Counted from the first letter of the stretch, positions 1 through 64,000 are shown. The stretch is DNA of 64,000 nt from Vulcanimicrobiota bacterium (GCA_963723515.1 CAVRQT010000003.1:832001-896000), one strand, 5' to 3'. The notes: generated by a model from the letters alone, not told the origin. Program-made: numbers and translations.

Positions 1-4
1 TGTC

Positions 5-217
5 ATGGAGCGGCTCGACAGCATCGCGATCCCGGTCCTGGCGATCACGGGTGAGCACGACCGGATGACGCCGCCGAAGTACGCCGATCTTTTGGCGGCA
101 CGGGTTCAGCGTGGAGAAGCGCGAATCGTCTCCGGCGCCGGACATATGGTGATGGTGGAGCGTCCGACTGAAACGAACCGCCTGATCGCGGAGTTTCTTA
201 AGCAGGGCCTGGGATGA
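5..217 (+). CDS. Alpha/beta hydrolase, C-terminal part (probably extends beyond window start)
   Basis: PVLAITGEHDRMTP (catalytic Asp) and GAGHMVMVERP (catalytic His) motifs. Confidence 0.8.
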   Translation: MERLDSIAIPVLAITGEHDRMTPPKYADLLAARVQRGEARIVSGAGHMVMVERPTETNRLIAEFLKQGLG

Positions 218-260
218 CGGTTGCGCTTCGAGCTTCGGCACTGCTCAGCACAGGCTCACT

Positions 261-295
261 GCTCAGCGTGACACAGAAAAGCTCAGCGTGACACA
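261..295. repeat. Two direct copies of the palindromic-repeat arm GCTCAGCGTGACACA
   Basis: Identical 15-mers at 261-275 and 281-295 matching the repeat family seen elsewhere in the window. Confidence 0.75.
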
Positions 296-325
296 AGGAG
301 CATTCGCGTAAAGGCGCGTGACAAG

Positions 326-1342
326 ATGAGGTCTATGAGAGGAACGGAAGTTTTGCGTCGTTGTTTCGCTGTTTTCGCAATGATCAGCGTCGTTGCGCTG
401 ATCGGCGCTCGTCCCGCGAGACCGCCGGCCACGCCCACACCATCGCCATCGCCCACGCCGACGCCGGCTCCGCCGACTGTCCTCATCTATCCGTTTACGG
501 TCAATGGGGAAGCCGATAAGCGCGCCGGCGGAAAACTTGCTTCCTTATATACGAAGGAAATTCAGACGATGGGCGGCGTGGTGATCAAGGCTCCATCGAC
601 TCCGAACGTCGACCGCAAAGCATATCTGGACAGCGCGATCAAAGACGGGGTCGACTACTACCTTTCCGGCTATATCACACCGCTCGGTGAACAAGTCGCA
701 GTCGTTCAGCAACTCGTCAGCACCCAGAGCGGCGCGATCATTTGGGCATCAACCGCGCAGATGCTCACGTACAGTGACGCCGCCGATCAAGCAGACACGA
801 TCCGTAAAGTCGTGCTCGCGCATGCCGGTCGTATTGAAGCCTCGTACCAACAGCAACAAAGCGCTGCCACCGCCGCGCCCGAGGAGCACGGCGCACAAAC
901 AAGTATCGCCGCGATCCTCGGCATTTTCCATCGTTTACGCCCCGGTCCCAGGCCGACATTGGCGCCCGAGAAGAAACCGAAGCGCGGCGTTCTAGTCGTG
1001 CAAGTTGCGGCGAGTCCTTCAAGCATGGACACCGCTACGACCACCGCGCTCGCTCTTTCGCTCAACCGCACTTACAACGTCGCGCGCTCTGCTGTCGTTA
1101 CCCAAAATGTACCGAGTGATGCCCATATCATTTGCGGCGCGCTTTCGAACGAAACGATTGCGACCGGTGACTTCCACCAGGACCGCAACCTGCGCCACGA
1201 CATCTCAGATGCGTTTACCTTAAGAGTTTACCGCTGCGACGGCTCACTGATTTTCACGAACACTGCACGCAGCGGATCAGTCGGCGGTGCTATTGACCTT
1301 ACGGTCAACGCCTACATGAAGGACCATCCCAACAACGACTAG
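326..1342 (+). CDS. Secreted hypothetical protein, possible TolB-N/CsgG-like folds
   Basis: Hydrophobic N-terminus, PT-rich linker, and a DYYLSGYIT...QLVSTQSGAIIW pattern typical of TolB-N-like domains. Confidence 0.6.
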   Translation: MRSMRGTEVLRRCFAVFAMISVVALIGARPARPPATPTPSPSPTPTPAPPTVLIYPFTVNGEADKRAGGKLASLYTKEIQTMGGVVIKAPSTPNVDRKAYLDSAIKDGVDYYLSGYITPLGEQVAVVQQLVSTQSGAIIWASTAQMLTYSDAADQADTIRKVVLAHAGRIEASYQQQQSAATAAPEEHGAQTSIAAILGIFHRLRPGPRPTLAPEKKPKRGVLVVQVAASPSSMDTATTTALALSLNRTYNVARSAVVTQNVPSDAHIICGALSNETIATGDFHQDRNLRHDISDAFTLRVYRCDGSLIFTNTARSGSVGGAIDLTVNAYMKDHPNND

Positions 1343-1854
1343 TCCAGCAGACCCGGCGGTAGCTTGACTTCGATCTGACGCACCATCAGGTCGATTCTCT
1401 CAATAAAGGCACCCACGAGCGGGATGCGACCGTTGCTGACGACGAGCATATCTTGCGACGGGTAATGCTCGATGGCGTTGACCGTTCCTAAGTCGCGGCC
1501 GTTTTCGTCGCGTACTTGACAACCAATGAGATCTTCATCAAGGTATTCGTTTGCGCCCAGCGTGAATGCGTCTCGTGGAGCGAACAGTTCACCGCCGACG
1601 AGCCCCGCAGCGGACGTCACATCGTCGAAGCCTTCAAATTGAACGAGCTGCCGCGTTTTATGTTCGCGCACCGACCATACCGTCAGATCTCGCGATTGAT
1701 CGCCTTGCGAGAAGCGTAACGCCTGTCCCGGCTTGAAAACCGAACACCCCGCGCTCGTCGCCTCTATTTTTAGCTCGCCTTTGGTACCAAAGACGCCGGC
1801 AATTCGTCCGGCGCGACGATCATTCGGCGGTTTGGTCGCCGTTTGACTCCTCAT
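1339..1854 (-). CDS. rimM: Ribosome maturation factor RimM
   Basis: GRIAGVFGTKGELK, EYLDEDLIGC, IPLV...I..ID...PPGLLD motifs; follows rpsP-khpA; start set at ATG 1854. Confidence 0.93.
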   Translation of the reverse strand: MRSQTATKPPNDRRAGRIAGVFGTKGELKIEATSAGCSVFKPGQALRFSQGDQSRDLTVWSVREHKTRQLVQFEGFDDVTSAAGLVGGELFAPRDAFTLGANEYLDEDLIGCQVRDENGRDLGTVNAIEHYPSQDMLVVSNGRIPLVGAFIERIDLMVRQIEVKLPPGLLD

Positions 1855-2365
1855 CTTCGAAGTTGCCTTCGAACTCATCAAGATCAAAGAAGTCGACGAT
1901 AACGCGCTCTTCAGCCGTGGCGCGAACGATCGTCCGAAGTGCGTGCGCCACGCGTCCGCCGCGACCGATGACCTTGCCGAGGTCTTCCGGATCGACGGCA
2001 ACCTCAACGACTCGTTCGCCTTGTTCGCCCGTGAAGGCGTCAATCTCGACAGCATCCGGCTTTGCGACGAGTCTCTTCGTCAGAAATTCGAGCAGCGCGG
2101 TTGCTTGGGCGTGGGCAGCTTGCGGATCTTTCGGCGCGCGCGGCGCTCGCGCTATTCGTGGTGCGGTATGCTCGCGTGGTTCACGCGGCGGCATGCGTTT
2201 TGCCGGTTTACCGCGACGCGGCGCCGGCTCATCTTCCGGCTCGACGTCATCGATGACCGTCTCATCCGATGCAATCGTTCGCGCGCCTAAACTCGAACGG
2301 CGCTCTTCCTCTTTTTCGTCTGCCTCGTCGCCGAAGAGTCCGAACTCATCATCAAAGGAGCTCAT
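1820..2365 (-). CDS. khpA: KH-domain RNA-binding protein KhpA with long N-terminal extension
   Basis: VDPEDLGKVIGRGGRVAHALRTIV; lies between rpsP and rimM; TGATG overlap with rpsP stop. Confidence 0.88.
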   Translation of the reverse strand: MSSFDDEFGLFGDEADEKEEERRSSLGARTIASDETVIDDVEPEDEPAPRRGKPAKRMPPREPREHTAPRIARAPRAPKDPQAAHAQATALLEFLTKRLVAKPDAVEIDAFTGEQGERVVEVAVDPEDLGKVIGRGGRVAHALRTIVRATAEERVIVDFFDLDEFEGNFEDEESNGDQTAE

Positions 2366-2658
2366 CAGCTCGCTTTTTTGGCTTTCGGCGGCCGCTTCGT
2401 TTCGGAAATTGGACCGCGCTCGACCAGACCGCGCTCGGCTAGCAACCGCCGCACCGGATCGGACGGCTGTGCGCCTTTCGCGAGCCAATCTTTGACCTTA
2501 TCCTCGTTGATCACGACGGTTTTCGGCTCGGTACGCGGATTGTAATGCCCAATGATTTCAATGAACCGCCCATCGCGCGGCGAGCGTGCATCGCTCACCA
2601 CGAATCGGTATGTCGGTTGTTTCTTGGCGCCCATGCGCCGGAGTCGAATCTTAACCAT
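2365..2658 (-). CDS. rpsP: 30S ribosomal protein S16
   Basis: [34 protein letters not shown]. Confidence 0.98.
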
Positions 2659-2689
2659 TATTCCTCTTAATTGCGGGTTTTTGCGTCAA

Positions 2690-2760
2690 TGTCACACTGA
2701 AAGCTTGTCGAAAGGGCGAACCGTTAAATACGCGGCGCTTCGACAGGGCTCAGCGTGACA
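2690..2760. repeat. Palindromic REP-like element (both arms)
   Basis: TGTCACACTGAAAGCTTGTCGAA ... CTTCGACAGGGCTCAGCGTGACA inverted arms between ffh and rpsP. Confidence 0.8.
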
Positions 2761-2792
2761 GAGTGTGTGACCCGACAGCATGTTCCATGACG

Positions 2793-4139
2793 TCAGCGTG
2801 AGAGTGCGCCGCGACGGGCGACCAAGCTCTGCATTTGCGCCGCGCGCCCCTTCATGCCGCCCATCTTGCGCATCATTACCTTAGCTTCATCGAATTGCTT
2901 GATCAGCCGATTGACGTCGGAGACTTGCGTGCCGCTGCCAAGCGCAATCCGTTTGCGGCGCGAGCCATTCAAAACTGACGGATTTCGCCGCTCTTGTCGG
3001 GTCATCGAGCAAATGATCGCTTCAACCTTACCGACCTGGCTCTCATCCACCTCGAAGTCTTTCGGCAACGCCCGTGATACGCCGGGAATCATCTTTAGAA
3101 TATCGCCGAACGCGCCCATTTTGCGCACTTGACGCAATTGGTCGAGGAAATCGTCGAGCGTGAATTGGCTGCGCGCAAACTTCTGCTCGAGCTCCTTTGC
3201 TTGCGCCTCGCTATAGACGCTTTGCGTGCGCTCGATCAACGTCATCAGGTCGCCCATCCCAAGGATCCGCGATGCTAAGCGATCGGGATGAAACGGCTCG
3301 AGAGCCGGCAGCTTCTCACCGACACCGATGAACTTGATCGGAGCCCCAGTCACTTTGTGGATCGACAGCGCCGCGCCGCCGCGCGCGTCACCATCGAGCT
3401 TCGTCAGGATCACGCCGGTGATGCCGAGGCGCTCGTGAAAACCTTTCGCGACATTCGTTGCTTCCTGACCCGTCATCGCGTCGGCCACGAGCAAGATCTC
3501 AACCGGCTTAACGGCTTCCTTAATACGCTCGAGCTCACGCATCAGCTCGTCGTCGATTTGCAAACGGCCGGCCGTATCTAAGATCACCGTCGAAAGCGCG
3601 AGCCGTTTCGCTTCGGCGACGGCATCGCGCGAAATCCGAACCGGATCTGCTTTGCCGCGTTGATAGACCGGTAAGTCGATCTGCTGCCCGAGTTTTTCCA
3701 ACTGCTCGATTGCAGCGGGACGATAAACATCGGCCGCAACGAGCAAACTGCGACGACCCTGCTCTTTCAGCCGCAGCGCCAGTTTCGCGGCTTGCGTTGT
3801 CTTGCCGGAGCCTTGCAAGCCTACTAGCATGATCACGGAGGGCGGCGCATCCGAAAACTGCAATCGTGCCTGCGCTCCGCCCAGCAATTCTACGAGCTCA
3901 TCATTGACGATTTTGAGAATCGTTTGCGCCGGCGAAAGCGACTCGAAGACATGGGCGCCGATTGCCTTCTCTTTGACTCGGTTGACGAAATCTTTCGCTG
4001 CCGGAAGCGCAACGTCGGCCTCAAGCAAAGCGATGCGCACTTCGCGCATCACTTCATTGATATCGGCCTCGCTGAGTTTGCCTCTGCCGGTCAGGCGCTT
4101 AAAGATCGCGCCGAGGCGTTCGCTTAAACTTTCAAACAT
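2793..4139 (-). CDS. ffh: Signal recognition particle protein Ffh
   Basis: MFESLSERL start, GLQGSGKTT, DTAGRL, TKLDGDARGG, SRRKRIALGSG. Confidence 0.98.
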   Translation of the reverse strand: MFESLSERLGAIFKRLTGRGKLSEADINEVMREVRIALLEADVALPAAKDFVNRVKEKAIGAHVFESLSPAQTILKIVNDELVELLGGAQARLQFSDAPPSVIMLVGLQGSGKTTQAAKLALRLKEQGRRSLLVAADVYRPAAIEQLEKLGQQIDLPVYQRGKADPVRISRDAVAEAKRLALSTVILDTAGRLQIDDELMRELERIKEAVKPVEILLVADAMTGQEATNVAKGFHERLGITGVILTKLDGDARGGAALSIHKVTGAPIKFIGVGEKLPALEPFHPDRLASRILGMGDLMTLIERTQSVYSEAQAKELEQKFARSQFTLDDFLDQLRQVRKMGAFGDILKMIPGVSRALPKDFEVDESQVGKVEAIICSMTRQERRNPSVLNGSRRKRIALGSGTQVSDVNRLIKQFDEAKVMMRKMGGMKGRAAQMQSLVARRGALSR

Positions 4140-4159
4140 ATACTTCTCGTATAGTTGCA

Positions 4160-4181
4160 CTTCGACAAGCTCAGCATGACA
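4160..4181. repeat. Single arm of palindromic repeat
   Basis: CTTCGACAAGCTCAGCATGACA, identical to copies at 29895 and 60770. Confidence 0.8.
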
Positions 4182-4227
4182 CTGGCACTCTGCGAAACTC
4201 AATCACAAGCTCCTCACGTGCAAACAA

Positions 4228-4473
4228 TTACTCCTTGGGGACCTGCGTTTCGTCGATGCGCTTCACGGCGTCGCCGACGGTCTTGATCTTCTCTGCTTCT
4301 TCGTCCGGGATATCGATATTGAACTCCGTCTCGAACGCCATCACGAGCTCAACTTGATCCAATGAGTCGGCGCCGAGATCGTCGGTGATCGACGCTTCGG
4401 GCGTAACTTCATCTTCGTCGACGCCAAGCTGCTCGACGATGATCTTCTTCACTTTGTCAAACGTTGTTGCCAC
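4228..4473 (-). CDS. acpP: Acyl carrier protein
   Basis: [17 protein letters not shown] phosphopantetheine motif. Confidence 0.98.
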
Positions 4474-4482
4474 TATCGTCTC

Positions 4483-5229
4483 CTACATCAAAATGCCACC
4501 GTCAACGACGAGCGTTTGCCCCGTCATATATCCGGCGGCTTGCGAACAAAGAAAACTGACGACTCCGCTCACGTCTTCCGGCTTCCCCGCACGGCCGAGT
4601 GCCGTCGACTTCAGCAACGACTCTTTCGCCGCTTCGGGCACCTTCTGCGTCATTGCAGTCTCGATGAAGCCCGGCGCGACGGCGTTGACTCTTATGTTCC
4701 GTGAACCTAATTCCTTTGCTAACGATTTGGTCAGTCCGAGCAGTCCGGCTTTCGATGCAGCGTAGGCGCTTTGTCCCGCATTGCCGGAAAGTCCGACGAT
4801 GCTGCTCATCAGCACGATCGAGCCCGAGCGCGCCTTCATCATCGGACGCGCAACCGCAGCGCAAAGATAAAACGCCGATTTCAGATTGACAGCGAAATGC
4901 TGATCGAGCGCCTCGGATTGCAACCGCAAGAGCAACGTGTCCAGCGTTTGACCGGCGTTGCTGATCGCGAAATCGAGCCGTCCGAATTGTTTTACTGTCT
5001 TGCCGACGGCATCTTCAACAGCGCTCTGGTCCGCGACATCGGCGGTGAGGACGAGAGCGTTTGTTTCAGAACGCGCATCTCTACATGCGATGGCCGTCTC
5101 TTCAAGTGCCCCCATATCGCGACCGACGAGCGCCACGTCGGCGCCGTCCCGGGCCAGATCGACTGCGATTGCGCGGCCGATGCCGCGGCTTGCGCCCGTA
5201 ATCAGCGCGACGTTCCCTTTAAACTTCAT
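4483..5229 (-). CDS. fabG: 3-oxoacyl-ACP reductase
   Basis: ALITGASRGIG, YAASKAG, NAVAPGFIET; own ATG at 5229 (the ORF track joins it to the fabD C-terminus). Confidence 0.93.
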   Translation of the reverse strand: MKFKGNVALITGASRGIGRAIAVDLARDGADVALVGRDMGALEETAIACRDARSETNALVLTADVADQSAVEDAVGKTVKQFGRLDFAISNAGQTLDTLLLRLQSEALDQHFAVNLKSAFYLCAAVARPMMKARSGSIVLMSSIVGLSGNAGQSAYAASKAGLLGLTKSLAKELGSRNIRVNAVAPGFIETAMTQKVPEAAKESLLKSTALGRAGKPEDVSGVVSFLCSQAAGYMTGQTLVVDGGILM

Positions 5230-6178
5230 GCGCTGGCGAGCTCGCCCGATCTTCGTACGCAGTTTTTCAACGCTCGCGGCGTCGCTGACATTGAACACCG
5301 CCGGCGCATCCGGTAGCCGGCGTATCAACGGTCCAAGCACCGGATTTGCGCCAAATTCGACGACCAAATCGCAGCCCGTTTCAAGCAGCTTGACGGCCGC
5401 ATCATGCCACCGCACTTCGTCGACGATCGAGCGGACGAGATTGCGCTTGATTTGATCGACGGATTCGTACGGCTGCGCATCAACGTTTGAAATAACGGTG
5501 ATTTGCGGCTTCTGAAACGCCGTCTTCTCGATCGCCGCCGCAAATTGAGCAACTGCCGGCTCCATCAACGCGCTATGCCAAGCACCGGAGACGTTCAGCG
5601 GCACGACGCGTTTCGCGCCCGCTTCCATCAATGCATTCGGATGCAGCAGTGACTGCTTCCTGATCGCCGCTGATCACGATCTGCGACGGCGAATTGAAAT
5701 TCGCAAGCTGCAGGCAAAGACCGGATTCTTCTCTTAGGCGCGAAACGATGTCCCGAATCGTCTGCGCGTCCGAGCCGAGCACCGCCGCCATCGAACCGGG
5801 TGCCAGTTCGGCAGCGGATTGCATCGCTCGTGCGCGCGCATCGACGACACGAACCGCATCCTCGAAGGTCAATGCATTCGCGATTGTCAGGCTGCAGATC
5901 TCGCCAAAGGAATGCCCGGCACTTGCAACCGTGTTCAAGAAGGGCCGCGCCGCTTCGTACAGCGCGAGGTTCGTGACGAAGATTGCCGGCTGCGAGAACC
6001 GCGTCTCACGCAACGTCTCTTCCGGACCGCATTGCATCAGCGCGAAGAGGTCGTACCCGAGCACCTCATTAGCGCGATCGAACAGCGCCTTCGCGCTTGC
6101 GTGGTGGCGCGCCACATCGGCGCCCATGCCGACCGATTGCGAACCCTGTCCGGGGAAAACAGCCGCAACACGCTGCAT
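5226..6178 (-). CDS. fabD: Malonyl-CoA:ACP transacylase (frameshifted near 5630, probable sequencing error)
   Basis: FPGQGSQ, GHSFGE, ANFNSPSQIVISG, then LNVSGAWHS in another frame; 3' end approximate. Confidence 0.9.
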
Positions 6179-7192
6179 TAGGCGGCGCGTTTTTCTTGTG
6201 CGAGCGCCGCCCACTTCCAAGCCACAGCGCCCCATGACAGACCCGCCGCCAAAGCCGACGAAGATGATCACGTCACCGTCGTGCAGCTTGTCTTTCTCCA
6301 CGGCTTCGGAAAGTGCCATCGGAATCGAGGCCGCCGATGTGTTGCCGTATTCATCGATGTTGACGAGCACTTTCTCGCTCGGCATATCCAAGTATTTAGC
6401 GGCCGCATCGATGATGCGCTTGTTGGCTTGGTGCGGGATCAGAAAATCGAGATCGCTGTGCTTGAGATGTGCCTTGGCCAGCGCCGCTTCCGTTGCGTCA
6501 ACCATCTTGTTGACGGCGAACTTGAAAACTTCGCGCCCTTCCATATAGATATAGTGTTCGCCGGCGTCATAACGCAGCGGATCCATTGCGTAGCGTGAAC
6601 CACCGGCGGCAACACGCAAGATTTCCGGACGGCTGCCGTCCGAACCCAGCTCGCTGCTCAAAAAGCAATCGTTTGGGGTGCGCTCCAACACGACCGCGCC
6701 CGCACCATCACCGAACAAAATGGCAGTGCCGCGATCTTTCTTATTGACGATCTTGGTCAGTGTCTCCGCGCCGATCAGCATGATGCGATTGTAGACGCCG
6801 GTGCGAATCATGCTCGAGGCTACGGTCAAGCCATAAATGAAGCCGCTACAGGCGATCTCGATATCGAATGCGGCTTTATTTTGCGCGCCAAGCTTCGAGG
6901 CGACGATGCAGGCAGTTGCGGGGAATGGGAAATCCGGCGTGACGGTCGCCACGATGAAGCAGTCGACATCTTCAGGTTTGAGAGCAGCGGATTCTAATGC
7001 GCGGTGCCCCGCCGCGAGCGCGAGATCACTCGTTGCTTCGTTAGGCGCGGAAACATGACGGCGCTTCATGCCCGTGCGCGACGTGATCCACTCGTCGCTC
7101 GTATCGAGGACCTTCTCGAGATCCTCGTTCGTCAGAATGCCGGCGGGCGCGTAGTGGCCGACGCCGACGATCTTAACGCCGCTGCCGTCCAA
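6178..7192 (-). CDS. fabH: Beta-ketoacyl-ACP synthase III (frameshift near 6240)
   Basis: DTSDEWITSRTG, ACSGFIY, PHQANKRI, YGNTSAAS, GFGGG; a shifted frame ends in TAATG overlapping the fabD start. Confidence 0.93.
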
Positions 7193-7198
7193 GCTGCG

Positions 7199-7402
7199 CT
7201 AGGTCGCTGACGCCGTATGCTCGTCCTTCGGCTCGATCACTTGACGGCCGTTGTACGTGCCGCAGGCCGGACAGACGAAATGCGGACGTTTTGGCGCATG
7301 ACACTGCGGACACTCCACCGTCGTGACCGGAGTGAGTTTCCAATTGGCGGCTCGCCGGCTGCGCGTCTTCGAACGCGGTGTCTTCCACTTTAAGTTTGCC
7401 AC
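7199..7402 (-). CDS. rpmF: 50S ribosomal protein L32
   Basis: KTPRSKTRSRRA, CPQC...HFVCPACGTYNGR zinc ribbon. Confidence 0.95.
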   Translation of the reverse strand: MANLKWKTPRSKTRSRRAANWKLTPVTTVECPQCHAPKRPHFVCPACGTYNGRQVIEPKDEHTASAT

Positions 7403-7872
7403 TTTTCAGACTCCCTGGCGCACGTGCACGCGCCGTCATTCTTGTTTTGCCCACAGTATTGGCAGAGGCCGCTGCACTCGCGGGCTGCACAGCACTGCGA
7501 ACGATGCGGTGCTGTCGACCAGTTGCCTCGTCAAATCCGCGATATCGAGCCGCGATCCGACGAGGACATTGGTTTCGCTCAGCGGCTCGTCCTCGCGCAG
7601 TTCCGTCGGCTTCGAGTCGCTCATCGACCTCGATGTGCATCGGCCGCTTGACGTCTCCTAAGCAACGATCGCAGGCGCCGCAGTGCGACCACATCAACGG
7701 TCCCGGCGACCTCAACCATCCGATGCGCGGCCCGAACGTCGAGTTGGACGCGCGCCGGCTCGGGAAAGCTCCAACCCTCAAACGGTTCAAGCTTCACCAA
7801 CTCATCAACACGCAGCGTGTGATGGCCGCCTGCAAGCAAGCTGCCGATCTCGACCGTATTCGAAGAAGCCAT
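7390..7872 (-). CDS. YceD/DUF177 family protein (frameshifted)
   Basis: CDRCL and CPYCG...CTC motifs in different frames; conserved position upstream of rpmF. Confidence 0.8.
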
Positions 7873-7919
7873 AACATAGAGGAAGGCCCCCGATTTGTGG
7901 GGCCTCCGAAACCCGCCTC

Positions 7920-7948
7920 ATTGTAGAGCCGCCCCCGGCTCTTGTCAA
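7920..7948 (-). promoter_or_regulatory. Sigma70/SigA-type promoter of the yceD-rpmF-fab operon
   Basis: Minus strand TTGACA (7948-7943), 17-bp spacer, TACAAT (7925-7920). Confidence 0.8.
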
Positions 7949-7966
7949 ACCGCGTGCGGCGCGTGA

Positions 7967-8721
7967 TTGGCGCGCGTGACCGAGATTTCTGCACTACCCG
8001 CCGTAACTCGAGAGCTGGCAAGCGATGGAGTGGCCTACGCGCCGGAGATTGCCTCTGCGGCACGCCGTCACGGTGTTGATCCAAAACTGTTGGCGGCAGT
8101 GGCTGCTCAAGAGACCGGCGGCCCCGGCGCAAATGCCGGGCACAACATCGTCGGCGACGGCGGACACGGCCACGGGCTGTTCCAAATTGACGATCGCTGG
8201 CATGACTTCGCCAGAACCGCTGCCGCGATGGATCCGGCGCAAAATGCCGACTACGCTTCGGGGATGATTGCCGGCCTCTTGCACTCGTACGGCGGGGACG
8301 TTCACAAGGCGCTCTCCGCATACAATGCCGGCAGTCCGGACGCAACCGGCACGGTCACCGAATGGATGGACGGGGAGCGCTTGGGATACGCGGATTCCGT
8401 CTTACGGCATTGCGCGCAGCTTGGCGAACCGATGCCAGGCGGCGCCGGCGGTTCAAGCGCTACCGCGAACAGCCAGAGCGATCAGGCTCAAGCGAGCATC
8501 GATGGCGGTCATGCAAGAGCTCTCGCAATTAAACGCTCTGCAATCGTTCGAGCAGACCTCTTCGCTCGACGAAAGTCTGTTGCAACCAAGCGTGACTTCT
8601 GCGACGGCGCCGAGCTACACGCAATTCGGCCGGCCTCGATGCGTACGGACACTCGCGCTACGACGTCTCATACGCCGGCCTATTGACCGATGACGACGGT
8701 TCATCGGCGGGAGATTCCTAA
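7967..8721 (+). CDS. GH23 lytic transglycosylase / g-type lysozyme-like protein with low-complexity C-terminal tail (tail frameshifted)
   Basis: LLAAVAAQETGG (catalytic Glu), GDGGHGHGLFQIDDRWH, ALSAYNAG; a shifted frame ends DDDGSSAGDS-TAA overlapping the next ATG. Confidence 0.85.
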
Positions 8722-9101
8722 TGAGCTTCAATCTGTTGAACGGCATCGTTCAGGGTGCCGAATCGTTTTTCGCATCGGGCGGCAATCCGATCGCGGGTGG
8801 TGCAGGGGCTTTAGCCGGCGGGTTAACCTCCGGCGCCAATACTGGAACAACTGTGGGCAACATGGGCAATGGAGCCATCGGCGCCCTCAACGCTGCCAAT
8901 GAAGCCGACACCGTCGCGATGTACGCCGAAAACTTGCGCCATCAGTCGGCCATGCAATGGGAGGCCACGTGGTTCAACGAGATGATGGATGAGAAGTCCG
9001 AACGCATGCGTCAGATGAACGAGTTGCGCGATCTGACGATGGAGCAGCGTAAAGCCGACAATCAAATTACGAAGAAGTTCATTCAATCGATCACTGAATG
9101 A
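8721..9101 (+). CDS. Small protein, Gly-rich N-terminus and amphipathic helical C-terminus (needle/pilin-like?)
   Basis: Clean 126-aa ORF coupled to both neighbours by start/stop overlaps. Confidence 0.75.
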   Translation: MSFNLLNGIVQGAESFFASGGNPIAGGAGALAGGLTSGANTGTTVGNMGNGAIGALNAANEADTVAMYAENLRHQSAMQWEATWFNEMMDEKSERMRQMNELRDLTMEQRKADNQITKKFIQSITE

Positions 9102-9359
9102 TCACACCGATACAGCCCGGTCGTCAGCGAAGCGCGACCGCCCAGGCATCCGATCGCAATCGGCGATGCCAAACCAGCTCCCGATCAGAATCAAATCGCG
9201 CACGACCAAGCCGCCTTGCTTGCCCAGCAAGCCACGTTTAACTTTGCGGTGCAAGAGCGGGCGGAGCTAATGCGCGAGTTCAACGAGCTGCGGGCGCTTC
9301 AAATGGAGCAGCTCAAACATGACGATGAGATCGTCAAAAAATGGATCGACTTGATCTGA
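9098..9359 (+). CDS. Small paralog of the upstream protein (one extra base near 9118; absent from ORF track)
   Basis: ATGA overlap; corrected translation MITPIQPVVSEARPP...ERAELMREFNELRALQMEQLKHDDEIVKKWIDLI. Confidence 0.7.
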
Positions 9360-9366
9360 GGCGGAA

Positions 9367-10342
9367 TTAAACCGAGCCGACAAGCTCGCAAAACGTTGCG
9401 AGATCGATGTTGCCGCCCGAGATCACGGTGACGATCGGTCCGTTGGCCTGAACTCTTCCCGAAAGCGCCGCAGCAACCGGTAAAGCGCCCGCCCCTTCCG
9501 CAATGACGCGCGCCTTTTCGGCGACCGTTTTCATCGCACGTTTTGTTTCATCAAGCGTGACCACGACGCAGCCATCGACAACGTCTTTCATCCGTTCCCA
9601 CATTCGCGGGAAGACGCTCTTGCCGCCGGCGCCGTCAACGAAGGTTGCTTGCCAACCCTCAAACGTGGAAGCTTTGCCTCTCGCGAATGACAACGAGCCG
9701 GGCGCTGCGGTCTCAGGCTCGGCGCCATAAACACGGACGTTCGGATGCCGCGCTTTAATCGCCGATGCGATGCCCGTCAGCAAGCCGCCTCCGCCGAGTG
9801 CCGCGACGACGACCTCCACATTCGGCAGATCTTCAGCGATCTCCAAACCGATGCTGCCGTTGCCGGCAATAAAATCGGCATCATCGAACGGATGGACGAA
9901 CGTTCCCTTAACGCCGGGAAACTCGCGCCGCTCGAGCGCTTCCCAGCACGCATCGAACGGGCGCTTTAACGAGCGTTGCGCCGAGCACACGCATGCGTTC
10001 GACCTTTGTTTCAGGGGCCGTTTCGATCGTCACAACGGTGCACGGCACACCGGCGGCGCGCGCCGCGAAGGCGACGCCCTGACCGGCATTTCCGGCGCTG
10101 ATCGTCCAAACGCCCGCTGCGCGGCGATCTTCCGGAAGCATCGCAACCGCATTTGCTGCCCCTCGGAGTTTGAACGAATTGATCGGCTGCAGATTTTCGA
10201 GCTTCAAGTAAATCTCGGGTCGACTTGAACCGAGCTCCAACTTGACGAGCGGCGTGCGCGCAATTGTCGGTGTAATGCGGTCGCGCGCTGCTTCGATCTC
10301 GGAGATTGCGATTGGCCGAATCGCCGGCAGCGTATCCGTCAT
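9367..10342 (-). CDS. PLP-dependent threonine/serine dehydratase family (frameshift near 9950)
   Basis: LKLENLQPINSFKLRGA, SAGNAGQG, GGGGLLTG, VISGGNID. Confidence 0.88.
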
Positions 10343-10390
10343 GCGTAGCGGATTAGCGTGAGTCTCTCATGATGCCTGGCGCAAGGCGCA

Positions 10391-10420
10391 TTGACCGATT
10401 GCCGCAAAGTCCGGTACAAT
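10391..10420 (+). promoter_or_regulatory. Probable sigma70-type promoter for tRNA-Ile
   Basis: TTGACC, 18-bp spacer, TACAAT, ending 13 nt before the tRNA. Confidence 0.6.
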
Positions 10421-10433
10421 CGCCTCCGCTTAA

Positions 10434-10510
10434 GGGCCATTAGCTCAGTTGGTTAGAGCGCATGCTTGATAAGCATGAGGTCCCTGGTTCGAGACCAGGA
10501 TGGCCCACCA
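10434..10510 (+). tRNA. tRNA-Ile(GAT)
   Basis: GGGCCAT/ATGGCCC acceptor stem, CATGC-TTGATAA-GCATG anticodon arm, GTTCGA, encoded CCA. Confidence 0.97.
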
Positions 10511-10524
10511 TGATCGCTCAGAGT

Positions 10525-10797
10525 TCAGTGATAGAAATAAGGATCTAAAACCGACACCGGCACGATTGAATCTACCGGCAGCCCGTTTTTCTCGGCCGCC
10601 TCTGCGATCGCGGCCTCATTCGGTCCGTCGTAGATGCAGTACGTCTTCCTCTTATCTTGTGTCACGTATGAGTGGACCCAGGTCACGCCGCCGGAACCGT
10701 TTTTATCAACAATCGCCAGACACGCTTTAGCGCCGTCGCTCGTTATCGGTACATCGAGACCGCTTGGAAATGTTCGCTCAACCATGAATCTCGGCAT
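10525..10797 (-). CDS. DUF4242 family protein
   Basis: MPRFMVERTF...VTWVHSYV...KTYCIYDGPNEAAI...GLPVD pattern. Confidence 0.8.
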   Translation of the reverse strand: MPRFMVERTFPSGLDVPITSDGAKACLAIVDKNGSGGVTWVHSYVTQDKRKTYCIYDGPNEAAIAEAAEKNGLPVDSIVPVSVLDPYFYH

Positions 10798-10881
10798 AGC
10801 AACTCCTCTTCAATTCGCCTTCGCGGCATGTTCCGCACTTCTCTCAGAGTCCTGTCAGGATAGGGGCGTAGGGTCGTGGCG

Positions 10882-11719
10882 ATGATTAGCGTGCCGCAGC
10901 AGGCGCCTCGCCGGCGGCGATGGCGCAGCGTCGTTGCATTCTTCAGCGGCTCTACGCTGTTGCACTTGACGCTTCTGCCACTGCTCATCACGTCTGCTCG
11001 GCCTGCGCATTTTCAATCCGGCGTTCCAGCCGGAAGTCTATCACGTCAGCTCTTCCGCGATTCGGATCGAGCGCATGACGCGTCCCATGCCGCACGCTAT
11101 TCCAAGACCGCGCCCGCTGCCGCACGTCCACCCGATCGTTCAACCACGTGAAATTGTACACAAAGCTGTGCCGAAAGCAGAACCCACCTCTGTTCCTGTA
11201 CAAATCGCGTATCAGCCGCGCATACGCGTGACTCCAGTACAGAGACTACCGCATCAGCAGATCGATCCCAAGACGCTCGCGGCGCAAGAACGGACATATG
11301 CTGCAACGATCGCAGCAGCGCAGGCCGCGAGCAATCCGCTCAGCATTTCAAAGTCGGAGCGCTCTGCGACGACGCTTTCGCGCGTCAACTACAACTTTGC
11401 CGGCTCAGAAGCACCGGCCCAGCGCGGTGACGGCATCCTGTATCCCGTCAAACGGTGGACGGACGGCAGATTTGTTTACTACTACCTGCGATACACCGTG
11501 CATTATGCGAGCGGGGATTACGAAGCCGGAGATGTGCCTTGGCCGGTTCACTACACAATGAGCGATGACCCATTTGCGGAAGGTATCAGCGAGCACATTC
11601 CGCTTCCAGGGCCGGCGCCGAATTTCGTCGCCTCAAACGACACGGTAATGAAGCCCTTGATCGCGCACTGCTATCGGTTGCGGGAACAATACTGCGAGAT
11701 CATGCCCTCGCCGCAATAG
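10882..11719 (+). CDS. Membrane-anchored hypothetical protein with Pro-rich linker (frameshift near 11030)
   Basis: N-terminal TM (10876..11151 frame) continuing into a Pro-rich and globular region (11075..11719 frame). Confidence 0.55.
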
Positions 11720-11725
11720 CGGGCC

Positions 11726-12517
11726 TTAGCTAAAGTACGTCGCCGGTAATGTGTCGGGAAATTTAAAGCTCGAGTAATAGTACTCGCCGAAGAAATCCGA
11801 GTATTGCGCGAACTCGTGGTAGCGATATTTCCACGTCACATGATTGATGACGACATACTGACCCACTTGGTCAAGTTCGATTTGAAATTGCGCTAAGCGC
11901 GGCGTACGCTGATCGTCCAAAGCGATCGGTAGCGTTCCGCTCAAATCCACTTTCCAAATCTCCGCGCTGACGGTATCGATCCAGAGGCCGTGCAACGCGG
12001 GGCGCTCGGGATGCGTGCTTTCGAATGACAGGCGAAAGGTTTGGTGCCCGCGATAGTTTTCGATACCCTCGACCGTGCACGTCAATCCATCGGAATTATG
12101 GGCACGCACTTCACCGATTAACGGTGGTGATGGCGCCTCAGGCGCGGGCACGGGAAGCCAGACGCTGCGCCTTGATCCATACGGACCAAGTTCGGGCGGT
12201 CCGGGATCGCTCGCGCGCGTTACGTACGGATCGTACCCGAAGCGCTCATCCCAAACGCGCGACACGCCATCGTCGCGATAGGCGACGCTTTCGTGATTGC
12301 GAATGAGCGGATCGCCGTTGTCGGTCACGAGCGACAGCTCGTTATACACAACAAACGGCGGATGAGTAGCCGCCGCACGATGGCGCAACGCGCCATAGAC
12401 GATGTCCCAACAATTCGGCAGCGGATCGGCGACGGCTCGAGCGCACGCGAACGTCGCAAGCAAAAAAGCCGCCAAGAGGACCGATCCCAAACGCTTTGCG
12501 TTCACGCGGTGTTGCAT
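11726..12517 (-). CDS. Secreted hypothetical protein
   Basis: Signal-peptide-like RLGSVLLAAFLLATFACARA; the ORF extension over tRNA-Ala was discarded. Confidence 0.65.
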   Translation of the reverse strand: MQHRVNAKRLGSVLLAAFLLATFACARAVADPLPNCWDIVYGALRHRAAATHPPFVVYNELSLVTDNGDPLIRNHESVAYRDDGVSRVWDERFGYDPYVTRASDPGPPELGPYGSRRSVWLPVPAPEAPSPPLIGEVRAHNSDGLTCTVEGIENYRGHQTFRLSFESTHPERPALHGLWIDTVSAEIWKVDLSGTLPIALDDQRTPRLAQFQIELDQVGQYVVINHVTWKYRYHEFAQYSDFFGEYYYSSFKFPDTLPATYFS

Positions 12518-12604
12518 GGCCTCGTGCCTTGCCGTTATTATGAGCCGGACACGACCGCTTCGCAAGGGCCACCGCTTGCTTAAGCGGTAGAGGCGCTGAG
12601 TCTC

Positions 12605-12677
12605 GGGGATGTAGCTCAGCTGGTAGAGCGCCTGCTTTGCAAGCAGGAAGTCAGGGGTTCGAGTCCCCTCATCTCCA
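12605..12677 (+). tRNA. tRNA-Ala(TGC)
   Basis: GGGGATG/CATCTCC acceptor with G3:U70, CCTGC-TTTGCAA-GCAGG anticodon arm. Confidence 0.97.
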
Positions 12678-12712
12678 CTTCGATTCCACTTCACTTCGAT
12701 TCCACTTCGATC
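12675..12712 (+). repeat. Short imperfect tandem repeat (CCACTTCGATT) at the tRNA 3' end
   Basis: CCACTTCGATT CCACTT CACTTCGATT CCACTTCGATC. Confidence 0.75.
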
Positions 12713-12889
12713 TGCGGAGCAACTAAACCGGCGAAACGGCAAGAAACAGCTGCCTCATCGCGAACGATTATGCAGCGCTCGCTTCCTTGCTAGGGCAAGG
12801 CCGCGACGCAGGCGAGCGGCCGCTTCCACTAGCCGCGAGACGCATTCATTCACACAGCGTCATTCATCTCGCTACGAAAGGATCGCACC

Positions 12890-13327
12890 ATGAGATCAGT
12901 CGGACTGATCTTCGCCGCGTTTGTACTAGCTCTAAGTGCACCAGCATGGGCTACGGGAAACCTTCGGATCCAGCAGAGCGACGGTTCCGTGCAAACCTAC
13001 ACCGGCGTGACCATGAAAGTAGCCAACAAATCGCTGACTTTGATATCTGCCGACAAAGTCTCGACGGTTGTCATCAGCGGTGCCGCTTGCGCTCACAACC
13101 GCGCAATCATAAAGTGCACCGGCGGAGGCTTCTCACTGCTTCAGGATAGGCAACGGCACATGGTTCCGTTCAAGGCGGCGACGTTTTACTTCAATACAAG
13201 CGGCCAGAGTCAACCGCTACCCGCTTCAACAAACACAATTGCTCCCTACTCGGTAGTCTTTGCGGTGCTCACCGCCAAGGGAACGCATGTGACCGGGAGC
13301 GGAAAGCTCGATCAGGAGTCCAAATAA
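12890..13327 (+). CDS. Secreted hypothetical protein (beta-rich)
   Basis: Signal peptide ending APAWA, SD AAAGGA, TAATG overlap with next gene. Confidence 0.75.
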   Translation: MRSVGLIFAAFVLALSAPAWATGNLRIQQSDGSVQTYTGVTMKVANKSLTLISADKVSTVVISGAACAHNRAIIKCTGGGFSLLQDRQRHMVPFKAATFYFNTSGQSQPLPASTNTIAPYSVVFAVLTAKGTHVTGSGKLDQESK

Positions 13328-14082
13328 TGAGGAACGTATCGATTATTCTCATCGCGGCACTAGCAATTGCACCATTGGCGGCCGATGCCCAACGAGGCGC
13401 CCGCGCGCCGCGGGCGGCGGCTCCGAACCAAGGTCGCGGCTTTAACCTCAGTCGCGACGTTCCGGCTCAGAGAGTCAGCGCCCCCAATACGGTTCCCGCC
13501 CGCAATCCGAACACGAATGCCGGGGCGGTGCAGACGAGAAACGGCGGCGCATACAACGGTCGCAACACCGCCGGAGCATACAATCGAAATACTGGAAACG
13601 CCGCAGTGTATAACAAGAACACCGGAAATATGAACGTGTACAATAGGAGCACCGGCACCGCGTCGAGGTACCACTACAATACGAACGGCCGCAACGGCTA
13701 TTACTACCGTGGACCCGTTATCGTGAACCCGATCTACAGAGGGCCCGCCTGGGGATGGAATCGCGGGGTCGTCTGGGCGCCGGTAGGAGGGTATTGGGGC
13801 GGCGGATTCTGGGGGCCCTTTGCAGCAGGCGCAGCGGCGGCAGCCGTCATGGGTCGCGTAGTCTATGCGAATCAGACTTATACGTCGTACCATGTTAGCC
13901 CCGGCAGCCCGGGCGCAACGTTGCTATCGAATTATGGGTCCAACAAGTAACCGTGCGGACCCGCCGGATTGGTCGTCATCTACGGGCCTAATTTCGGTGT
14001 GATCTGCGCGAATCCGAACGGTCGCATCGCCGCCGGCAGCTACGCAGTAAATGTTGACAACCTAACGCTTCAATCACAATAA
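13327..14082 (+). CDS. Secreted Asn/Gly/Tyr-rich repeat protein (frameshift near 13940)
   Basis: Signal peptide, YN(R/K)NTG-type repeats, W/G-rich segment; continuation PCGPAGLVVIYGPNFGVICANPN to TAA 14082. Confidence 0.7.
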
Positions 14083-14108
14083 GCTCAAGGCAACCTTAAA
14101 CGCAGATG

Positions 14109-14134
14109 ACACGCCTGCCAGTCGGCAGGCGTGT
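14109..14134. terminator. Hairpin between convergent genes, probable bidirectional terminator
   Basis: Perfect 11-bp stem ACACGCCTGCC / GGCAGGCGTGT with a 4-nt loop. Confidence 0.7.
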
Positions 14135-14140
14135 TTGCAA

Positions 14141-14551
14141 TTACTGGTGCTTCTTTTTAGGGCTTGCCTTTTTCGGCGGCGCGTTGGTATTAGCGCCATA
14201 GTTCGCCGCGTTTATCTGAGCCTGCTGGATCTGAAGCAGCTGCAGATTCTGAATATAGCGGAAATCCTGGATCTGCTGATCGAGCGCTCCGCGGATCTGC
14301 AGCGCATTGAGGGCGCGCTGTGTCTCTAAGGTGTTCGCCTGTGCCTGCAGGTTCAGCGATTGCAAATCGAGCTGCCGCTGCATACCTTGCGAAATCTGCT
14401 GCCGTGCCAGCTCATTCTGCACCGCCGTCTGGGCCTGCTGCTGCAAGATGTTCTGCTGGACAACCCACCAAACGGGACCTTGGTCTGCTCGAACCATCGC
14501 GGGGACGATCATAAGAGACGCGAGCAGCGCGACGGCAAACGAACGCTTCAT
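14141..14551 (-). CDS. Secreted Gln-rich protein
   Basis: Signal peptide MKRSFAVALLASLMIVPAMVRA, Q/L/N-rich helical body, Lys-rich tail. Confidence 0.75.
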   Translation of the reverse strand: MKRSFAVALLASLMIVPAMVRADQGPVWWVVQQNILQQQAQTAVQNELARQQISQGMQRQLDLQSLNLQAQANTLETQRALNALQIRGALDQQIQDFRYIQNLQLLQIQQAQINAANYGANTNAPPKKASPKKKHQ

Positions 14552-14555
14552 GCGA

Positions 14556-16277
14556 TCATTTTAGCAAAAGATCGCAAACACCGGAATACTGGCGGCGGTC
14601 GTGATCGACACCCGAACGCCAAAAGCTGTCGTCGCCCAGATAATCGCTGTGAATCCACATATGCCAGAGCGGACGGAAGAAGCTCGAGGACAAGCGCGCG
14701 TTTGCGCACACGACCCGCGGCTGGGACGCACGAGCACCGTGCGCACGTGCCGCCCTGCCGACGCGAATTGTCGACTGGTACGATGCAATCTCGTTTGCGA
14801 CGATGTCGTTGAAATACCAGTAATTCGCCCAAAAGATACCGTTCCGGTTATCGCCGTCGTCCAAGACCGAGGCGTCTTCCGTAAAGAGACGACCGTAAAC
14901 GTCATTGCGCCAGTGATCCGGCGACACTGACATGCTTGGTTGCCGCACATCAAAGAAAAACTTCGTCTTCTCCAGCGCCGCGCCGAATGTTATGAAGCCG
15001 CGCAACCGTTCCCAATCCGCTGCCGCCAGACCGTCTTCGGCGTAAAGCTCGTGCACGTTCAAAAGCGCATCCATGCTGATCGTTGAACCAAGGCTATGGC
15101 CGGCGACGAAAACCCGATCGTAAAGCGGTTGCGGAACCGCGGGCTCCTTCAACGTTGTTGCGGTTGTCACTTCGACCGTCGTCGCGGGCGCGTTTTGCGA
15201 TCGTAGGACTTGCAAAATGATCCCTTCCACCGTCGCAACAATTTCTTTGCGAAACTGGTAGAAGCGCGCATTTTCATCGTGCGTTGTATAAATCTGCACG
15301 TCGCCGAGAAAGTTCACGAAGAAGCCTTGCATCACGGAGATCGCGCCTCGGACCAATGCCACAAACGCCACCATCTCGATCGTTGAAAGAGCTAACACGT
15401 GATACGGATCCGGTACGAACGCATGCCAGATCGGTACATAAATCAAGCCCAGGAAGGCGACGGCCCCCAGCACCACGAGAAACCAAAACCGCCAAATTTC
15501 ATAGCGCCCAAAAATTGAGGAAGGCGTTGAGCCAGGGGTGATCTGCGCATGGATTTTGGACGCATTCAAACGCCGGCGCCACTCCGAAAACGCGTTGTAC
15601 GCTCCGATCGCAAGTTGAGTCGCCGCAAGCGCGCCGATAAAGATCACGACGACATAGCCAAGCGCACTGAGCGCAAAACCGGGCAAGGCGGTCGTGGGGT
15701 GGAGCACCATATCAATGATGCTCGGCACCTGGGAGACGCAGCGCTGATGTTCCGCGACGTTGGTAATTCCAGCACATTTCAATGCGACCGCTGCATGCGC
15801 GAAGACATTATATCCACTCACGCCGACGCGGGCCGCCACGGCTAACAGAACGATTGCAATGAGCAGCATCGCGGCGACATAGCCAAGATCGAAGAACGTC
15901 TTCCAAAAGCCGGCGTAGAGCTTGGCGCTCGCATTCAGGGGCGCGAATAACGCGCGCGACATCCAGGCAAGCACGCTTTGCGGCGTCGTCTGATTCTTGT
16001 CGATCGGACTCCAGTAGCCCTCAAAGATATCGAAGGCGTCTTGCTGTGGGTCGTCCGGCCGATCGCCGTCCTGCCAGATGCGTAACGCCGTTGCGTGGAC
16101 GTCTTCGGGTCCAGCGCTGGGCGTTGAAATCGGCGGCCAAAGGATCGAGGTGTGCCAATGGGCGCCGCCCGCGCTCCGTTCGTTCAGACGCGCCGCAAAT
16201 TCCGTCGTAAAGGCATCCTGAATCTGGTATCGCGGTGTCGGACAAACGCCATGGACGACGATGACGGCTGTTTTCAT
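14556..16277 (-). CDS. Membrane-embedded alpha/beta hydrolase (lipase-like)
   Basis: VIVVHG, several TM segments, GHSLG nucleophile elbow, NDIVA and HSDY; SD GGAGG. Confidence 0.75.
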   Translation of the reverse strand: MKTAVIVVHGVCPTPRYQIQDAFTTEFAARLNERSAGGAHWHTSILWPPISTPSAGPEDVHATALRIWQDGDRPDDPQQDAFDIFEGYWSPIDKNQTTPQSVLAWMSRALFAPLNASAKLYAGFWKTFFDLGYVAAMLLIAIVLLAVAARVGVSGYNVFAHAAVALKCAGITNVAEHQRCVSQVPSIIDMVLHPTTALPGFALSALGYVVVIFIGALAATQLAIGAYNAFSEWRRRLNASKIHAQITPGSTPSSIFGRYEIWRFWFLVVLGAVAFLGLIYVPIWHAFVPDPYHVLALSTIEMVAFVALVRGAISVMQGFFVNFLGDVQIYTTHDENARFYQFRKEIVATVEGIILQVLRSQNAPATTVEVTTATTLKEPAVPQPLYDRVFVAGHSLGSTISMDALLNVHELYAEDGLAAADWERLRGFITFGAALEKTKFFFDVRQPSMSVSPDHWRNDVYGRLFTEDASVLDDGDNRNGIFWANYWYFNDIVANEIASYQSTIRVGRAARAHGARASQPRVVCANARLSSSFFRPLWHMWIHSDYLGDDSFWRSGVDHDRRQYSGVCDLLLK

Positions 16278-16482
16278 ACACGCATCCTCCGCTCATGAAG
16301 CATTACGCAACACGACCGTCAAAGCACTTTCTTCAGCGCGTACGACGGCGTCATCGTTAGCCTGACCAACCAACCACTGGAACTCTTCGGAAGCGCGCTG
16401 CCGCTAGTTCAGCACTCGGCTGTCACCCAGCCGAACTGCATGTAGCCTATACGTTCCGCTTCCGCACGGCCCGCGGGATACG

Positions 16483-16710
16483 CTAAGCGCGTCGATCTGC
16501 GTGCTTGCGTTCATCTCGGTTCTCGTTACGATCGGCCGGGTTCTCAGATAAGAAACGTGCGATAAAGTCGGCGATTGCGCCGGGGCTCGTGACGTAGATC
16601 GTCCGACCCGAGGGAACGTGCTGTATGGATGCACGCCAAGCTCGCGCTTCCAAGCCGTCGTCGGTCCACACCCGAACAAGAAAAAGACTTTCGTTCCGCG
16701 AGGACATCAA
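16483..16710 (-). CDS. Small hypothetical protein divergent from the SARP-type regulator
   Basis: 75-aa ORF with FLVRVW...WRASIQHVPSG...IADFI pattern. Confidence 0.6.
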   Translation of the reverse strand: MMSSRNESLFLVRVWTDDGLEARAWRASIQHVPSGRTIYVTSPGAIADFIARFLSENPADRNENRDERKHADRRA

Positions 16711-16790
16711 CCGTACTGTACACGAGGGCCGTGCTACGGTCGTGCCGGAGCCAGACTGGGTTGCTCGGGCGTACCGAGAAAATCGCCCCT

Positions 16791-19700
16791 GTGCTGCGCA
16801 TAAAACTCCTCGGCAACGCTCACCTGTCCGACGGGGATATCGAACTCAAGATCCCTAGCCGGCGATTGTCGCTGCCACTGCTCGCCTACCTTCTGTTGCA
16901 CCGAAATAAAGCGATCGCGCGATCGCATCTGGCTTTTACCTTGTGGCCGGATGATAGTGAGGAGCATGCGCTAGCGGAGTTGCGGCGACACATCTATCTG
17001 CTAGGAAAGGCGTTCGCGACAGTTTCAAGCGGGGGACCCTGGCTGCTGGCGGATACGGAAACCGTCGCCTGGAGCAAGGATGCGACGTACTGGCTGGACG
17101 TCGCCGAGTTCGAGCGCTGCAGTCAGGATGAAAGTTGTCGCGCTGATGCCGTGACGTTATACGACGGGGATCTGTTGCCCGACATTTACGACGATTGGCT
17201 CGTCAGCGAGCGTGAGCGGCTGAGGCGCCTGCTGCTTGACGACCTGTGGGCGTTGATCCTCGCACGCCGAAGTGATCGCGCCTTTAGCGAGGCCCAGCAT
17301 TTTGCGCAGCGGTTGCTGGATGTCGATCCGTGGCGCGAAGACGCATTGCGCCAACTGATGTCCATCCGCTACGAATCAGGAGATGCAGCCGGTGCGCTGG
17401 CCGCTTTCGATCGTTTCGCGCAGAGGCTTCGAGCCGAAATGGACGTTGAACCGATGCCGGAAACGCTCGCGTTACGCCATGCCATTGTGCGCGGCGCCCC
17501 CGTCGAAGCCGCGCCAAAATCCGAAGAAGCACGGGTGCTCCCGCTTCGCGGACCATTCGTTGGACGCGCATCCGAGCTCGAACAACTGCGTGCCGTTTGG
17601 CGTCGTGCTGCACGAGGCCATGGCTCCGTTGCCGTCGTTTCCGGGGAAGCAGGCATCGGCAAAACACGACTTGTTGGCGAACTCGCTCTGGCGGCCGAGA
17701 GCGAAGGTGCGCGGGTGCTCTTCGGGTCCACAAGTTTTCCGGAGCACGAGCCATACCAGTGCATCGCCAGTGCGCTGCGCTCAAATCTCCCGCTTCTTGC
17801 GAATCTTAGCTTATCGCCTTCGCTGTTGGGGATCATCGCGAAGATCGTTCCCGAACTGCGCTCCGGGCGCCCCGACCTGCCTCTGCCTGTGCCTTTGACG
17901 GACGAGTCAGAAAAATCTCGACTGTTGGACGCCGTGGCTCAAGCGATGATTGCGCTGGCGCGCCCGCGACCCATGGTACTCATTCTCGAGGATCTCCATT
18001 GGTCCGGATACGCAACCGTCGAAGCCGTCGCGTCGCTTGCGAACCGTATTGCGGCAACTCCAATCTTAATCGTCCTCACGTATCGCGAAGAACAGGTGGG
18101 ACGCGCGCATCCGTTGCGGCGTTTGGAGCACGGTCTGCAGAGCGCTCATTTGACGAGCCGCGTAACGCTCGAGGGGCTAAAGCCTGAAGCGGTTGGCGAG
18201 TTAGTGACCGCGATTGTCCCGGGACGCAATGACGCCGCCGAAATGGTGCGATCGGTGTTCGAAACGAGCGAAGGTAATCCGCTGTTTGTAACGGAGATTT
18301 TGCGCAACATCGCTGGAAACGGCAATCGGGATGAATTGCCACGGAGCATCCGTGCGGCAATCGCCGATCGCTTAAACACTCTTGAACCGGCAACACGCGC
18401 GATCGGCGAGATCGCTGCGGTCGCGGGACAAGCGTTTACCATAGAGCTGGTACGCGAAACAGCCGGAGTCTCGGAATCTGAAGTATTGCAAGCGCTCGAT
18501 GAACTGCTGGAGCGGCATTTGGTGCGCGAAGTTAGCGCCAAGAACCGTTTCGATTACGCGTTCACGCATCACCTAATTCAAAGCGCCATCTACGAAGAGG
18601 TCGAACCCAAGTCTCGCCGGAGGCGGCATGGCCGTATTGCGCGCGTGCTGCAAGATTTGTATCCGGAGGTCGCGGCAGAGATGGCGGCCGAGATCGCATT
18701 TCATCTGGACCGCGCCGGTGACGTCGAGAGTGCAGCGCAGCACTACGCTGTTGCTGCCCGTCATGCGGCAGACTTGTATGCGAACGACGACGCTCGCGCA
18801 CTGGCGGAGCGCGCTTTGGAACTCCACCCGGGAGCCGATCGGCTGCGCTATGAACTGCTGCTCGTTTGCGAATCGATCGATTCTCGATTAGGAGAGAAGG
18901 CAAAGCAGAAAAGCCGGCTGGAAGCTCTTGAGGCGCTGGTTCCCGTGCTGGATGAACGTGCATCGGCCGAGGTCCTAATGCGTCGGATCGAATGTGCATT
19001 TCGCAACAACGATCGCAGCGAGGAGCTGCTCGCCATTGAAAAGCTGCGAGAACGCGCGCTGGCGGCGCACAATGCGTCATGGCTGGCCTTTTCGATGGAG
19101 GCGTTGGCGCAGCGCAAGCTTGCGACGTTCGACTACAGCGGGGCTCTTGCTGACGCAGAGTCGGCCTTCAGAAGTTATCAGCAACAAGGCAGTTCCGCCG
19201 GTTGCGTGCGCAGCCGCGCCATTGCGTCGTCGGCTGCAGCCGGGGCTGGAGATGCAGAAGGGGCCGCGCAGTACGTCGATCAAGCGATTGCAATTGCCGA
19301 ACGTAGCGGGGAACCGGCGCTGCTGGTGCGAGCTCTGCAAACTGCAGCTACTACGGCTCAGCAACGCCAGGACTACGTGCGTTTCGCCGAGTTTGCCGAA
19401 CGAGCACTCGTGCTCTGCCGCACAATCGGCGACCGCGAAGCTGAGGGATTCGCGCACAATCAGATTGGCACGGCGAACTGGTCGCTTTGGCGGCCGGAAA
19501 TAGCCTTTGCTCATCTACGCAAAGCAGTCGACGTCTTCACGTCAGTCGGAAGTACGCGCTTGGCGGTAGCGCTGACCAATTTGGGCGGCTTCTTGATGGA
19601 GCTTGGGGAGTTTGAGGCTTCTGCTACGACTTCAGAGCGCGCACACAGACTGGCGTTGGAGGAGCATCTCTATGACGCAGCAGGCGTTGCTCTGAGCAAC

Positions 19701-20294
19701 CTTGCCGAGTTGGCTCGATTCCGCGGCCGCGTTAAGGATCTCCGGGCCGTGGCGGACCGGATGGCAAACGCGCCATGGCGCGTTGCGGCGCCGCGCCAAG
19801 AAGCGATTTTCCTGGAGATTCAGGGCTGGCTGCTGCGCGCTACTGGGAAGTTCGAAGCCTCGCTGCAAGCTTTCAATGAAGTAAAACGGCGTCATTTGGA
19901 GTTGGGGCGTCTGCTCGACGCGCGGGAGGCCTTAGACGATTATGCTCTTGCGCTGCTCGGTGCCGGGCGTTATGCAGACGCGGTTGCCGCGCTTAGCGAA
20001 GCGAACGACCTGCGCGGGCAGCCGAACATGCTGATATATGAAACGCTGCACTATTGGATCACGGCGCTCGTGCATCACGCGGTGGATGACGTTCCAAAAA
20101 CCACGGAGGCCCTGGCCCGCGCCAAAGCTTTGTTCGAGGTGCGTCGTGCTGCGATCGAAGCACCCGAGATCCGCGCCAGGTTTGAAACCATACCACACCA
20201 TGTGGCATTGGTTGCCGCGTCCGAGCGCAACGTTTGGCCGGCACACGGAGCCATTGCTGGCCCCGCAAACAGCGTGCCGGACGATCAACGATAG
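16791..20294 (+). CDS. SARP/AfsR-like regulator: winged HTH, BTAD, AAA ATPase, TPR
   Basis: LRIKLLG, LYDGDLLPDIYDDWL, DPWREDALRQLM, FVGRASEL, GEAGIGKT, LILEDLHW, SEGNPLF; GTG start chosen. Confidence 0.9.
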   Translation: MLRIKLLGNAHLSDGDIELKIPSRRLSLPLLAYLLLHRNKAIARSHLAFTLWPDDSEEHALAELRRHIYLLGKAFATVSSGGPWLLADTETVAWSKDATYWLDVAEFERCSQDESCRADAVTLYDGDLLPDIYDDWLVSERERLRRLLLDDLWALILARRSDRAFSEAQHFAQRLLDVDPWREDALRQLMSIRYESGDAAGALAAFDRFAQRLRAEMDVEPMPETLALRHAIVRGAPVEAAPKSEEARVLPLRGPFVGRASELEQLRAVWRRAARGHGSVAVVSGEAGIGKTRLVGELALAAESEGARVLFGSTSFPEHEPYQCIASALRSNLPLLANLSLSPSLLGIIAKIVPELRSGRPDLPLPVPLTDESEKSRLLDAVAQAMIALARPRPMVLILEDLHWSGYATVEAVASLANRIAATPILIVLTYREEQVGRAHPLRRLEHGLQSAHLTSRVTLEGLKPEAVGELVTAIVPGRNDAAEMVRSVFETSEGNPLFVTEILRNIAGNGNRDELPRSIRAAIADRLNTLEPATRAIGEIAAVAGQAFTIELVRETAGVSESEVLQALDELLERHLVREVSAKNRFDYAFTHHLIQSAIYEEVEPKSRRRRHGRIARVLQDLYPEVAAEMAAEIAFHLDRAGDVESAAQHYAVAARHAADLYANDDARALAERALELHPGADRLRYELLLVCESIDSRLGEKAKQKSRLEALEALVPVLDERASAEVLMRRIECAFRNNDRSEELLAIEKLRERALAAHNASWLAFSMEALAQRKLATFDYSGALADAESAFRSYQQQGSSAGCVRSRAIASSAAAGAGDAEGAAQYVDQAIAIAERSGEPALLVRALQTAATTAQQRQDYVRFAEFAERALVLCRTIGDREAEGFAHNQIGTANWSLWRPEIAFAHLRKAVDVFTSVGSTRLAVALTNLGGFLMELGEFEASATTSERAHRLALEEHLYDAAGVALSNLAELARFRGRVKDLRAVADRMANAPWRVAAPRQEAIFLEIQGWLLRATGKFEASLQAFNEVKRRHLELGRLLDAREALDDYALALLGAGRYADAVAALSEANDLRGQPNMLIYETLHYWITALVHHAVDDVPKTTEALARAKALFEVRRAAIEAPEIRARFETIPHHVALVAASERNVWPAHGAIAGPANSVPDDQR

Positions 20295-22015
20295 TGTACT
20301 ACGACGTCATCATCGTCGGCGGAAGCCTAGGCGGTGCAGCGGCGGCCTTAAGCGCCGGCTCCAGCACGTATTCCGTCTGCCTTTTTGAGGCGAGCGATTG
20401 GATCGGCGGTCAGTTTTCATCGCAAGGCGTGACCAAGCCCGATGAAAACCGCTATATCGAGAGCGTCGGGAGCACCGCAAATTACCGGAATTTCCGGCAT
20501 GCCGTACGCGCGTTCTATCGCAATAACTACCGCCTCTCATCGCAAGGCGCAGGTCAGCCGACCCTCAATCCCGGCGGACCCTACCCCGGATTCTCAACCG
20601 AGCCGCGCGCCGCAAGCAATGTGCTCCTTCAGAGGCTCCAAGCGCGGCCCAACATTCACGTTCGCCTGAATACGCACATTACAACGGTCGACGTTCAAGG
20701 CGATCAAGTGCAAAGCGTTACGGCAGTCGGGCCTGACGGCACGCAAACCGTCTACACTGCAAAATATTTTCTCGATGCGACGGATCTCGGCGATCTGCTG
20801 CCGATGGCCAACGTTGAACACGCACTTGGCGCCGAGGCCAAAAGTGACACCGGTGAGCCGAATGCACCCGATACTGCGCGGCCGGATTGGATTCAACCGA
20901 TTACGAGCGTCGTTGCGCTTGAACACCGGCCTTCCGGCGAAAACCACACGATTGCGCCGCCCCCGAATTACGCAACGCTCAAGACGCAACAAAACTACAC
21001 CGTCGTGGACGGCTACATCTCAAAAGTCTTTCAAGCCGGCGTCGACATGTGGACGTACCGCCGCTACATCGATGCCGCCAACTTCAACGATCCAGCGTTT
21101 CCGAATGACTTGAGCATGCTGAATATGGGCGCCAACGATTACCAAGGCGCGACACCGCCTTCCGGTTCGGCCACTCAGGATGCCGCGATTATCGGACGCG
21201 CTCGTCAAGCCGCACTCGGCTTCGTCTATTGGCTGCAAACCGAAGTTCGGCGTGATGACGGCAGCGGCAACGGTTATCCGAATCTAAAGGTCCGCACCGA
21301 TCAATTCGGCACATCCGACGGTACGTCGGCACAGCCGTACATCCGTGAGGGGCGCCGCATCAAAGCCCGCTATACGATCGTGCAGCAAGATCTCGATCAG
21401 GCGTATCGCGGCGGCCCACGGGCGAAGAATTATCCCGATTCTTGCGGCATCGGTTTTTACGGCGGCCTCGATATCCACGCACTCGCCGCAGTGGGCATGC
21501 CGCAGCAATTCATCACGATTTGGCCGTTTCAAATTCCGCTGCGCTCACTGATCCCGGTGCGCGTCACGAACCTGATTCCAGCATGTAAGAACATCGGAAC
21601 GACACACATCACAAACGGCGCCTACCGCTTGCATCCCGTCGAGTGGAACATCGGAGAGTCAGCCGGCATGCTGGCGCGCTTTGCGATCGCGAACAACGTT
21701 AGCCCGGGCACGGTGGCAACGACGCCCACCCTCCTCCGTTCTTTTCAGCATCTGCTGCTGAGCGTCGGCGTTCCGCTCTTCTGGTGGACCGACATAACCG
21801 TGGATAATCCGCAACTGTTTTCCGCCGTGCAATTGCTCGGCGTCGACGGCATCATGAGCGGCAATCCGGATATGAGTTATGCGCCCAACGCAATCCTCAC
21901 CGATCTGGAGCGCGCCGATATCGACAGCGCCGTCGGACGGCAACTCAATTGGCCCGCGACGACGATGACGCGCGGTCAAGCGGCATTGTGGCTCGTCAAC
22001 CAACTCGCGCTGTAG
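20294..22015 (+). CDS. FAD-dependent oxidoreductase with C-terminal SLH-like segment
   Basis: DVIIVGGSLGG, WIGGQ, FLDATDLGDL, PYIREGRRI, YRLHPVEWNIGE; start overlaps the regulator stop. Confidence 0.85.
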   Translation: MYYDVIIVGGSLGGAAAALSAGSSTYSVCLFEASDWIGGQFSSQGVTKPDENRYIESVGSTANYRNFRHAVRAFYRNNYRLSSQGAGQPTLNPGGPYPGFSTEPRAASNVLLQRLQARPNIHVRLNTHITTVDVQGDQVQSVTAVGPDGTQTVYTAKYFLDATDLGDLLPMANVEHALGAEAKSDTGEPNAPDTARPDWIQPITSVVALEHRPSGENHTIAPPPNYATLKTQQNYTVVDGYISKVFQAGVDMWTYRRYIDAANFNDPAFPNDLSMLNMGANDYQGATPPSGSATQDAAIIGRARQAALGFVYWLQTEVRRDDGSGNGYPNLKVRTDQFGTSDGTSAQPYIREGRRIKARYTIVQQDLDQAYRGGPRAKNYPDSCGIGFYGGLDIHALAAVGMPQQFITIWPFQIPLRSLIPVRVTNLIPACKNIGTTHITNGAYRLHPVEWNIGESAGMLARFAIANNVSPGTVATTPTLLRSFQHLLLSVGVPLFWWTDITVDNPQLFSAVQLLGVDGIMSGNPDMSYAPNAILTDLERADIDSAVGRQLNWPATTMTRGQAALWLVNQLAL

Positions 22016-22067
22016 CGGGTTACCAAAGGAAAGGCGACGCGGGGACTTCAATCAGAGCCGGGCATTC

Positions 22068-22140
22068 GGGGGCATAGCTCAGCTGGTAGAGCATTACGCT
22101 GGCAGCGTAAGGGTCAGGAGTTCGAGTCTCCTTGCCTCCA
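22068..22140 (+). tRNA. tRNA-Ala(GGC)
   Basis: GGGGGCA/TGCCTCC acceptor with G3:U70, TTACG-CTGGCAG-CGTAA anticodon arm. Confidence 0.95.
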
Positions 22141-22169
22141 AGTTTTTTCAATCACACCGGAGGACTTCC

Positions 22170-22547
22170 ATGGAAACAGCCACCGCCAAAGACGTTCAAA
22201 TCACCGGAATCGACATATCGACGTTTCTCGTCAAAGATCCCGATCGCGCGACCAAATTTTGGCGCGACACGATGGGCTTAAACGCAACGCAAGTCTGGGA
22301 TGGACGCGGCGCCGAGTTCGAATTGCCCGACGGTTCAACATTCGGCCTCTGGAAAATGGACGACGGCTCATGGTCGCCGGGCAGCAGCATCATGTTCGCC
22401 GTTCCCGACATCAAGCGCGCCGTCGAATATTACCGTTCGCGCGGCGTCGAGATCAGCGAATCGGAAGAAACGCCCGTCTGCCATATGGCGTTTGCTGAGG
22501 ACAGCGAAGGCAATCACTTCATCCTGCATCAGCGGAAGAGCAACTAA
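22170..22547 (+). CDS. VOC/glyoxalase family protein
   Basis: FLVKDPDRATKFWRDTMGL...FAVPDI...AFAEDSEGN; SD GGAGG. Confidence 0.88.
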   Translation: METATAKDVQITGIDISTFLVKDPDRATKFWRDTMGLNATQVWDGRGAEFELPDGSTFGLWKMDDGSWSPGSSIMFAVPDIKRAVEYYRSRGVEISESEETPVCHMAFAEDSEGNHFILHQRKSN

Positions 22548-22993
22548 CGCTATAGCCGCTGTGCATCGTGAACGGGCCCCGTGCCGGAATCGCGGATGGC
22601 GCGTTTCTTGCTTTGGTGACCGCATGAGTGATGAAATGCCCGACTGGGGATGCTCGCAAAGCGATCCCGCCGGCAACTGCATCAGTTTGCTCTGATCGAC
22701 TTGGTCCCCCACGCCAACCCAAAGAGCGCCGGAAATCACGCGTGAGGTTATTCCGTGTCGCTATGAAAGTGCGCCGGGAAGGTCGTGTTCGCCGGCAACT
22801 TCAGACGAATCGTGTAGGGGCCGGAGTTCGTCGGATCACCATAAGAGAACGGCAATCTGCAGATCCCGCGATCGGTCCGGTGCCGGCAATCCAGTCACCT
22901 TGTCAGGCGTGACGACAGTAGGAGTTGCGGCGATTGCGATTCCGGTGCTCAAAAATATCATCGCCGCAACAAAGAAAGCAATTTGTGCATCAT
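22544..22993 (-). pseudogene. Secreted cupin-domain protein, multiply disrupted (pseudogene or sequence errors)
   Basis: Fragments IAVLYGDPTNSGPYTIRLKLPANTTFPAHFH and ISGALWVGVGD...LPAGS; ends approximate. Confidence 0.6.
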
Positions 22994-23058
22994 AAATCGC
23001 CTGGAGAGCGTTGTCTTCTTGTGAACGGCATGGCCGACTATTGTATTACAATGGCTGA

Positions 23059-23425
23059 CGGAGTACGCCGGATGACCGCGCTTCCCAGCTCGTCAAGGAA
23101 AGGTGAGGAAAGTCCGGGCTTCACAGGGCAAGGTGCAGGATAACGTCCTGTCGGGGCAACCCGAAGGAAAGTGCCACAGAAACATACCGCCGTTTTGGCA
23201 AGGGTGAAATCGTGAGGTAAGAGCTCACGGAGCCGCACGGAGACGTGCGCTCGGGTAAACCCCACCTGAAGCAAGGGTGCTCGATGCTCGCGGAGCGATC
23301 CGAGAGCCGGACGGCCCGTCCGAGCGAGCTTGAACCGCATTGAGGCGCACGGTAACGCGCGCCCCAGAGAGATGGTCATCGCGCGGAGATTCCGCGTACA
23401 GAATCCGGCTTACAGGCGTACTCCG
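23059..23425 (+). ncRNA. rnpB: RNase P RNA (bacterial type A)
   Basis: GAGGAAAGTCCGGGC, GGAAAGTGCCACAGAA, GGGTAAACCCC, ACAGAATCCGGCTTA; terminal helix CGGAGTACGCC/GGCGTACTCCG. Confidence 0.97.
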
Positions 23426-23512
23426 CTTGCCGCGGCGCAACCGTGGCCCCGATGCCGGCGATTTCAAGAAACGAGGGGACCGGCGTCTAACGCCACCTAA
23501 GAAAAGGAACCA

Positions 23513-23920
23513 ATGAGCGAACAGCACTTTAGCCCGGAAATGACCGTCGATGAAGCGTTCAAGTTGCATGCCGGAGCCCGACGCGTCTTCGCGCGCTTCC
23601 ATTTGGGCGGCTGCTCGAATTGCGCGATTAGCGAATCGCATACGATCGGCGCCATCAGCGAGGATTACGGAATTCCGCTGCCGATGCTGCTCGACGCCTT
23701 GAACGGCCTCTTCGATCAGGGTGCGCTTGCCGTTGGCGACAAGGTGCGAATCCCGGATGAGATCCGCACGAAAATTCCGCAACTCGCGAACGTTCCTGAG
23801 CTCGGCGAGGTGCGCAGCGCGGACGCAGGCGCCTACATCGTCGAATTCGGCGAGGTGCGCTTACAGGGTTTGGCCGAAGACTTTATTCCGGTTCAAGCGA
23901 GCGCCACGCCCGCAGCCTAA
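23513..23920 (+). CDS. DUF1858-like CxxC redox-domain protein with small C-terminal domain
   Basis: PEMTVDEA...ARRVFARFHLGGCSNCAISESHTI; SD AAAGGA. Confidence 0.65.
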   Translation: MSEQHFSPEMTVDEAFKLHAGARRVFARFHLGGCSNCAISESHTIGAISEDYGIPLPMLLDALNGLFDQGALAVGDKVRIPDEIRTKIPQLANVPELGEVRSADAGAYIVEFGEVRLQGLAEDFIPVQASATPAA

Positions 23921-23931
23921 TTCAGCGGCGC

Positions 23932-24327
23932 CTAAGCGATCCGCTTGCGATCCATGAACGTCTCGTCCATGCGATGCCAATGCGCGATCGACGGCTCCCC
24001 AGCTTTCCAGCACAAGTAGATTTGATCGCCGTCGCGCAGGGCTGGAAAATCGATCAGCCCGAGATCCATGTCTTTGACGATGCAGCCGTAACCTTCGATG
24101 CGGTTGATCAGCCGTACGATTTCGGCTTTCAGTTCGCTGAACCGGCGGGGCGCAAAGGGCGAGCGTAAGCCGGCCAGCCGCGGTTCGCGCACGCTGTGAG
24201 CGCGCAACGCCGGATCGTTTTCCAACAACTTGATCGCTAACTCCCGGCGCTTCGTCCACAGTTCTTGGACGAGCGGCGCAATCTTCGGAATGAGGGCGTT
24301 AGCCTTTTCAGGCGAAAACAGTTTCAT
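23932..24327 (-). CDS. DUF2203 family protein
   Basis: FSPEKANALIP...GCIVKDMDLGLIDFPA...YLCWKAGE...WH. Confidence 0.85.
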   Translation of the reverse strand: MKLFSPEKANALIPKIAPLVQELWTKRRELAIKLLENDPALRAHSVREPRLAGLRSPFAPRRFSELKAEIVRLINRIEGYGCIVKDMDLGLIDFPALRDGDQIYLCWKAGEPSIAHWHRMDETFMDRKRIA

Positions 24328-24354
24328 GACGCCTCACCGCTCGCGGCGGCCGAC

Positions 24355-25216
24355 TTGACGAAGCCACGAATCGTTTTCGTGACCGGGCTTTCAGGTGCCG
24401 GCAAGAGCCAGGCCATGAAAACGTTCGAGGACTTGGGATTTTATTGCGTAGACAACCTTCCTCCCGCGCTTGCGACGGAGGCAATCAAGCTGCTGACTGC
24501 CGGCCACTTGGAACGCATCGCCGTGGCGCTTGATGTTCGTAGCGGGGGGCCGTTGGGCGAGGCAAAGCGCGTCTTCGACACTCTGCAACTAGACCACACG
24601 CGCCCCGAAATACTATTTTTGGAAGCGCAAGATGAAACGCTCGTTCGCCGCTACAGCGAAACGCGCCGCCGCCATCCCCTCGCGGGGCAAGATACGCTCA
24701 TTGAAGCGATCGCGGCAGAACGCGCTGCTCTCGCGCCCGTACGCGAGCGCTCAACGCAAGTGCTCGACACGACCAACTTGACACACGCCACCCTGAAGGA
24801 ACGCATCGCAGCGCTCTATACCTCGGCCGGACCGGCGCCGCGGCTGCTCGCCTTTGTTATCGCCTTCGGATTTAAATACGGCATTCCGCTCGACGTCGAT
24901 TTGCTTTTCGATGTGCGGTTTTTGCGCAACCCGAACTACGACGACAAACTTCAACCGTTAACCGGCCGCGACGCGGCAGTGGGCGAGTTCATCAATGCCG
25001 ATCCCGCGTACGAGCCGTTCATGAAACGCGTTGAGGACCTGCTCGATTTTCTCGTGCCGCGCTACTTGTCCGAGGGAAAATCACAGTTAACGATCGGAGT
25101 TGGCTGTACCGGTGGACGTCACCGCTCCGTGTATCGTCGCGGAACAACTCGCGCTGCACTTAGAGCGCAGCGCGCAAGTCGAAACCCATGTTGATTTTCG
25201 GGACATGACTCGCTAA
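24355..25216 (+). CDS. rapZ: RNase adapter RapZ/YvcJ (frameshift near 25135)
   Basis: VTGLSGAGKS, YCVDNLP, RRYSETRRRHPL, FGFKYG, GCTGGRHRSV. Confidence 0.93.
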
Positions 25217-26558
25217 TGCGCGACCGCTCGCTGCGGCTCTTCGGTTGGCTGTATCCGGGCATCGGCGTGAAGCGCTGGCTCGTTGTTGCAATCATCGGTG
25301 CCCTGCTTCTGGTCAACGGCATCAGCCGCTGGCTCGTCGCCGAGGGCATGCACCTCAATATCAACGAGTGGCTCGACGACTTTGTCGACGATCTCTTCCC
25401 GCCGTCGTACCTCTCGTGGATTTTTATATTCCTGGGAGTCGTCTTGATCGTCTTCGGCATCCGCCAATGGATGCGTTCACTGTTGCGCGCATCAACCGTC
25501 GGCGGCGCCGACCGCATTGTCGATACGCTGCTCGAGATGCGCATGAAAGACGGCTATAAGATCGTCGCCATCGGCGGTGGAACCGGACTTTCGACGCTCT
25601 TACGCGGCCTCAAACGTTACACGCCAAACTTGACTGCAGTCGTTACCGTTAGTGACGACGGCGGAAGCTCCGGGCCGCCTGCAAAAAGAGCTCGGTGTCT
25701 TGCCGCCGGGCGACATTCGCAACTGCCTCGTGGCGCTTGCCGATGATGAAGCACTCGTAACGGATCTTTTCCGCTACCGTTTCCGCGAAGGCGACGGGCT
25801 GTCGGGGCATTCGTTTGGCAATCTCTTTCTCGCCGCCATGACCGGAATCACCGGCAATTTCGATGAGGCGATTCGAGAGTCGAGCCGCGTGCTCAACATC
25901 AAAGGCCGGGTGCTGCCCTCAACGCTCGGCGTGGTGCGTCTTTGCGCGACGCTCACCGATGGAACAACGGTCGAAGGCGAATCGAACATTTCCGCTTCGC
26001 ATGCGCGAATCGATCGCGTCTACTTCGAGCCGCGCCACGCAGCGCCGTTGCCCGAAGTGATGGCTGCGATCCGCGAAGCTGACGCGATCATTCTGGGGCC
26101 GGGCAGCCTCTATACTTCAATCATTCCGAACTTTCTTAGTCGATCGCGTCGCCCAAGAAGTTGAGCGCTCGAGCGCGATCAAGATGTACGTCTGCAACGT
26201 GATGACGCAGCCTGGTGAAACCGATTCGCTGACTGCATCCGAGCATGCCGCTGCTTTATTGCGCAACGCCGGAGCGCGCGTCTTTGACTACGTGATCGTA
26301 AACGAAGAGTCGCCAAGCAAACTGCTCGAGGCGTACGCGGAGGAAGGCCAAGTCCCCGTTGAGGCCGACGCGGAACAGATTTCAGGATTAGGCTTGACGC
26401 CGGTGAGCGCGCGAGTCATCAGCGAAACCGTCAACGTGCGACACGATCCGGCAAAGCTCGCATCGGTCGTCCTTGGGCTGATCGAGCGCGCCGTCGCTCA
26501 ACGCGCTTCGTTCGTAAAGGCGCCTGCGGCGGCCGTCAGTGCGAGAGCTTCACTGTAA
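25216..26558 (+). CDS. yvcK: YvcK/GlmR gluconeogenesis factor with N-terminal membrane region (two frameshifts)
   Basis: IGGGTGLSTLLRGLK, VSDDGGSSG, PPGDIRNCL, GHSFGNL, GPGSLYTS, NVMTQPGET, RHDP. Confidence 0.9.
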
Positions 26559-26865
26559 CGGTCGCGGTTCCTGACGGTTCGACCGTGATCGTGTCGTTGA
26601 AATTCTTGTAACCGTCTGCGACCACTGCATAATCAACCGATCCACTCGGGACGTTCGCAACGCTGAATGTCCCATCCGTACCTGTGTGGGTCACTATGGC
26701 GGAGTCAACCGTCACCGTCGCATTCGCAACCGGCGAAGCAGTCGCGGCATCGACGACGACGCCTTTAACGATAGCGTATTTGGCTGAGGGCGGAAGCTGG
26801 TCGTCGTTGCAACCTACGGCAAAGGCGGCTAGGAGTGCGATCAATAGCAAGCGCGCGATTTTCAT
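26536..26865 (-). CDS. Lipoprotein with carboxypeptidase-regulatory-like (Cna-B type) domain
   Basis: Lipobox AVGC; VKGVVVDA...PVANATV...TGTDGTF. Confidence 0.75.
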   Translation of the reverse strand: MKIARLLLIALLAAFAVGCNDDQLPPSAKYAIVKGVVVDAATASPVANATVTVDSAIVTHTGTDGTFSVANVPSGSVDYAVVADGYKNFNDTITVEPSGTATVTVKLSH

Positions 26866-26969
26866 AAGCATTTCATCCTCAAAACTGCGACGCAGATTTC
26901 TCTCTTCGTCGTCCGCCGCCATAGCGCATTCGAAAGGCGCGATTGTGACTCGCGCGGAAGCGCCATTTG

Positions 26970-28378
26970 ATGGCAACGACGATCCCGGCTGAGGTAAAGA
27001 CCGGACCGGTTTACTTCGAAAACGCGCTGCAGGCCGTCGGCAACACGCCGCTGATTCGACTGAACAAGATAACCGACGGTGCGCGGTGCTTGGTTCTGGC
27101 GAAGGTCGAGTACGTGAATCCGGGCGGCAGCATCAAAGACCGGCCGGCGGTCGCGATGCTCGATGCGGCTGAACGCGAAGGGCTCTTGAAGCCCGGCGGA
27201 ACGATCGTGGAGCCGACCAGCGGCAACACCGGTTCGGGCCTTGCAATGGCCGCGGCGATTCGCGGTTACCGCTGCATCCTCGTCATGCCGGACAAGATGT
27301 CGACGCGAGAAAATCGATCTTCTGCGCGCCTACGGCGCCGACGTCGTCGTCACGCCGACCAACGTCCCGAACGACTCGCCGGAATCGTACTATGGGGTCG
27401 CAAACCGCCTCGCGGCCGAAATACCGGGCGCTTTTCAACCGAATCAATTTCACAACCATGCGAATCCAGAGGCGCACTACCGTACGACGGGCCCCGAGAT
27501 TTGGGAGCAAACCGGTGGAACGATTACGCCACTTCGTTGCCGGCCTGGGAACCGGCGGCACGATCTCCGGTGCGGCGCGCTATCTTAAGGAAAGAAATCC
27601 GAAGATCCACGTGATCGGCGCCGACCCCGAAGGTTCGATTTATTCGGGTGATACGCCGAAGTCGTACGCCGTCGAAGGCATCGGCATGTCGTATCTTCCG
27701 GAAACCGTCGATCTCAAGGTGATCGACGAGATGGTCAGAGTATCGGACCGCGATTCGTTCCTCATGGCGCGGCGCATCACGCGCGAAGAGGGTTTGCTGG
27801 TCGGCGGTTCATCGGGCACCGCAGCGGTTGCCGCCATGCGCCTTGCAAAGACGCTTCCGCAGGATGCGGTTATCGTCGTCGTCTTTCCCGATTCGGGCCG
27901 TGGCTATATGTCGAAGATCTTCAACGAGGATTGGATGATCGCCAACGGCTTCATCGCCGAAGGCAAGCGCAAAGCAACGGTCGGTGATGTGCTGCGCAGC
28001 AAAACGCCGCTGCCGCCGATGATCACCGTCAAGGACGATGACGTCGTCCGCGACGCCCTCGAGCTTTTGCGCAAATACGAAATCTCGCAGATTCCCGTTA
28101 TGCACGATCGCGAACAAATCGGCAGCATCAACGATGTTGCTGTCATGCAAGCGGTTTTCGACCAAGCCGACATCCTTCACAAGCCGGTCCGCGAGGTGAT
28201 GGGCCGCGCGTTTCCCGTTCTGGAGCAATTCGCCGAAATCGATCAGGCATACAAGCTACTCACGCTGGCCAACCCAGCCGTGGTCATTGCCGATGAGGGA
28301 GAGCCGGTCGGCGTGCTGACGCGTCAAGACATCATCTCGTATCTTTCGAGCAGCTCCGAGATGCCCAAAGCAAGGTAA
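26970..28378 (+). CDS. cbs: Cystathionine beta-synthase with C-terminal CBS domains (two frameshifts)
   Basis: [47 protein letters not shown] pair. Confidence 0.9.
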
Positions 28379-28385
28379 GGCCAGT

Positions 28386-29548
28386 CTGAAATTTAGCACA
28401 AGGCCATTCACATCGGGCAGGATGCCGATCCCGCAACCGGTGCCACGATCGTTCCGATTTACCAGACCTCAACCTACACGCAGGACGCCGTTGGCCAGCA
28501 TAAGGGATTCGATTACAGTCGAACGGTTAATCCGACGCGCTTAGCGCTCGAACGGCAATTAGCAGCACTGGAAGATGCAGAATACGGTAGCGCGTTCTCA
28601 AGCGGAATGGCGGCGACGTCTGCGGTGCTCGGCATATTATCGGCCGGCGACCATGTCGTCGTTACCGACGACCTTTACGGCGGGACGTACCGCCTCTTCT
28701 CGCGCGTCCTCGCTCGTTACGGTGTGGAATTCTCGTACGTCGATATGACCGACGCGAATGCGGTTCGCAGCGCGATTCGGCCAAACACGAAGATGCTGTG
28801 GCTAGAGACACCGACGAACCCACTCTTGAAGCTCATCGACATTCGCGCCATCTGCAACTCTGCGGCCGGCCAACGTGCATCGTCGCGATCGATAATACCT
28901 TCGCGACGCCGTACTTTCAGCGACCACTCGGGTTCGGCGCCGATATCGTCGTTCATTCGACAACCAAATACATCGGGGGCCACAGCGATGTTATCGGTGG
29001 CGCGGTGCTCACAAACAATTCGCAGTACTATGACGCGATCAAGTTTATTCAGAATTCGGCCGGAGCCGTCCCAAGCCCAATGGATGCATATCTGACGATG
29101 CGGGGCGCTAAGACATTGGCATTGCGTATGCGCGAGCACGCGAAAAATGCGCAACGGATCGCCGAATTTTTAGAGGCGCGCGAGGACATCGACCAGGTCT
29201 ATTATCCCGGCCTGCCGTCCCATCCGCAGCACGAACTCGCGAAGCGCCAGATGTCCGGTTTTAGCGGCATGCTGTCGTTTACGCTGAAAGGGCCGCAATC
29301 ACGCGCGCTTGATGTCGCGGGCCGAACGAAGATCTTCAGTTTGGCGGAGAGCTTGGGCGGCGTAGAATCGTTGATCACCCATCCAGGAAGGATGACGCAC
29401 GGTTCAATCCCGCGCGCAAGAGCGCGAAGCGCGCGGTGTAACGGACGGGCTGCTACGGCTTTCGGTTGGAATTGAGGATGTTGAGGATCTGGTCGCGGAT
29501 TTGGAAGCCGCGCTCGAAGCCACCAAACCCCAAACAGCACCGCTCTAA
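28386..29548 (+). CDS. Cystathionine gamma-lyase/synthase (frameshifts)
   Basis: [59 protein letters not shown]; follows cbs. Confidence 0.9.
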
Positions 29549-29556
29549 AGCCTGAG

Positions 29557-29990
29557 TGTCACCCTGAGCTTGTCGAAGGGCAGCTCTGATCGTGGGCGCT
29601 TCGACAGGCTCAGCATGACAGAATCGAACCACGTCGATCGGAGTGAAACGCCGCGGTCATTCTCAGCAGCGAATTAGTCCCGGTGCTGATCGACGGCGCC
29701 TCGGGCACTCAGTTTCGAAGCATGGCCTAAGTTGATCTGGCGCTAAGCGACGATCAATATCGCTTAGGCACAATCGCGTTACTCGCGATCACGGTAGTCA
29801 CTGTCACCCTGAGCTTGTCGAAGGCGCAGCTCTGATCGTGGGCGCGATTATGCCACGCCGATCGCGTCTGTCAAGATGGATCAGCTTAGACATGCTTCGA
29901 CAAGCTCAGCATGACACTAGGACTAACGCTAAAACGAGAGCATGACCGACTCTACTCATGCTTCGGCCCTTCGACAAGCTCAGGGTGACA
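29557..29990. repeat. Cluster of palindromic REP-like arms (2 left, 3 right)
   Basis: TGTCACCCTGAGCTTGTCGAAG at 29557 and 29802; CTTCGACA(A/G)GCTCAG(CA/GG)TGACA at 29599, 29895, 29969. Confidence 0.9.
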
Positions 29991-30023
29991 GAAAATTAGC
30001 AACACGTGACAATTATCGCGGCG

Positions 30024-30578
30024 TTAGAACGATCGCGGTAAGACAACCGCCAGGTTTCGGAGCGCGTCTTTCGCTTTGTCTTCGTCGATAATACCGACGT
30101 GGCCCGAAACCGACACGACTATTCCGCGCCGGCCGTCGATCGTCGCATATGCGTATTGCTGCATCGAATCGAACCCTTCGCCGTAGGCAAACTTGAACCA
30201 ATAAGCCGGCATTCCGTTGGGCAATCGCGTCAAGACTTTCTTGCTCACAAAGAGCCCGTCGATTTGGTTGCGCAAATCGTTTTCGACGATCTGTTCGAAA
30301 TCGTTGAGCCCGCTTGGAAAGAGCACCATCATGATCAAGATCGTGAGCTGATCTTCCTTACCCCGGTTGTGAACGTACGCCGCTACGGGCGAGAGATGCG
30401 GCTGCTCCGATAAATCAACAGGCGGCACGGTGACGGCATCAAAATCGGGCGGCGGCTGAAACCGCACCGTATCGTCGGTATAAAGCGGCGCATCTGCCCT
30501 TGCGGGCGCCGGATTAACAAGCCCTATTCCGCAAACAATTACGGCGCAGAGGCAGGCTGCCAGCGAAAAACGGTTCAT
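30024..30578 (-). CDS. Secreted hypothetical protein (possible PsbP/DcrB-like fold)
   Basis: Signal peptide ending PARA; ATGA overlap with the upstream esterase. Confidence 0.65.
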   Translation of the reverse strand: MNRFSLAACLCAVIVCGIGLVNPAPARADAPLYTDDTVRFQPPPDFDAVTVPPVDLSEQPHLSPVAAYVHNRGKEDQLTILIMMVLFPSGLNDFEQIVENDLRNQIDGLFVSKKVLTRLPNGMPAYWFKFAYGEGFDSMQQYAYATIDGRRGIVVSVSGHVGIIDEDKAKDALRNLAVVLPRSF

Positions 30579-31612
30579 TCCCTCTCCAAGATGTTCGTCA
30601 AGAGCGGCATCGATACCGCGTAACGATACCCGACATTGCGATGGTCGTCATCGAACTCTTCGTGGATGACCTTCAACCCGAAGTCGCGGACGCGCTGCGT
30701 AAAGACACGCGCTCCGATATCGAGCCCGTACTCATCGCGGCGGCCGCAGTCGAGGTAACGCAAGCGAAGCCTCTCCAGTTCCGGCTGCTTTGCTAGGCAC
30801 ATGTCCGCCGGATCGTGCGCGCGCCAGCGCGCGAATACTTCTTCCACGAGCTGGCCCGTTTTGCGATCGACCGGCAAATCCAAATCGAATGCCGTCGCGC
30901 TGTGCGGAGAATACGCAGAGGCGTATCCGAGCATTTCGATTGTCTGGTATTCGGCGGTTTGCCGCTTATTTTGCTCCTCGAAGTGCTCCACGAACTTGCG
31001 GATGTTCCAGTCAAATTTTTCCAGCGTCCGATGCAACGCCGGGAAAGCCGGTGGATGCGCATAGGTGAAATACGAGTCGCCGCTGTGCGAAGCAAATGCC
31101 GCAAAGGCTCCGGGGCGCGTCATGCACAAAAACAGCGATCCAAAGCCGCCCGACGACTTGCCGAGCACGGCGCGGCCTCCTTCGGCGGCGATCGTTCGGT
31201 ACGCGCGATCCACATGCGGAATCACTTCGTCGATAACATAGTCGGCATAGTTGCCGTTGTGCACCGAGTTCATGTATTGCGATCCGCCCAGGCGCGTGAA
31301 GCCGTCGACGATCGCGAGAATCGCAGGCGGCATCTTTTTCTCGCCGATCAACCGGTCGATCCACTGCACGACATTGGTCTCCCAAGGCCGCGCTGAGACG
31401 AGCGCCGCGACGTCCCCAGTATAGCCGTGCAAACAATACAGCGTTGGATAACGCTTGGAGGCTTCGGCATCGTACCGCTCCGGTAAATAGACCGCAATGG
31501 CGCGTTGCGAGGGGTCGCCCAATGGATTGTCGCGCAAGGCTGCGCTGTCGATAAAGTCGATACGAAGATCGCCCTCGAGACGCAAGAGCCGCGCAAGGTC
31601 TGATTGAGCCAT
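30575..31612 (-). CDS. Putative esterase (Fes/Antigen85-like alpha/beta hydrolase)
   Basis: AVYLP...YPTLYCLHG, GKSSGG nucleophile motif, DCGRRDE, EEFDDDH. Confidence 0.85.
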   Translation of the reverse strand: MAQSDLARLLRLEGDLRIDFIDSAALRDNPLGDPSQRAIAVYLPERYDAEASKRYPTLYCLHGYTGDVAALVSARPWETNVVQWIDRLIGEKKMPPAILAIVDGFTRLGGSQYMNSVHNGNYADYVIDEVIPHVDRAYRTIAAEGGRAVLGKSSGGFGSLFLCMTRPGAFAAFASHSGDSYFTYAHPPAFPALHRTLEKFDWNIRKFVEHFEEQNKRQTAEYQTIEMLGYASAYSPHSATAFDLDLPVDRKTGQLVEEVFARWRAHDPADMCLAKQPELERLRLRYLDCGRRDEYGLDIGARVFTQRVRDFGLKVIHEEFDDDHRNVGYRYAVSMPLLTNILERE

Positions 31613-31671
31613 GCCGGCGTCATTCTCCGCCGCGAGGGCCCACTCCGACCCCACCGAATCCGGAGCGCCAC

Positions 31672-34600
31672 ATGATTCGCGGTGTCGGATTGCGTGGCGC
31701 GATCTCCGTCAACATCATCACGATGATCGGGATCGGGCCGCTGATCACGATTCCGCTCGTCGTCGGCGCATTGCACGGCGGTCTCGCGATCGCCGGATGG
31801 GTGATCGGCGCGATCATTGCGCTTTGCGATGGACTCGTGTGGGCGGAGCTGAGCTCTCGCTATCCCGGTTCAGGCGGTACGTATGTCTATCTGCGCGAGG
31901 CGTTTGGGCGGAAAAGCTGGGGCCGGCTGTTCGCCTTCCTCTTCAATTGGCAGTTCTTCTTCTGTGCACCGCTGCTTCTCGCGAGCGGGTATATCGGATT
32001 CGCACAATACGCGAGCTATTTGTTTCCGCAACTCGGTGCAAATCTTGGACTGCAGCATCTTGTTGCGGCGGCGCTCGCGATTGTGGTTTTGGTGTTGCTC
32101 TATCGTCGCGTAACAACGGTGACGCTCATCGCAACCGCCCTTGCCATAACGGCGCTCATCACGCTTATCACCGTCATCGCAGCCGGCGCGCCTCATATTC
32201 ATGCGGCTGCCTTCTCGTCCCCGAAGCCGCCGAATGCAAGCGCTTTTATGCTTGCGCTCGGGACGGCGCTCGTCATCACTCTCTATGACTATGCCGGTTA
32301 CAATAGCGCAGCGCTCATCGGTGATGAGATCGTGGCGCCGGTGCGCACGATTCCGCGATCGATCGTGCTCTCAATTGCAATCATCGCGGCGCTCTACATC
32401 CTGCTTCAGGTTTCTGTCTTGAGCGTTGTTCCTTGGCCACAGATTGTCGCTTCAAAATCACAATTCGTTGCTGCCAGCGCGATCGAAAACGTTTGGGGCG
32501 CCGCCTCGGCGCGCGTGGTGACCGTACTGATCTTGATCACGGCGTTCGCCTCAACATATGGGGTTCTGCTCGGTTTTTCTCGCATTCCATATGCAGCGGC
32601 ACTTGACGACGAATTCTTTCCTGTGTTCGGCCGACTCCATCCGCGCGGCCGATTTCCATATGTCTCGCTGCTGGTAATCGGGCTTTTGGCGATTCCAGCG
32701 TGCTTTTTTACGCTTGATGCCGTCATCTCGTTTCTCATCGCGGGAATCGTGCTGATTCAATCGATCGCCCAGATCGCCGCCCTCTTGATCTTCCGAAGGC
32801 GGGAAGGGGCGGCTCCGTTTAGCATGTGGCTCTTTCCGATCCCGGCGATCGTCGCGCTGCTCGCTTGGCTTTTCATCTTCTACTCTTCCGGAAAGAGCGC
32901 GATGCTCTACGGAACGCTTACGTTGTTGGCGGGTGTCATCGCGTATCTGATCACGGCACGCGTTCAGCGACGGTGGCCGTTCTTGGTGACCGTGGCTCTC
33001 GTAGCGCTTTGCTGCACGGCCGGCCGGCCCGCAAACGCGGCAAGCTTCGGCTCGAGCGCCATCGTGCAGCGCAATGGTTATCCCATTTTCACCGTTGACG
33101 GTAAACCGTTCTTTATCTATGGCGCGGCGTTCTTTTACGAGCGCATTCCGCGGGGGCTCTGGCGACAATCGCTCGTGGCATACAAAGCGCTTGGAATCAA
33201 CACGATCGACCTCTACGTCATTTGGAATTGGCATGAATTGCACGACGGCGATTTTGATTTTACGGGACGCACGAATCCACGCCGCGATCTACGTGGACTT
33301 TTGCAGCTGATCCATCGTTTCGGATTTCATACGATTATCCGGCCCGGCCCCGTGATTCGCAATGAGTGGCGCAACGGCGGCTATCCGGCGTGGCTTCTGG
33401 AGCGCCCGGAATACAATATGCCGCTGCACGACGTGCTCGAAGGGCGCTATCCCGCAACGGCGACCTTGCAGAATGCGCATTCCGATCAAGCAGCCGCCGA
33501 ATGGATGAGCAACTCGACGCATCTCCGCTACGCCGATCGCTGGCTAAGACGTGCGTTGATGGAAGTCGCCCCGTGGGGACGAGATGTGCTTGCGATTGCG
33601 CTCGATGACGATCAAGGCGCGTATCTCAACAATCAAACGTGGCCCGCGGCAAATTTTCAAGCCTACCTTCATCATCTGGCCGGCACGGTGCGATCGGTGG
33701 CCGGGACATCGATTCCGCTCTTCATCAACACATATCAGATGAAGGTCACCGCGTCGGCGCCGGTTTGGGCGTGGGGCAACTGGTATCAAAGCGAGGCATA
33801 TCATCTCGGCGAGCACGACCGTCGCGAGTTAGAGTTTTCCACTGCGCTCCTTGCGACGCAACCGCATCTTCCCGTTATGCAGAGCGAATTTCAAGCCGGC
33901 TGGCTGCAGGGTCCCGATCAGGCGCATCCGCGGCGTGTTGCTCCGGAAAACACCGCACTTGCTTTACACACCTTGCTCCAGTCAGGGACGCGCGGCATCG
34001 TCAACTTTCCGGTTCAAGATACTGTCTATCCCAGCGGCTGGGAAGTGCCGTTTGCGAATGCCTCCTACGCCTGGGATGCGGCTCTCACACTCGACGGACG
34101 GCACAATGCACGGTACCGCCCGACGATGGAGTTCGGGCAGTTGATTTCCAAGTACGGAAGACTTCTCGCGCAGACACATCGCGTTGCGGACGCCGCGATT
34201 GCCTATACCGTTAGCGCGTATGACCCCTTACAACTCAACGATGTTCGGCTTGACCAGGCTGTTACCGCGACCCGCGACGCCCTCACGGATTGCCGCACTC
34301 TGCGCCTAAGCTGCGATCTCGTCGATTTGCGGTACGCAAAGGATCGCGACTTGGAGCCTTACCGCTACCTTGTCGTGCCTCTCGTCAACGCATTGCCGTT
34401 GCAAGCAGCGATCTCAGCGAAACTCAAGCGGCTTGCGCCGCGTGTGCATATCGTCAGCTCGGTCGTCGAGGTGCATCCAGCAAAGCGTGCGGTCAATATC
34501 GCCAATGCCGTATTAAGTGTCAGCAGCGGGAAAGAACCGTTCGGCTTTCTCGATATCGTCAATTACGATCTGCGGCCTCGCTCAACAGGGCCAATACGGA

Positions 34601-35580
34601 TGCAACTCACACCAGCCAAGCAAGTGCGTCTTCCATCGGTTCGCCTCGCGGGCGCATCCGGTCTGTTGATTCCGATCAATCTCAGGCCATCAGATGTTGC
34701 GCAAAAAATCGCGGCACGACCAAGCGGACCGCCGACGCAACGACCTTGCCTTCAACCAGCGGCGCTGCTCTTTGCCGGCATCTGTTGGCGACTGCCGCCG
34801 ATCCGTTCCACAGCAGCCGCTCCAAGTGTGCCAATCGCGCGCCGCGTCGATGTAACGCAAGACGGCGAACCGTGGATCCTCCTCGCGAACCCAACGGCCA
34901 CCCTTGGCATCGCCCCGTTAGCCGGTGCGCGAGCGTTCGTCTTTCAAAATGGCCAAAGCGATGCATTTACGTCCACCGGTGCACTGCGTGACGACGTTGA
35001 TCCCGCACCAACGCCGTCGGCCCGAGACTACATCAGCACGTACACACATCAATTTCCGGCCGGTACCTTCAATCGTGCCTATGACTGTCGGATTCTCAAG
35101 GATGGCGCTCAGACAGCGTGCATGTATTTCGCGCCCGACCTCGGCACGCACTTTGAGCGGGCGATCACCATGCAACCAAAATCGCCGGCCTTTACATTAC
35201 GACTGCGCATGACGTCATCGGACCCGAAAAAACGAGGCGTGTTGCTGAGTGCGCTTTCGATCTCGAGCGCACTATCGCAATTCGTATCAGGAGCAATCAG
35301 CCGCTACACAGCGGGGGCAACGACTCCCGTCATGGACGGCGCTTTTGGATTCTACGATCCGACGACGCGAAAAGTGGCAACGGTCTGCTGGCCGCCACAA
35401 GAGCCGTTACAAGTCAACGTCGATGAGAAACCGGACGCAGCGATCGTGCGAGTCGTCTACCCTCCGGACACTTGGCAGAGCATCACGTTCGGCTATTATG
35501 CGGTTGCTGATCTTACCCAAGCGCGCAGCGTTGTTCAAGAGCTAAAAGGACGCGCATGCGTCGACGCGAACGGGCGGTAA
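31672..35580 (+). CDS. Fusion of APC-family permease, GH35 glycosidase and C-terminal beta-sandwich
   Basis: MIGIGP, WAELSSRYPGSGGTYVYL (APC); INTIDLYVIWNWHE, FDFTG, RPGPVIRNEWRNGGYPAWL, SEFQAGW (GH35); uninterrupted 1302-aa ORF. Confidence 0.85.
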   Translation: MIRGVGLRGAISVNIITMIGIGPLITIPLVVGALHGGLAIAGWVIGAIIALCDGLVWAELSSRYPGSGGTYVYLREAFGRKSWGRLFAFLFNWQFFFCAPLLLASGYIGFAQYASYLFPQLGANLGLQHLVAAALAIVVLVLLYRRVTTVTLIATALAITALITLITVIAAGAPHIHAAAFSSPKPPNASAFMLALGTALVITLYDYAGYNSAALIGDEIVAPVRTIPRSIVLSIAIIAALYILLQVSVLSVVPWPQIVASKSQFVAASAIENVWGAASARVVTVLILITAFASTYGVLLGFSRIPYAAALDDEFFPVFGRLHPRGRFPYVSLLVIGLLAIPACFFTLDAVISFLIAGIVLIQSIAQIAALLIFRRREGAAPFSMWLFPIPAIVALLAWLFIFYSSGKSAMLYGTLTLLAGVIAYLITARVQRRWPFLVTVALVALCCTAGRPANAASFGSSAIVQRNGYPIFTVDGKPFFIYGAAFFYERIPRGLWRQSLVAYKALGINTIDLYVIWNWHELHDGDFDFTGRTNPRRDLRGLLQLIHRFGFHTIIRPGPVIRNEWRNGGYPAWLLERPEYNMPLHDVLEGRYPATATLQNAHSDQAAAEWMSNSTHLRYADRWLRRALMEVAPWGRDVLAIALDDDQGAYLNNQTWPAANFQAYLHHLAGTVRSVAGTSIPLFINTYQMKVTASAPVWAWGNWYQSEAYHLGEHDRRELEFSTALLATQPHLPVMQSEFQAGWLQGPDQAHPRRVAPENTALALHTLLQSGTRGIVNFPVQDTVYPSGWEVPFANASYAWDAALTLDGRHNARYRPTMEFGQLISKYGRLLAQTHRVADAAIAYTVSAYDPLQLNDVRLDQAVTATRDALTDCRTLRLSCDLVDLRYAKDRDLEPYRYLVVPLVNALPLQAAISAKLKRLAPRVHIVSSVVEVHPAKRAVNIANAVLSVSSGKEPFGFLDIVNYDLRPRSTGPIRMQLTPAKQVRLPSVRLAGASGLLIPINLRPSDVAQKIAARPSGPPTQRPCLQPAALLFAGICWRLPPIRSTAAAPSVPIARRVDVTQDGEPWILLANPTATLGIAPLAGARAFVFQNGQSDAFTSTGALRDDVDPAPTPSARDYISTYTHQFPAGTFNRAYDCRILKDGAQTACMYFAPDLGTHFERAITMQPKSPAFTLRLRMTSSDPKKRGVLLSALSISSALSQFVSGAISRYTAGATTPVMDGAFGFYDPTTRKVATVCWPPQEPLQVNVDEKPDAAIVRVVYPPDTWQSITFGYYAVADLTQARSVVQELKGRACVDANGR

Positions 35581-35587
35581 GCCGTTA

Positions 35588-35669
35588 GGGGAAGTGGCGG
35601 AACGGTAGACGCAGCCGCCTCAAAAGCGGCCGAGCAAAACTCGTGTGGGTTCAAATCCCACCTTCCCCA
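35588..35669 (+). tRNA. tRNA-Leu(CAA)
   Basis: GGGGAAG/CTTCCCC acceptor, GCCGC-CTCAAAA-GCGGC anticodon arm, variable arm. Confidence 0.96.
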
Positions 35670-35680
35670 GGGCACGAATT

Positions 35681-36970
35681 TTGACTTCAGACGTTGAACG
35701 AACGGTTATCTTTAGTCGGCGGCCGCTGCACGGCAACCTACGTGTGCCCGGCGACAAGTCGATTTCGCATCGGGCTTTGATCGTCGGCGCGGCGCTCTCC
35801 GAGCCGCTTCAAATACAAAATCTCAATACGGGCGCCGATGTTCTTGCAACCGCAGATGCGCTGCGAGCGCTCGGGGCCGCTATCTCGCTCGATGGTCAAT
35901 CAGCGACGGTAACGCCCGCGCATTTGCATGACGCCGCCGAAACGATTGACTGCCGAAATTCTGCTTCAACGGCACGGATGGTTCTGGGTGTTTGCGCCGG
36001 CGCAAATCTCAACGCACGGTTTGACGGCGACGCTGCCTTGCGCCGGCGGCCCATGGAACCGGTGGCTGCGCAGCTGCGCGCTTTTGGCGCACGGATTGAA
36101 ACGGACGAAGGTCTTCTCCCCGTCACGATTTCCGGCACACCGTCAATTCAGACCCGCGACTTTATCCTTTTAGCGCCCTCGGCTCAAATCAAGTCGGCGC
36201 TTCTCTTCGCGGCGCTCTTTGCAAAGACCGCGATCTCAATTGTCAATGACGCAGGCTCCAGAGACCACACCGAGCGCCTCCTGGAGAGTTTCGGTGCCAA
36301 TATTCGCTACGATCGCCGCGCCGTTGAATTCCAACCCGGTGCCTTAAAGGCGAGAACGCTGCAGATTCCGGGCGATTTTTCGGCCGCCGCATTCTTTATT
36401 GCCGGCGCGACGATCGCTCCGGGAAGCGCAATCGTGGTGGAAGACATTGGCGTCAATCCGACGCGCACAGGCCTCGTTGATGCGCTGAACGGAATGGGCG
36501 CCTCCATTTCACTCTTCAACGAGCGCGAATGGAACAATGAGCCTGTCGCCGACATTCGCGTCGAAGCCGCCTTCTTGCGGGGCGCTTCAATCGGCTCAGA
36601 GGTTGCCGCCCGCGCCATTGATGATATCCCGGCGCTTGCCGCGGCGGCCGCACGCGCTACTGGGGTCACACGAATCGCCGGGCTGCGCAGCTTGCGAGAA
36701 AAAGAGTCCGACCGGCTAGCCGTCATTGCGCGCCTGTTGGAGCAACTTGGGATCACGGTCGAAGCGGGCGCCGACGATCTGACAATTACCGGCAACCACG
36801 AAGGGCTACGAGTTGAACCTGTGCTCGTTGATACGGACGGCGATCATCGTATCGCGATGGTTGCTGCGCCGCTAGCCGCTGCAACAGGGCCCGTGATGAT
36901 CGATGATGCGGCGGTGCCGGATGTCAGTTTTCCAAATTTTGCCGACGCGTGGAACGCGGCGCAGAGCTAG
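35681..36970 (+). CDS. aroA: EPSP synthase
   Basis: VPGDKSISHRA, RRPM, SAQIKSA, RDHTER, PGDFSAA, LREKESDRL, DHRIAM. Confidence 0.95.
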   Translation: MTSDVERTVIFSRRPLHGNLRVPGDKSISHRALIVGAALSEPLQIQNLNTGADVLATADALRALGAAISLDGQSATVTPAHLHDAAETIDCRNSASTARMVLGVCAGANLNARFDGDAALRRRPMEPVAAQLRAFGARIETDEGLLPVTISGTPSIQTRDFILLAPSAQIKSALLFAALFAKTAISIVNDAGSRDHTERLLESFGANIRYDRRAVEFQPGALKARTLQIPGDFSAAAFFIAGATIAPGSAIVVEDIGVNPTRTGLVDALNGMGASISLFNEREWNNEPVADIRVEAAFLRGASIGSEVAARAIDDIPALAAAAARATGVTRIAGLRSLREKESDRLAVIARLLEQLGITVEAGADDLTITGNHEGLRVEPVLVDTDGDHRIAMVAAPLAAATGPVMIDDAAVPDVSFPNFADAWNAAQS

Positions 36971-37299
36971 CGCAAAACTTCTAACAGATCTCGATACGAG
37001 TTCTCGATCGAGGTAATGTCAGCGGAGAAGGAGAGCCGGCGAAACTCCGCGAGCGATGTTGTCAGTTTATCTTGCGCCTCTTTCAGCACCGCGAGCTGCG
37101 CTTGTAGTTCACCAATCGAGTGGTTGAGGCGCTGCAGGTCGCCTGAGGAATTTTTCACCGCGGTCATCACCGGCGATTCCTTGATCGCATCGACGTGTCG
37201 CTTGATCTGCTTGACGCGTCCTAACAGCCAAATCGCCGTAATTGCAAGCCACACGACGACCGCAACGATGAGGATAACGACCGCCCATGTCACTGTCAC
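36967..37299 (-). CDS. Small membrane-anchored coiled-coil protein
   Basis: N-terminal TM then heptad pattern; GTGA overlap with upstream gene. Confidence 0.6.
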   Translation of the reverse strand: MTVTWAVVILIVAVVVWLAITAIWLLGRVKQIKRHVDAIKESPVMTAVKNSSGDLQRLNHSIGELQAQLAVLKEAQDKLTTSLAEFRRLSFSADITSIENSYRDLLEVLR

Positions 37300-37619
37300 G
37301 CCGCCGATTCCTTCGAGCCGCCGGATTTAGGTTCCGATTTTGAATCAGCGCTCTTTGTGTCGCCGGTTTTTGTGTCGCTGCTCTTCGTTTCGCCGCTTTT
37401 CGATTCTGAAGGCTGCTTGGAGGTGGTCTTCTCTTGCGTTGCTTTGCGTGAGTCGGTGATGTAAAAGCCTGAGCCCTTGAAGACGATGCCGGCGGGGTTG
37501 AAAAGCCGTTTCAGCTCGCCACCGCAGTGGGGACACGGGTCGCTATGCCGCTCGTCAAACCCGTGGCGCACCTCAGTAATTTTCTGGCAATTGGCGCATT
37601 CGTAATCGTAAAGGGGCAT
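37296..37619 (-). CDS. FmdB family zinc-ribbon protein
   Basis: MPLYDYECANC...CPHCGG...FKGSGFYITD. Confidence 0.92.
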   Translation of the reverse strand: MPLYDYECANCQKITEVRHGFDERHSDPCPHCGGELKRLFNPAGIVFKGSGFYITDSRKATQEKTTSKQPSESKSGETKSSDTKTGDTKSADSKSEPKSGGSKESAA

Positions 37620-37637
37620 TACGCGCTAAAGTTGCCT

Positions 37638-38117
37638 TTAGAAGTCCGCAAGTAAGGCGTCCGGGTGGCGCTCGAATTCCACCAGACCTTTGAAATGCGC
37701 GAGCGAATCGACCAGAGCAGTCGCAAGCTTTCGTCTCGCGGTGATGCGGTCGATTAGCGCCGCAATTCTTCCGCCGTAGGCCGGGTAGTCCAAGCGCAGG
37801 ACGATCTTCGAGGTCTTCGATTTGCGCTCGATTCGAAAATCGAGACGTCGTCGAACCGAGTACGCTCCTACGAGCGAAAGAAAATAATTTTGTATGTACT
37901 GATCGACTTCGAAGAGCTGCTCGCGTTCACCCGGGATCGTCGAACGCAGCACGACCTCCGAGCCCGCTTCCAACGGCTTCTTCGGATCCGCTAAACGCGC
38001 ACTTCGCAGGAATGAAAGCCAAACCGGCCACTTTGCGATCTCGCAGATTAATCCGAACGCTTTCTCCGCATCCGAATGCACATCGACGGCATATGTAAGC
38101 GGCTTCATCGTCGTCAT
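37638..38117 (-). CDS. SRPBCC (polyketide cyclase/dehydrase-like) protein
   Basis: AEKAFGLICEIAKWPVW start and C-terminal helix LAHFKGLVE. Confidence 0.65.
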   Translation of the reverse strand: MTTMKPLTYAVDVHSDAEKAFGLICEIAKWPVWLSFLRSARLADPKKPLEAGSEVVLRSTIPGEREQLFEVDQYIQNYFLSLVGAYSVRRRLDFRIERKSKTSKIVLRLDYPAYGGRIAALIDRITARRKLATALVDSLAHFKGLVEFERHPDALLADF

Positions 38118-38160
38118 GCTCAACCGTTTTTCGAAGCGCTTGCGTTTCGCCCTTCCACAA

Positions 38161-39342
38161 CTATTCCACAACTGGTTGTGGAATGATCGAGCGATCGCAG
38201 ACGCCGATCGCAAATTTCGCCAGCGTCTCGACGCCTATCGGCAATGCCGCTTCATCAACGCGAAATTTCGAACTATGACCGGCGACGTCGGTCCCCTTTG
38301 CCTCATTCCGAATTCCAAGGCGAATCGCGAGCCCGGGCACACGCTGCGCGTAATACGCAAAATCTTCGCCGCCCATCGTCGGAGGCGGGTGAACGATTCC
38401 GACGTTGGAATGGCCGCGCATGTACTGCGCGAAGTCGTTTGCAAGCTGGCGGTTATTGACGACCGGCGGATATCCGTGATCGAGTTTGAAACGAACCCCC
38501 ACACCGTACGCATCGGCGACGCCTTCTAAGATGCGCCGCGCACGCTTTTCGAGGGCGTCGCGCACATCGGTGTCATGCGAACGAAATGTTCCCGTCAATT
38601 CGACGCGATCCGCGATGATATTATTCCGATAGCCGCCGACGATCGTTCCGATGCTGACGACAACACTCTTCAGCGGATCGGTTTCGCGCGCCGCGATGTT
38701 CTGCATGGCGAGCACCATTGCCGCAGCCGCGGGAATCGCGTCTGCAGCCAAATGTGGGTGCGCGCCGTGACCGCCGCGTCCAACGACGGTGATCGCAAAT
38801 TCATCGGTCGCCGCATTCACCGCACCGGGCGTGATGCCGATCGTTCCCGTTTCTATCCTCGGATCGACATGCAGCATTGCAATGGCACACACCGGGGGAT
38901 CCTCTAGTACGCCCGCCTCAATCATCGGAAGCGCGCCCCCGGGACCTTCCTCCGCTGGTTGAAACAGACAAACGACCGTTCCGTGAAGATCCGCTCGTTG
39001 TGCTTGCAAGGTGCGCGCGGCGCCGAGCAACATTGCAGTATGCGCATCGTGACCGCATGCATGCATCACGCCGGGACTTTCCGACGTGAACGGTTCACCG
39101 GTTTCTTCGGTGATCGGTAACGCATCCATGTCGGCGCGTAGCCCAACCGCGGGGCCGCCATCGTGACCTCGAATGACCGCGACGACCCCTGTCTTAGCGA
39201 CTCTGCGGTACTCGATCCCCAGTTGCGTCAGCTCTTCCTCGACGAGAGCCGCCGTCTTTTCTTCCTGAAAGCCCAGCTCGGGGTGGCGGTGAATTTCGCG
39301 GCGCAACTCAACAACGCGCGTTAGCGTATCGTTGACAATCAT
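38161..39342 (-). CDS. M20 family amidohydrolase
   Basis: RREIHRHPELGFQE, RADMDALP, MHACGHDAH, FQPAEEG, GGHGAHPH, GGEDF. Confidence 0.93.
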   Translation of the reverse strand: MIVNDTLTRVVELRREIHRHPELGFQEEKTAALVEEELTQLGIEYRRVAKTGVVAVIRGHDGGPAVGLRADMDALPITEETGEPFTSESPGVMHACGHDAHTAMLLGAARTLQAQRADLHGTVVCLFQPAEEGPGGALPMIEAGVLEDPPVCAIAMLHVDPRIETGTIGITPGAVNAATDEFAITVVGRGGHGAHPHLAADAIPAAAAMVLAMQNIAARETDPLKSVVVSIGTIVGGYRNNIIADRVELTGTFRSHDTDVRDALEKRARRILEGVADAYGVGVRFKLDHGYPPVVNNRQLANDFAQYMRGHSNVGIVHPPPTMGGEDFAYYAQRVPGLAIRLGIRNEAKGTDVAGHSSKFRVDEAALPIGVETLAKFAIGVCDRSIIPQPVVE

Positions 39343-39430
39343 ACGCACTTGTCGCACGTCATGCTAGGCGCCATGCGGGCGACCTTATCCAGCGGTAAAG
39401 AGGACGCCTTTTCGCGAATTTCAAGCGATC

Positions 39431-40141
39431 ATGCTCTCGCCGGACATCGCATTCGCGCAACTCGTCAACGCAACGGCCAAAGCGTACGTGGCGAACGCTC
39501 CGGCCTATATCACCTATCGCGAGCATACGCACATTACCGGTACCGGAACGATCCGTCAGGACCGGGACATCAACCGTTTTGTCGCCGTGCGCCAGAGCGA
39601 CAATACGGCGGTCATGCGCGACCTGCCCAACGGCGGAGAATCGCAAGGGCAGGCGTTTCCGATCATTCCATACTTTAATCCGTTCACGGCATTCAGCTTC
39701 AGTTATTTTGCGAACCTGAAGCAGATCTCGATCACCTTAACCCGGGCCGCGCCGTTCACTTTCACGCTGCCTCAGCCGTCTCACGATGTGGATGAAAACA
39801 TCTTCTACATTCCGTTTTGGAAGCCGTCGTATGCGGCGGGCTCTACGGATGATGCGCCGCACTTCAACATTGCATTGACCGCGCACCAGCCCCGCGCCGC
39901 ATACCTGAGCGACGTCGTCGTGGATCCGCAAAGCCATTTGCCGTCGCACGTCGTCGTTAAGTTGGAAAACGATCCGACGACGATTTCACTGGACTACGCA
40001 ATCGTGCAAGGCCATTGGGTCGTTACGCACGGCGCGATGGCCACATCGCAGACGGTTGGCGTCTTTAGTTTTCACGTCGTCGCAGAAACCACGTACACCG
40101 ACATGACGTTTCCACCGACTTCACCGGACAGCCGAATCTAA
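39431..40141 (+). CDS. Hypothetical protein (beta-rich)
   Basis: Clean 236-aa ORF; motif pattern resembles 11726..12517. Confidence 0.65.
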   Translation: MLSPDIAFAQLVNATAKAYVANAPAYITYREHTHITGTGTIRQDRDINRFVAVRQSDNTAVMRDLPNGGESQGQAFPIIPYFNPFTAFSFSYFANLKQISITLTRAAPFTFTLPQPSHDVDENIFYIPFWKPSYAAGSTDDAPHFNIALTAHQPRAAYLSDVVVDPQSHLPSHVVVKLENDPTTISLDYAIVQGHWVVTHGAMATSQTVGVFSFHVVAETTYTDMTFPPTSPDSRI

Positions 40142-40180
40142 AAGTCGCGCGTTTGACCGCAGCGGCCGCGCCCCGCTGTC

Positions 40181-40198
40181 GGCAAGCTCAGCGTGACA
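40181..40198. repeat. Degenerate arm of palindromic repeat
   Basis: GGCAAGCTCAGCGTGACA. Confidence 0.65.
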
Positions 40199-40263
40199 CG
40201 TGCCGGTGGCAAACTGATTGCTTCAGAGCGTCTCTCGAGTTCGAACGCTGCCTCCCGTTTACC

Positions 40264-40304
40264 AAGTATGCAAAGAGCCTGCACCGCAGGCCCTTTGCAT
40301 ACTT
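40264..40304 (-). terminator. Long hairpin directly downstream of tRNA-Ser(CGA)
   Basis: AAGTATGCAAAG-AGCCTG...CAGGCC-CTTTGCATACTT inverted repeat. Confidence 0.7.
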
Positions 40305-40392
40305 CGGAGAGGGAGAGATTCGAACTCTCGAGACGCTCATCACGTCTGCCCGCTTTCGAGGCGGGTGCCTTCAACCACTCGACCACCTCTCC
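40305..40392 (-). tRNA. tRNA-Ser(CGA)
   Basis: GGAGAGG/CCTCTCC acceptor, CCCGC-CTCGAAA-GCGGG, long variable arm. Confidence 0.96.
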
Positions 40393-40412
40393 CCAATGTG
40401 CTTCGCACATCG

Positions 40413-40880
40413 TTAGCGACTTTGGCGCTTCCGCGTAAAGAACGCCTGCAACTGCGCCGCCGTTTCATCCGCTAACACGTCGCCGGTGACATCAACACGA
40501 TGATTCAACTCTTCGAGCGCAAAGATGTCGACGACGCTGCCCGCCGCGCCGCCCTTCGGATCCGCGCAGCCGAAGACCAAGCGGTTGATGCGCGCCGCAA
40601 TCATTGCGCCTGCGCACATGACGCATGGTTCCTTTGTCACGTAGATCGTTGCGTCGGTGAGCCGCCATCGGCCAAGCGCTTGCGCCGACGCTCGCAGCAC
40701 AAGCATCTCCGCATGTGCTGTTGGATCGGGCCGACGCTCTTTTTCGTTGAACGCTTCAAATGTCACGCCGTCACAGATTAGCATGGCGCCTATCGGGACA
40801 TCCCCATTTGCAGCCGCATGCTCTGCGAGCACCATCGCACGGCGTACGCATGCTTCATCCGCGGACTGAACCGCTGTCAT
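40413..40880 (-). CDS. tadA: tRNA adenosine(34) deaminase
   Basis: DPTAHAEM, YVTKEPCVMCAGAM, DPKGGAAGS, LNHR. Confidence 0.92.
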   Translation of the reverse strand: MTAVQSADEACVRRAMVLAEHAAANGDVPIGAMLICDGVTFEAFNEKERRPDPTAHAEMLVLRASAQALGRWRLTDATIYVTKEPCVMCAGAMIAARINRLVFGCADPKGGAAGSVVDIFALEELNHRVDVTGDVLADETAAQLQAFFTRKRQSR

Positions 40881-40891
40881 AAAACGAGATC

Positions 40892-40965
<74 letters not shown>

Positions 40966-40994
40966 ACATTTCACACTTCCTAAAGTTCAGTGCG

Positions 40995-41231
40995 CTACCG
41001 CGGATTCTCCGGAGCGGAGCTTTGACTCGGGATGTGCTTGAAGAGATCCAGCTTGTGATCGACGAGACCGCGATAGAACTTCCGTACGCAGTCCGGATGG
41101 CCGAAGAAATAGGTGCGCGCATAGGCCAGATCGTCTCCGGAAGAGTCCGGAACATAATGCGAGATTTCGATCTCTTCCATCTGCGCTCGATCGACCGGAT
41201 GCGGGCAAAAATCGCATGGAATCGTCGACAT
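40995..41231 (-). CDS. Small hypothetical protein with CxxC and HPDC motifs
   Basis: 78-aa ORF MSTIPCDFCPHP..., preceded by GAGGT. Confidence 0.6.
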   Translation of the reverse strand: MSTIPCDFCPHPVDRAQMEEIEISHYVPDSSGDDLAYARTYFFGHPDCVRKFYRGLVDHKLDLFKHIPSQSSAPENPR

Positions 41232-41294
41232 CCTTGTTGTTACCTCACTTAAGAGCCCAGAGTATCGCGGTCCAGCTTCCATTACAAAAGAATG

Positions 41295-41366
41295 TGACTC
41301 GGGTAGGATTTGAACCTACGACCTAGGGCTTATGAGTCCCCCGCTCTACCGCTGAGCTACCGAGCC
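41295..41366 (-). tRNA. tRNA with CAT anticodon (elongator Met or Ile2)
   Basis: GGCTCGG/CCGAGTC acceptor, CTCATAA loop; paired 1:72, so not the initiator. Confidence 0.9.
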
Positions 41367-41534
41367 ACCATTTCACGGTTCGACGCGCGACCGGCGTCGA
41401 ACCCGCCGGTTAGCGGAGCGACCTAATGTACGTTATAACCGCTTGCGCATCCGGCGGTTTCATTCGGAACTGCGGCATCAGTAGTTCGGTGCCGTCCTTT
41501 CGGATCGACAACGCGACGATGTTTGATGCAATCG

Positions 41535-41608
41535 CGCGGTCGGAGGGACTCGAACCCCCAACCTACAAGTTCGTAGCCTGTTGCTCTATCCAATTGAGCT
41601 ACGACCGC
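41535..41608 (-). tRNA. tRNA-Arg(ACG)
   Basis: GCGGTCG/CGACCGC acceptor, CTACGAA loop. Confidence 0.95.
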
Positions 41609-41623
41609 GTATTGTATCTGCTT

Positions 41624-41713
41624 CGGAGAGGGAGGGATTCGAACCCTCGATACGCTTTTACAACGTATGACGGTTTAGCAAACCGCTGCCTTCAGCCGCT
41701 CGGCCACCTCTCC
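41624..41713 (-). tRNA. tRNA-Ser(GCT)
   Basis: GGAGAGG/CCTCTCC acceptor, TTGCTAA loop, long variable arm. Confidence 0.96.
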
Positions 41714-41732
41714 ATGCAGCTCGACCTTTGAA

Positions 41733-42215
41733 CTACGCCGCCGCAGCTCTCCTTCTCGGCCGGAACAACACCGTGTCGAGCGCCCAACGTGCATCCGTCG
41801 GTAGAACAACGTTGAAGAAGCTAATAACGATCGCGACAAAATCCAAACTGCCGTAGCCGTCGGATGCTCCGAATGCGCCTTTTGCGAGCATGTAGTTCAG
41901 GCCCAAGAACATGCCGCCCAGACCGCCGATTCGCGGCAGCAATCCGAGCACGAGCGATATTCCCACGAGCAACTCACCGGCGCGCACAAGTTGCGCAAAG
42001 GTTGCGATGTTCGGCATCACCGTATTTGCAAGAAAGTCGTGGTAAAAACCGGTCGTGCTGCCAATCGATTTTTGAATCATCATCGGCATGAAGCCGCTGG
42101 GCGGTAAGAATGAGTCCGGGCTCGTGAACTTCGGCACCGCGTGAATCAACCAAAAGGCGCCCGTATAGATTCGGAAGATTGCCAACCAGCGAGCGTAGGT
42201 CTCAGAGGACAGCAT
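41733..42215 (-). CDS. DoxX family membrane protein
   Basis: LAIFRIYTGAFWLIHAVPK...GELLVGISLVLGL. Confidence 0.8.
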   Translation of the reverse strand: MLSSETYARWLAIFRIYTGAFWLIHAVPKFTSPDSFLPPSGFMPMMIQKSIGSTTGFYHDFLANTVMPNIATFAQLVRAGELLVGISLVLGLLPRIGGLGGMFLGLNYMLAKGAFGASDGYGSLDFVAIVISFFNVVLPTDARWALDTVLFRPRRRAAAA

Positions 42216-43350
42216 GCAGTCTCCTTTCGCTTGGATGCTCGGCGATTTGGGACACTAAAGTGGCGATATCTCGCGCGGCGTGCGGCTTAGCGATCAGTGC
42301 TCCAGCATCTCGCATTCGAGTTCGCGTCGCCGGCGAACCCAAGAGCTGCGTGACGATTCGCGTGAGTTCCCGTCGATTCTTCGACCGTAAGGCGGCATTT
42401 CGCTCCACGAGATAACGGGTGTTTCGCTCTTCCTGACCCGGCAGTGGCTTAACAAGAACCATCGGGATGCCGGCGACCAGCGCCTCGGCGGACGTCAGTC
42501 CACCCGGCTTGCTCAAAAGCACATCGGCGGCATGCATATACTCGTACACATTGTCAACGAAGCTCACGACGCGCAACGGGTAATTCACACGTTGCGCCGC
42601 TTCAAGGACGCGTTGCTGCAGTCTCGCATTGCGGCCGACGATCGCGACAGCCGCAAGCGGCACGTCGACCTCTTCGAGCGAGTGCATCATCATCTCGAGC
42701 GGGCCGATTCCAAGTCCGCCGCTCATCATCAAGATGGCACAGCGATCCAGCGGCAGGCCCAACTTCTGACGCAACGCATCGCGATCGGACGACCGCTCGG
42801 CAAAGGCCGACGCGACCGGAATGCCGGCCACAATGACCCGTTCCTTTGGAATGCCGCGCGCTACGAGCGAGCTGCGCATCTCCGGGGTGGCGACGGCATA
42901 CGCGTCGATATTACGATGGATCCAAAATGAGTGCACGACGAAGTCCGTGACGACGCCGAGGACCGGCGGCGCATCGGCGAACTGTTTCTTGTACTCCGAC
43001 ATCACGCCGCATGGAAAGGCATGCGTGCAGACGACGGCATCCGGCCGGATGCGCTCAAAAAGCCCGCGCAAGTTCGCGGCGGTGAATTGGTGCACCCAGG
43101 CGCGAAAAGGACCGATTTGCGTCGCTTTTTCGGCCCGCGAATACAAAAAACGGTACATCTGCGGGATCGTCTTGACCATACCGATGTAACCGTCCGACAC
43201 GACGCGCGAGACGATCGAGGCCGCATACTTGTACGCATTAACCGTCTGAGAGGTCGTTGCGGGGTCCCGCTCGTGCAGCGCATCTTGAACGGCTTGAGCT
43301 GCCGCCGTGTGGCCGGCGCCGACATTAACGGATAAGAGCAGAACGCGAAC
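42202..43350 (-). CDS. MGDG synthase/UgtP-like diacylglycerol glycosyltransferase (GT28)
   Basis: VLLLSVNVGAGH, PDAVVCTHAFP, VVTDF, GGLG, KPGGLTSAEAL, PGQEERN; start codon not resolved. Confidence 0.85.
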   Translation of the reverse strand, partial: VRVLLLSVNVGAGHTAAAQAVQDALHERDPATTSQTVNAYKYAASIVSRVVSDGYIGMVKTIPQMYRFLYSRAEKATQIGPFRAWVHQFTAANLRGLFERIRPDAVVCTHAFPCGVMSEYKKQFADAPPVLGVVTDFVVHSFWIHRNIDAYAVATPEMRSSLVARGIPKERVIVAGIPVASAFAERSSDRDALRQKLGLPLDRCAILMMSGGLGIGPLEMMMHSLEEVDVPLAAVAIVGRNARLQQRVLEAAQRVNYPLRVVSFVDNVYEYMHAADVLLSKPGGLTSAEALVAGIPMVLVKPLPGQEERNTRYLVERNAALRSKNRRELTRIVTQLLGSPATRTRMRDAGALIAKPHAARDIATLVSQIAEHPSERRLHAVL

Positions 43351-43634
43351 TACTCGGTCCTCTGGGGAGGCGCTGCTTCTTCTGCGAAGTCTTTGAAGTC
43401 CGCTATGATTTCTTCGACGAGCTCCGGATCGGTAGCGAGCGCGCCAAAGGCATCCGTCACTATGAGCTCGCTCTTTTCGTCACAGCAGCACACCGCATAT
43501 TTATGACCTTCATCGTCTTCGAAAAGCGCTAGAACTTCGAACGTTCGCTCTTGCTCGTCATGCGTACCGATCAGCAGCTTATCCCCTAACTGCAGGGGTG
43601 TCTCTCGCGGCGATTCGCCGTTATCAGATGCCAT
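43350..43634 (-). CDS. DUF1292-like acidic protein
   Basis: FEVLALFEDDEGHKYAV; located with ruvX and mltG. Confidence 0.6.
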   Translation of the reverse strand: MASDNGESPRETPLQLGDKLLIGTHDEQERTFEVLALFEDDEGHKYAVCCCDEKSELIVTDAFGALATDPELVEEIIADFKDFAEEAAPPQRTE

Positions 43635-43642
43635 CAGATTTC

Positions 43643-44652
43643 CTATTTCAGATAACGCGCCTTATTCGCGTTATGCTCGGCAAGCGTTCGCGCAAACGCA
43701 TGGTGACCGTTGCCTTTGTAGACGTAATACAAAAACTCCGAAGCTTGCGGATGGAAGGCCGCCCACAGCGAAGGCTGCCCCGGATTGGCGATCGGCGTCG
43801 GCGGCAAGCCGGCGTGTTTATACGTATTATACGGTGAATCGACCGCGAGATCTGCATAGGTGATTTCAGTCTTGTGTTCCGGAAACGTGTATTCGATTGT
43901 AGCGTCCACTTCGAGCGGCATACCCAAACGGAGCCGATTGTAATAGACTCCCGCCATGAGCGCGCGTTCATCATTTGCTTTCGCCTCGCGTTCGATTAAC
44001 GAAGCGAGCGTGACGATCTGCGGTATCGTCATGTGTCGCGCCCGGGCCACAGCGACCGCATCTTTGGGCAGCTCCTGCCGAAACTGGCTCGTAAAGATCG
44101 CTTCAACCGCTTGCGGCGATGCGCTGGTCGGAACCAGATAAGTGCTTGGAAAGAGATAACCCTCCATGGATCTGGTTCGAACGCCACCGAGCGTGATCGA
44201 ATCGTGCGCAAACGCATCCGCGAAGTCCGAAGACTGACCAATACCGGCCTCTTGCAGTCGCTCGGCAATCTGACGCGCCGTAAACCCCTCCGGAATGGCA
44301 ACCCAAATCGCAATTTGCGCCCCACCGGTTCTCAGTTGCTGCAGAACGTCGCTCGCGTTCTGATGCGGTTAAAGCGGTACTCGCCGGCACGAACGTCACT
44401 TTCAGCATGACGAAGACGCGCTAAGATGCGAAACGCCAGCAAATGGTCGATGACGCCTTCACTCTTGAGCTGCGATGCAATCTGAGAAAACGTCGCGCCC
44501 CGCGGTATGATCACGTGCGTCGTCTGTCTGGGTAAGGCCCGATCGCCGTAGATGTCGTAGCGAAACCAAAGCCCGGCAATGGCAACAATCAGGCCCGCTC
44601 CCACGACGCACCCGATGAAAATGACGGCAAGTGCGCGGCGTACATCTCTCAC
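43643..44652 (-). CDS. mltG: Endolytic transglycosylase MltG (frameshifts)
   Basis: N-terminal TM, IPEGF, EGYLFPSTY, LASLIEREA, SPYNTYKHAGLPPTPIANPG. Confidence 0.92.
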
Positions 44653-45072
44653 CGTCGCACCCCGCGCCGACGGCTCAGGAACGTCTCCAAAATTAAGGTC
44701 GCAGCAATTTTATCGACAAGCTTTTTTCGCTTTGCACGCGAGACGTCCGCGTCGATCAGCGTGCGCTGTCGCCTGCGCCGTCGTCAACCGCTCGTCAACA
44801 CGGTGGATTCGACCGGTAAACTGGCGCTGCAATTTTACGATGAACTGATCGACGGCATCCGAGGCCGCCGCTCGTTCGCCTGAGAGACGTACCGGATCGC
44901 CGACGACCAATTCGCTCGCCTCATGTTCTCTGGCGAGCGCGACGATGCGATCGATGTCGGCGCGCAGATTCGTGCGCACGATCACCTGCAGCGGCAACGC
45001 AAAGGATTCTGAGGGATCCGAGAGCGCGACACCGATCCGCTTTGTCCCCAGGTCGAGCGCCAGTACCGTCAT
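44649..45072 (-). CDS. ruvX: Holliday junction resolvase-like RuvX/YqgF (frameshift near 44760)
   Basis: LALDLGTKRIGVALSD, VVGDP, VDERLTT, LILETFL. Confidence 0.9.
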
Positions 45073-45824
45073 GAGGCCGGGCGCACGAATTCGCTCGTGT
45101 GCGTGCCGGCTTTTGGACGGCGGCCGAGATGGTAGGCAACAAGCGCGTCGATTGCTCGCGCGACCTGCGGGCGTCCGATCAACGTCGCTCGGCGCGCCGA
45201 ATCCTTGGCCGCGGCGAGCGCTTGGAAATTGCGCACATCATCCGCGTCGAGCTCGAGTACGTTCATCCATGCCGCGCGGCACTCCATGCCGGCCAAGCCG
45301 CCTGAGTCGGTATCGAGCCACGCCGGTTCGTCCTTCAACGATGCGCCGCAGCGTACGCATTGTTCGGTCGGCGGAGCGAGGCCCAATGCGTCGAGCAAGC
45401 GCAGTTCGAAACGCGGCAGAAGCATCAGCGAATCAGCGGAGGTGCGCACCGCGCGCAACGCCAGATGCAGCAAATTGAAGATTTCCGGAACCGCAAGATC
45501 GGGCTCGCAGAAGGCGTCGATGAGTTCTCCCATGACGCTGGTCGCAACGAACGCCGCCGGCTGCACGACCGCATCGAAATATGAACGCTCGATTTGCGCA
45601 CCTGTGATCACGTCAAGGTTCCGCCCCCGGTGCAGCGTCAGCGCGACTTCATTCATAAACTCTAGCCGTCCGCCCAGCGAGCTTCGCGCCCGGCGAACGC
45701 CTTTGGCAACCGCTTGCACCTTACCGTGCTCGCGCGTAAAAAGCGTGTAGATTTTATCGGCTTCGCCCAGATTGCGCGCACGAAGGACGATCGCCGTCGC
45801 CTTATAGGTGCGAGGCGCGCTCAG
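45069..45824 (-). CDS. recO: DNA repair protein RecO
   Basis: AIVLRARNLGEADKIYTLFTREHGKVQAVAKGVRR, CVRCG; start uncertain. Confidence 0.92.
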   Translation of the reverse strand: MSAPRTYKATAIVLRARNLGEADKIYTLFTREHGKVQAVAKGVRRARSSLGGRLEFMNEVALTLHRGRNLDVITGAQIERSYFDAVVQPAAFVATSVMGELIDAFCEPDLAVPEIFNLLHLALRAVRTSADSLMLLPRFELRLLDALGLAPPTEQCVRCGASLKDEPAWLDTDSGGLAGMECRAAWMNVLELDADDVRNFQALAAAKDSARRATLIGRPQVARAIDALVAYHLGRRPKAGTHTSEFVRPAS

Positions 45825-47143
45825 TGAGCCTGCCCTGTGCTCTCCCGCGTTCCTGAATCTTGCGGGGCCACGCCGGGCACGCCGTTGCAATAGACCCGCA
45901 CGGTCATGATGCGCTTGCCTCGTGTGCGATCGACTTTGAGACGCGCGCTGCCATCCTCGCTGACGATCTCCTCGCCTTCCTGCGGTAAGCGGCCAAAGCG
46001 CCCGACCGTGTAGCCGCCGATCGTTTCAAACTCTTCGTGCGGCAAATGCGTGCCGAGCTGCGCGTTGACGTCTTCGATGTTGACCGCTGCATCGATGACC
46101 GCTTCGTTTTCCTTGACGATGCGGATCGGCTCTTCTTCGCCTTCGTCGTGCTCGTCGCGGATCTCGCCGACGATTTCCTCAAGCAAATCTTCCATCGTCA
46201 CTAGGCCTGCCGTACCGCCGTATTCGTCCACGACAATCGCCATCGAAAATTTGTCGCGTTGCATCTCGCGCAGGAGTTCTGCGATCTTCTTGTTTTCAGG
46301 CACATGTGTCACCGGGCGCATGAGCTCACGCAACGGCATCGACGAAAGCGTCCCGTTTGCGAGGCTAATCAGCAACTCGCGATCGTGGACGACGCCGACG
46401 ATGTCATCTTTCGTATTCTCAAAGACCGGAATCTTCGCGTAGCCTTCCGCGATCACAAGATCGAGCGCGCGGCGCGGTGAGTCGTTGATCTCAACCGCGA
46501 CGACATCTTGGCGATGTGTCATCACTTCACGCACGATTGTATCGCCGAACTCGATCACCGAATGGATCATCTGGCGCTCTTGTTCTTCCAGCACCTTCTG
46601 CTCCGCGCCGACGTTGACGAGCGCGCGGATATCTTCTTCTGTTATGAAGATCTGCCGCGAATGCGGCATGCCGAACGGCCGGAGCAACAGATCCGTAACA
46701 AACAAGAAACTCTGCACGACCGGAGTGAGCAGCCAGCAGACCCATAACATTGCGGGCGCTAAACGGAGCGCCCAGCGATCACTGTCCGAGACCGCAACCG
46801 TCTTCGGAATGATTTCGCCGAAGAGCAGAAAGACGATTGCCATGATGATGGTTGAGATCACAGCTGCGGACGGCACACCGGCTCGAATGAAGAGGTACGT
46901 TGAAAGCGAGTCGGCGGCGAGCAGCACGATTGTGTTACCGACGAGGATCGTCGTCAGCGACCGATTGCGATCTTCCTGGAGCTTGACGACGGCGTGGGCG
47001 CGGCGCAAGCCACGGTCCACCATTCCCTTTGCCCGCACGCGCGAGAGGGAGACGAGCGCGGCTTCAGACGCCGCGAAAAATGCTGCCCCAATAATGAAAA
47101 GCACCAGGATCAACACCTGGAGCCAGAGGACCGCGGGGCTCAT
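45821..47143 (-). CDS. Hemolysin/CNNM family protein (DUF21, CBS, CorC)
   Basis: AFFAASEAAL, FGEIIPK, VVDEYGGTAGLVTMEDLLEEIVGEIRDE. Confidence 0.93.
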   Translation of the reverse strand: MSPAVLWLQVLILVLFIIGAAFFAASEAALVSLSRVRAKGMVDRGLRRAHAVVKLQEDRNRSLTTILVGNTIVLLAADSLSTYLFIRAGVPSAAVISTIIMAIVFLLFGEIIPKTVAVSDSDRWALRLAPAMLWVCWLLTPVVQSFLFVTDLLLRPFGMPHSRQIFITEEDIRALVNVGAEQKVLEEQERQMIHSVIEFGDTIVREVMTHRQDVVAVEINDSPRRALDLVIAEGYAKIPVFENTKDDIVGVVHDRELLISLANGTLSSMPLRELMRPVTHVPENKKIAELLREMQRDKFSMAIVVDEYGGTAGLVTMEDLLEEIVGEIRDEHDEGEEEPIRIVKENEAVIDAAVNIEDVNAQLGTHLPHEEFETIGGYTVGRFGRLPQEGEEIVSEDGSARLKVDRTRGKRIMTVRVYCNGVPGVAPQDSGTRESTGQAH

Positions 47144-47205
47144 GGGCGCGGCGACCGCAGAACCGAAGGTAGGGGGTCGGGGTCGTCGTTCATCAATGCG
47201 GGGCC

Positions 47206-47214
47206 ATTATAGCA
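47206..47214 (-). promoter_or_regulatory. Extended -10 promoter upstream of the CNNM gene
   Basis: Minus strand TGCTATAAT overlapping the dgkA stop, about 60 nt before the CNNM start. Confidence 0.55.
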
Positions 47215-47990
47215 CATGGGGCCGGACGACCATGTAAATCGCCAACGTAACCGCGGTGCCAAGAATCGCGCCCCAAGTGACCTCGGCGACGTTGTGGATT
47301 TGGGCCTCGACGCGACTTTGCGCAACGAGCGCCGCGAGCCCGAAGGCCAGCAGCGCGACGAGCGGGCGCTGGTAGTATCAGCGAGAGGATCGTCGCGGCG
47401 CAGAAGGCGAGCGCGGTGTGACCTGAGACAGCGCCTCCTTGTAAAGCTGAACCGCGCCCGACAAGCGCTTTTGCAATGATCGTTCCGATCACGACGACCG
47501 CGACGATCACGAACACGGTATTTGAGGGCACCTGCGCGAGCGCCGCATAGACGCGTGCGCCGCTGCGGAAAATCCCCTCGTAAAACGCCAAGTAGCCGAC
47601 CACAACCGCGGCCATCGTCGCGAGCAACACGGCGCCGGCAGCCGCATCTTTGGCGGTCTTCGCAAGCGGATGGTGAGCGACCGTCAACAGATCCACGATC
47701 GCTTCAACAGCCGTGTTGACCAATTCGAGCGCCAGCACCAGCGCGATCAGGATGACGATGCCGATCACATAACTGCGCTCGAGCCGCAATGCGAGCGTCG
47801 CAATCAAGACCCCGGCCGCGATGATCAAGTGGATGCGCATGTTCGGCTGCGTCTTGGCCGCGTAGATGATGCCCGAAAACGCGTGGTGGAAGCTGCTCCA
47901 GAACTTGCTTTCCGTGATGCGCTTGTAGCCCGGTCCATGCGCTTCGTGCGCGTGCGTATGGTGTTCGGGCGGCGGATGTTGTTGCAACAT
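47207..47990 (-). CDS. dgkA: Diacylglycerol/undecaprenol kinase with PAP2-like C-terminus (frameshift near 47375)
   Basis: SFHHAFSGI, NMRIH, ELVNTAVEAIVD, AKDAAAGAVL, SGHTA, QSRVEAQIH. Confidence 0.88.
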
Positions 47991-48440
47991 TATCTTGCGT
48001 AGGGCCACGGCATGCCGATCGCCTTAGCGATGCGCCGTTCTTCTGCTTTCATTCTTTTTCGCTCATCTGCTCGCTGATGGTCGTGACCAACGACGTGCAG
48101 CACGCCATGCACCAGCAGACGATGGATCTCCGCTTCGAGCGACGCATCATAATCCGCTGCTTGTCTGCGCGCCGTATCAACGCTGATCACGACGTCTCCA
48201 AGAAACCGCTCGGGACCTGCGGGATCGCCAGCATCGGCGAGCGGAAAGCTCAAGACGTCCGTCGGCCCCTCTTTGCCACGATGAACGCAGATTGAGTTCG
48301 CGCATCTCGTCATCGCCCACGAGTGATAACCCCAGCGCCGCATCGTGCTCACCTATGGACTTTAGGATTGCGCGAGCCGTGCGCTTGAGAGCGTTTGCGT
48401 CGATGCCGCTGCGTCGCACCCGGTTACGATAATGAATCAT
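47990..48440 (-). CDS. ybeY: rRNA maturation endoribonuclease YbeY (frameshift near 48285)
   Basis: PTDVLSFP, LGDVVIS, VHGVLHVVGHDH. Confidence 0.92.
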
Positions 48441-49429
48441 CCCGGAATCGGGTCGTGCTCCCGGCCGCTGTCACCCTGAGCTTGTCGAAGGGCACTATAC
48501 GCGCGGATGATTCGGCCGACCAGCGGATGCCGAACGCAATCCGTTTCGTTGAGATAGACGATCGCGACGTCCGGCACCATGGCGAAGAGCCGAGACACTT
48601 CTAAGAGGCCGGCGGTCGAGCCACGCGGCAAGTCGATCTGGGTGATGTCTCCGTTGACGACCATCTTCGACGCGTTGCCGAGCCGCGTGAGGAACATCTT
48701 CAACTGTTCGCGCGTCGCATTTTGCGCCTCGTCGAGAATCACAAAGGCGTCGGCAAGCGTTCGTCCACGCATGTACGCCAGCGGCGCAACTTCTATCACG
48801 CCGCGTTCGATGTACCGCGCGACGAGCGAATCATCGAGAATTTCGCCCAGCGCATCGTAGAGCGGGCGCAGATAGGGATCGACTTTCTCTTTGTAGTCGC
48901 CGGGAAGGAAACCAAGCTTTTCACCGGCTTCAACCGCGGGACGCGAAAGCACGACGCGCGCGACTTTACGGTCGCGAAGAGCGCGAACTGCCATCACGAC
49001 CGCCAAGAACGTCTTGCCCGTGCCGGCCGGCCCGATGCCGAAGGTCAAAGCGTGAGAATCGATCGCGTGCACGAAGGCGCGTTGCCCGCGCGTCTTCGGA
49101 CGAATCTCCCTGCCGCGATGCGCGACGAAGAGCGTTTCGGGAATGCCGTCCTCTTGCGGCTCGAGCGCGTCGGCCGCCGCTAGCGCGACATCGTCCGGCG
49201 TCAGCGTGGCGCCGTTAAGCGCCGCATCGAGCATGCGTCGAAAGGCGCGTTGTGCGCGATCGACCGCCGCTTTCTCGCCATGGACGATGAGCGCGTTGCC
49301 TTCAACATGAATCGAAACCGGGAAGGCCGCTTCAAGCGCCGAGATGTTCTGATCGAATTGTCCAAAGAGCCTCACGGGATCGTGCAACCCGTCGAGGTCG
49401 ATTTTTCGTTCTGTTACCGCTTCTGCCAG
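48437..49429 (-). CDS. phoH: PhoH family ATPase
   Basis: GPAGTGKT, RPAVEAGEKLGFLPG, PLAYMRGRT, ILDEAQN, VRHPLV; start uncertain (CTG 49429 or TTG 49387). Confidence 0.93.
   Translation of the reverse strand: MAEAVTERKIDLDGLHDPVRLFGQFDQNISALEAAFPVSIHVEGNALIVHGEKAAVDRAQRAFRRMLDAALNGATLTPDDVALAAADALEPQEDGIPETLFVAHRGREIRPKTRGQRAFVHAIDSHALTFGIGPAGTGKTFLAVVMAVRALRDRKVARVVLSRPAVEAGEKLGFLPGDYKEKVDPYLRPLYDALGEILDDSLVARYIERGVIEVAPLAYMRGRTLADAFVILDEAQNATREQLKMFLTRLGNASKMVVNGDITQIDLPRGSTAGLLEVSRLFAMVPDVAIVYLNETDCVRHPLVGRIIRAYSALRQAQGDSGREHDPIPG
48469..48492. repeat. Palindromic repeat arm inside the phoH 3' coding end
   Basis: TGTCACCCTGAGCTTGTCGAAGGG, identical to 29557-29580. Confidence 0.85.
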
Positions 49430-49781
49430 TACGCGTTCTCCCGCAGTGCCAGCGGTCTATCCAGCACTTCTGCCGCGACGACCGCCCGCACTAAACTGTT
49501 CCCTCCTTCGAAGAGTCCATGCAGCGGTCCGCGTTCCTGACGGCGACCTTCGATGGGGGTGGGGGACGGGTGGTGGTGGAGGCGGGGCAGGCCGAGGCGG
49601 CGGAGCAGCTGGTTGCGCGGCGGCGGAGCGGCGATGGGACTTGCAAACGGCTGCGTCCCGGCGGCACGCGCGCGAAGTTCTTCTAAGATGCGGCGATAGC
49701 GGTCCGCATAGACTCAGAAGTTTGCGTTGCGTTGCGCCGTTGCGCGAGCGATCTGGCGGCAAGCTCGATTAATTCGTCCAA
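49414..49781 (-). CDS. Pro-rich YqfB-like protein downstream of floA (frameshifted)
   Basis: C-terminal LVRAVVAAEVLDRPLALR motif and position after floA. Confidence 0.5.
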
Positions 49782-49784
49782 ATC

Positions 49785-50795
49785 TTATCTTTGCTGTTGT
49801 GGTGGTGGTTGCGGTGGCGGCTCGGGCGCCTTGTCAACCGTGTTGCCGATTGCGCCTCGCATCTCGGTATCCGCCTTGATATTGTTCAAACGGTAGTAAT
49901 CCATGACGCCGAGATTTCCGCTGCGAAACGCCCCCGCGATCGCAACGGGAATCGTTGCTTCGGCTTCCACGACTTTCGCGCGCATCGCCTGCGTCTGCGC
50001 CTTCTGCTCTTGTTCGGAAGCCTGCGCTGCGTACTGCCGTTCGGATGCTTTGGCCTGCGCGATGCGGCGATCGGCCTCCGCTTGCGAGGTCTGCAGCTCG
50101 GCGCCGATGTTTTTCCCGACGTCGACGTCGGCAATGTCAATGGAGACGATCTCAAAAGCCGTCCCGGCGTCTAAGCCTTTGGCAAGCACGGCCTTCGAAA
50201 TGCGATCGGGGTACTCCAGCACTTCTTTGTGATCGACTGCTGCGCCAACCGCAGAAACCACGCCTTCACCGACGCGCGCGATGATCGTCGGTTCACCGGC
50301 GCCGCCGACATACCGGTCGAGGTTGCTGCGCACGGTAATCCGCGCCTTGACGTTCAACTGAATGCCGTTTTGCGCAACGCCCTGAAAGGTCGGCGTTTCA
50401 ATGACCTTCGGATTGACCGAGGTTTGCAGCGCCTCTAAAACATTTCGTCCCGCCAAATCGATTGCCGCAGCGCGCTGCCACTCGAGTGGAATCTGCGCAC
50501 GTTGCGCCGCAATCATGGCGAGCGTCACGTTCTCCACGTTGCCGCCCGCGAGAAAGTGCGACTGCATCTGATCGACCGTCAGCGGCAAGCCGGCTTTGCG
50601 CGCACGAACGAGGTTGTTGACGATCACGCTCGGCGGAATGCCGATCAGTCGCATGCGGATCAAGGCGATGATCGAGAGCGGTACGCCGGCCGCCATCGTC
50701 CGAATCCACAATCCGATCGGAAAGTAGTAGAGGAACACGAAGAATAGGATGATCGCGACGAAGAAAATCACGATAGCGCCGAAGGTATAGACCAA
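49785..50795 (-). CDS. floA: Flotillin-like protein FloA (YqfA)
   Basis: [53 protein letters not shown]. Confidence 0.95.
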
Positions 50796-50807
50796 ACTTC
50801 TTCTCCT

Positions 50808-52106
50808 CTAGCTTACGGGCTTAACGAAGACACGCGCGCCTTCGACTCGAGAGACGCGAATCGGCGTTCCAGCCGGAATGAAATCGCCCTCCGTCAGCAC
50901 ATCCACGCGCTTGCCTTCGATCGTGGCCACGCCCGCCGGGCGCAAGAACGATGACGCAACTCCCGATTGTCCGCGCAAGAACGTCAAGTCACGGCTCGTG
51001 ACGTAGTCGGGGCCTTGAACTGCGGCAAACGTCAGCCGGTTCATGAAGGCGTTCTCCGGCCAGTAGCGCGTAGCGAGCCAAAACAAAGCGACGGTCAAAA
51101 TGATCGCCGTCGAAATCGTTTGGATCGCGACGAAGAAAAACGGAATGCCGAAAGCCAAGAGCACGGCGAGCAAGAGCGCTATCCCGCCCAAGATCCCGGG
51201 CGCTCCGTGTCCGGGCACGACGTGCAACTCATAGAGAATCCCGAAGACGCCCAAGACAGCCAAACCGATGACAAGGCCATTGCTGAACCCCGCGTAGATA
51301 TGCGTCCCAAAGAACAGCGCAAACGCTAGCACGCCGATCAGTCCGGCGATGCCGTGCAGGGTTTGCATCTCGATCAGGAGCCCAAGCATTCCGATCGTCA
51401 AGAGCAAGCCGCTCACTTCGGGGCTGGTCGCGAAGCGCGCAACCTGCTCGCCGAACGAATACTCCGCGGTCGTCGTCGGCACGCCTTGCAAATGATAGTC
51501 GCGAAGCACGTCCGACATCGACATGTCAATCGAATCCGCGATGCGAGCGCGTTTTGCGTCGTCGGCTGTCAACGTGAGAATTGCGCCATGCTTCTTGTAA
51601 TCCGGAGCATCCGCGTTGACATCGACCATCGCAGCGGCAATTTTGGGATCGCGATGGTTACGCTGCGCGGTTGATTCAAACTCTGCGCGAAGGTAGGAAA
51701 CCGTCTTTACGGTCGTTGGAATCGGCTCGGCGGCGCCGATGCTTGCTCCGGGGGCCATCGCGATATGCTGGGCGCTCAGCGCGACGAGTGCGCCTGCGGA
51801 CGCCGCGCGCTCGGAGATGTAGGCGATCGTCGGCATGCGCGCTGTGAACATTGCATCGCGAATCTCAGTCCCTGCAGAGACAAGGCCACCGAACGTGTTG
51901 ATGTCGAGAACGATTGCACGCGCGCCGCTAGCGTTCGCATCTTGGACGGCACGTTGCACGAGATGCGCCATGCCCTCATCGATCGTGCCGTGAATCGGAA
52001 TGATGACGACCGAGTTTTGCTCCGCACCGCCACGACCTGAAAGCAGTAATCCGGCACAGCCGGCGGCGATGAGCCCGGCAAAGATGAGCCCGCGAAGGCG
52101 TAGCAC
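50808..52106 (-). CDS. NfeD/YqeZ membrane-bound serine protease family
   Basis: INTFGG, AASAGALVAL, MAPGASIGAA, TM bundle, LRPAG...VDVLTEG. Confidence 0.92.
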   Translation of the reverse strand: MLRLRGLIFAGLIAAGCAGLLLSGRGGAEQNSVVIIPIHGTIDEGMAHLVQRAVQDANASGARAIVLDINTFGGLVSAGTEIRDAMFTARMPTIAYISERAASAGALVALSAQHIAMAPGASIGAAEPIPTTVKTVSYLRAEFESTAQRNHRDPKIAAAMVDVNADAPDYKKHGAILTLTADDAKRARIADSIDMSMSDVLRDYHLQGVPTTTAEYSFGEQVARFATSPEVSGLLLTIGMLGLLIEMQTLHGIAGLIGVLAFALFFGTHIYAGFSNGLVIGLAVLGVFGILYELHVVPGHGAPGILGGIALLLAVLLAFGIPFFFVAIQTISTAIILTVALFWLATRYWPENAFMNRLTFAAVQGPDYVTSRDLTFLRGQSGVASSFLRPAGVATIEGKRVDVLTEGDFIPAGTPIRVSRVEGARVFVKPVS

Positions 52107-52146
52107 GGTCTTAGCTACTTTCGACCGCCTGCCAAAGTTGCATCGT

Positions 52147-52590
52147 CTAGCCGAGTTCCTCCGCAACGATTTGCCGGACCAGATTGCCGTCGGCTTGGCC
52201 CTTAAGCTGCGGCATGACGGTCTTCATCGCGGCGCCTTGATTCCGGCCCTCCGGTGGAATGTTTGTCAGCGCTGCGCGCACGATCTCGCGAATCTCCTCC
52301 GCGGATTTCTGCGCGGGCAGATACACGGTCAGAATATCGCGTTCGCGCTCTTCCTTAGATGCGAGGTCTTCGCGCTTCGCACGACGATACTCCGCGATCG
52401 AATCATTGCGCTGCTTTACCTGGCGCCGAACGACGTCGAGTTCATCCGCTTCGCTCAGCTCCTTGCCGGCTTCGGTTCGCTTGTACGTAAAACCAGAAAG
52501 GGCCGACCGCAATGTGTCGACCCGAAGTTGATCTCGCTTTCTCATGGCATCCTGCAGTTCGCTTTGGATGCGATCTTTGAGCGCCGCCAC
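52147..52590 (-). CDS. GatB/YqeY domain protein
   Basis: LKDRIQSELQDAMRKRD, VKQRNDSI, YLPAQ, KGQADG. Confidence 0.92.
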   Translation of the reverse strand: MAALKDRIQSELQDAMRKRDQLRVDTLRSALSGFTYKRTEAGKELSEADELDVVRRQVKQRNDSIAEYRRAKREDLASKEERERDILTVYLPAQKSAEEIREIVRAALTNIPPEGRNQGAAMKTVMPQLKGQADGNLVRQIVAEELG

Positions 52591-52594
52591 TACA

Positions 52595-52765
52595 CTAAGT
52601 GCGGCGTTTGCGTGCGGCTGCTGACTTCTTCTTACGGCGAACGCTGGGCTTCTCGTAGTGCTCGTGCTTGCGCGCCTCAGCCAAGACGCCGGCCTTCTGG
52701 GTGGCTTTCTTGAAACGGCGCAGCGCGCTCTCGATTGTCTCCCCCGGAGCAACGCGGACTTCCAT
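52595..52765 (-). CDS. rpsU: 30S ribosomal protein S21 (below ORF-track cutoff)
   Basis: [63 protein letters not shown]. Confidence 0.96.
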
Positions 52766-52923
52766 TCTTTACAACCCTCCCTTCAGCTCAATCCTTCGAC
52801 AAGCTATAGGACCAGCTCGGAAAAGGATGCAAAAATCGGCCGGTGTTTTTGGGCCTTGCACACTTTAACACAGCGCGCGTCCCTTCGACAAGCGCAGGCG
52901 ATAGTGGCTGATGACCCGTTATT

Positions 52924-53280
52924 TTAACCAGGCGGCCAACGCATGTGCCGGCCGCCGAGCACATGGATGTGCAAATGGTCGACCGTCTGACCGCCTTGCG
53001 CTCCCTCATTGATCACAAGACGAAAACCGTCATGGCTTCCCGCGCGACCAATCTCTGCGGCTTTTTTGAACAGCGACGCAACATATTGCGGATCCGCCTG
53101 GTCGAGAAATGCGGAACCGTTCTTGGCATGTATCACCGGCAGGACGAGAACGTGCGTAGGCGCCTGCGGATTGACGTCTTCGATCGCGACGATGTGATCG
53201 TCCCTGAAGATTTCGCGTGCCGGAATTTCTCCGGCTATGATCTTACAGAAGATGCAGCCGGGCTCTTGTGGAGTCGCCAC
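52924..53280 (-). CDS. Histidine triad nucleotide-binding protein
   Basis: CIFCKII, PQAPTHVL, GQTVDHLHIHVLGGR, WPPG. Confidence 0.95.
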   Translation of the reverse strand: MATPQEPGCIFCKIIAGEIPAREIFRDDHIVAIEDVNPQAPTHVLVLPVIHAKNGSAFLDQADPQYVASLFKKAAEIGRAGSHDGFRLVINEGAQGGQTVDHLHIHVLGGRHMRWPPG

Positions 53281-54857
53281 TATGCTTTCGGCTTCAGCAA
53301 CTCAAAGTTGATCGCAGTATCGGGGCGCGGTATGTAACCGCCAATCGAGGATTTGAACGCAACCGGCACCGTCGTATGAACGATTGGAACCGCCGGCACC
53401 TGGTCGAACACCATCGCATTTGCCTGCCGATAAATCGCCGCACGCTTCGCATCGTCCGGCGTCGCTTGTCCCGCGAGCATCAACTTGTGGAAGTTTGGAT
53501 CGCGCCAGAATGAATAGTTCTGCGCATTCGGTTTATGCGCGCTATCCTGATCGAGCAGCGGATAAAAGAAATTATCCGGATCACCGTTGTCACCGGACCA
53601 GCCGATCAAGCACATCGGGTGCTCGCCGTTTCGAATTTTGCTCAAGAAGACGCCCCATTCGAACGGCGCCAGCGTGACGGTGATTCCGACGGCCTTCAAA
53701 TCGGCCTGAATCGCCTCGGCGATGCGTTGCGGCTCGGGCATGTACGGCCGCGGCGCGGTCGGATAGTAGAGTTGCGTTGAAAAATTCGCCGCGCCCGCTT
53801 GCGCAACCAGCGACCGAGCTCGCGCCGGATCGAAGGCATAATGCTTCACCGACGGATTCGCGCCCAGCATCTTCGGCGGCGTCCAATTGTCGGCCACGAT
53901 TGCGCCTTGGCTATAGAAAGCGTGAACGATCTGAGGCACGTTCATCGCGTAGGCAATCGCCCGTCGTACCTCAAGTTTTTGAAACGGCGCCTTCTCCAAG
54001 TTCATCGCGACGTAGGAGTTGTTATTACTCGGTTGTTGGTAAATCGTGATGCCCTTTTGCTTTGCAAGCTGCGCCGCATCGTCCGGGCGCGGATCCGTCA
54101 AGACGTCGACGTCACCTTTTTGCAAGGAGAGGACGCTCGTCGCTTGGTCTGGGATATCGCGAATGATGATCGTTGTGTATGCCGGTTTGGTCGTCCATTT
54201 AAAGAGCGGATTCTCTTGCAGCGTGATGTGGTCGTCCTTGACCCATTCCGCTACGGTGTACGGGCCGTAACCGACCGGTTGTTGAGCGAACGCCTCGTGC
54301 GAAGCGCGAATCGCCGTCGGCGATCCGATCGCGAACGACGGCATTGCGACATCATGCAAGAACGGCGCGAGCGGCCTCGCCAGCGTAAAAGTTACCGTCG
54401 TTGCGTTCGGCGCCCAAACGTCCGCGATGATGCCGGGGAAACCGCCGAACATCGCGGCGTAATATTGGTACGTGTCGTTGCCGTGGTTCGGATTGTTCGG
54501 CAAGCGCCAACGGTCGAAATTCCACTTCACGGCGCCCGCATCAACCGGCGTTCCGTCCGAGAACTTCAGGCCTTTTCGCAGCGTGAAAGTCCACCGTCTG
54601 CCGTCGGGCGATGATTTCCAACTTTGCGCCAGCGCCGGCTCGATGTCAAAGCTGCCGGGTTTGAAGCGCACGAGGCCCCACAGCACCTCTTGCGTCAAGT
54701 TCAGAGAAAGACCGTCAGTCGCTTGCGCCGGATCGAGGATCACGGCATCTTTGACACGGGCGACCACGAGCGTTGAAGCGCCGTTGCCACCCGCGCTGCC
54801 TCCGCCGCCGCAACCGGCTAACGTCAAAACGAAGACCAGCGCGATCGCAAATCTCAT
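53280..54857 (-). CDS. Peptide ABC transporter substrate-binding lipoprotein (family 5)
   Basis: Lipobox LAGC, LDPAQ, PALAQSW, LRKGLKFSDG, VRRAIAYA, GWSGDNGDPD. Confidence 0.92.
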   Translation of the reverse strand: MRFAIALVFVLTLAGCGGGGSAGGNGASTLVVARVKDAVILDPAQATDGLSLNLTQEVLWGLVRFKPGSFDIEPALAQSWKSSPDGRRWTFTLRKGLKFSDGTPVDAGAVKWNFDRWRLPNNPNHGNDTYQYYAAMFGGFPGIIADVWAPNATTVTFTLARPLAPFLHDVAMPSFAIGSPTAIRASHEAFAQQPVGYGPYTVAEWVKDDHITLQENPLFKWTTKPAYTTIIIRDIPDQATSVLSLQKGDVDVLTDPRPDDAAQLAKQKGITIYQQPSNNNSYVAMNLEKAPFQKLEVRRAIAYAMNVPQIVHAFYSQGAIVADNWTPPKMLGANPSVKHYAFDPARARSLVAQAGAANFSTQLYYPTAPRPYMPEPQRIAEAIQADLKAVGITVTLAPFEWGVFLSKIRNGEHPMCLIGWSGDNGDPDNFFYPLLDQDSAHKPNAQNYSFWRDPNFHKLMLAGQATPDDAKRAAIYRQANAMVFDQVPAVPIVHTTVPVAFKSSIGGYIPRPDTAINFELLKPKA

Positions 54858-54861
54858 CTTC

Positions 54862-56337
54862 TTAATGCATTCTGACGGTGAACGTCCAACTCTTCGAAGT
54901 CGAATTGCCTGCCGCGTCCCCCACGCGTACCATCACGCGAACCGGCCCATCTCCATATGTAGACAACGGATGGTATTCGATAAATTTCGTCGTTCGCGTG
55001 CTGCTTGCGGTCACATCGTGGCCGTTCACGACCAAGACGATGCTTGAAGCGCTGATCGGAACCGCACCGGCGGTAAATGTCGCGTAGATGCTGGGCTGCG
55101 GATTGTTGACGGTCTGTCCTTGCTCCGGCGCGATGTCACCAACGCCGGGCGGCAAACTTGAGGCGGAGATCTCGCCCATCGATTGCGCCGTCGGCGCTTG
55201 CGTGCCGTGGACGTTCAAATGCCCGAAGATTGGAGCGGCCGCGAAATTTGCGCCCCGCGGAATCGTGTAGCGTGCGGTGTAGGTTCCAGGCGAGGTTTCC
55301 CTGAGCGGTAAGCCCGCGAAATACGCACCGACGTCATAGGTCGCCTCTCCACCCGGCGTGCCTTTCATCAGAATCGAAAACGAATCGCCTTGCCGCAGCG
55401 GATGGCTCACCGAAGGTTCGATCGATTCGATCTCGACAAACCCGGCTGCGACCATTCCCGTGGGCGCTCTGCGCGTAGCGATTATTTCACGGACTTCAGA
55501 GGATTCCAGATTGTAGCGAACATCAACATCATCGCCGACCTGCAAATCGCTCGTGTGCGCTCCCTGCCCGTTGAGCGAGAGCGCGGTCACGCCGCTCGGG
55601 ACGATCACTTGACCATCGTTCAACAAGATCGTGCTGCCGCTCAGCGCAGCGATCTTTCCACGTGAGGAAGCGAAGGAGTCGACGACGCGATCGATCGAGC
55701 CGTCTTTGCGCACGGATATCTTCGCATAATCTCCGACATGAACGCTTTCCAGGGAACCCGGAACCGTCGTATTCGCAGCAACATCAGTGATCAAAAAATG
55801 AGCGCCAGGTGAGATGCGCAGCGTCTTGACGGATGCCCCGCTCGTTACGGTGATCGAGGGCGGCCGCGAATCGTTGTCCACCGCTTGCACCTCGCCCGTG
55901 TATTCGCGCGCGCCGCCGGAAACGGAAACGAGGCTTGAATGTCCGACCGAACCGGAGATGATCTCGACTTTATTTCCGCGCCGATCGTATTCGGCGCTGG
56001 CACCCAAACCTTCACTAAAGAAGCGCAGCGGCGCGTACAGAACGCCCTTGAGCTCCGAGCCGGATGTCAACGTGATCGTTCGGTCGCCGGCTTGGGTCGT
56101 GATCGACTTGCCGCGCTGGTCGAAGGGCAGTCCCAACGCGTCGAGAATTCGCCTGACCGGCACGAGCAACCGTCCGCCCACAAAACGCGGCGGCGGTTCA
56201 ACGTTGAGCGGCGCACCGTTGATCGAAACGGCGATTTCGTTCGGCGACGGCGCCGCATGATGACCGGTCTTCGCAATCGCCGGAAAATGCGCGATCGCGA
56301 CGATCGAAACGGCAATGCCAAGAGCTCGTAAGCTCAC
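54862..56337 (-). CDS. Secreted protein with copper amine oxidase N-terminal domain and Ig-like domains
   Basis: Signal peptide, GRLLVPVRRILDALG, YAPLRFFSEGLGA, DAAGN...WTF. Confidence 0.75.
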   Translation of the reverse strand: MSLRALGIAVSIVAIAHFPAIAKTGHHAAPSPNEIAVSINGAPLNVEPPPRFVGGRLLVPVRRILDALGLPFDQRGKSITTQAGDRTITLTSGSELKGVLYAPLRFFSEGLGASAEYDRRGNKVEIISGSVGHSSLVSVSGGAREYTGEVQAVDNDSRPPSITVTSGASVKTLRISPGAHFLITDVAANTTVPGSLESVHVGDYAKISVRKDGSIDRVVDSFASSRGKIAALSGSTILLNDGQVIVPSGVTALSLNGQGAHTSDLQVGDDVDVRYNLESSEVREIIATRRAPTGMVAAGFVEIESIEPSVSHPLRQGDSFSILMKGTPGGEATYDVGAYFAGLPLRETSPGTYTARYTIPRGANFAAAPIFGHLNVHGTQAPTAQSMGEISASSLPPGVGDIAPEQGQTVNNPQPSIYATFTAGAVPISASSIVLVVNGHDVTASSTRTTKFIEYHPLSTYGDGPVRVMVRVGDAAGNSTSKSWTFTVRMH

Positions 56338-57370
56338 CTTTGCTCCTCCAAAACCTCACGATAGACATCCGCAGTAGCGCGCGCACAACGATCCCACGTC
56401 AGAAATTGCGCACGGGCACGACCTTCATTGACGAGAGCAGTCCGCAGCCCCTCGTCCTCAATCAGCCACTCCATGCGCGTGCGAAGCGCGCCGGCATCAC
56501 GAGGCGGAAACGTCAGGAGACGCGTCTCTAAGACTGCGGGCACCGCATCCTCGCATGCGATGACCGCAGTCCGCGACGCCATTGCCTCTACGATCGGCAA
56601 GCCGAACCCTTCACGCAATGAAGGATGAACGAGCGCACGCGCGCCGGCATAGAGCGGCGGCAACTCTTCGGGCCGCACTTCGCCGAGAAAGACGATCCGG
56701 CGCGACGGCCGTTGCCATTTGATGAGCTGCATATCGAGATCGTTGTGGCCGGTTAAATAGAGATCGAACTCATAACGTTCGGGCAAGCCGGCCCACGCCT
56801 CAAAGAGCGTGGGCAAATCTTTGTGCGCGCGATGGTTTCCAACGTAGAGAAAATAGGGACGCGGCGCCGCTCGAGGCGTGGCCTCCCTCAAGAAACGGTC
56901 TTCGACACCGAGCGGGACGACGCGAACGCGTGAACGCTCAACCTTCAAGAAACGCTCGAGATCGAAAACGGTCCGCTCATCGTCCGTGATCACGCGGGCC
57001 GCTCGGCGTGCCAAGAACTTCACAGCGGTGCGATAGTACGGACCCACTTTTGCCTTGAAGAACTGCGGAAAGCGCAGATGGATCAGGTCGTGAATCGTCA
57101 CGATGTATGGCCGCGGCGCAAGAACCGGTGCGTAGAACGAAAGGAAGTGCGCCAAGTCGATGCGCGCTTTACGCATCGCTCGCGGCAACGCAACGTGCTC
57201 TGCTAAACCAAAGTTCTTGCCCTCTTCGAACGTGACGAATTCGAATTCGGGCGCCACTTGCGGCAGCCGAGCGGCGAGTTCAATCGCATAGCGCTTCATT
57301 CCGACCGACATCTGACGAGTCAAGCGGCGATCGAGCCCAACTCTGGTCCTGAGCGCGCTCGAAGGAGCTT

Positions 57371-57374
<4 letters not shown>
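56334..57374 (-). CDS. Glycosyltransferase family 4
   Basis: VTIHDLI, YFLYVG, PSLREGFGLPIVEAMA. Confidence 0.92.
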
Positions 57375-60661
<3,287 letters not shown>

Positions 60662-60709
60662 GCGGGTAGTCGAACTAGCGTCATCATCTAGTCAAACGCT
60701 GTGTCCCGG

Positions 60710-60791
60710 TGTCATGCTGAGCCTAGCCTGCACTGAGCGGCGTCGAATGTGACATTACGCTAAGTCATGCTTCGACAAGCTCAGCATGACA
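60710..60791. repeat. Palindromic REP-like element (both arms)
   Basis: TGTCATGCTGAGC ... CTTCGACAAGCTCAGCATGACA between prfA and prmC. Confidence 0.85.
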
Positions 60792-60832
60792 CTGGGACTC
60801 CGCCGAAGATAACGATTTCGTACCGTCATCAT

Positions 60833-61917
60833 TTAAGCCGCGCCTTCTTCGCCGGCGAGCAGACGAGCGCGCTCGTCTTTCTGCAGCTCCTCAATGATGT
60901 GACCGATATTGCCTTCCATCACACCGCGCAGATTGCCGAAGCTTTGGTTGAGACGATGGTCCGTGATGCGATCTTGCGGAAAGTTGTACGTGCGAATCTT
61001 CTCGGAGCGATCGCCGGTGCCAACTTGTGAGCGACGCATCGAGCCGACCGCTTCTTGCGCCTCGCGACGTTTGCGATCGTACAGAACGCTACGCAGCATC
61101 TGCATCGCGCGCGACGCGATTCTGGAGTTGCGACCGCTCCTCGCTGCAGGCAACGACGATTCCCGTCGGTACGTGCGTGATGCGTACGCGCTCTCCGTTT
61201 TATTAACGTGCTGCCCGCCCGCACCACTGGCTTTGAAGGTGTCGATCTCGAGATCTTTCGGGTCGATCTCGAACTTCGCCGTGTCTTCCTCGATGAGGGG
61301 CAGCACGGCGACGGTCGCCGTGCTCGTATGGACGCGGCCCGCGGCTTCTGTGACCGGAACACGTTGCACGCGATGGACGCCGGATTCATGTTTGAAATCT
61401 TTGTACGGCGCGTGGCCCTTGACGGCGAAGACGATCTCTTTGTAACCGGCTGACTCGCTTTCGCTCATCGACACCGTCTCGGTCTTCATCTTCTGCGACT
61501 CGGCGTAGCGCATGTACATTCGCGCCAGATCGGCAGCGAAGATGCTCGCTTCGTCCCCCCGGCACCCGCGCGAACCTCGATGAAGACGTCTCGCTCGTCG
61601 TTCGGGTCTTTGGGTACGAGCAGCGCCTGCAATTGCTGCTCGATCGTTCGCTGGCGGTCCCGCAAAATGCGGTCTTCTTCTTGCGCCAGCGCTCGGAGCT
61701 CCGGATCGTCGGTTTCGCGCAGCAATTCCGCATTGGCGTCGATCGCTTCGCGCGTCGCTTTGTAGTTACGGTACGTCTCGACCGATTCTTCCAGCGCAGT
61801 GCGTTCTTTGGCTAGCGCCGTAACGCGCGCCTGATCGTACTCGCCGGGATGTGCGAGCTCCGCCTCGATCTCTTCGAAGCGTTTGAGCGTCGTCTCTAAC
61901 CGTTCATATCGATCCAT
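60833..61917 (-). CDS. prfA: Peptide chain release factor 1 (frameshifts)
   Basis: [21 protein letters not shown] (PxT motif), [25 protein letters not shown]; rpmE-prfA-prmC order. Confidence 0.95.
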
Positions 61918-61974
61918 AATAATAAGAAAAACGAGCTGCGCATGCGCAACCCGCTCCCTCGAACACTGGCCGCG

Positions 61975-62247
61975 TTACAGCGCGGTTTCGGCTGTTTTTT
62001 GCTCCTTGCGCGCTTTGCGCTCCGCCGCTTCTTCCTGCTTGCGGCGAGCCGAGGCGACGCGCTGGTTGAACTTATCGACACGTCCTGCCGTATCGACGAA
62101 TTTCTGTTGTCCCGTGAAGAGCGGGTGGCACGACGAGCAGATCTCGACCGCGATCTCCGGCACGGTCGAACCGGCGACAAAGGTGTTGCCGCAGGCGCAG
62201 TGGACCCGTGCTTCTGGGTACCATTTCGGGTGAATCTTCGCTTTCAC
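61975..62247 (-). CDS. rpmE: 50S ribosomal protein L31
   Basis: [32 protein letters not shown]. Confidence 0.97.
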
Positions 62248-62394
62248 AGCTCCCCCATTGTAACAGACGGCGCAACCCGGGCCCCGCTAACGGGCAAGGC
62301 GCGGTGGGGTAATCAGAGCAAGCGGCGTATCCACAGCGCTGCCCGAAGATAAACCGCGAAGACTCCGACTGGAAAACCACGGAGGCCGACCTAA

Positions 62395-62917
62395 GTGAAC
62401 CGTAACTTCTTTCCGCTCCTCATTGCCGCCATCGTCTTGGCGCCGTTTGCTGCACTCGCTCAAACGTACCCGCCCACCGGGCCGCAGCCGCAGGTTCAGA
62501 CACGAGCCGAGTCCGGATGCGACGCCTACGCCCGATCCGAATCGCAAGGGCCTTGATGGCGTTTGGGAAGTTCAGATTCAACATCAAGACGGCTCAACGA
62601 CGTACGACCATTTCCAACTGAAACAATCCGGCAACGCGATCAGCGGCCAGTTTCTCGATAACGAGCACAACAATAAGAAGTATCCCGTCACCGGTTCACT
62701 CGACGCAAAGACGATCCACCTTGTTGTGACGCGCGATGACGGTTCAACGATGGTCTTCAACGGAACGGTCGACGGCACGACCGACATGGTCGGCATGATG
62801 CAAGACGGCGCGCAATCGATTGCGTTTACGGCAGCGTACCGGCCGAAGTATCGCTTCATCGACACGATCTCGCCGGTGCCCGGCGGCATCGGCGGAGGAA
62901 CGCTCACCCCGCCTTAG
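62395..62917 (+). CDS. Secreted beta-barrel hypothetical protein (frameshift near 62500)
   Basis: GGAGG then GTG start, MNRNFFPLLIAAIVLAPFAALA signal peptide, continues LDGVWEVQI... Confidence 0.65.
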
Positions 62918-63470
62918 GGTTTAGTCTTTGGCCGGAGCTTGTCCCGAACCGGGTTGAAGGGCCGCTTGCTCGCGCGAGCCGCTGCTCCACATAGGCCTGA
63001 AGACCACCGGCGTCGATCAGCGATTGCATGAACGGCGGAAATGCGGCGGCTTGATATTCGCGGCCACGCGTCTTGTTTCGAATCATGCCGCTCGCCGGTT
63101 CGATCTCAATCTCATCGCCTGACGCAATGTCCTCGACGGCTTGTGGACTTTCAAAGATCGGCAGGCCGATGTTCAGTGCGTTGCGGTAAAAAATCCGCGC
63201 GAAACTCTTCGCGATGACACCGGACACGCCGGCACCTTTGATCGCGATCGGCGCAACTTCACGACTCGAGCCGCAGCCAAAATTCGTCTCGGCCACGATC
63301 AAATCGCCCGGCTGCACTTTGGATGAAAACTCCGGATCAAGTCCCTCGAGCGCATGTTTGCCGAGTTCGGCCGGATCCGTGATGCTGCAATACTTCCCCG
63401 GAATGATGACGTCGGTGTCGACGTTCTTGCCGTAACGGTGCGCGTGCCCGGCTAATGTCTTTGCGGCCAT
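62904..63470 (-). CDS. leuD: 3-isopropylmalate dehydratase small subunit
   Basis: NVDTDVIIPG, NFGCGSSRE, SFARIFYRNALNIGL. Confidence 0.92.
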   Translation of the reverse strand: MAAKTLAGHAHRYGKNVDTDVIIPGKYCSITDPAELGKHALEGLDPEFSSKVQPGDLIVAETNFGCGSSREVAPIAIKGAGVSGVIAKSFARIFYRNALNIGLPIFESPQAVEDIASGDEIEIEPASGMIRNKTRGREYQAAAFPPFMQSLIDAGGLQAYVEQRLARASGPSTRFGTSSGQRLNPKAG

Positions 63471-63477
63471 GGTTCTC

Positions 63478-64000
63478 CTAAACGGCTACCAATGAAAGCG
63501 TGCGCGGATCGGTGATCTTTCCGGCCAGTGCCGATGCGGCGCAGGTCGCCGGCGAAGCAAGGTAGATCTCCGCCTTAGGCGATCCCATCCGGCCGACGTA
63601 ATTGCGGTTCGTCGTCGAGATACAGCGCTCGCCGTCGCCGAGCGTTCCCATGTGGCCACCGAAGCACGCTCCGCAACCCGGCGTATTGACCGCGCAACCA
63701 GCGGCGACGAGCGTCTTGAGAATTCCCTCGTCCGCAGCTTGCATGTAGACTTTCTGCGAACCGGGATTGACGATCACGCGCAACGACGGCGCGATTCGCT
63801 TGCCCTCGAAGAATGCGCGCGACGATCCGCAAGTCTTCGATATATCCGTTCGTGCACGAACCGATGAAGACTTGATCGACCGCGACATCCTCTTTGACGT
63901 CGCTGATTGGATGAACGTTCTCGGGCAGATGCGGAAAAGCGATTTGCGGTTCAAGTGCGCCGATATCGATCTCAACGACGCGCTCGTACTGCGCATCCGG
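63478..64000 (-). CDS. leuC: 3-isopropylmalate dehydratase large subunit, C-terminal part (partial, frameshift near 63830)
   Basis: [36 protein letters not shown]. Confidence 0.92.

Follow-up and report, generated by a model that had tools for sequence, protein, structure and literature searches.

An APC-type permease and a GH35 glycosidase are encoded as one polypeptide in the 64,000-nt stretch of DNA analysed here (the window), and this fusion is both genuine and conserved. The ORF, designated P0001, occupies positions 31672..35580 on the plus strand without internal stops, yielding a continuous product of 1302 aa, and its gene is present in a single copy in its own genome. The product begins with a LAT-like APC permease of 12 TM segments, continues through a hydrophobic stretch resembling a signal peptide, and ends in a GH35 glycosidase of ~845 residues; in Pfam, residues 17-404 match AA_permease_2 (E 2e-39) and residues 473-582 match Glyco_hydro_35 (E 2e-33). 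Such a fusion had been proposed in a sequence-only reading of this DNA, and the positions given there for RRWPF, the hydrophobic segment, DDD and SEFQAGW all proved correct on recheck. As to function, we tentatively favour, at somewhat less than an even chance, a periplasmic retaining exo-beta-glycosidase that would remove a cationic 2-amino sugar of the GlcN type, with the permease importing a product, along the lines of the cut-and-import device suggested in the sequence-only reading.

The glycosidase part has 819 matching proteins in the database (E<=1e-3), and the best 120 of the 819 mostly carry PF13520 and PF01301 together in proteins of 1250-1440 aa, so that the homolog search for both domains in one protein was positive; this number of matches, and the two-domain architecture in most of the best 120, put the association far above chance. 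In a sample of 201 genomes of the same phylum, at least 76 have both halves in one frame, a one-frame match being defined as one spanning the query from residue <=3 to >=857 (75 of 200 genomes without the unpublished G178; one match contains an internal TAG). All 76 one-frame genomes belong to family f1, in which 112 of 113 genomes have a match, and the source names of the homologs are Eremiobacterota/Baltobacteraceae. Fused homologs span many genera, with only 50-60% identity, and P0003, the closest full-length relative at 67% identity, is likewise fused. It is therefore hardly credible that the fusion in the window is an assembly or sequencing artefact, in which an indel erased the stop between two genes. 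While neighbouring genes in the window do look frameshifted (ORF pairs 26967-27614/27392-28378, 25216-25746/25652-26164 and 28607-29095/28798-29475), and one relative, G162, really has two genes at the junction position, the junction is in frame, the same fusion is present in independent assemblies (ncbi, jgi, ena, lgn) of at least 75 other genomes, and P0003 shares it. Relatives yielded neither a stop/start at the junction that would turn the ORF of the window into two genes merged by an indel, nor ENE-retaining homologs that would turn DDD into a miscall.

In G162, the APC gene stops after ...RWWPFATPSVA, and directly downstream comes a separate GH35 gene whose product starts with a signal peptide; in four genomes, the APC and GH35 genes are unlinked. 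Changes between the fused and unfused states number at least 6-12 on the GH35 tree. Because the states interchange and the genes are unlinked in four genomes, the physical tether is dispensable. The fusion would stem from read-through of an APC-to-GH35 gene pair, with the signal peptide of the enzyme becoming the 13th hydrophobic segment.

The junction (residues 431-457; 32962..33042, plus strand) consists of a cytoplasmic RVQRRWPF loop and a signal-peptide-like hydrophobic segment with A-N-A/A-S (the slash marking the predicted cut), and could act either as TM13 or as an internal signal peptide. RRWPF corresponds to residues 433-437 and LVTVALVALCCTAGRPANAA to residues 438-457 (nt 32983-33042), in frame, and the whole can be parsed as RVQRRWPF (n-region), LVTVALVALCC and TAGRPANA/AS, combining the positive n-region, the h-region of 7-15 residues and the small residues at -1 and -3 that are expected of Sec signals. 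Among 63 fused homologs, an RR/WPF n-region is found at the junction, with 7-19 uncharged residues following WPF (median 12); 60 of the 63 have AxA, as opposed to 39% of control windows, the signal-peptide call being a simple pattern count. This likeness to a signal peptide was missed in the sequence-only reading. Standalone GH35 homologs start with ordinary signal peptides, indicating that the GH35 part is extracytoplasmic.

According to this layout, the permease would end in the cytoplasm, and the Arg-rich loop and hydrophobic segment would carry the remainder of the chain across the membrane, so that the export product would be a four-domain glycosidase of ~845 residues, from an uncharacterised GH35 clade with a clan GH-A layout. 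As the hydrophobic segment resembles a cleavable signal peptide, the enzyme may be set free instead of staying tethered: signal peptidase I may cleave at the AxA site of the junction, and the exported chain may be cut off, because this motif is retained. A precedent for one ORF giving rise to two proteins is the cytochrome b-c1 precursor fbcH from Bradyrhizobium, a polytopic membrane protein whose chain continues through an internal signal peptide into a periplasmic domain. The fbcH protein is unrelated to P0001 and shares with it the internal-signal-peptide layout, although processing of P0001 is only predicted.

The GH35 (beta/alpha)8 catalytic barrel extends over about residues 466-836 (33067..34179, plus strand), as judged by PF01301 and the AF2 model. 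The profile scores 116.7 bits vs. a gathering cut-off of 27, with the best stretch covering only profile positions 2-107 of 319. The AF2 model that includes the barrel has a pLDDT of 91.3 and a pTM of 0.92, and the best Foldseek matches are to IaSGT (7vkz, E 3.7e-26), then to GlmA (6jow/8oug/5gsm), and then to GLB1; the top matches listed are all GH35 chains, the first GH42 chain being found at rank 36. The nucleophile motif SEFQAGW (residues 738-744; 33883..33903, plus strand) is intact, as previously noted, and conservation, alignment and the model all point to E739 as the predicted nucleophile: all 120 homologs have E739-W744, and E739 is located in barrel strand 7 (model residues 284-289). 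In ALDDDQG, which begins at residue 643, D645-D646-D647 (33604..33612, plus strand) bring D646 to the position of GlmA Asp178 and D647 to the acid/base position, directly after barrel strand 4 (model residues 188-194). The triple Asp is real rather than a miscall, since all 120 homologs have D646, D647 and Q648, and 118 of them have D645; accordingly, the acid/base Glu after strand 4, in the form of either Asn-Glu or Asp-Glu as in GlmA, is absent from all 120. LDDDQ persists in relatives at 35-43% identity, and relatives at greater distance no longer have either catalytic motif. A third stretch (33214..33366, plus strand) includes Y515 and R563-N564-E565-W566; RNEW is found in 120 of 120 homologs, and Y515 and E565 are equivalent to TkGlmA Tyr53 and Glu103 of the -1 subsite, with numbering via the 5gsm alignment and the residue list from PMC8861115.

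Comparison with solved structures shows that the GlmA exo-beta-D-glucosaminidases (T. kodakarensis TK1754, PDB 5gsm; Pyrococcus 5gsl, 6jow and 8oug) are the nearest relatives by sequence, in agreement with the link to GlmA drawn from the sequence alone, and provide the best PDB sequence match (residues 466-581, E about 1e-31). A profile search against PDB aligned ‘aldDD’ of the family to ‘tiDDE’ of GlmA, and hhalign to the GlmA-like P0263 (E 5e-226 to 5gsm) paired LDDDQ with LDDEP and SEFQA with IETQA. P0001 and GlmA share the layout of the barrel and alpha/beta domain, the Asp at the C2-binding position preceding the acid/base, which matches Asp178, the Tyr53/Glu103 equivalents, and the aligned nucleophile. 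In contrast, the acid/base residue is Glu in GlmA and Asp here, its spacing from the nucleophile is 92 residues here vs. 168 in TkGlmA, and P0001 adds a mutarotase-like C-terminal domain and the permease fusion. Moreover, the conserved Glu is preceded by C-G in GlmA and by the invariant R563-N564 here, indicating that the -1/+1 pocket is not that of GlmA. We infer from alignments, in which the N-terminus of GlmA does not resemble a signal peptide, that GlmA is cytoplasmic, unlike the exported part of P0001. The GlmA equivalog model, NCBIfam NF041127, gave only 118.9 bits vs. a cut-off of 1500, with a match confined to residues 472-578. Passages of PMC6566704 that deal with these enzymes state that Asp178 of TkGlmA binds the C2-NH3+ group and selects GlcN over Glc, that D178N is inactive, and that Glu179 acts as acid/base and Glu347 as nucleophile. 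They also describe CsxA, a GH2 exo-beta-D-glucosaminidase from Amycolatopsis orientalis, which resembles P0001 in belonging to clan GH-A, with a GlcN substrate and Asp469 as acid/base, but is likened here by description only, and its amine-binding residue is the distant Glu394 and not the one preceding the acid/base. The best Foldseek match to the whole model (TM-score 0.57, target length) is IaSGT, a GH35 beta-1,2-glucosyltransferase from Ignavibacterium album (PDB 7vkw-7vl5), which comes from the same GlmA-like GH35 branch yet is only 16% identical to P0001; it has Asn175-Glu176, is cytosolic without a signal peptide, and acts on glucosides (PMC8861115).

The permease domain (residues 1-430; 31672..32961, plus strand) scores 136 bits with PF13520 vs. 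a cut-off of 27, and its residues 10-425 can be aligned to residues 9-424 of the 444 in BasC (6f2g), which gives full coverage of the 12 TM segments assigned by homology. It can also be aligned to xCT, LAT1 and b0,+AT, so that SLC7 chains and BasC are its best solved relatives, and overall it looks like a standard LAT-type amino-acid carrier. Residues invariant in the family are G20-I21-G22-P23 in TM1 and Y205-D206-Y207-x-G209-Y210 in TM6; in the latter motif (YDYxGY), Asp206 takes the place of an Ala in xCT. Named transporter equivalogs and subfamilies remained below their cut-offs, with 98.7 vs. 701.8 bits for TIGR00911 (LAT) and 124.1 vs. 556.8 for TIGR00909, and the analogy to FrlA suggested earlier is weak (NCBIfam NF008466, 90.1 bits vs. 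a cut-off of 800). The usual cargo of LAT-type permeases is alpha-amino acids, and we know of no APC member demonstrated to carry glucosamine.

Divergent to the fused gene lies a gene for a CE1/feruloyl-esterase-like serine esterase with a GKSSGG motif (30575..31654, minus strand; PF00756), in which no signal peptide was seen and which matches 8z91 at 1e-36, as well as feruloyl esterases and CE1 entries, in PDB. It is followed by a gene for a 184-aa protein with an N-terminal signal-like segment (30024..30578, minus strand), for which no Pfam or NCBIfam match was obtained. Of 11 relatives' loci with the fused gene, 10 have the esterase gene beside it; the esterase gene also adjoins standalone GH35 genes in six of six loci, as opposed to none of four APC-only loci, and the 184-aa protein gene is kept beside it in 10 of 11 fused and four of six standalone-GH35 loci. 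Conservation of this neighbour suggests esterified glycans rather than chitosan; however, its adjacency may be inherited gene order, since AroA and M20 are also syntenic. The same genome, which is 88% complete, encodes GH20, a ROK kinase, NagA (at cut-off) and a GlmM-like mutase; GH18 was not found in it, and classical NagB fell below the cut-off. The GH20/ROK/NagA/GlmM-like set, together with invariant Asp206, is consistent with amino sugars, while the failed GlmA equivalog, missing GH18, sub-threshold NagB and esterase neighbour count against them.

If the favoured amino-sugar reading holds, Glu739 on strand 7 would be the nucleophile; Tyr515 and Glu565 of the -1 subsite are retained, and Asp646-Asp647 replace the canonical Asn-Glu after strand 4. 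Asp647 would serve as acid/base, like that of GH2 CsxA, and Asp646 is the counterpart of the Asp that binds the protonated C2 amine of glucosamine in archaeal GlmA. The exo-enzyme would take a GlcN-type sugar off oligosaccharides in the periplasm, and a reaction product would be imported by the permease. It is possible, though doubtful, that the two halves have little or nothing to do with each other in function, the glycosidase acting with the CE1-like esterase on a neutral or esterified glycan (a galactoside, a glucoside, or a plant or fungal wall fragment), the permease importing amino acids, and the fusion being a neutral read-through. Such an arrangement would agree with the esterase staying with the GH35 gene upon unlinking, with the many changes between fused and unfused states, with the similarity of the APC domain to standard LAT-type carriers, and with the fact that GH35 enzymes are mostly beta-galactosidases, one being a beta-1,2-glucosyltransferase (PMC8861115). 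Nevertheless, retention of the fusion in at least 76 genomes from many genera at such low identity argues for selection, the adjacent operon form exists as well, and Asp is invariant in place of Asn at the C2-binding position, where it selects GlcN over Glc in GlmA.

Alternatively, the GH35 part could be a non-catalytic ectodomain, one that senses sugars by binding them or stabilises the permease as a ‘heavy chain’, like the glycosidase-fold ectodomains of rBAT and 4F2hc in eukaryotes, which we regard as unlikely. The acid/base Glu is missing, and with the shorter side chain of Asp, catalysis could be slow, follow a different mechanism, or give way to mere binding; among solved structures, the permease is closest to SLC7 light chains and BasC; the fold is able to move towards non-catalytic roles, as the loss of both catalytic motifs in distant relatives demonstrates; and a cytoplasmic end, a single hydrophobic pass and an external TIM barrel reproduce the type II topology of heavy chains, as outlined in part of PMC8537225. 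However, none of the 120 homologs departs from the nucleophile, the Asp pair or the -1 subsite residues, CsxA is an active clan GH-A enzyme with an Asp acid/base, and the retained AxA suggests release rather than docking. Free secreted forms with signal peptides and no permease keep the same invariant active-site set, which disfavours the catalytically altered sensing domain entertained in the sequence-only reading. A variant in which P0001 would be a bacterial single-chain counterpart of the eukaryotic heteromeric amino-acid transporters, with a working GH35 anchored by TM13 that would cleave a cationic amino sugar and hand its product directly to the permease, appears quite improbable. Heteromeric transporters (LAT1-4F2hc, b0,+AT-rBAT) similarly combine a LAT-type permease, one membrane pass and a bulky external TIM-barrel domain, but consist of two disulfide-linked chains, whereas P0001 is one polypeptide with a cleavable-looking junction. 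The likeness is one of analogy, as the ectodomains are not homologous: that of P0001 is not of the GH13/alpha-amylase family to which heavy-chain ectodomains belong, being GH35 with conserved catalytic-type residues.

Should the amino-sugar reading be true, GH35 would gain a clade in which an Asp-Asp pair replaces the Asn-Glu (or Asp-Glu) motif, extending the known ways in which clan GH-A enzymes handle amino sugars, and the fusion would tie a LAT-type permease to a periplasmic glycosidase as a natural Rosetta-stone link. In the single-chain variant, P0001 would be a cut-and-import machine relying on an Asp and a Glu for catalysis, and its permease would be the first in the APC superfamily to carry a free amino sugar. 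The signature LDDDQ...SEFQAGW could be used to annotate hundreds of proteins labelled ‘amino acid permease’ or ‘beta-galactosidase’, and the trait may represent a nutrient-acquisition function that almost all members of one family share within Eremiobacterota, a phylum dominated by uncultured bacteria. Since fused, adjacent and unlinked states all occur within one family, the reasons for linking enzyme and transporter could be studied cleanly here, as could the question of whether one ORF yields two proteins by way of an internal signal peptide.

Beyond the barrel, the protein is more complex than first supposed: of the barrel and C-terminal beta-sandwich described earlier, the barrel was upheld, and the single sandwich gave way, in the AF2 model and Foldseek comparisons, to an alpha/beta domain, a small beta domain and a galactose-mutarotase-like supersandwich of ~240 residues. 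The alpha/beta domain, defined by model secondary structure (about residues 837-931; 34180..34464, plus strand), contains a Cys pair, C874 and C881, which is invariant in 58 fused homologs, with no Cys at the aligned positions of the cytoplasmic GlmA-like P0263, a difference in keeping with export. The supersandwich (about residues 1055-1291; 34834..35544, plus strand; AF2 model of residues 1020-1302, pLDDT 88) has invariant G1085, R1087, R1106, D1107, D1119 and H1126, and its Foldseek matches include GH38 Bl_Man38A (7ufr, E 2.5e-9), GH57 (1k1x) and the mutarotases 2htb, 3mwx and 3nre.

The plus-strand interval 31672–35580 of the window holds one 1302-codon ORF with no internal stop, and its start codon is supported by the same MIRG(I/V)GLRG N-terminus in homologs. 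Pfam places an APC permease (PF13520) at residues 17–404 (E 2e-39) and the beginning of a GH35 barrel (PF01301) at residues 473–582 (116.7 bits, with a cut-off of 27). Both halves belong to known superfamilies. The sequence-only reading had described this arrangement as a permease-glycosidase fusion, and its motifs were all re-located at the positions it had given: RRWPF at residues 433–437, the hydrophobic segment at residues 438–457 (nt 32983–33042), D645–D647 at nt 33604–33612, and SEFQAGW at nt 33883–33903, all on the plus strand.

That the fusion is real is evident from full-length two-domain homologs, found both in the protein database and in a genome scan, which rule out an assembly artefact as its cause. 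The glycosidase part (query residues 445–1302) matched 819 database proteins; most of the best 120 are 1250–1440 aa long and carry both PF13520 and PF01301. These stem from several independent sources; where an organism name is given, it is Candidatus Eremiobacteraeota, Baltobacteraceae, Vulcanimicrobiaceae, Rubrimentiphilum or Meridianibacter, and the records label the proteins “amino acid permease” or “beta-galactosidase”. In a six-frame scan of a sample of 201 genomes from the window's phylum, the fused protein found matches in 140, including 112 of the 113 from the window's own family. A hand count of the scan table gave 76 genomes of the 201 (75 of 200 without G178, a genome flagged as unpublished) in which a single open-frame match runs from query residue 3 or earlier to residue 857 or beyond, one of these matches holding a TAG; in four more genomes a shift of frame or the end of a contig interrupts the full span. 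Our literature search, which most subscription journals lay outside, covered GlmA and GH35, Eremiobacterota in combination with glycoside hydrolase and permease or with GH35, the evolution of rBAT/4F2hc, and the fbcH precedent, and returned no description of the fusion, of a GH35 clade of the DDD type, or of the extra mutarotase-like domain.

In about 27 genomes, the glycosidase match instead sets in near residue 440 and the permease is matched separately, at approximately 50–58% identity. Six such cases were retrieved for inspection: the two genes lie far apart in G144, G036, G130 and G136, abut with a frame change in G164, and are neighbors in G162, where the permease gene stops at …RWWPFATPSVA and the next gene encodes the glycosidase with its own signal peptide. 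Together with the fused genomes, these loci place the fused, adjacent and unlinked states all within one bacterial family. Judging from the sequences, the fusion may most simply have arisen by read-through, the signal peptide of the glycosidase becoming a 13th hydrophobic stretch. In a barrel-region tree of 125 rows (63 labeled fused, 35 alone, 22 unlabeled in-group and 5 outgroup), parsimony switches the fused/alone label 12 times, with at least 6 switches forced by well-supported branches, although these are rough, upper-leaning estimates because some of the “alone” labels are N-terminally truncated gene calls, such as P0016, which begins within the permease.

Permease residues 10–425 align with the solved 12-TM carriers BasC (residues 9–424 of 444), xCT, LAT1 and b0,+AT, in which the C-terminus is cytoplasmic; TM helices were counted by this homology, as a simple hydropathy scan missed about two of the 12. 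Past TM12, the order is RVQRRWPF, an 11-residue hydrophobic core, and TAGRPANA|AS, and the free homologs of the glycosidase begin with ordinary signal peptides. Across 63 fused homologs, the uncharged, proline-free run behind WPF has a median length of 12 residues (range 7–19), and an AxA motif occurs at the junction in 60 of the 63, compared with 39% of control windows of the same length drawn from the soluble part of these proteins. These features favor a cleavable signal, and the enzyme could be either anchored or released by signal peptidase. The cysteine pair C874 and C881, invariant in the fused homologs, is without counterpart in the presumably cytoplasmic GlmA-like protein P0263, which would be in keeping with an oxidizing compartment. 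We conclude from these sequence features that the GH35 part is extracytoplasmic, and have little doubt that a genuine exported GH35 enzyme is fused to the APC permease. Complex prediction without controls for residues 1–468 against 469–990 gave run scores of 0.38, 0.11 and 0.16, with the mark at 0.32, and weighs on neither side of the question whether the two parts dock.

The AlphaFold2 model of residues 452–1302 (pLDDT 91.3, pTM 0.92) was matched by Foldseek to the GH35 beta-1,2-glucosyltransferase IaSGT (E 3.7e-26), followed by GlmA glucosaminidases and human GLB1. The nearest sequence to the first ~110 barrel residues is GlmA (E ~1e-31), and the whole protein scores 119 bits on the GlmA equivalog model, below its cut-off of 1500. 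Unlike GlmA, the fused protein adds a C-terminal domain of ~240 residues, a galactose-mutarotase-like supersandwich (model pLDDT 88) with invariant Arg, Asp and His residues, for which the best Foldseek matches are GH38 Man38A, GH57 1k1x and the YeaD/GalM mutarotases.

P0263 matches TkGlmA, the exo-beta-D-glucosaminidase of Thermococcus kodakarensis (PDB 5gsm), with E 5e-226. At the active site, hhalign pairs LDDDQ with LDDEP of P0263 and SEFQA with IETQA, and the family profile aligns “aldDD” to “tiDDE” of Pyrococcus GlmA. According to PMC6566704, TkGlmA has Glu179 as acid/base and Glu347 as nucleophile, the protonated amine at C2 is bound by its Asp178, and the D178N variant has no activity. 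Taken with these roles, the alignments make D646 the equivalent of Asp178 and put D647 at the acid/base and E739 at the nucleophile position. Tyr515 and Glu565 correspond, by the GlmA alignment, to Tyr53 and Glu103 of the −1 subsite (residue list in PMC8861115). In the predicted structure, D647 follows strand 4 (model residues 188–194) and E739 lies in strand 7 (284–289), which is the clan GH-A arrangement. The acid/base and nucleophile are spaced 92 residues apart, like those of canonical GH35 enzymes, whereas the spacing is 168 in TkGlmA, and R563-N564 stand where GlmA has C-G. The LDDDQ motif extends to larger relatives at 35–43% identity, one of them named Candidatus Acidoferrales. Still more distant relatives (P0180–P0216, 1100–1300 aa) keep the N-terminal GH35-like barrel signature xxWRxGGY and have lost both DDD and EFQAGW; they are probably non-catalytic offshoots of this fold.

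The observed domain layout and its conservation, the signal for export and the residue equivalences lead us to propose that the GH35 part would act as a retaining exo-beta-glycosidase in which Glu739 serves as nucleophile and Asp647 as acid/base, that Asp646 would select a protonated 2-amino sugar, and that the permease would import a product of the reaction; fusion would secure one-to-one synthesis and co-localization of the two, whether cleaved later or not. As a whole, we hold this scheme at slightly less than even confidence, and its parts differ in strength. The protein keeps the overall type of GH35/GlmA glycosidases and lacks one defining feature, the acid/base Glu, and the GH35 part could alternatively, though less probably, be an ectodomain without catalytic activity, of the rBAT/4F2hc type. 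The likeness to the SLC7/SLC3 heteromeric transporters is architectural only, and D646, D647, Q648, the RNEW motif and E739-W744 do not vary across 120 homologs. An Asp acid/base is also known from an active amino-sugar hydrolase in clan GH-A: the GH2 exo-glucosaminidase CsxA employs Asp469, as described in PMC6566704. The GH35 part is probably catalytic.

An amino-sugar substrate is proposed more tentatively from the sequence comparison, and coupled uptake of the product by the permease with similar reserve: the glycosidase may instead act on a neutral sugar, or the two halves may be unrelated in function. The permease is LAT-like by its best solved relatives, and scores under the cut-offs of all named NCBIfam transporter models, including that of FrlA. 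Its TM6 motif YDYxGY is family-invariant, and D206 in TM6 aligns with Ala in xCT; an acidic side chain where TM6 is unwound would be suited to a cationic substrate. The genome (2.11 Mb, four contigs, 88% complete), in which the fused gene is single-copy, holds GH20 and ROK matches and NagA at its cut-off; in the same 88%-complete assembly, NagB was seen only below its cut-off and GH18 was not found. A look for sequencing runs that carry this DNA listed a single DNA run, with 6% of the sampled words, and no RNA run.

Divergent from the fused gene lies a CE1/feruloyl-esterase-like serine esterase (30575–31654, minus strand; PF00756 and PDB matches) with no visible signal peptide, and after it a gene for a 184-aa protein (30024–30578, minus strand) that has an N-terminal signal-like segment and matches no known family. 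Both stay beside the GH35 gene, fused or not, and the esterase, at 64–72% identity, exceeds the fused gene in conservation. It lies next to the fused gene at 10 of the 11 loci of relatives, next to the standalone glycosidase at all 6, and next to the standalone permease at none of 4; as it stays with the glycosidase and not the permease, the older unit appears to be esterase plus glycosidase. Part of this association may reflect shared gene order in one family, because AroA and an M20 peptidase are likewise syntenic in several loci.

At another site in the genome, a further APC permease of 528 aa adjoins a NagA-like amidohydrolase and a GlmM-like phosphohexomutase (positions 5167–9855 of locus L024, G000:C3:144000–160000), forming another neighborhood of permease and amino-sugar enzymes. 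Within the window, three neighboring genes at 25216–29475 seem to be broken up into overlapping ORFs that lie in different frames: one which we take, from its sequence, to be 2-phospho-L-lactate-transferase-like or YvcK-like (25216–25746 and 25652–26164), a PALP+CBS enzyme (26967–27614 and 27392–28378) and a Cys/Met PLP enzyme (28607–29095 and 28798–29475). This pattern suggests assembly indel errors or pseudogenes, which may be partly behind the 88% completeness estimate. The interval 16629–22015 (plus strand) encodes a 1221-aa regulator with BTAD, AAA_16 and TPR domains, and then a 593-aa FAD-dependent oxidoreductase (PF12831).
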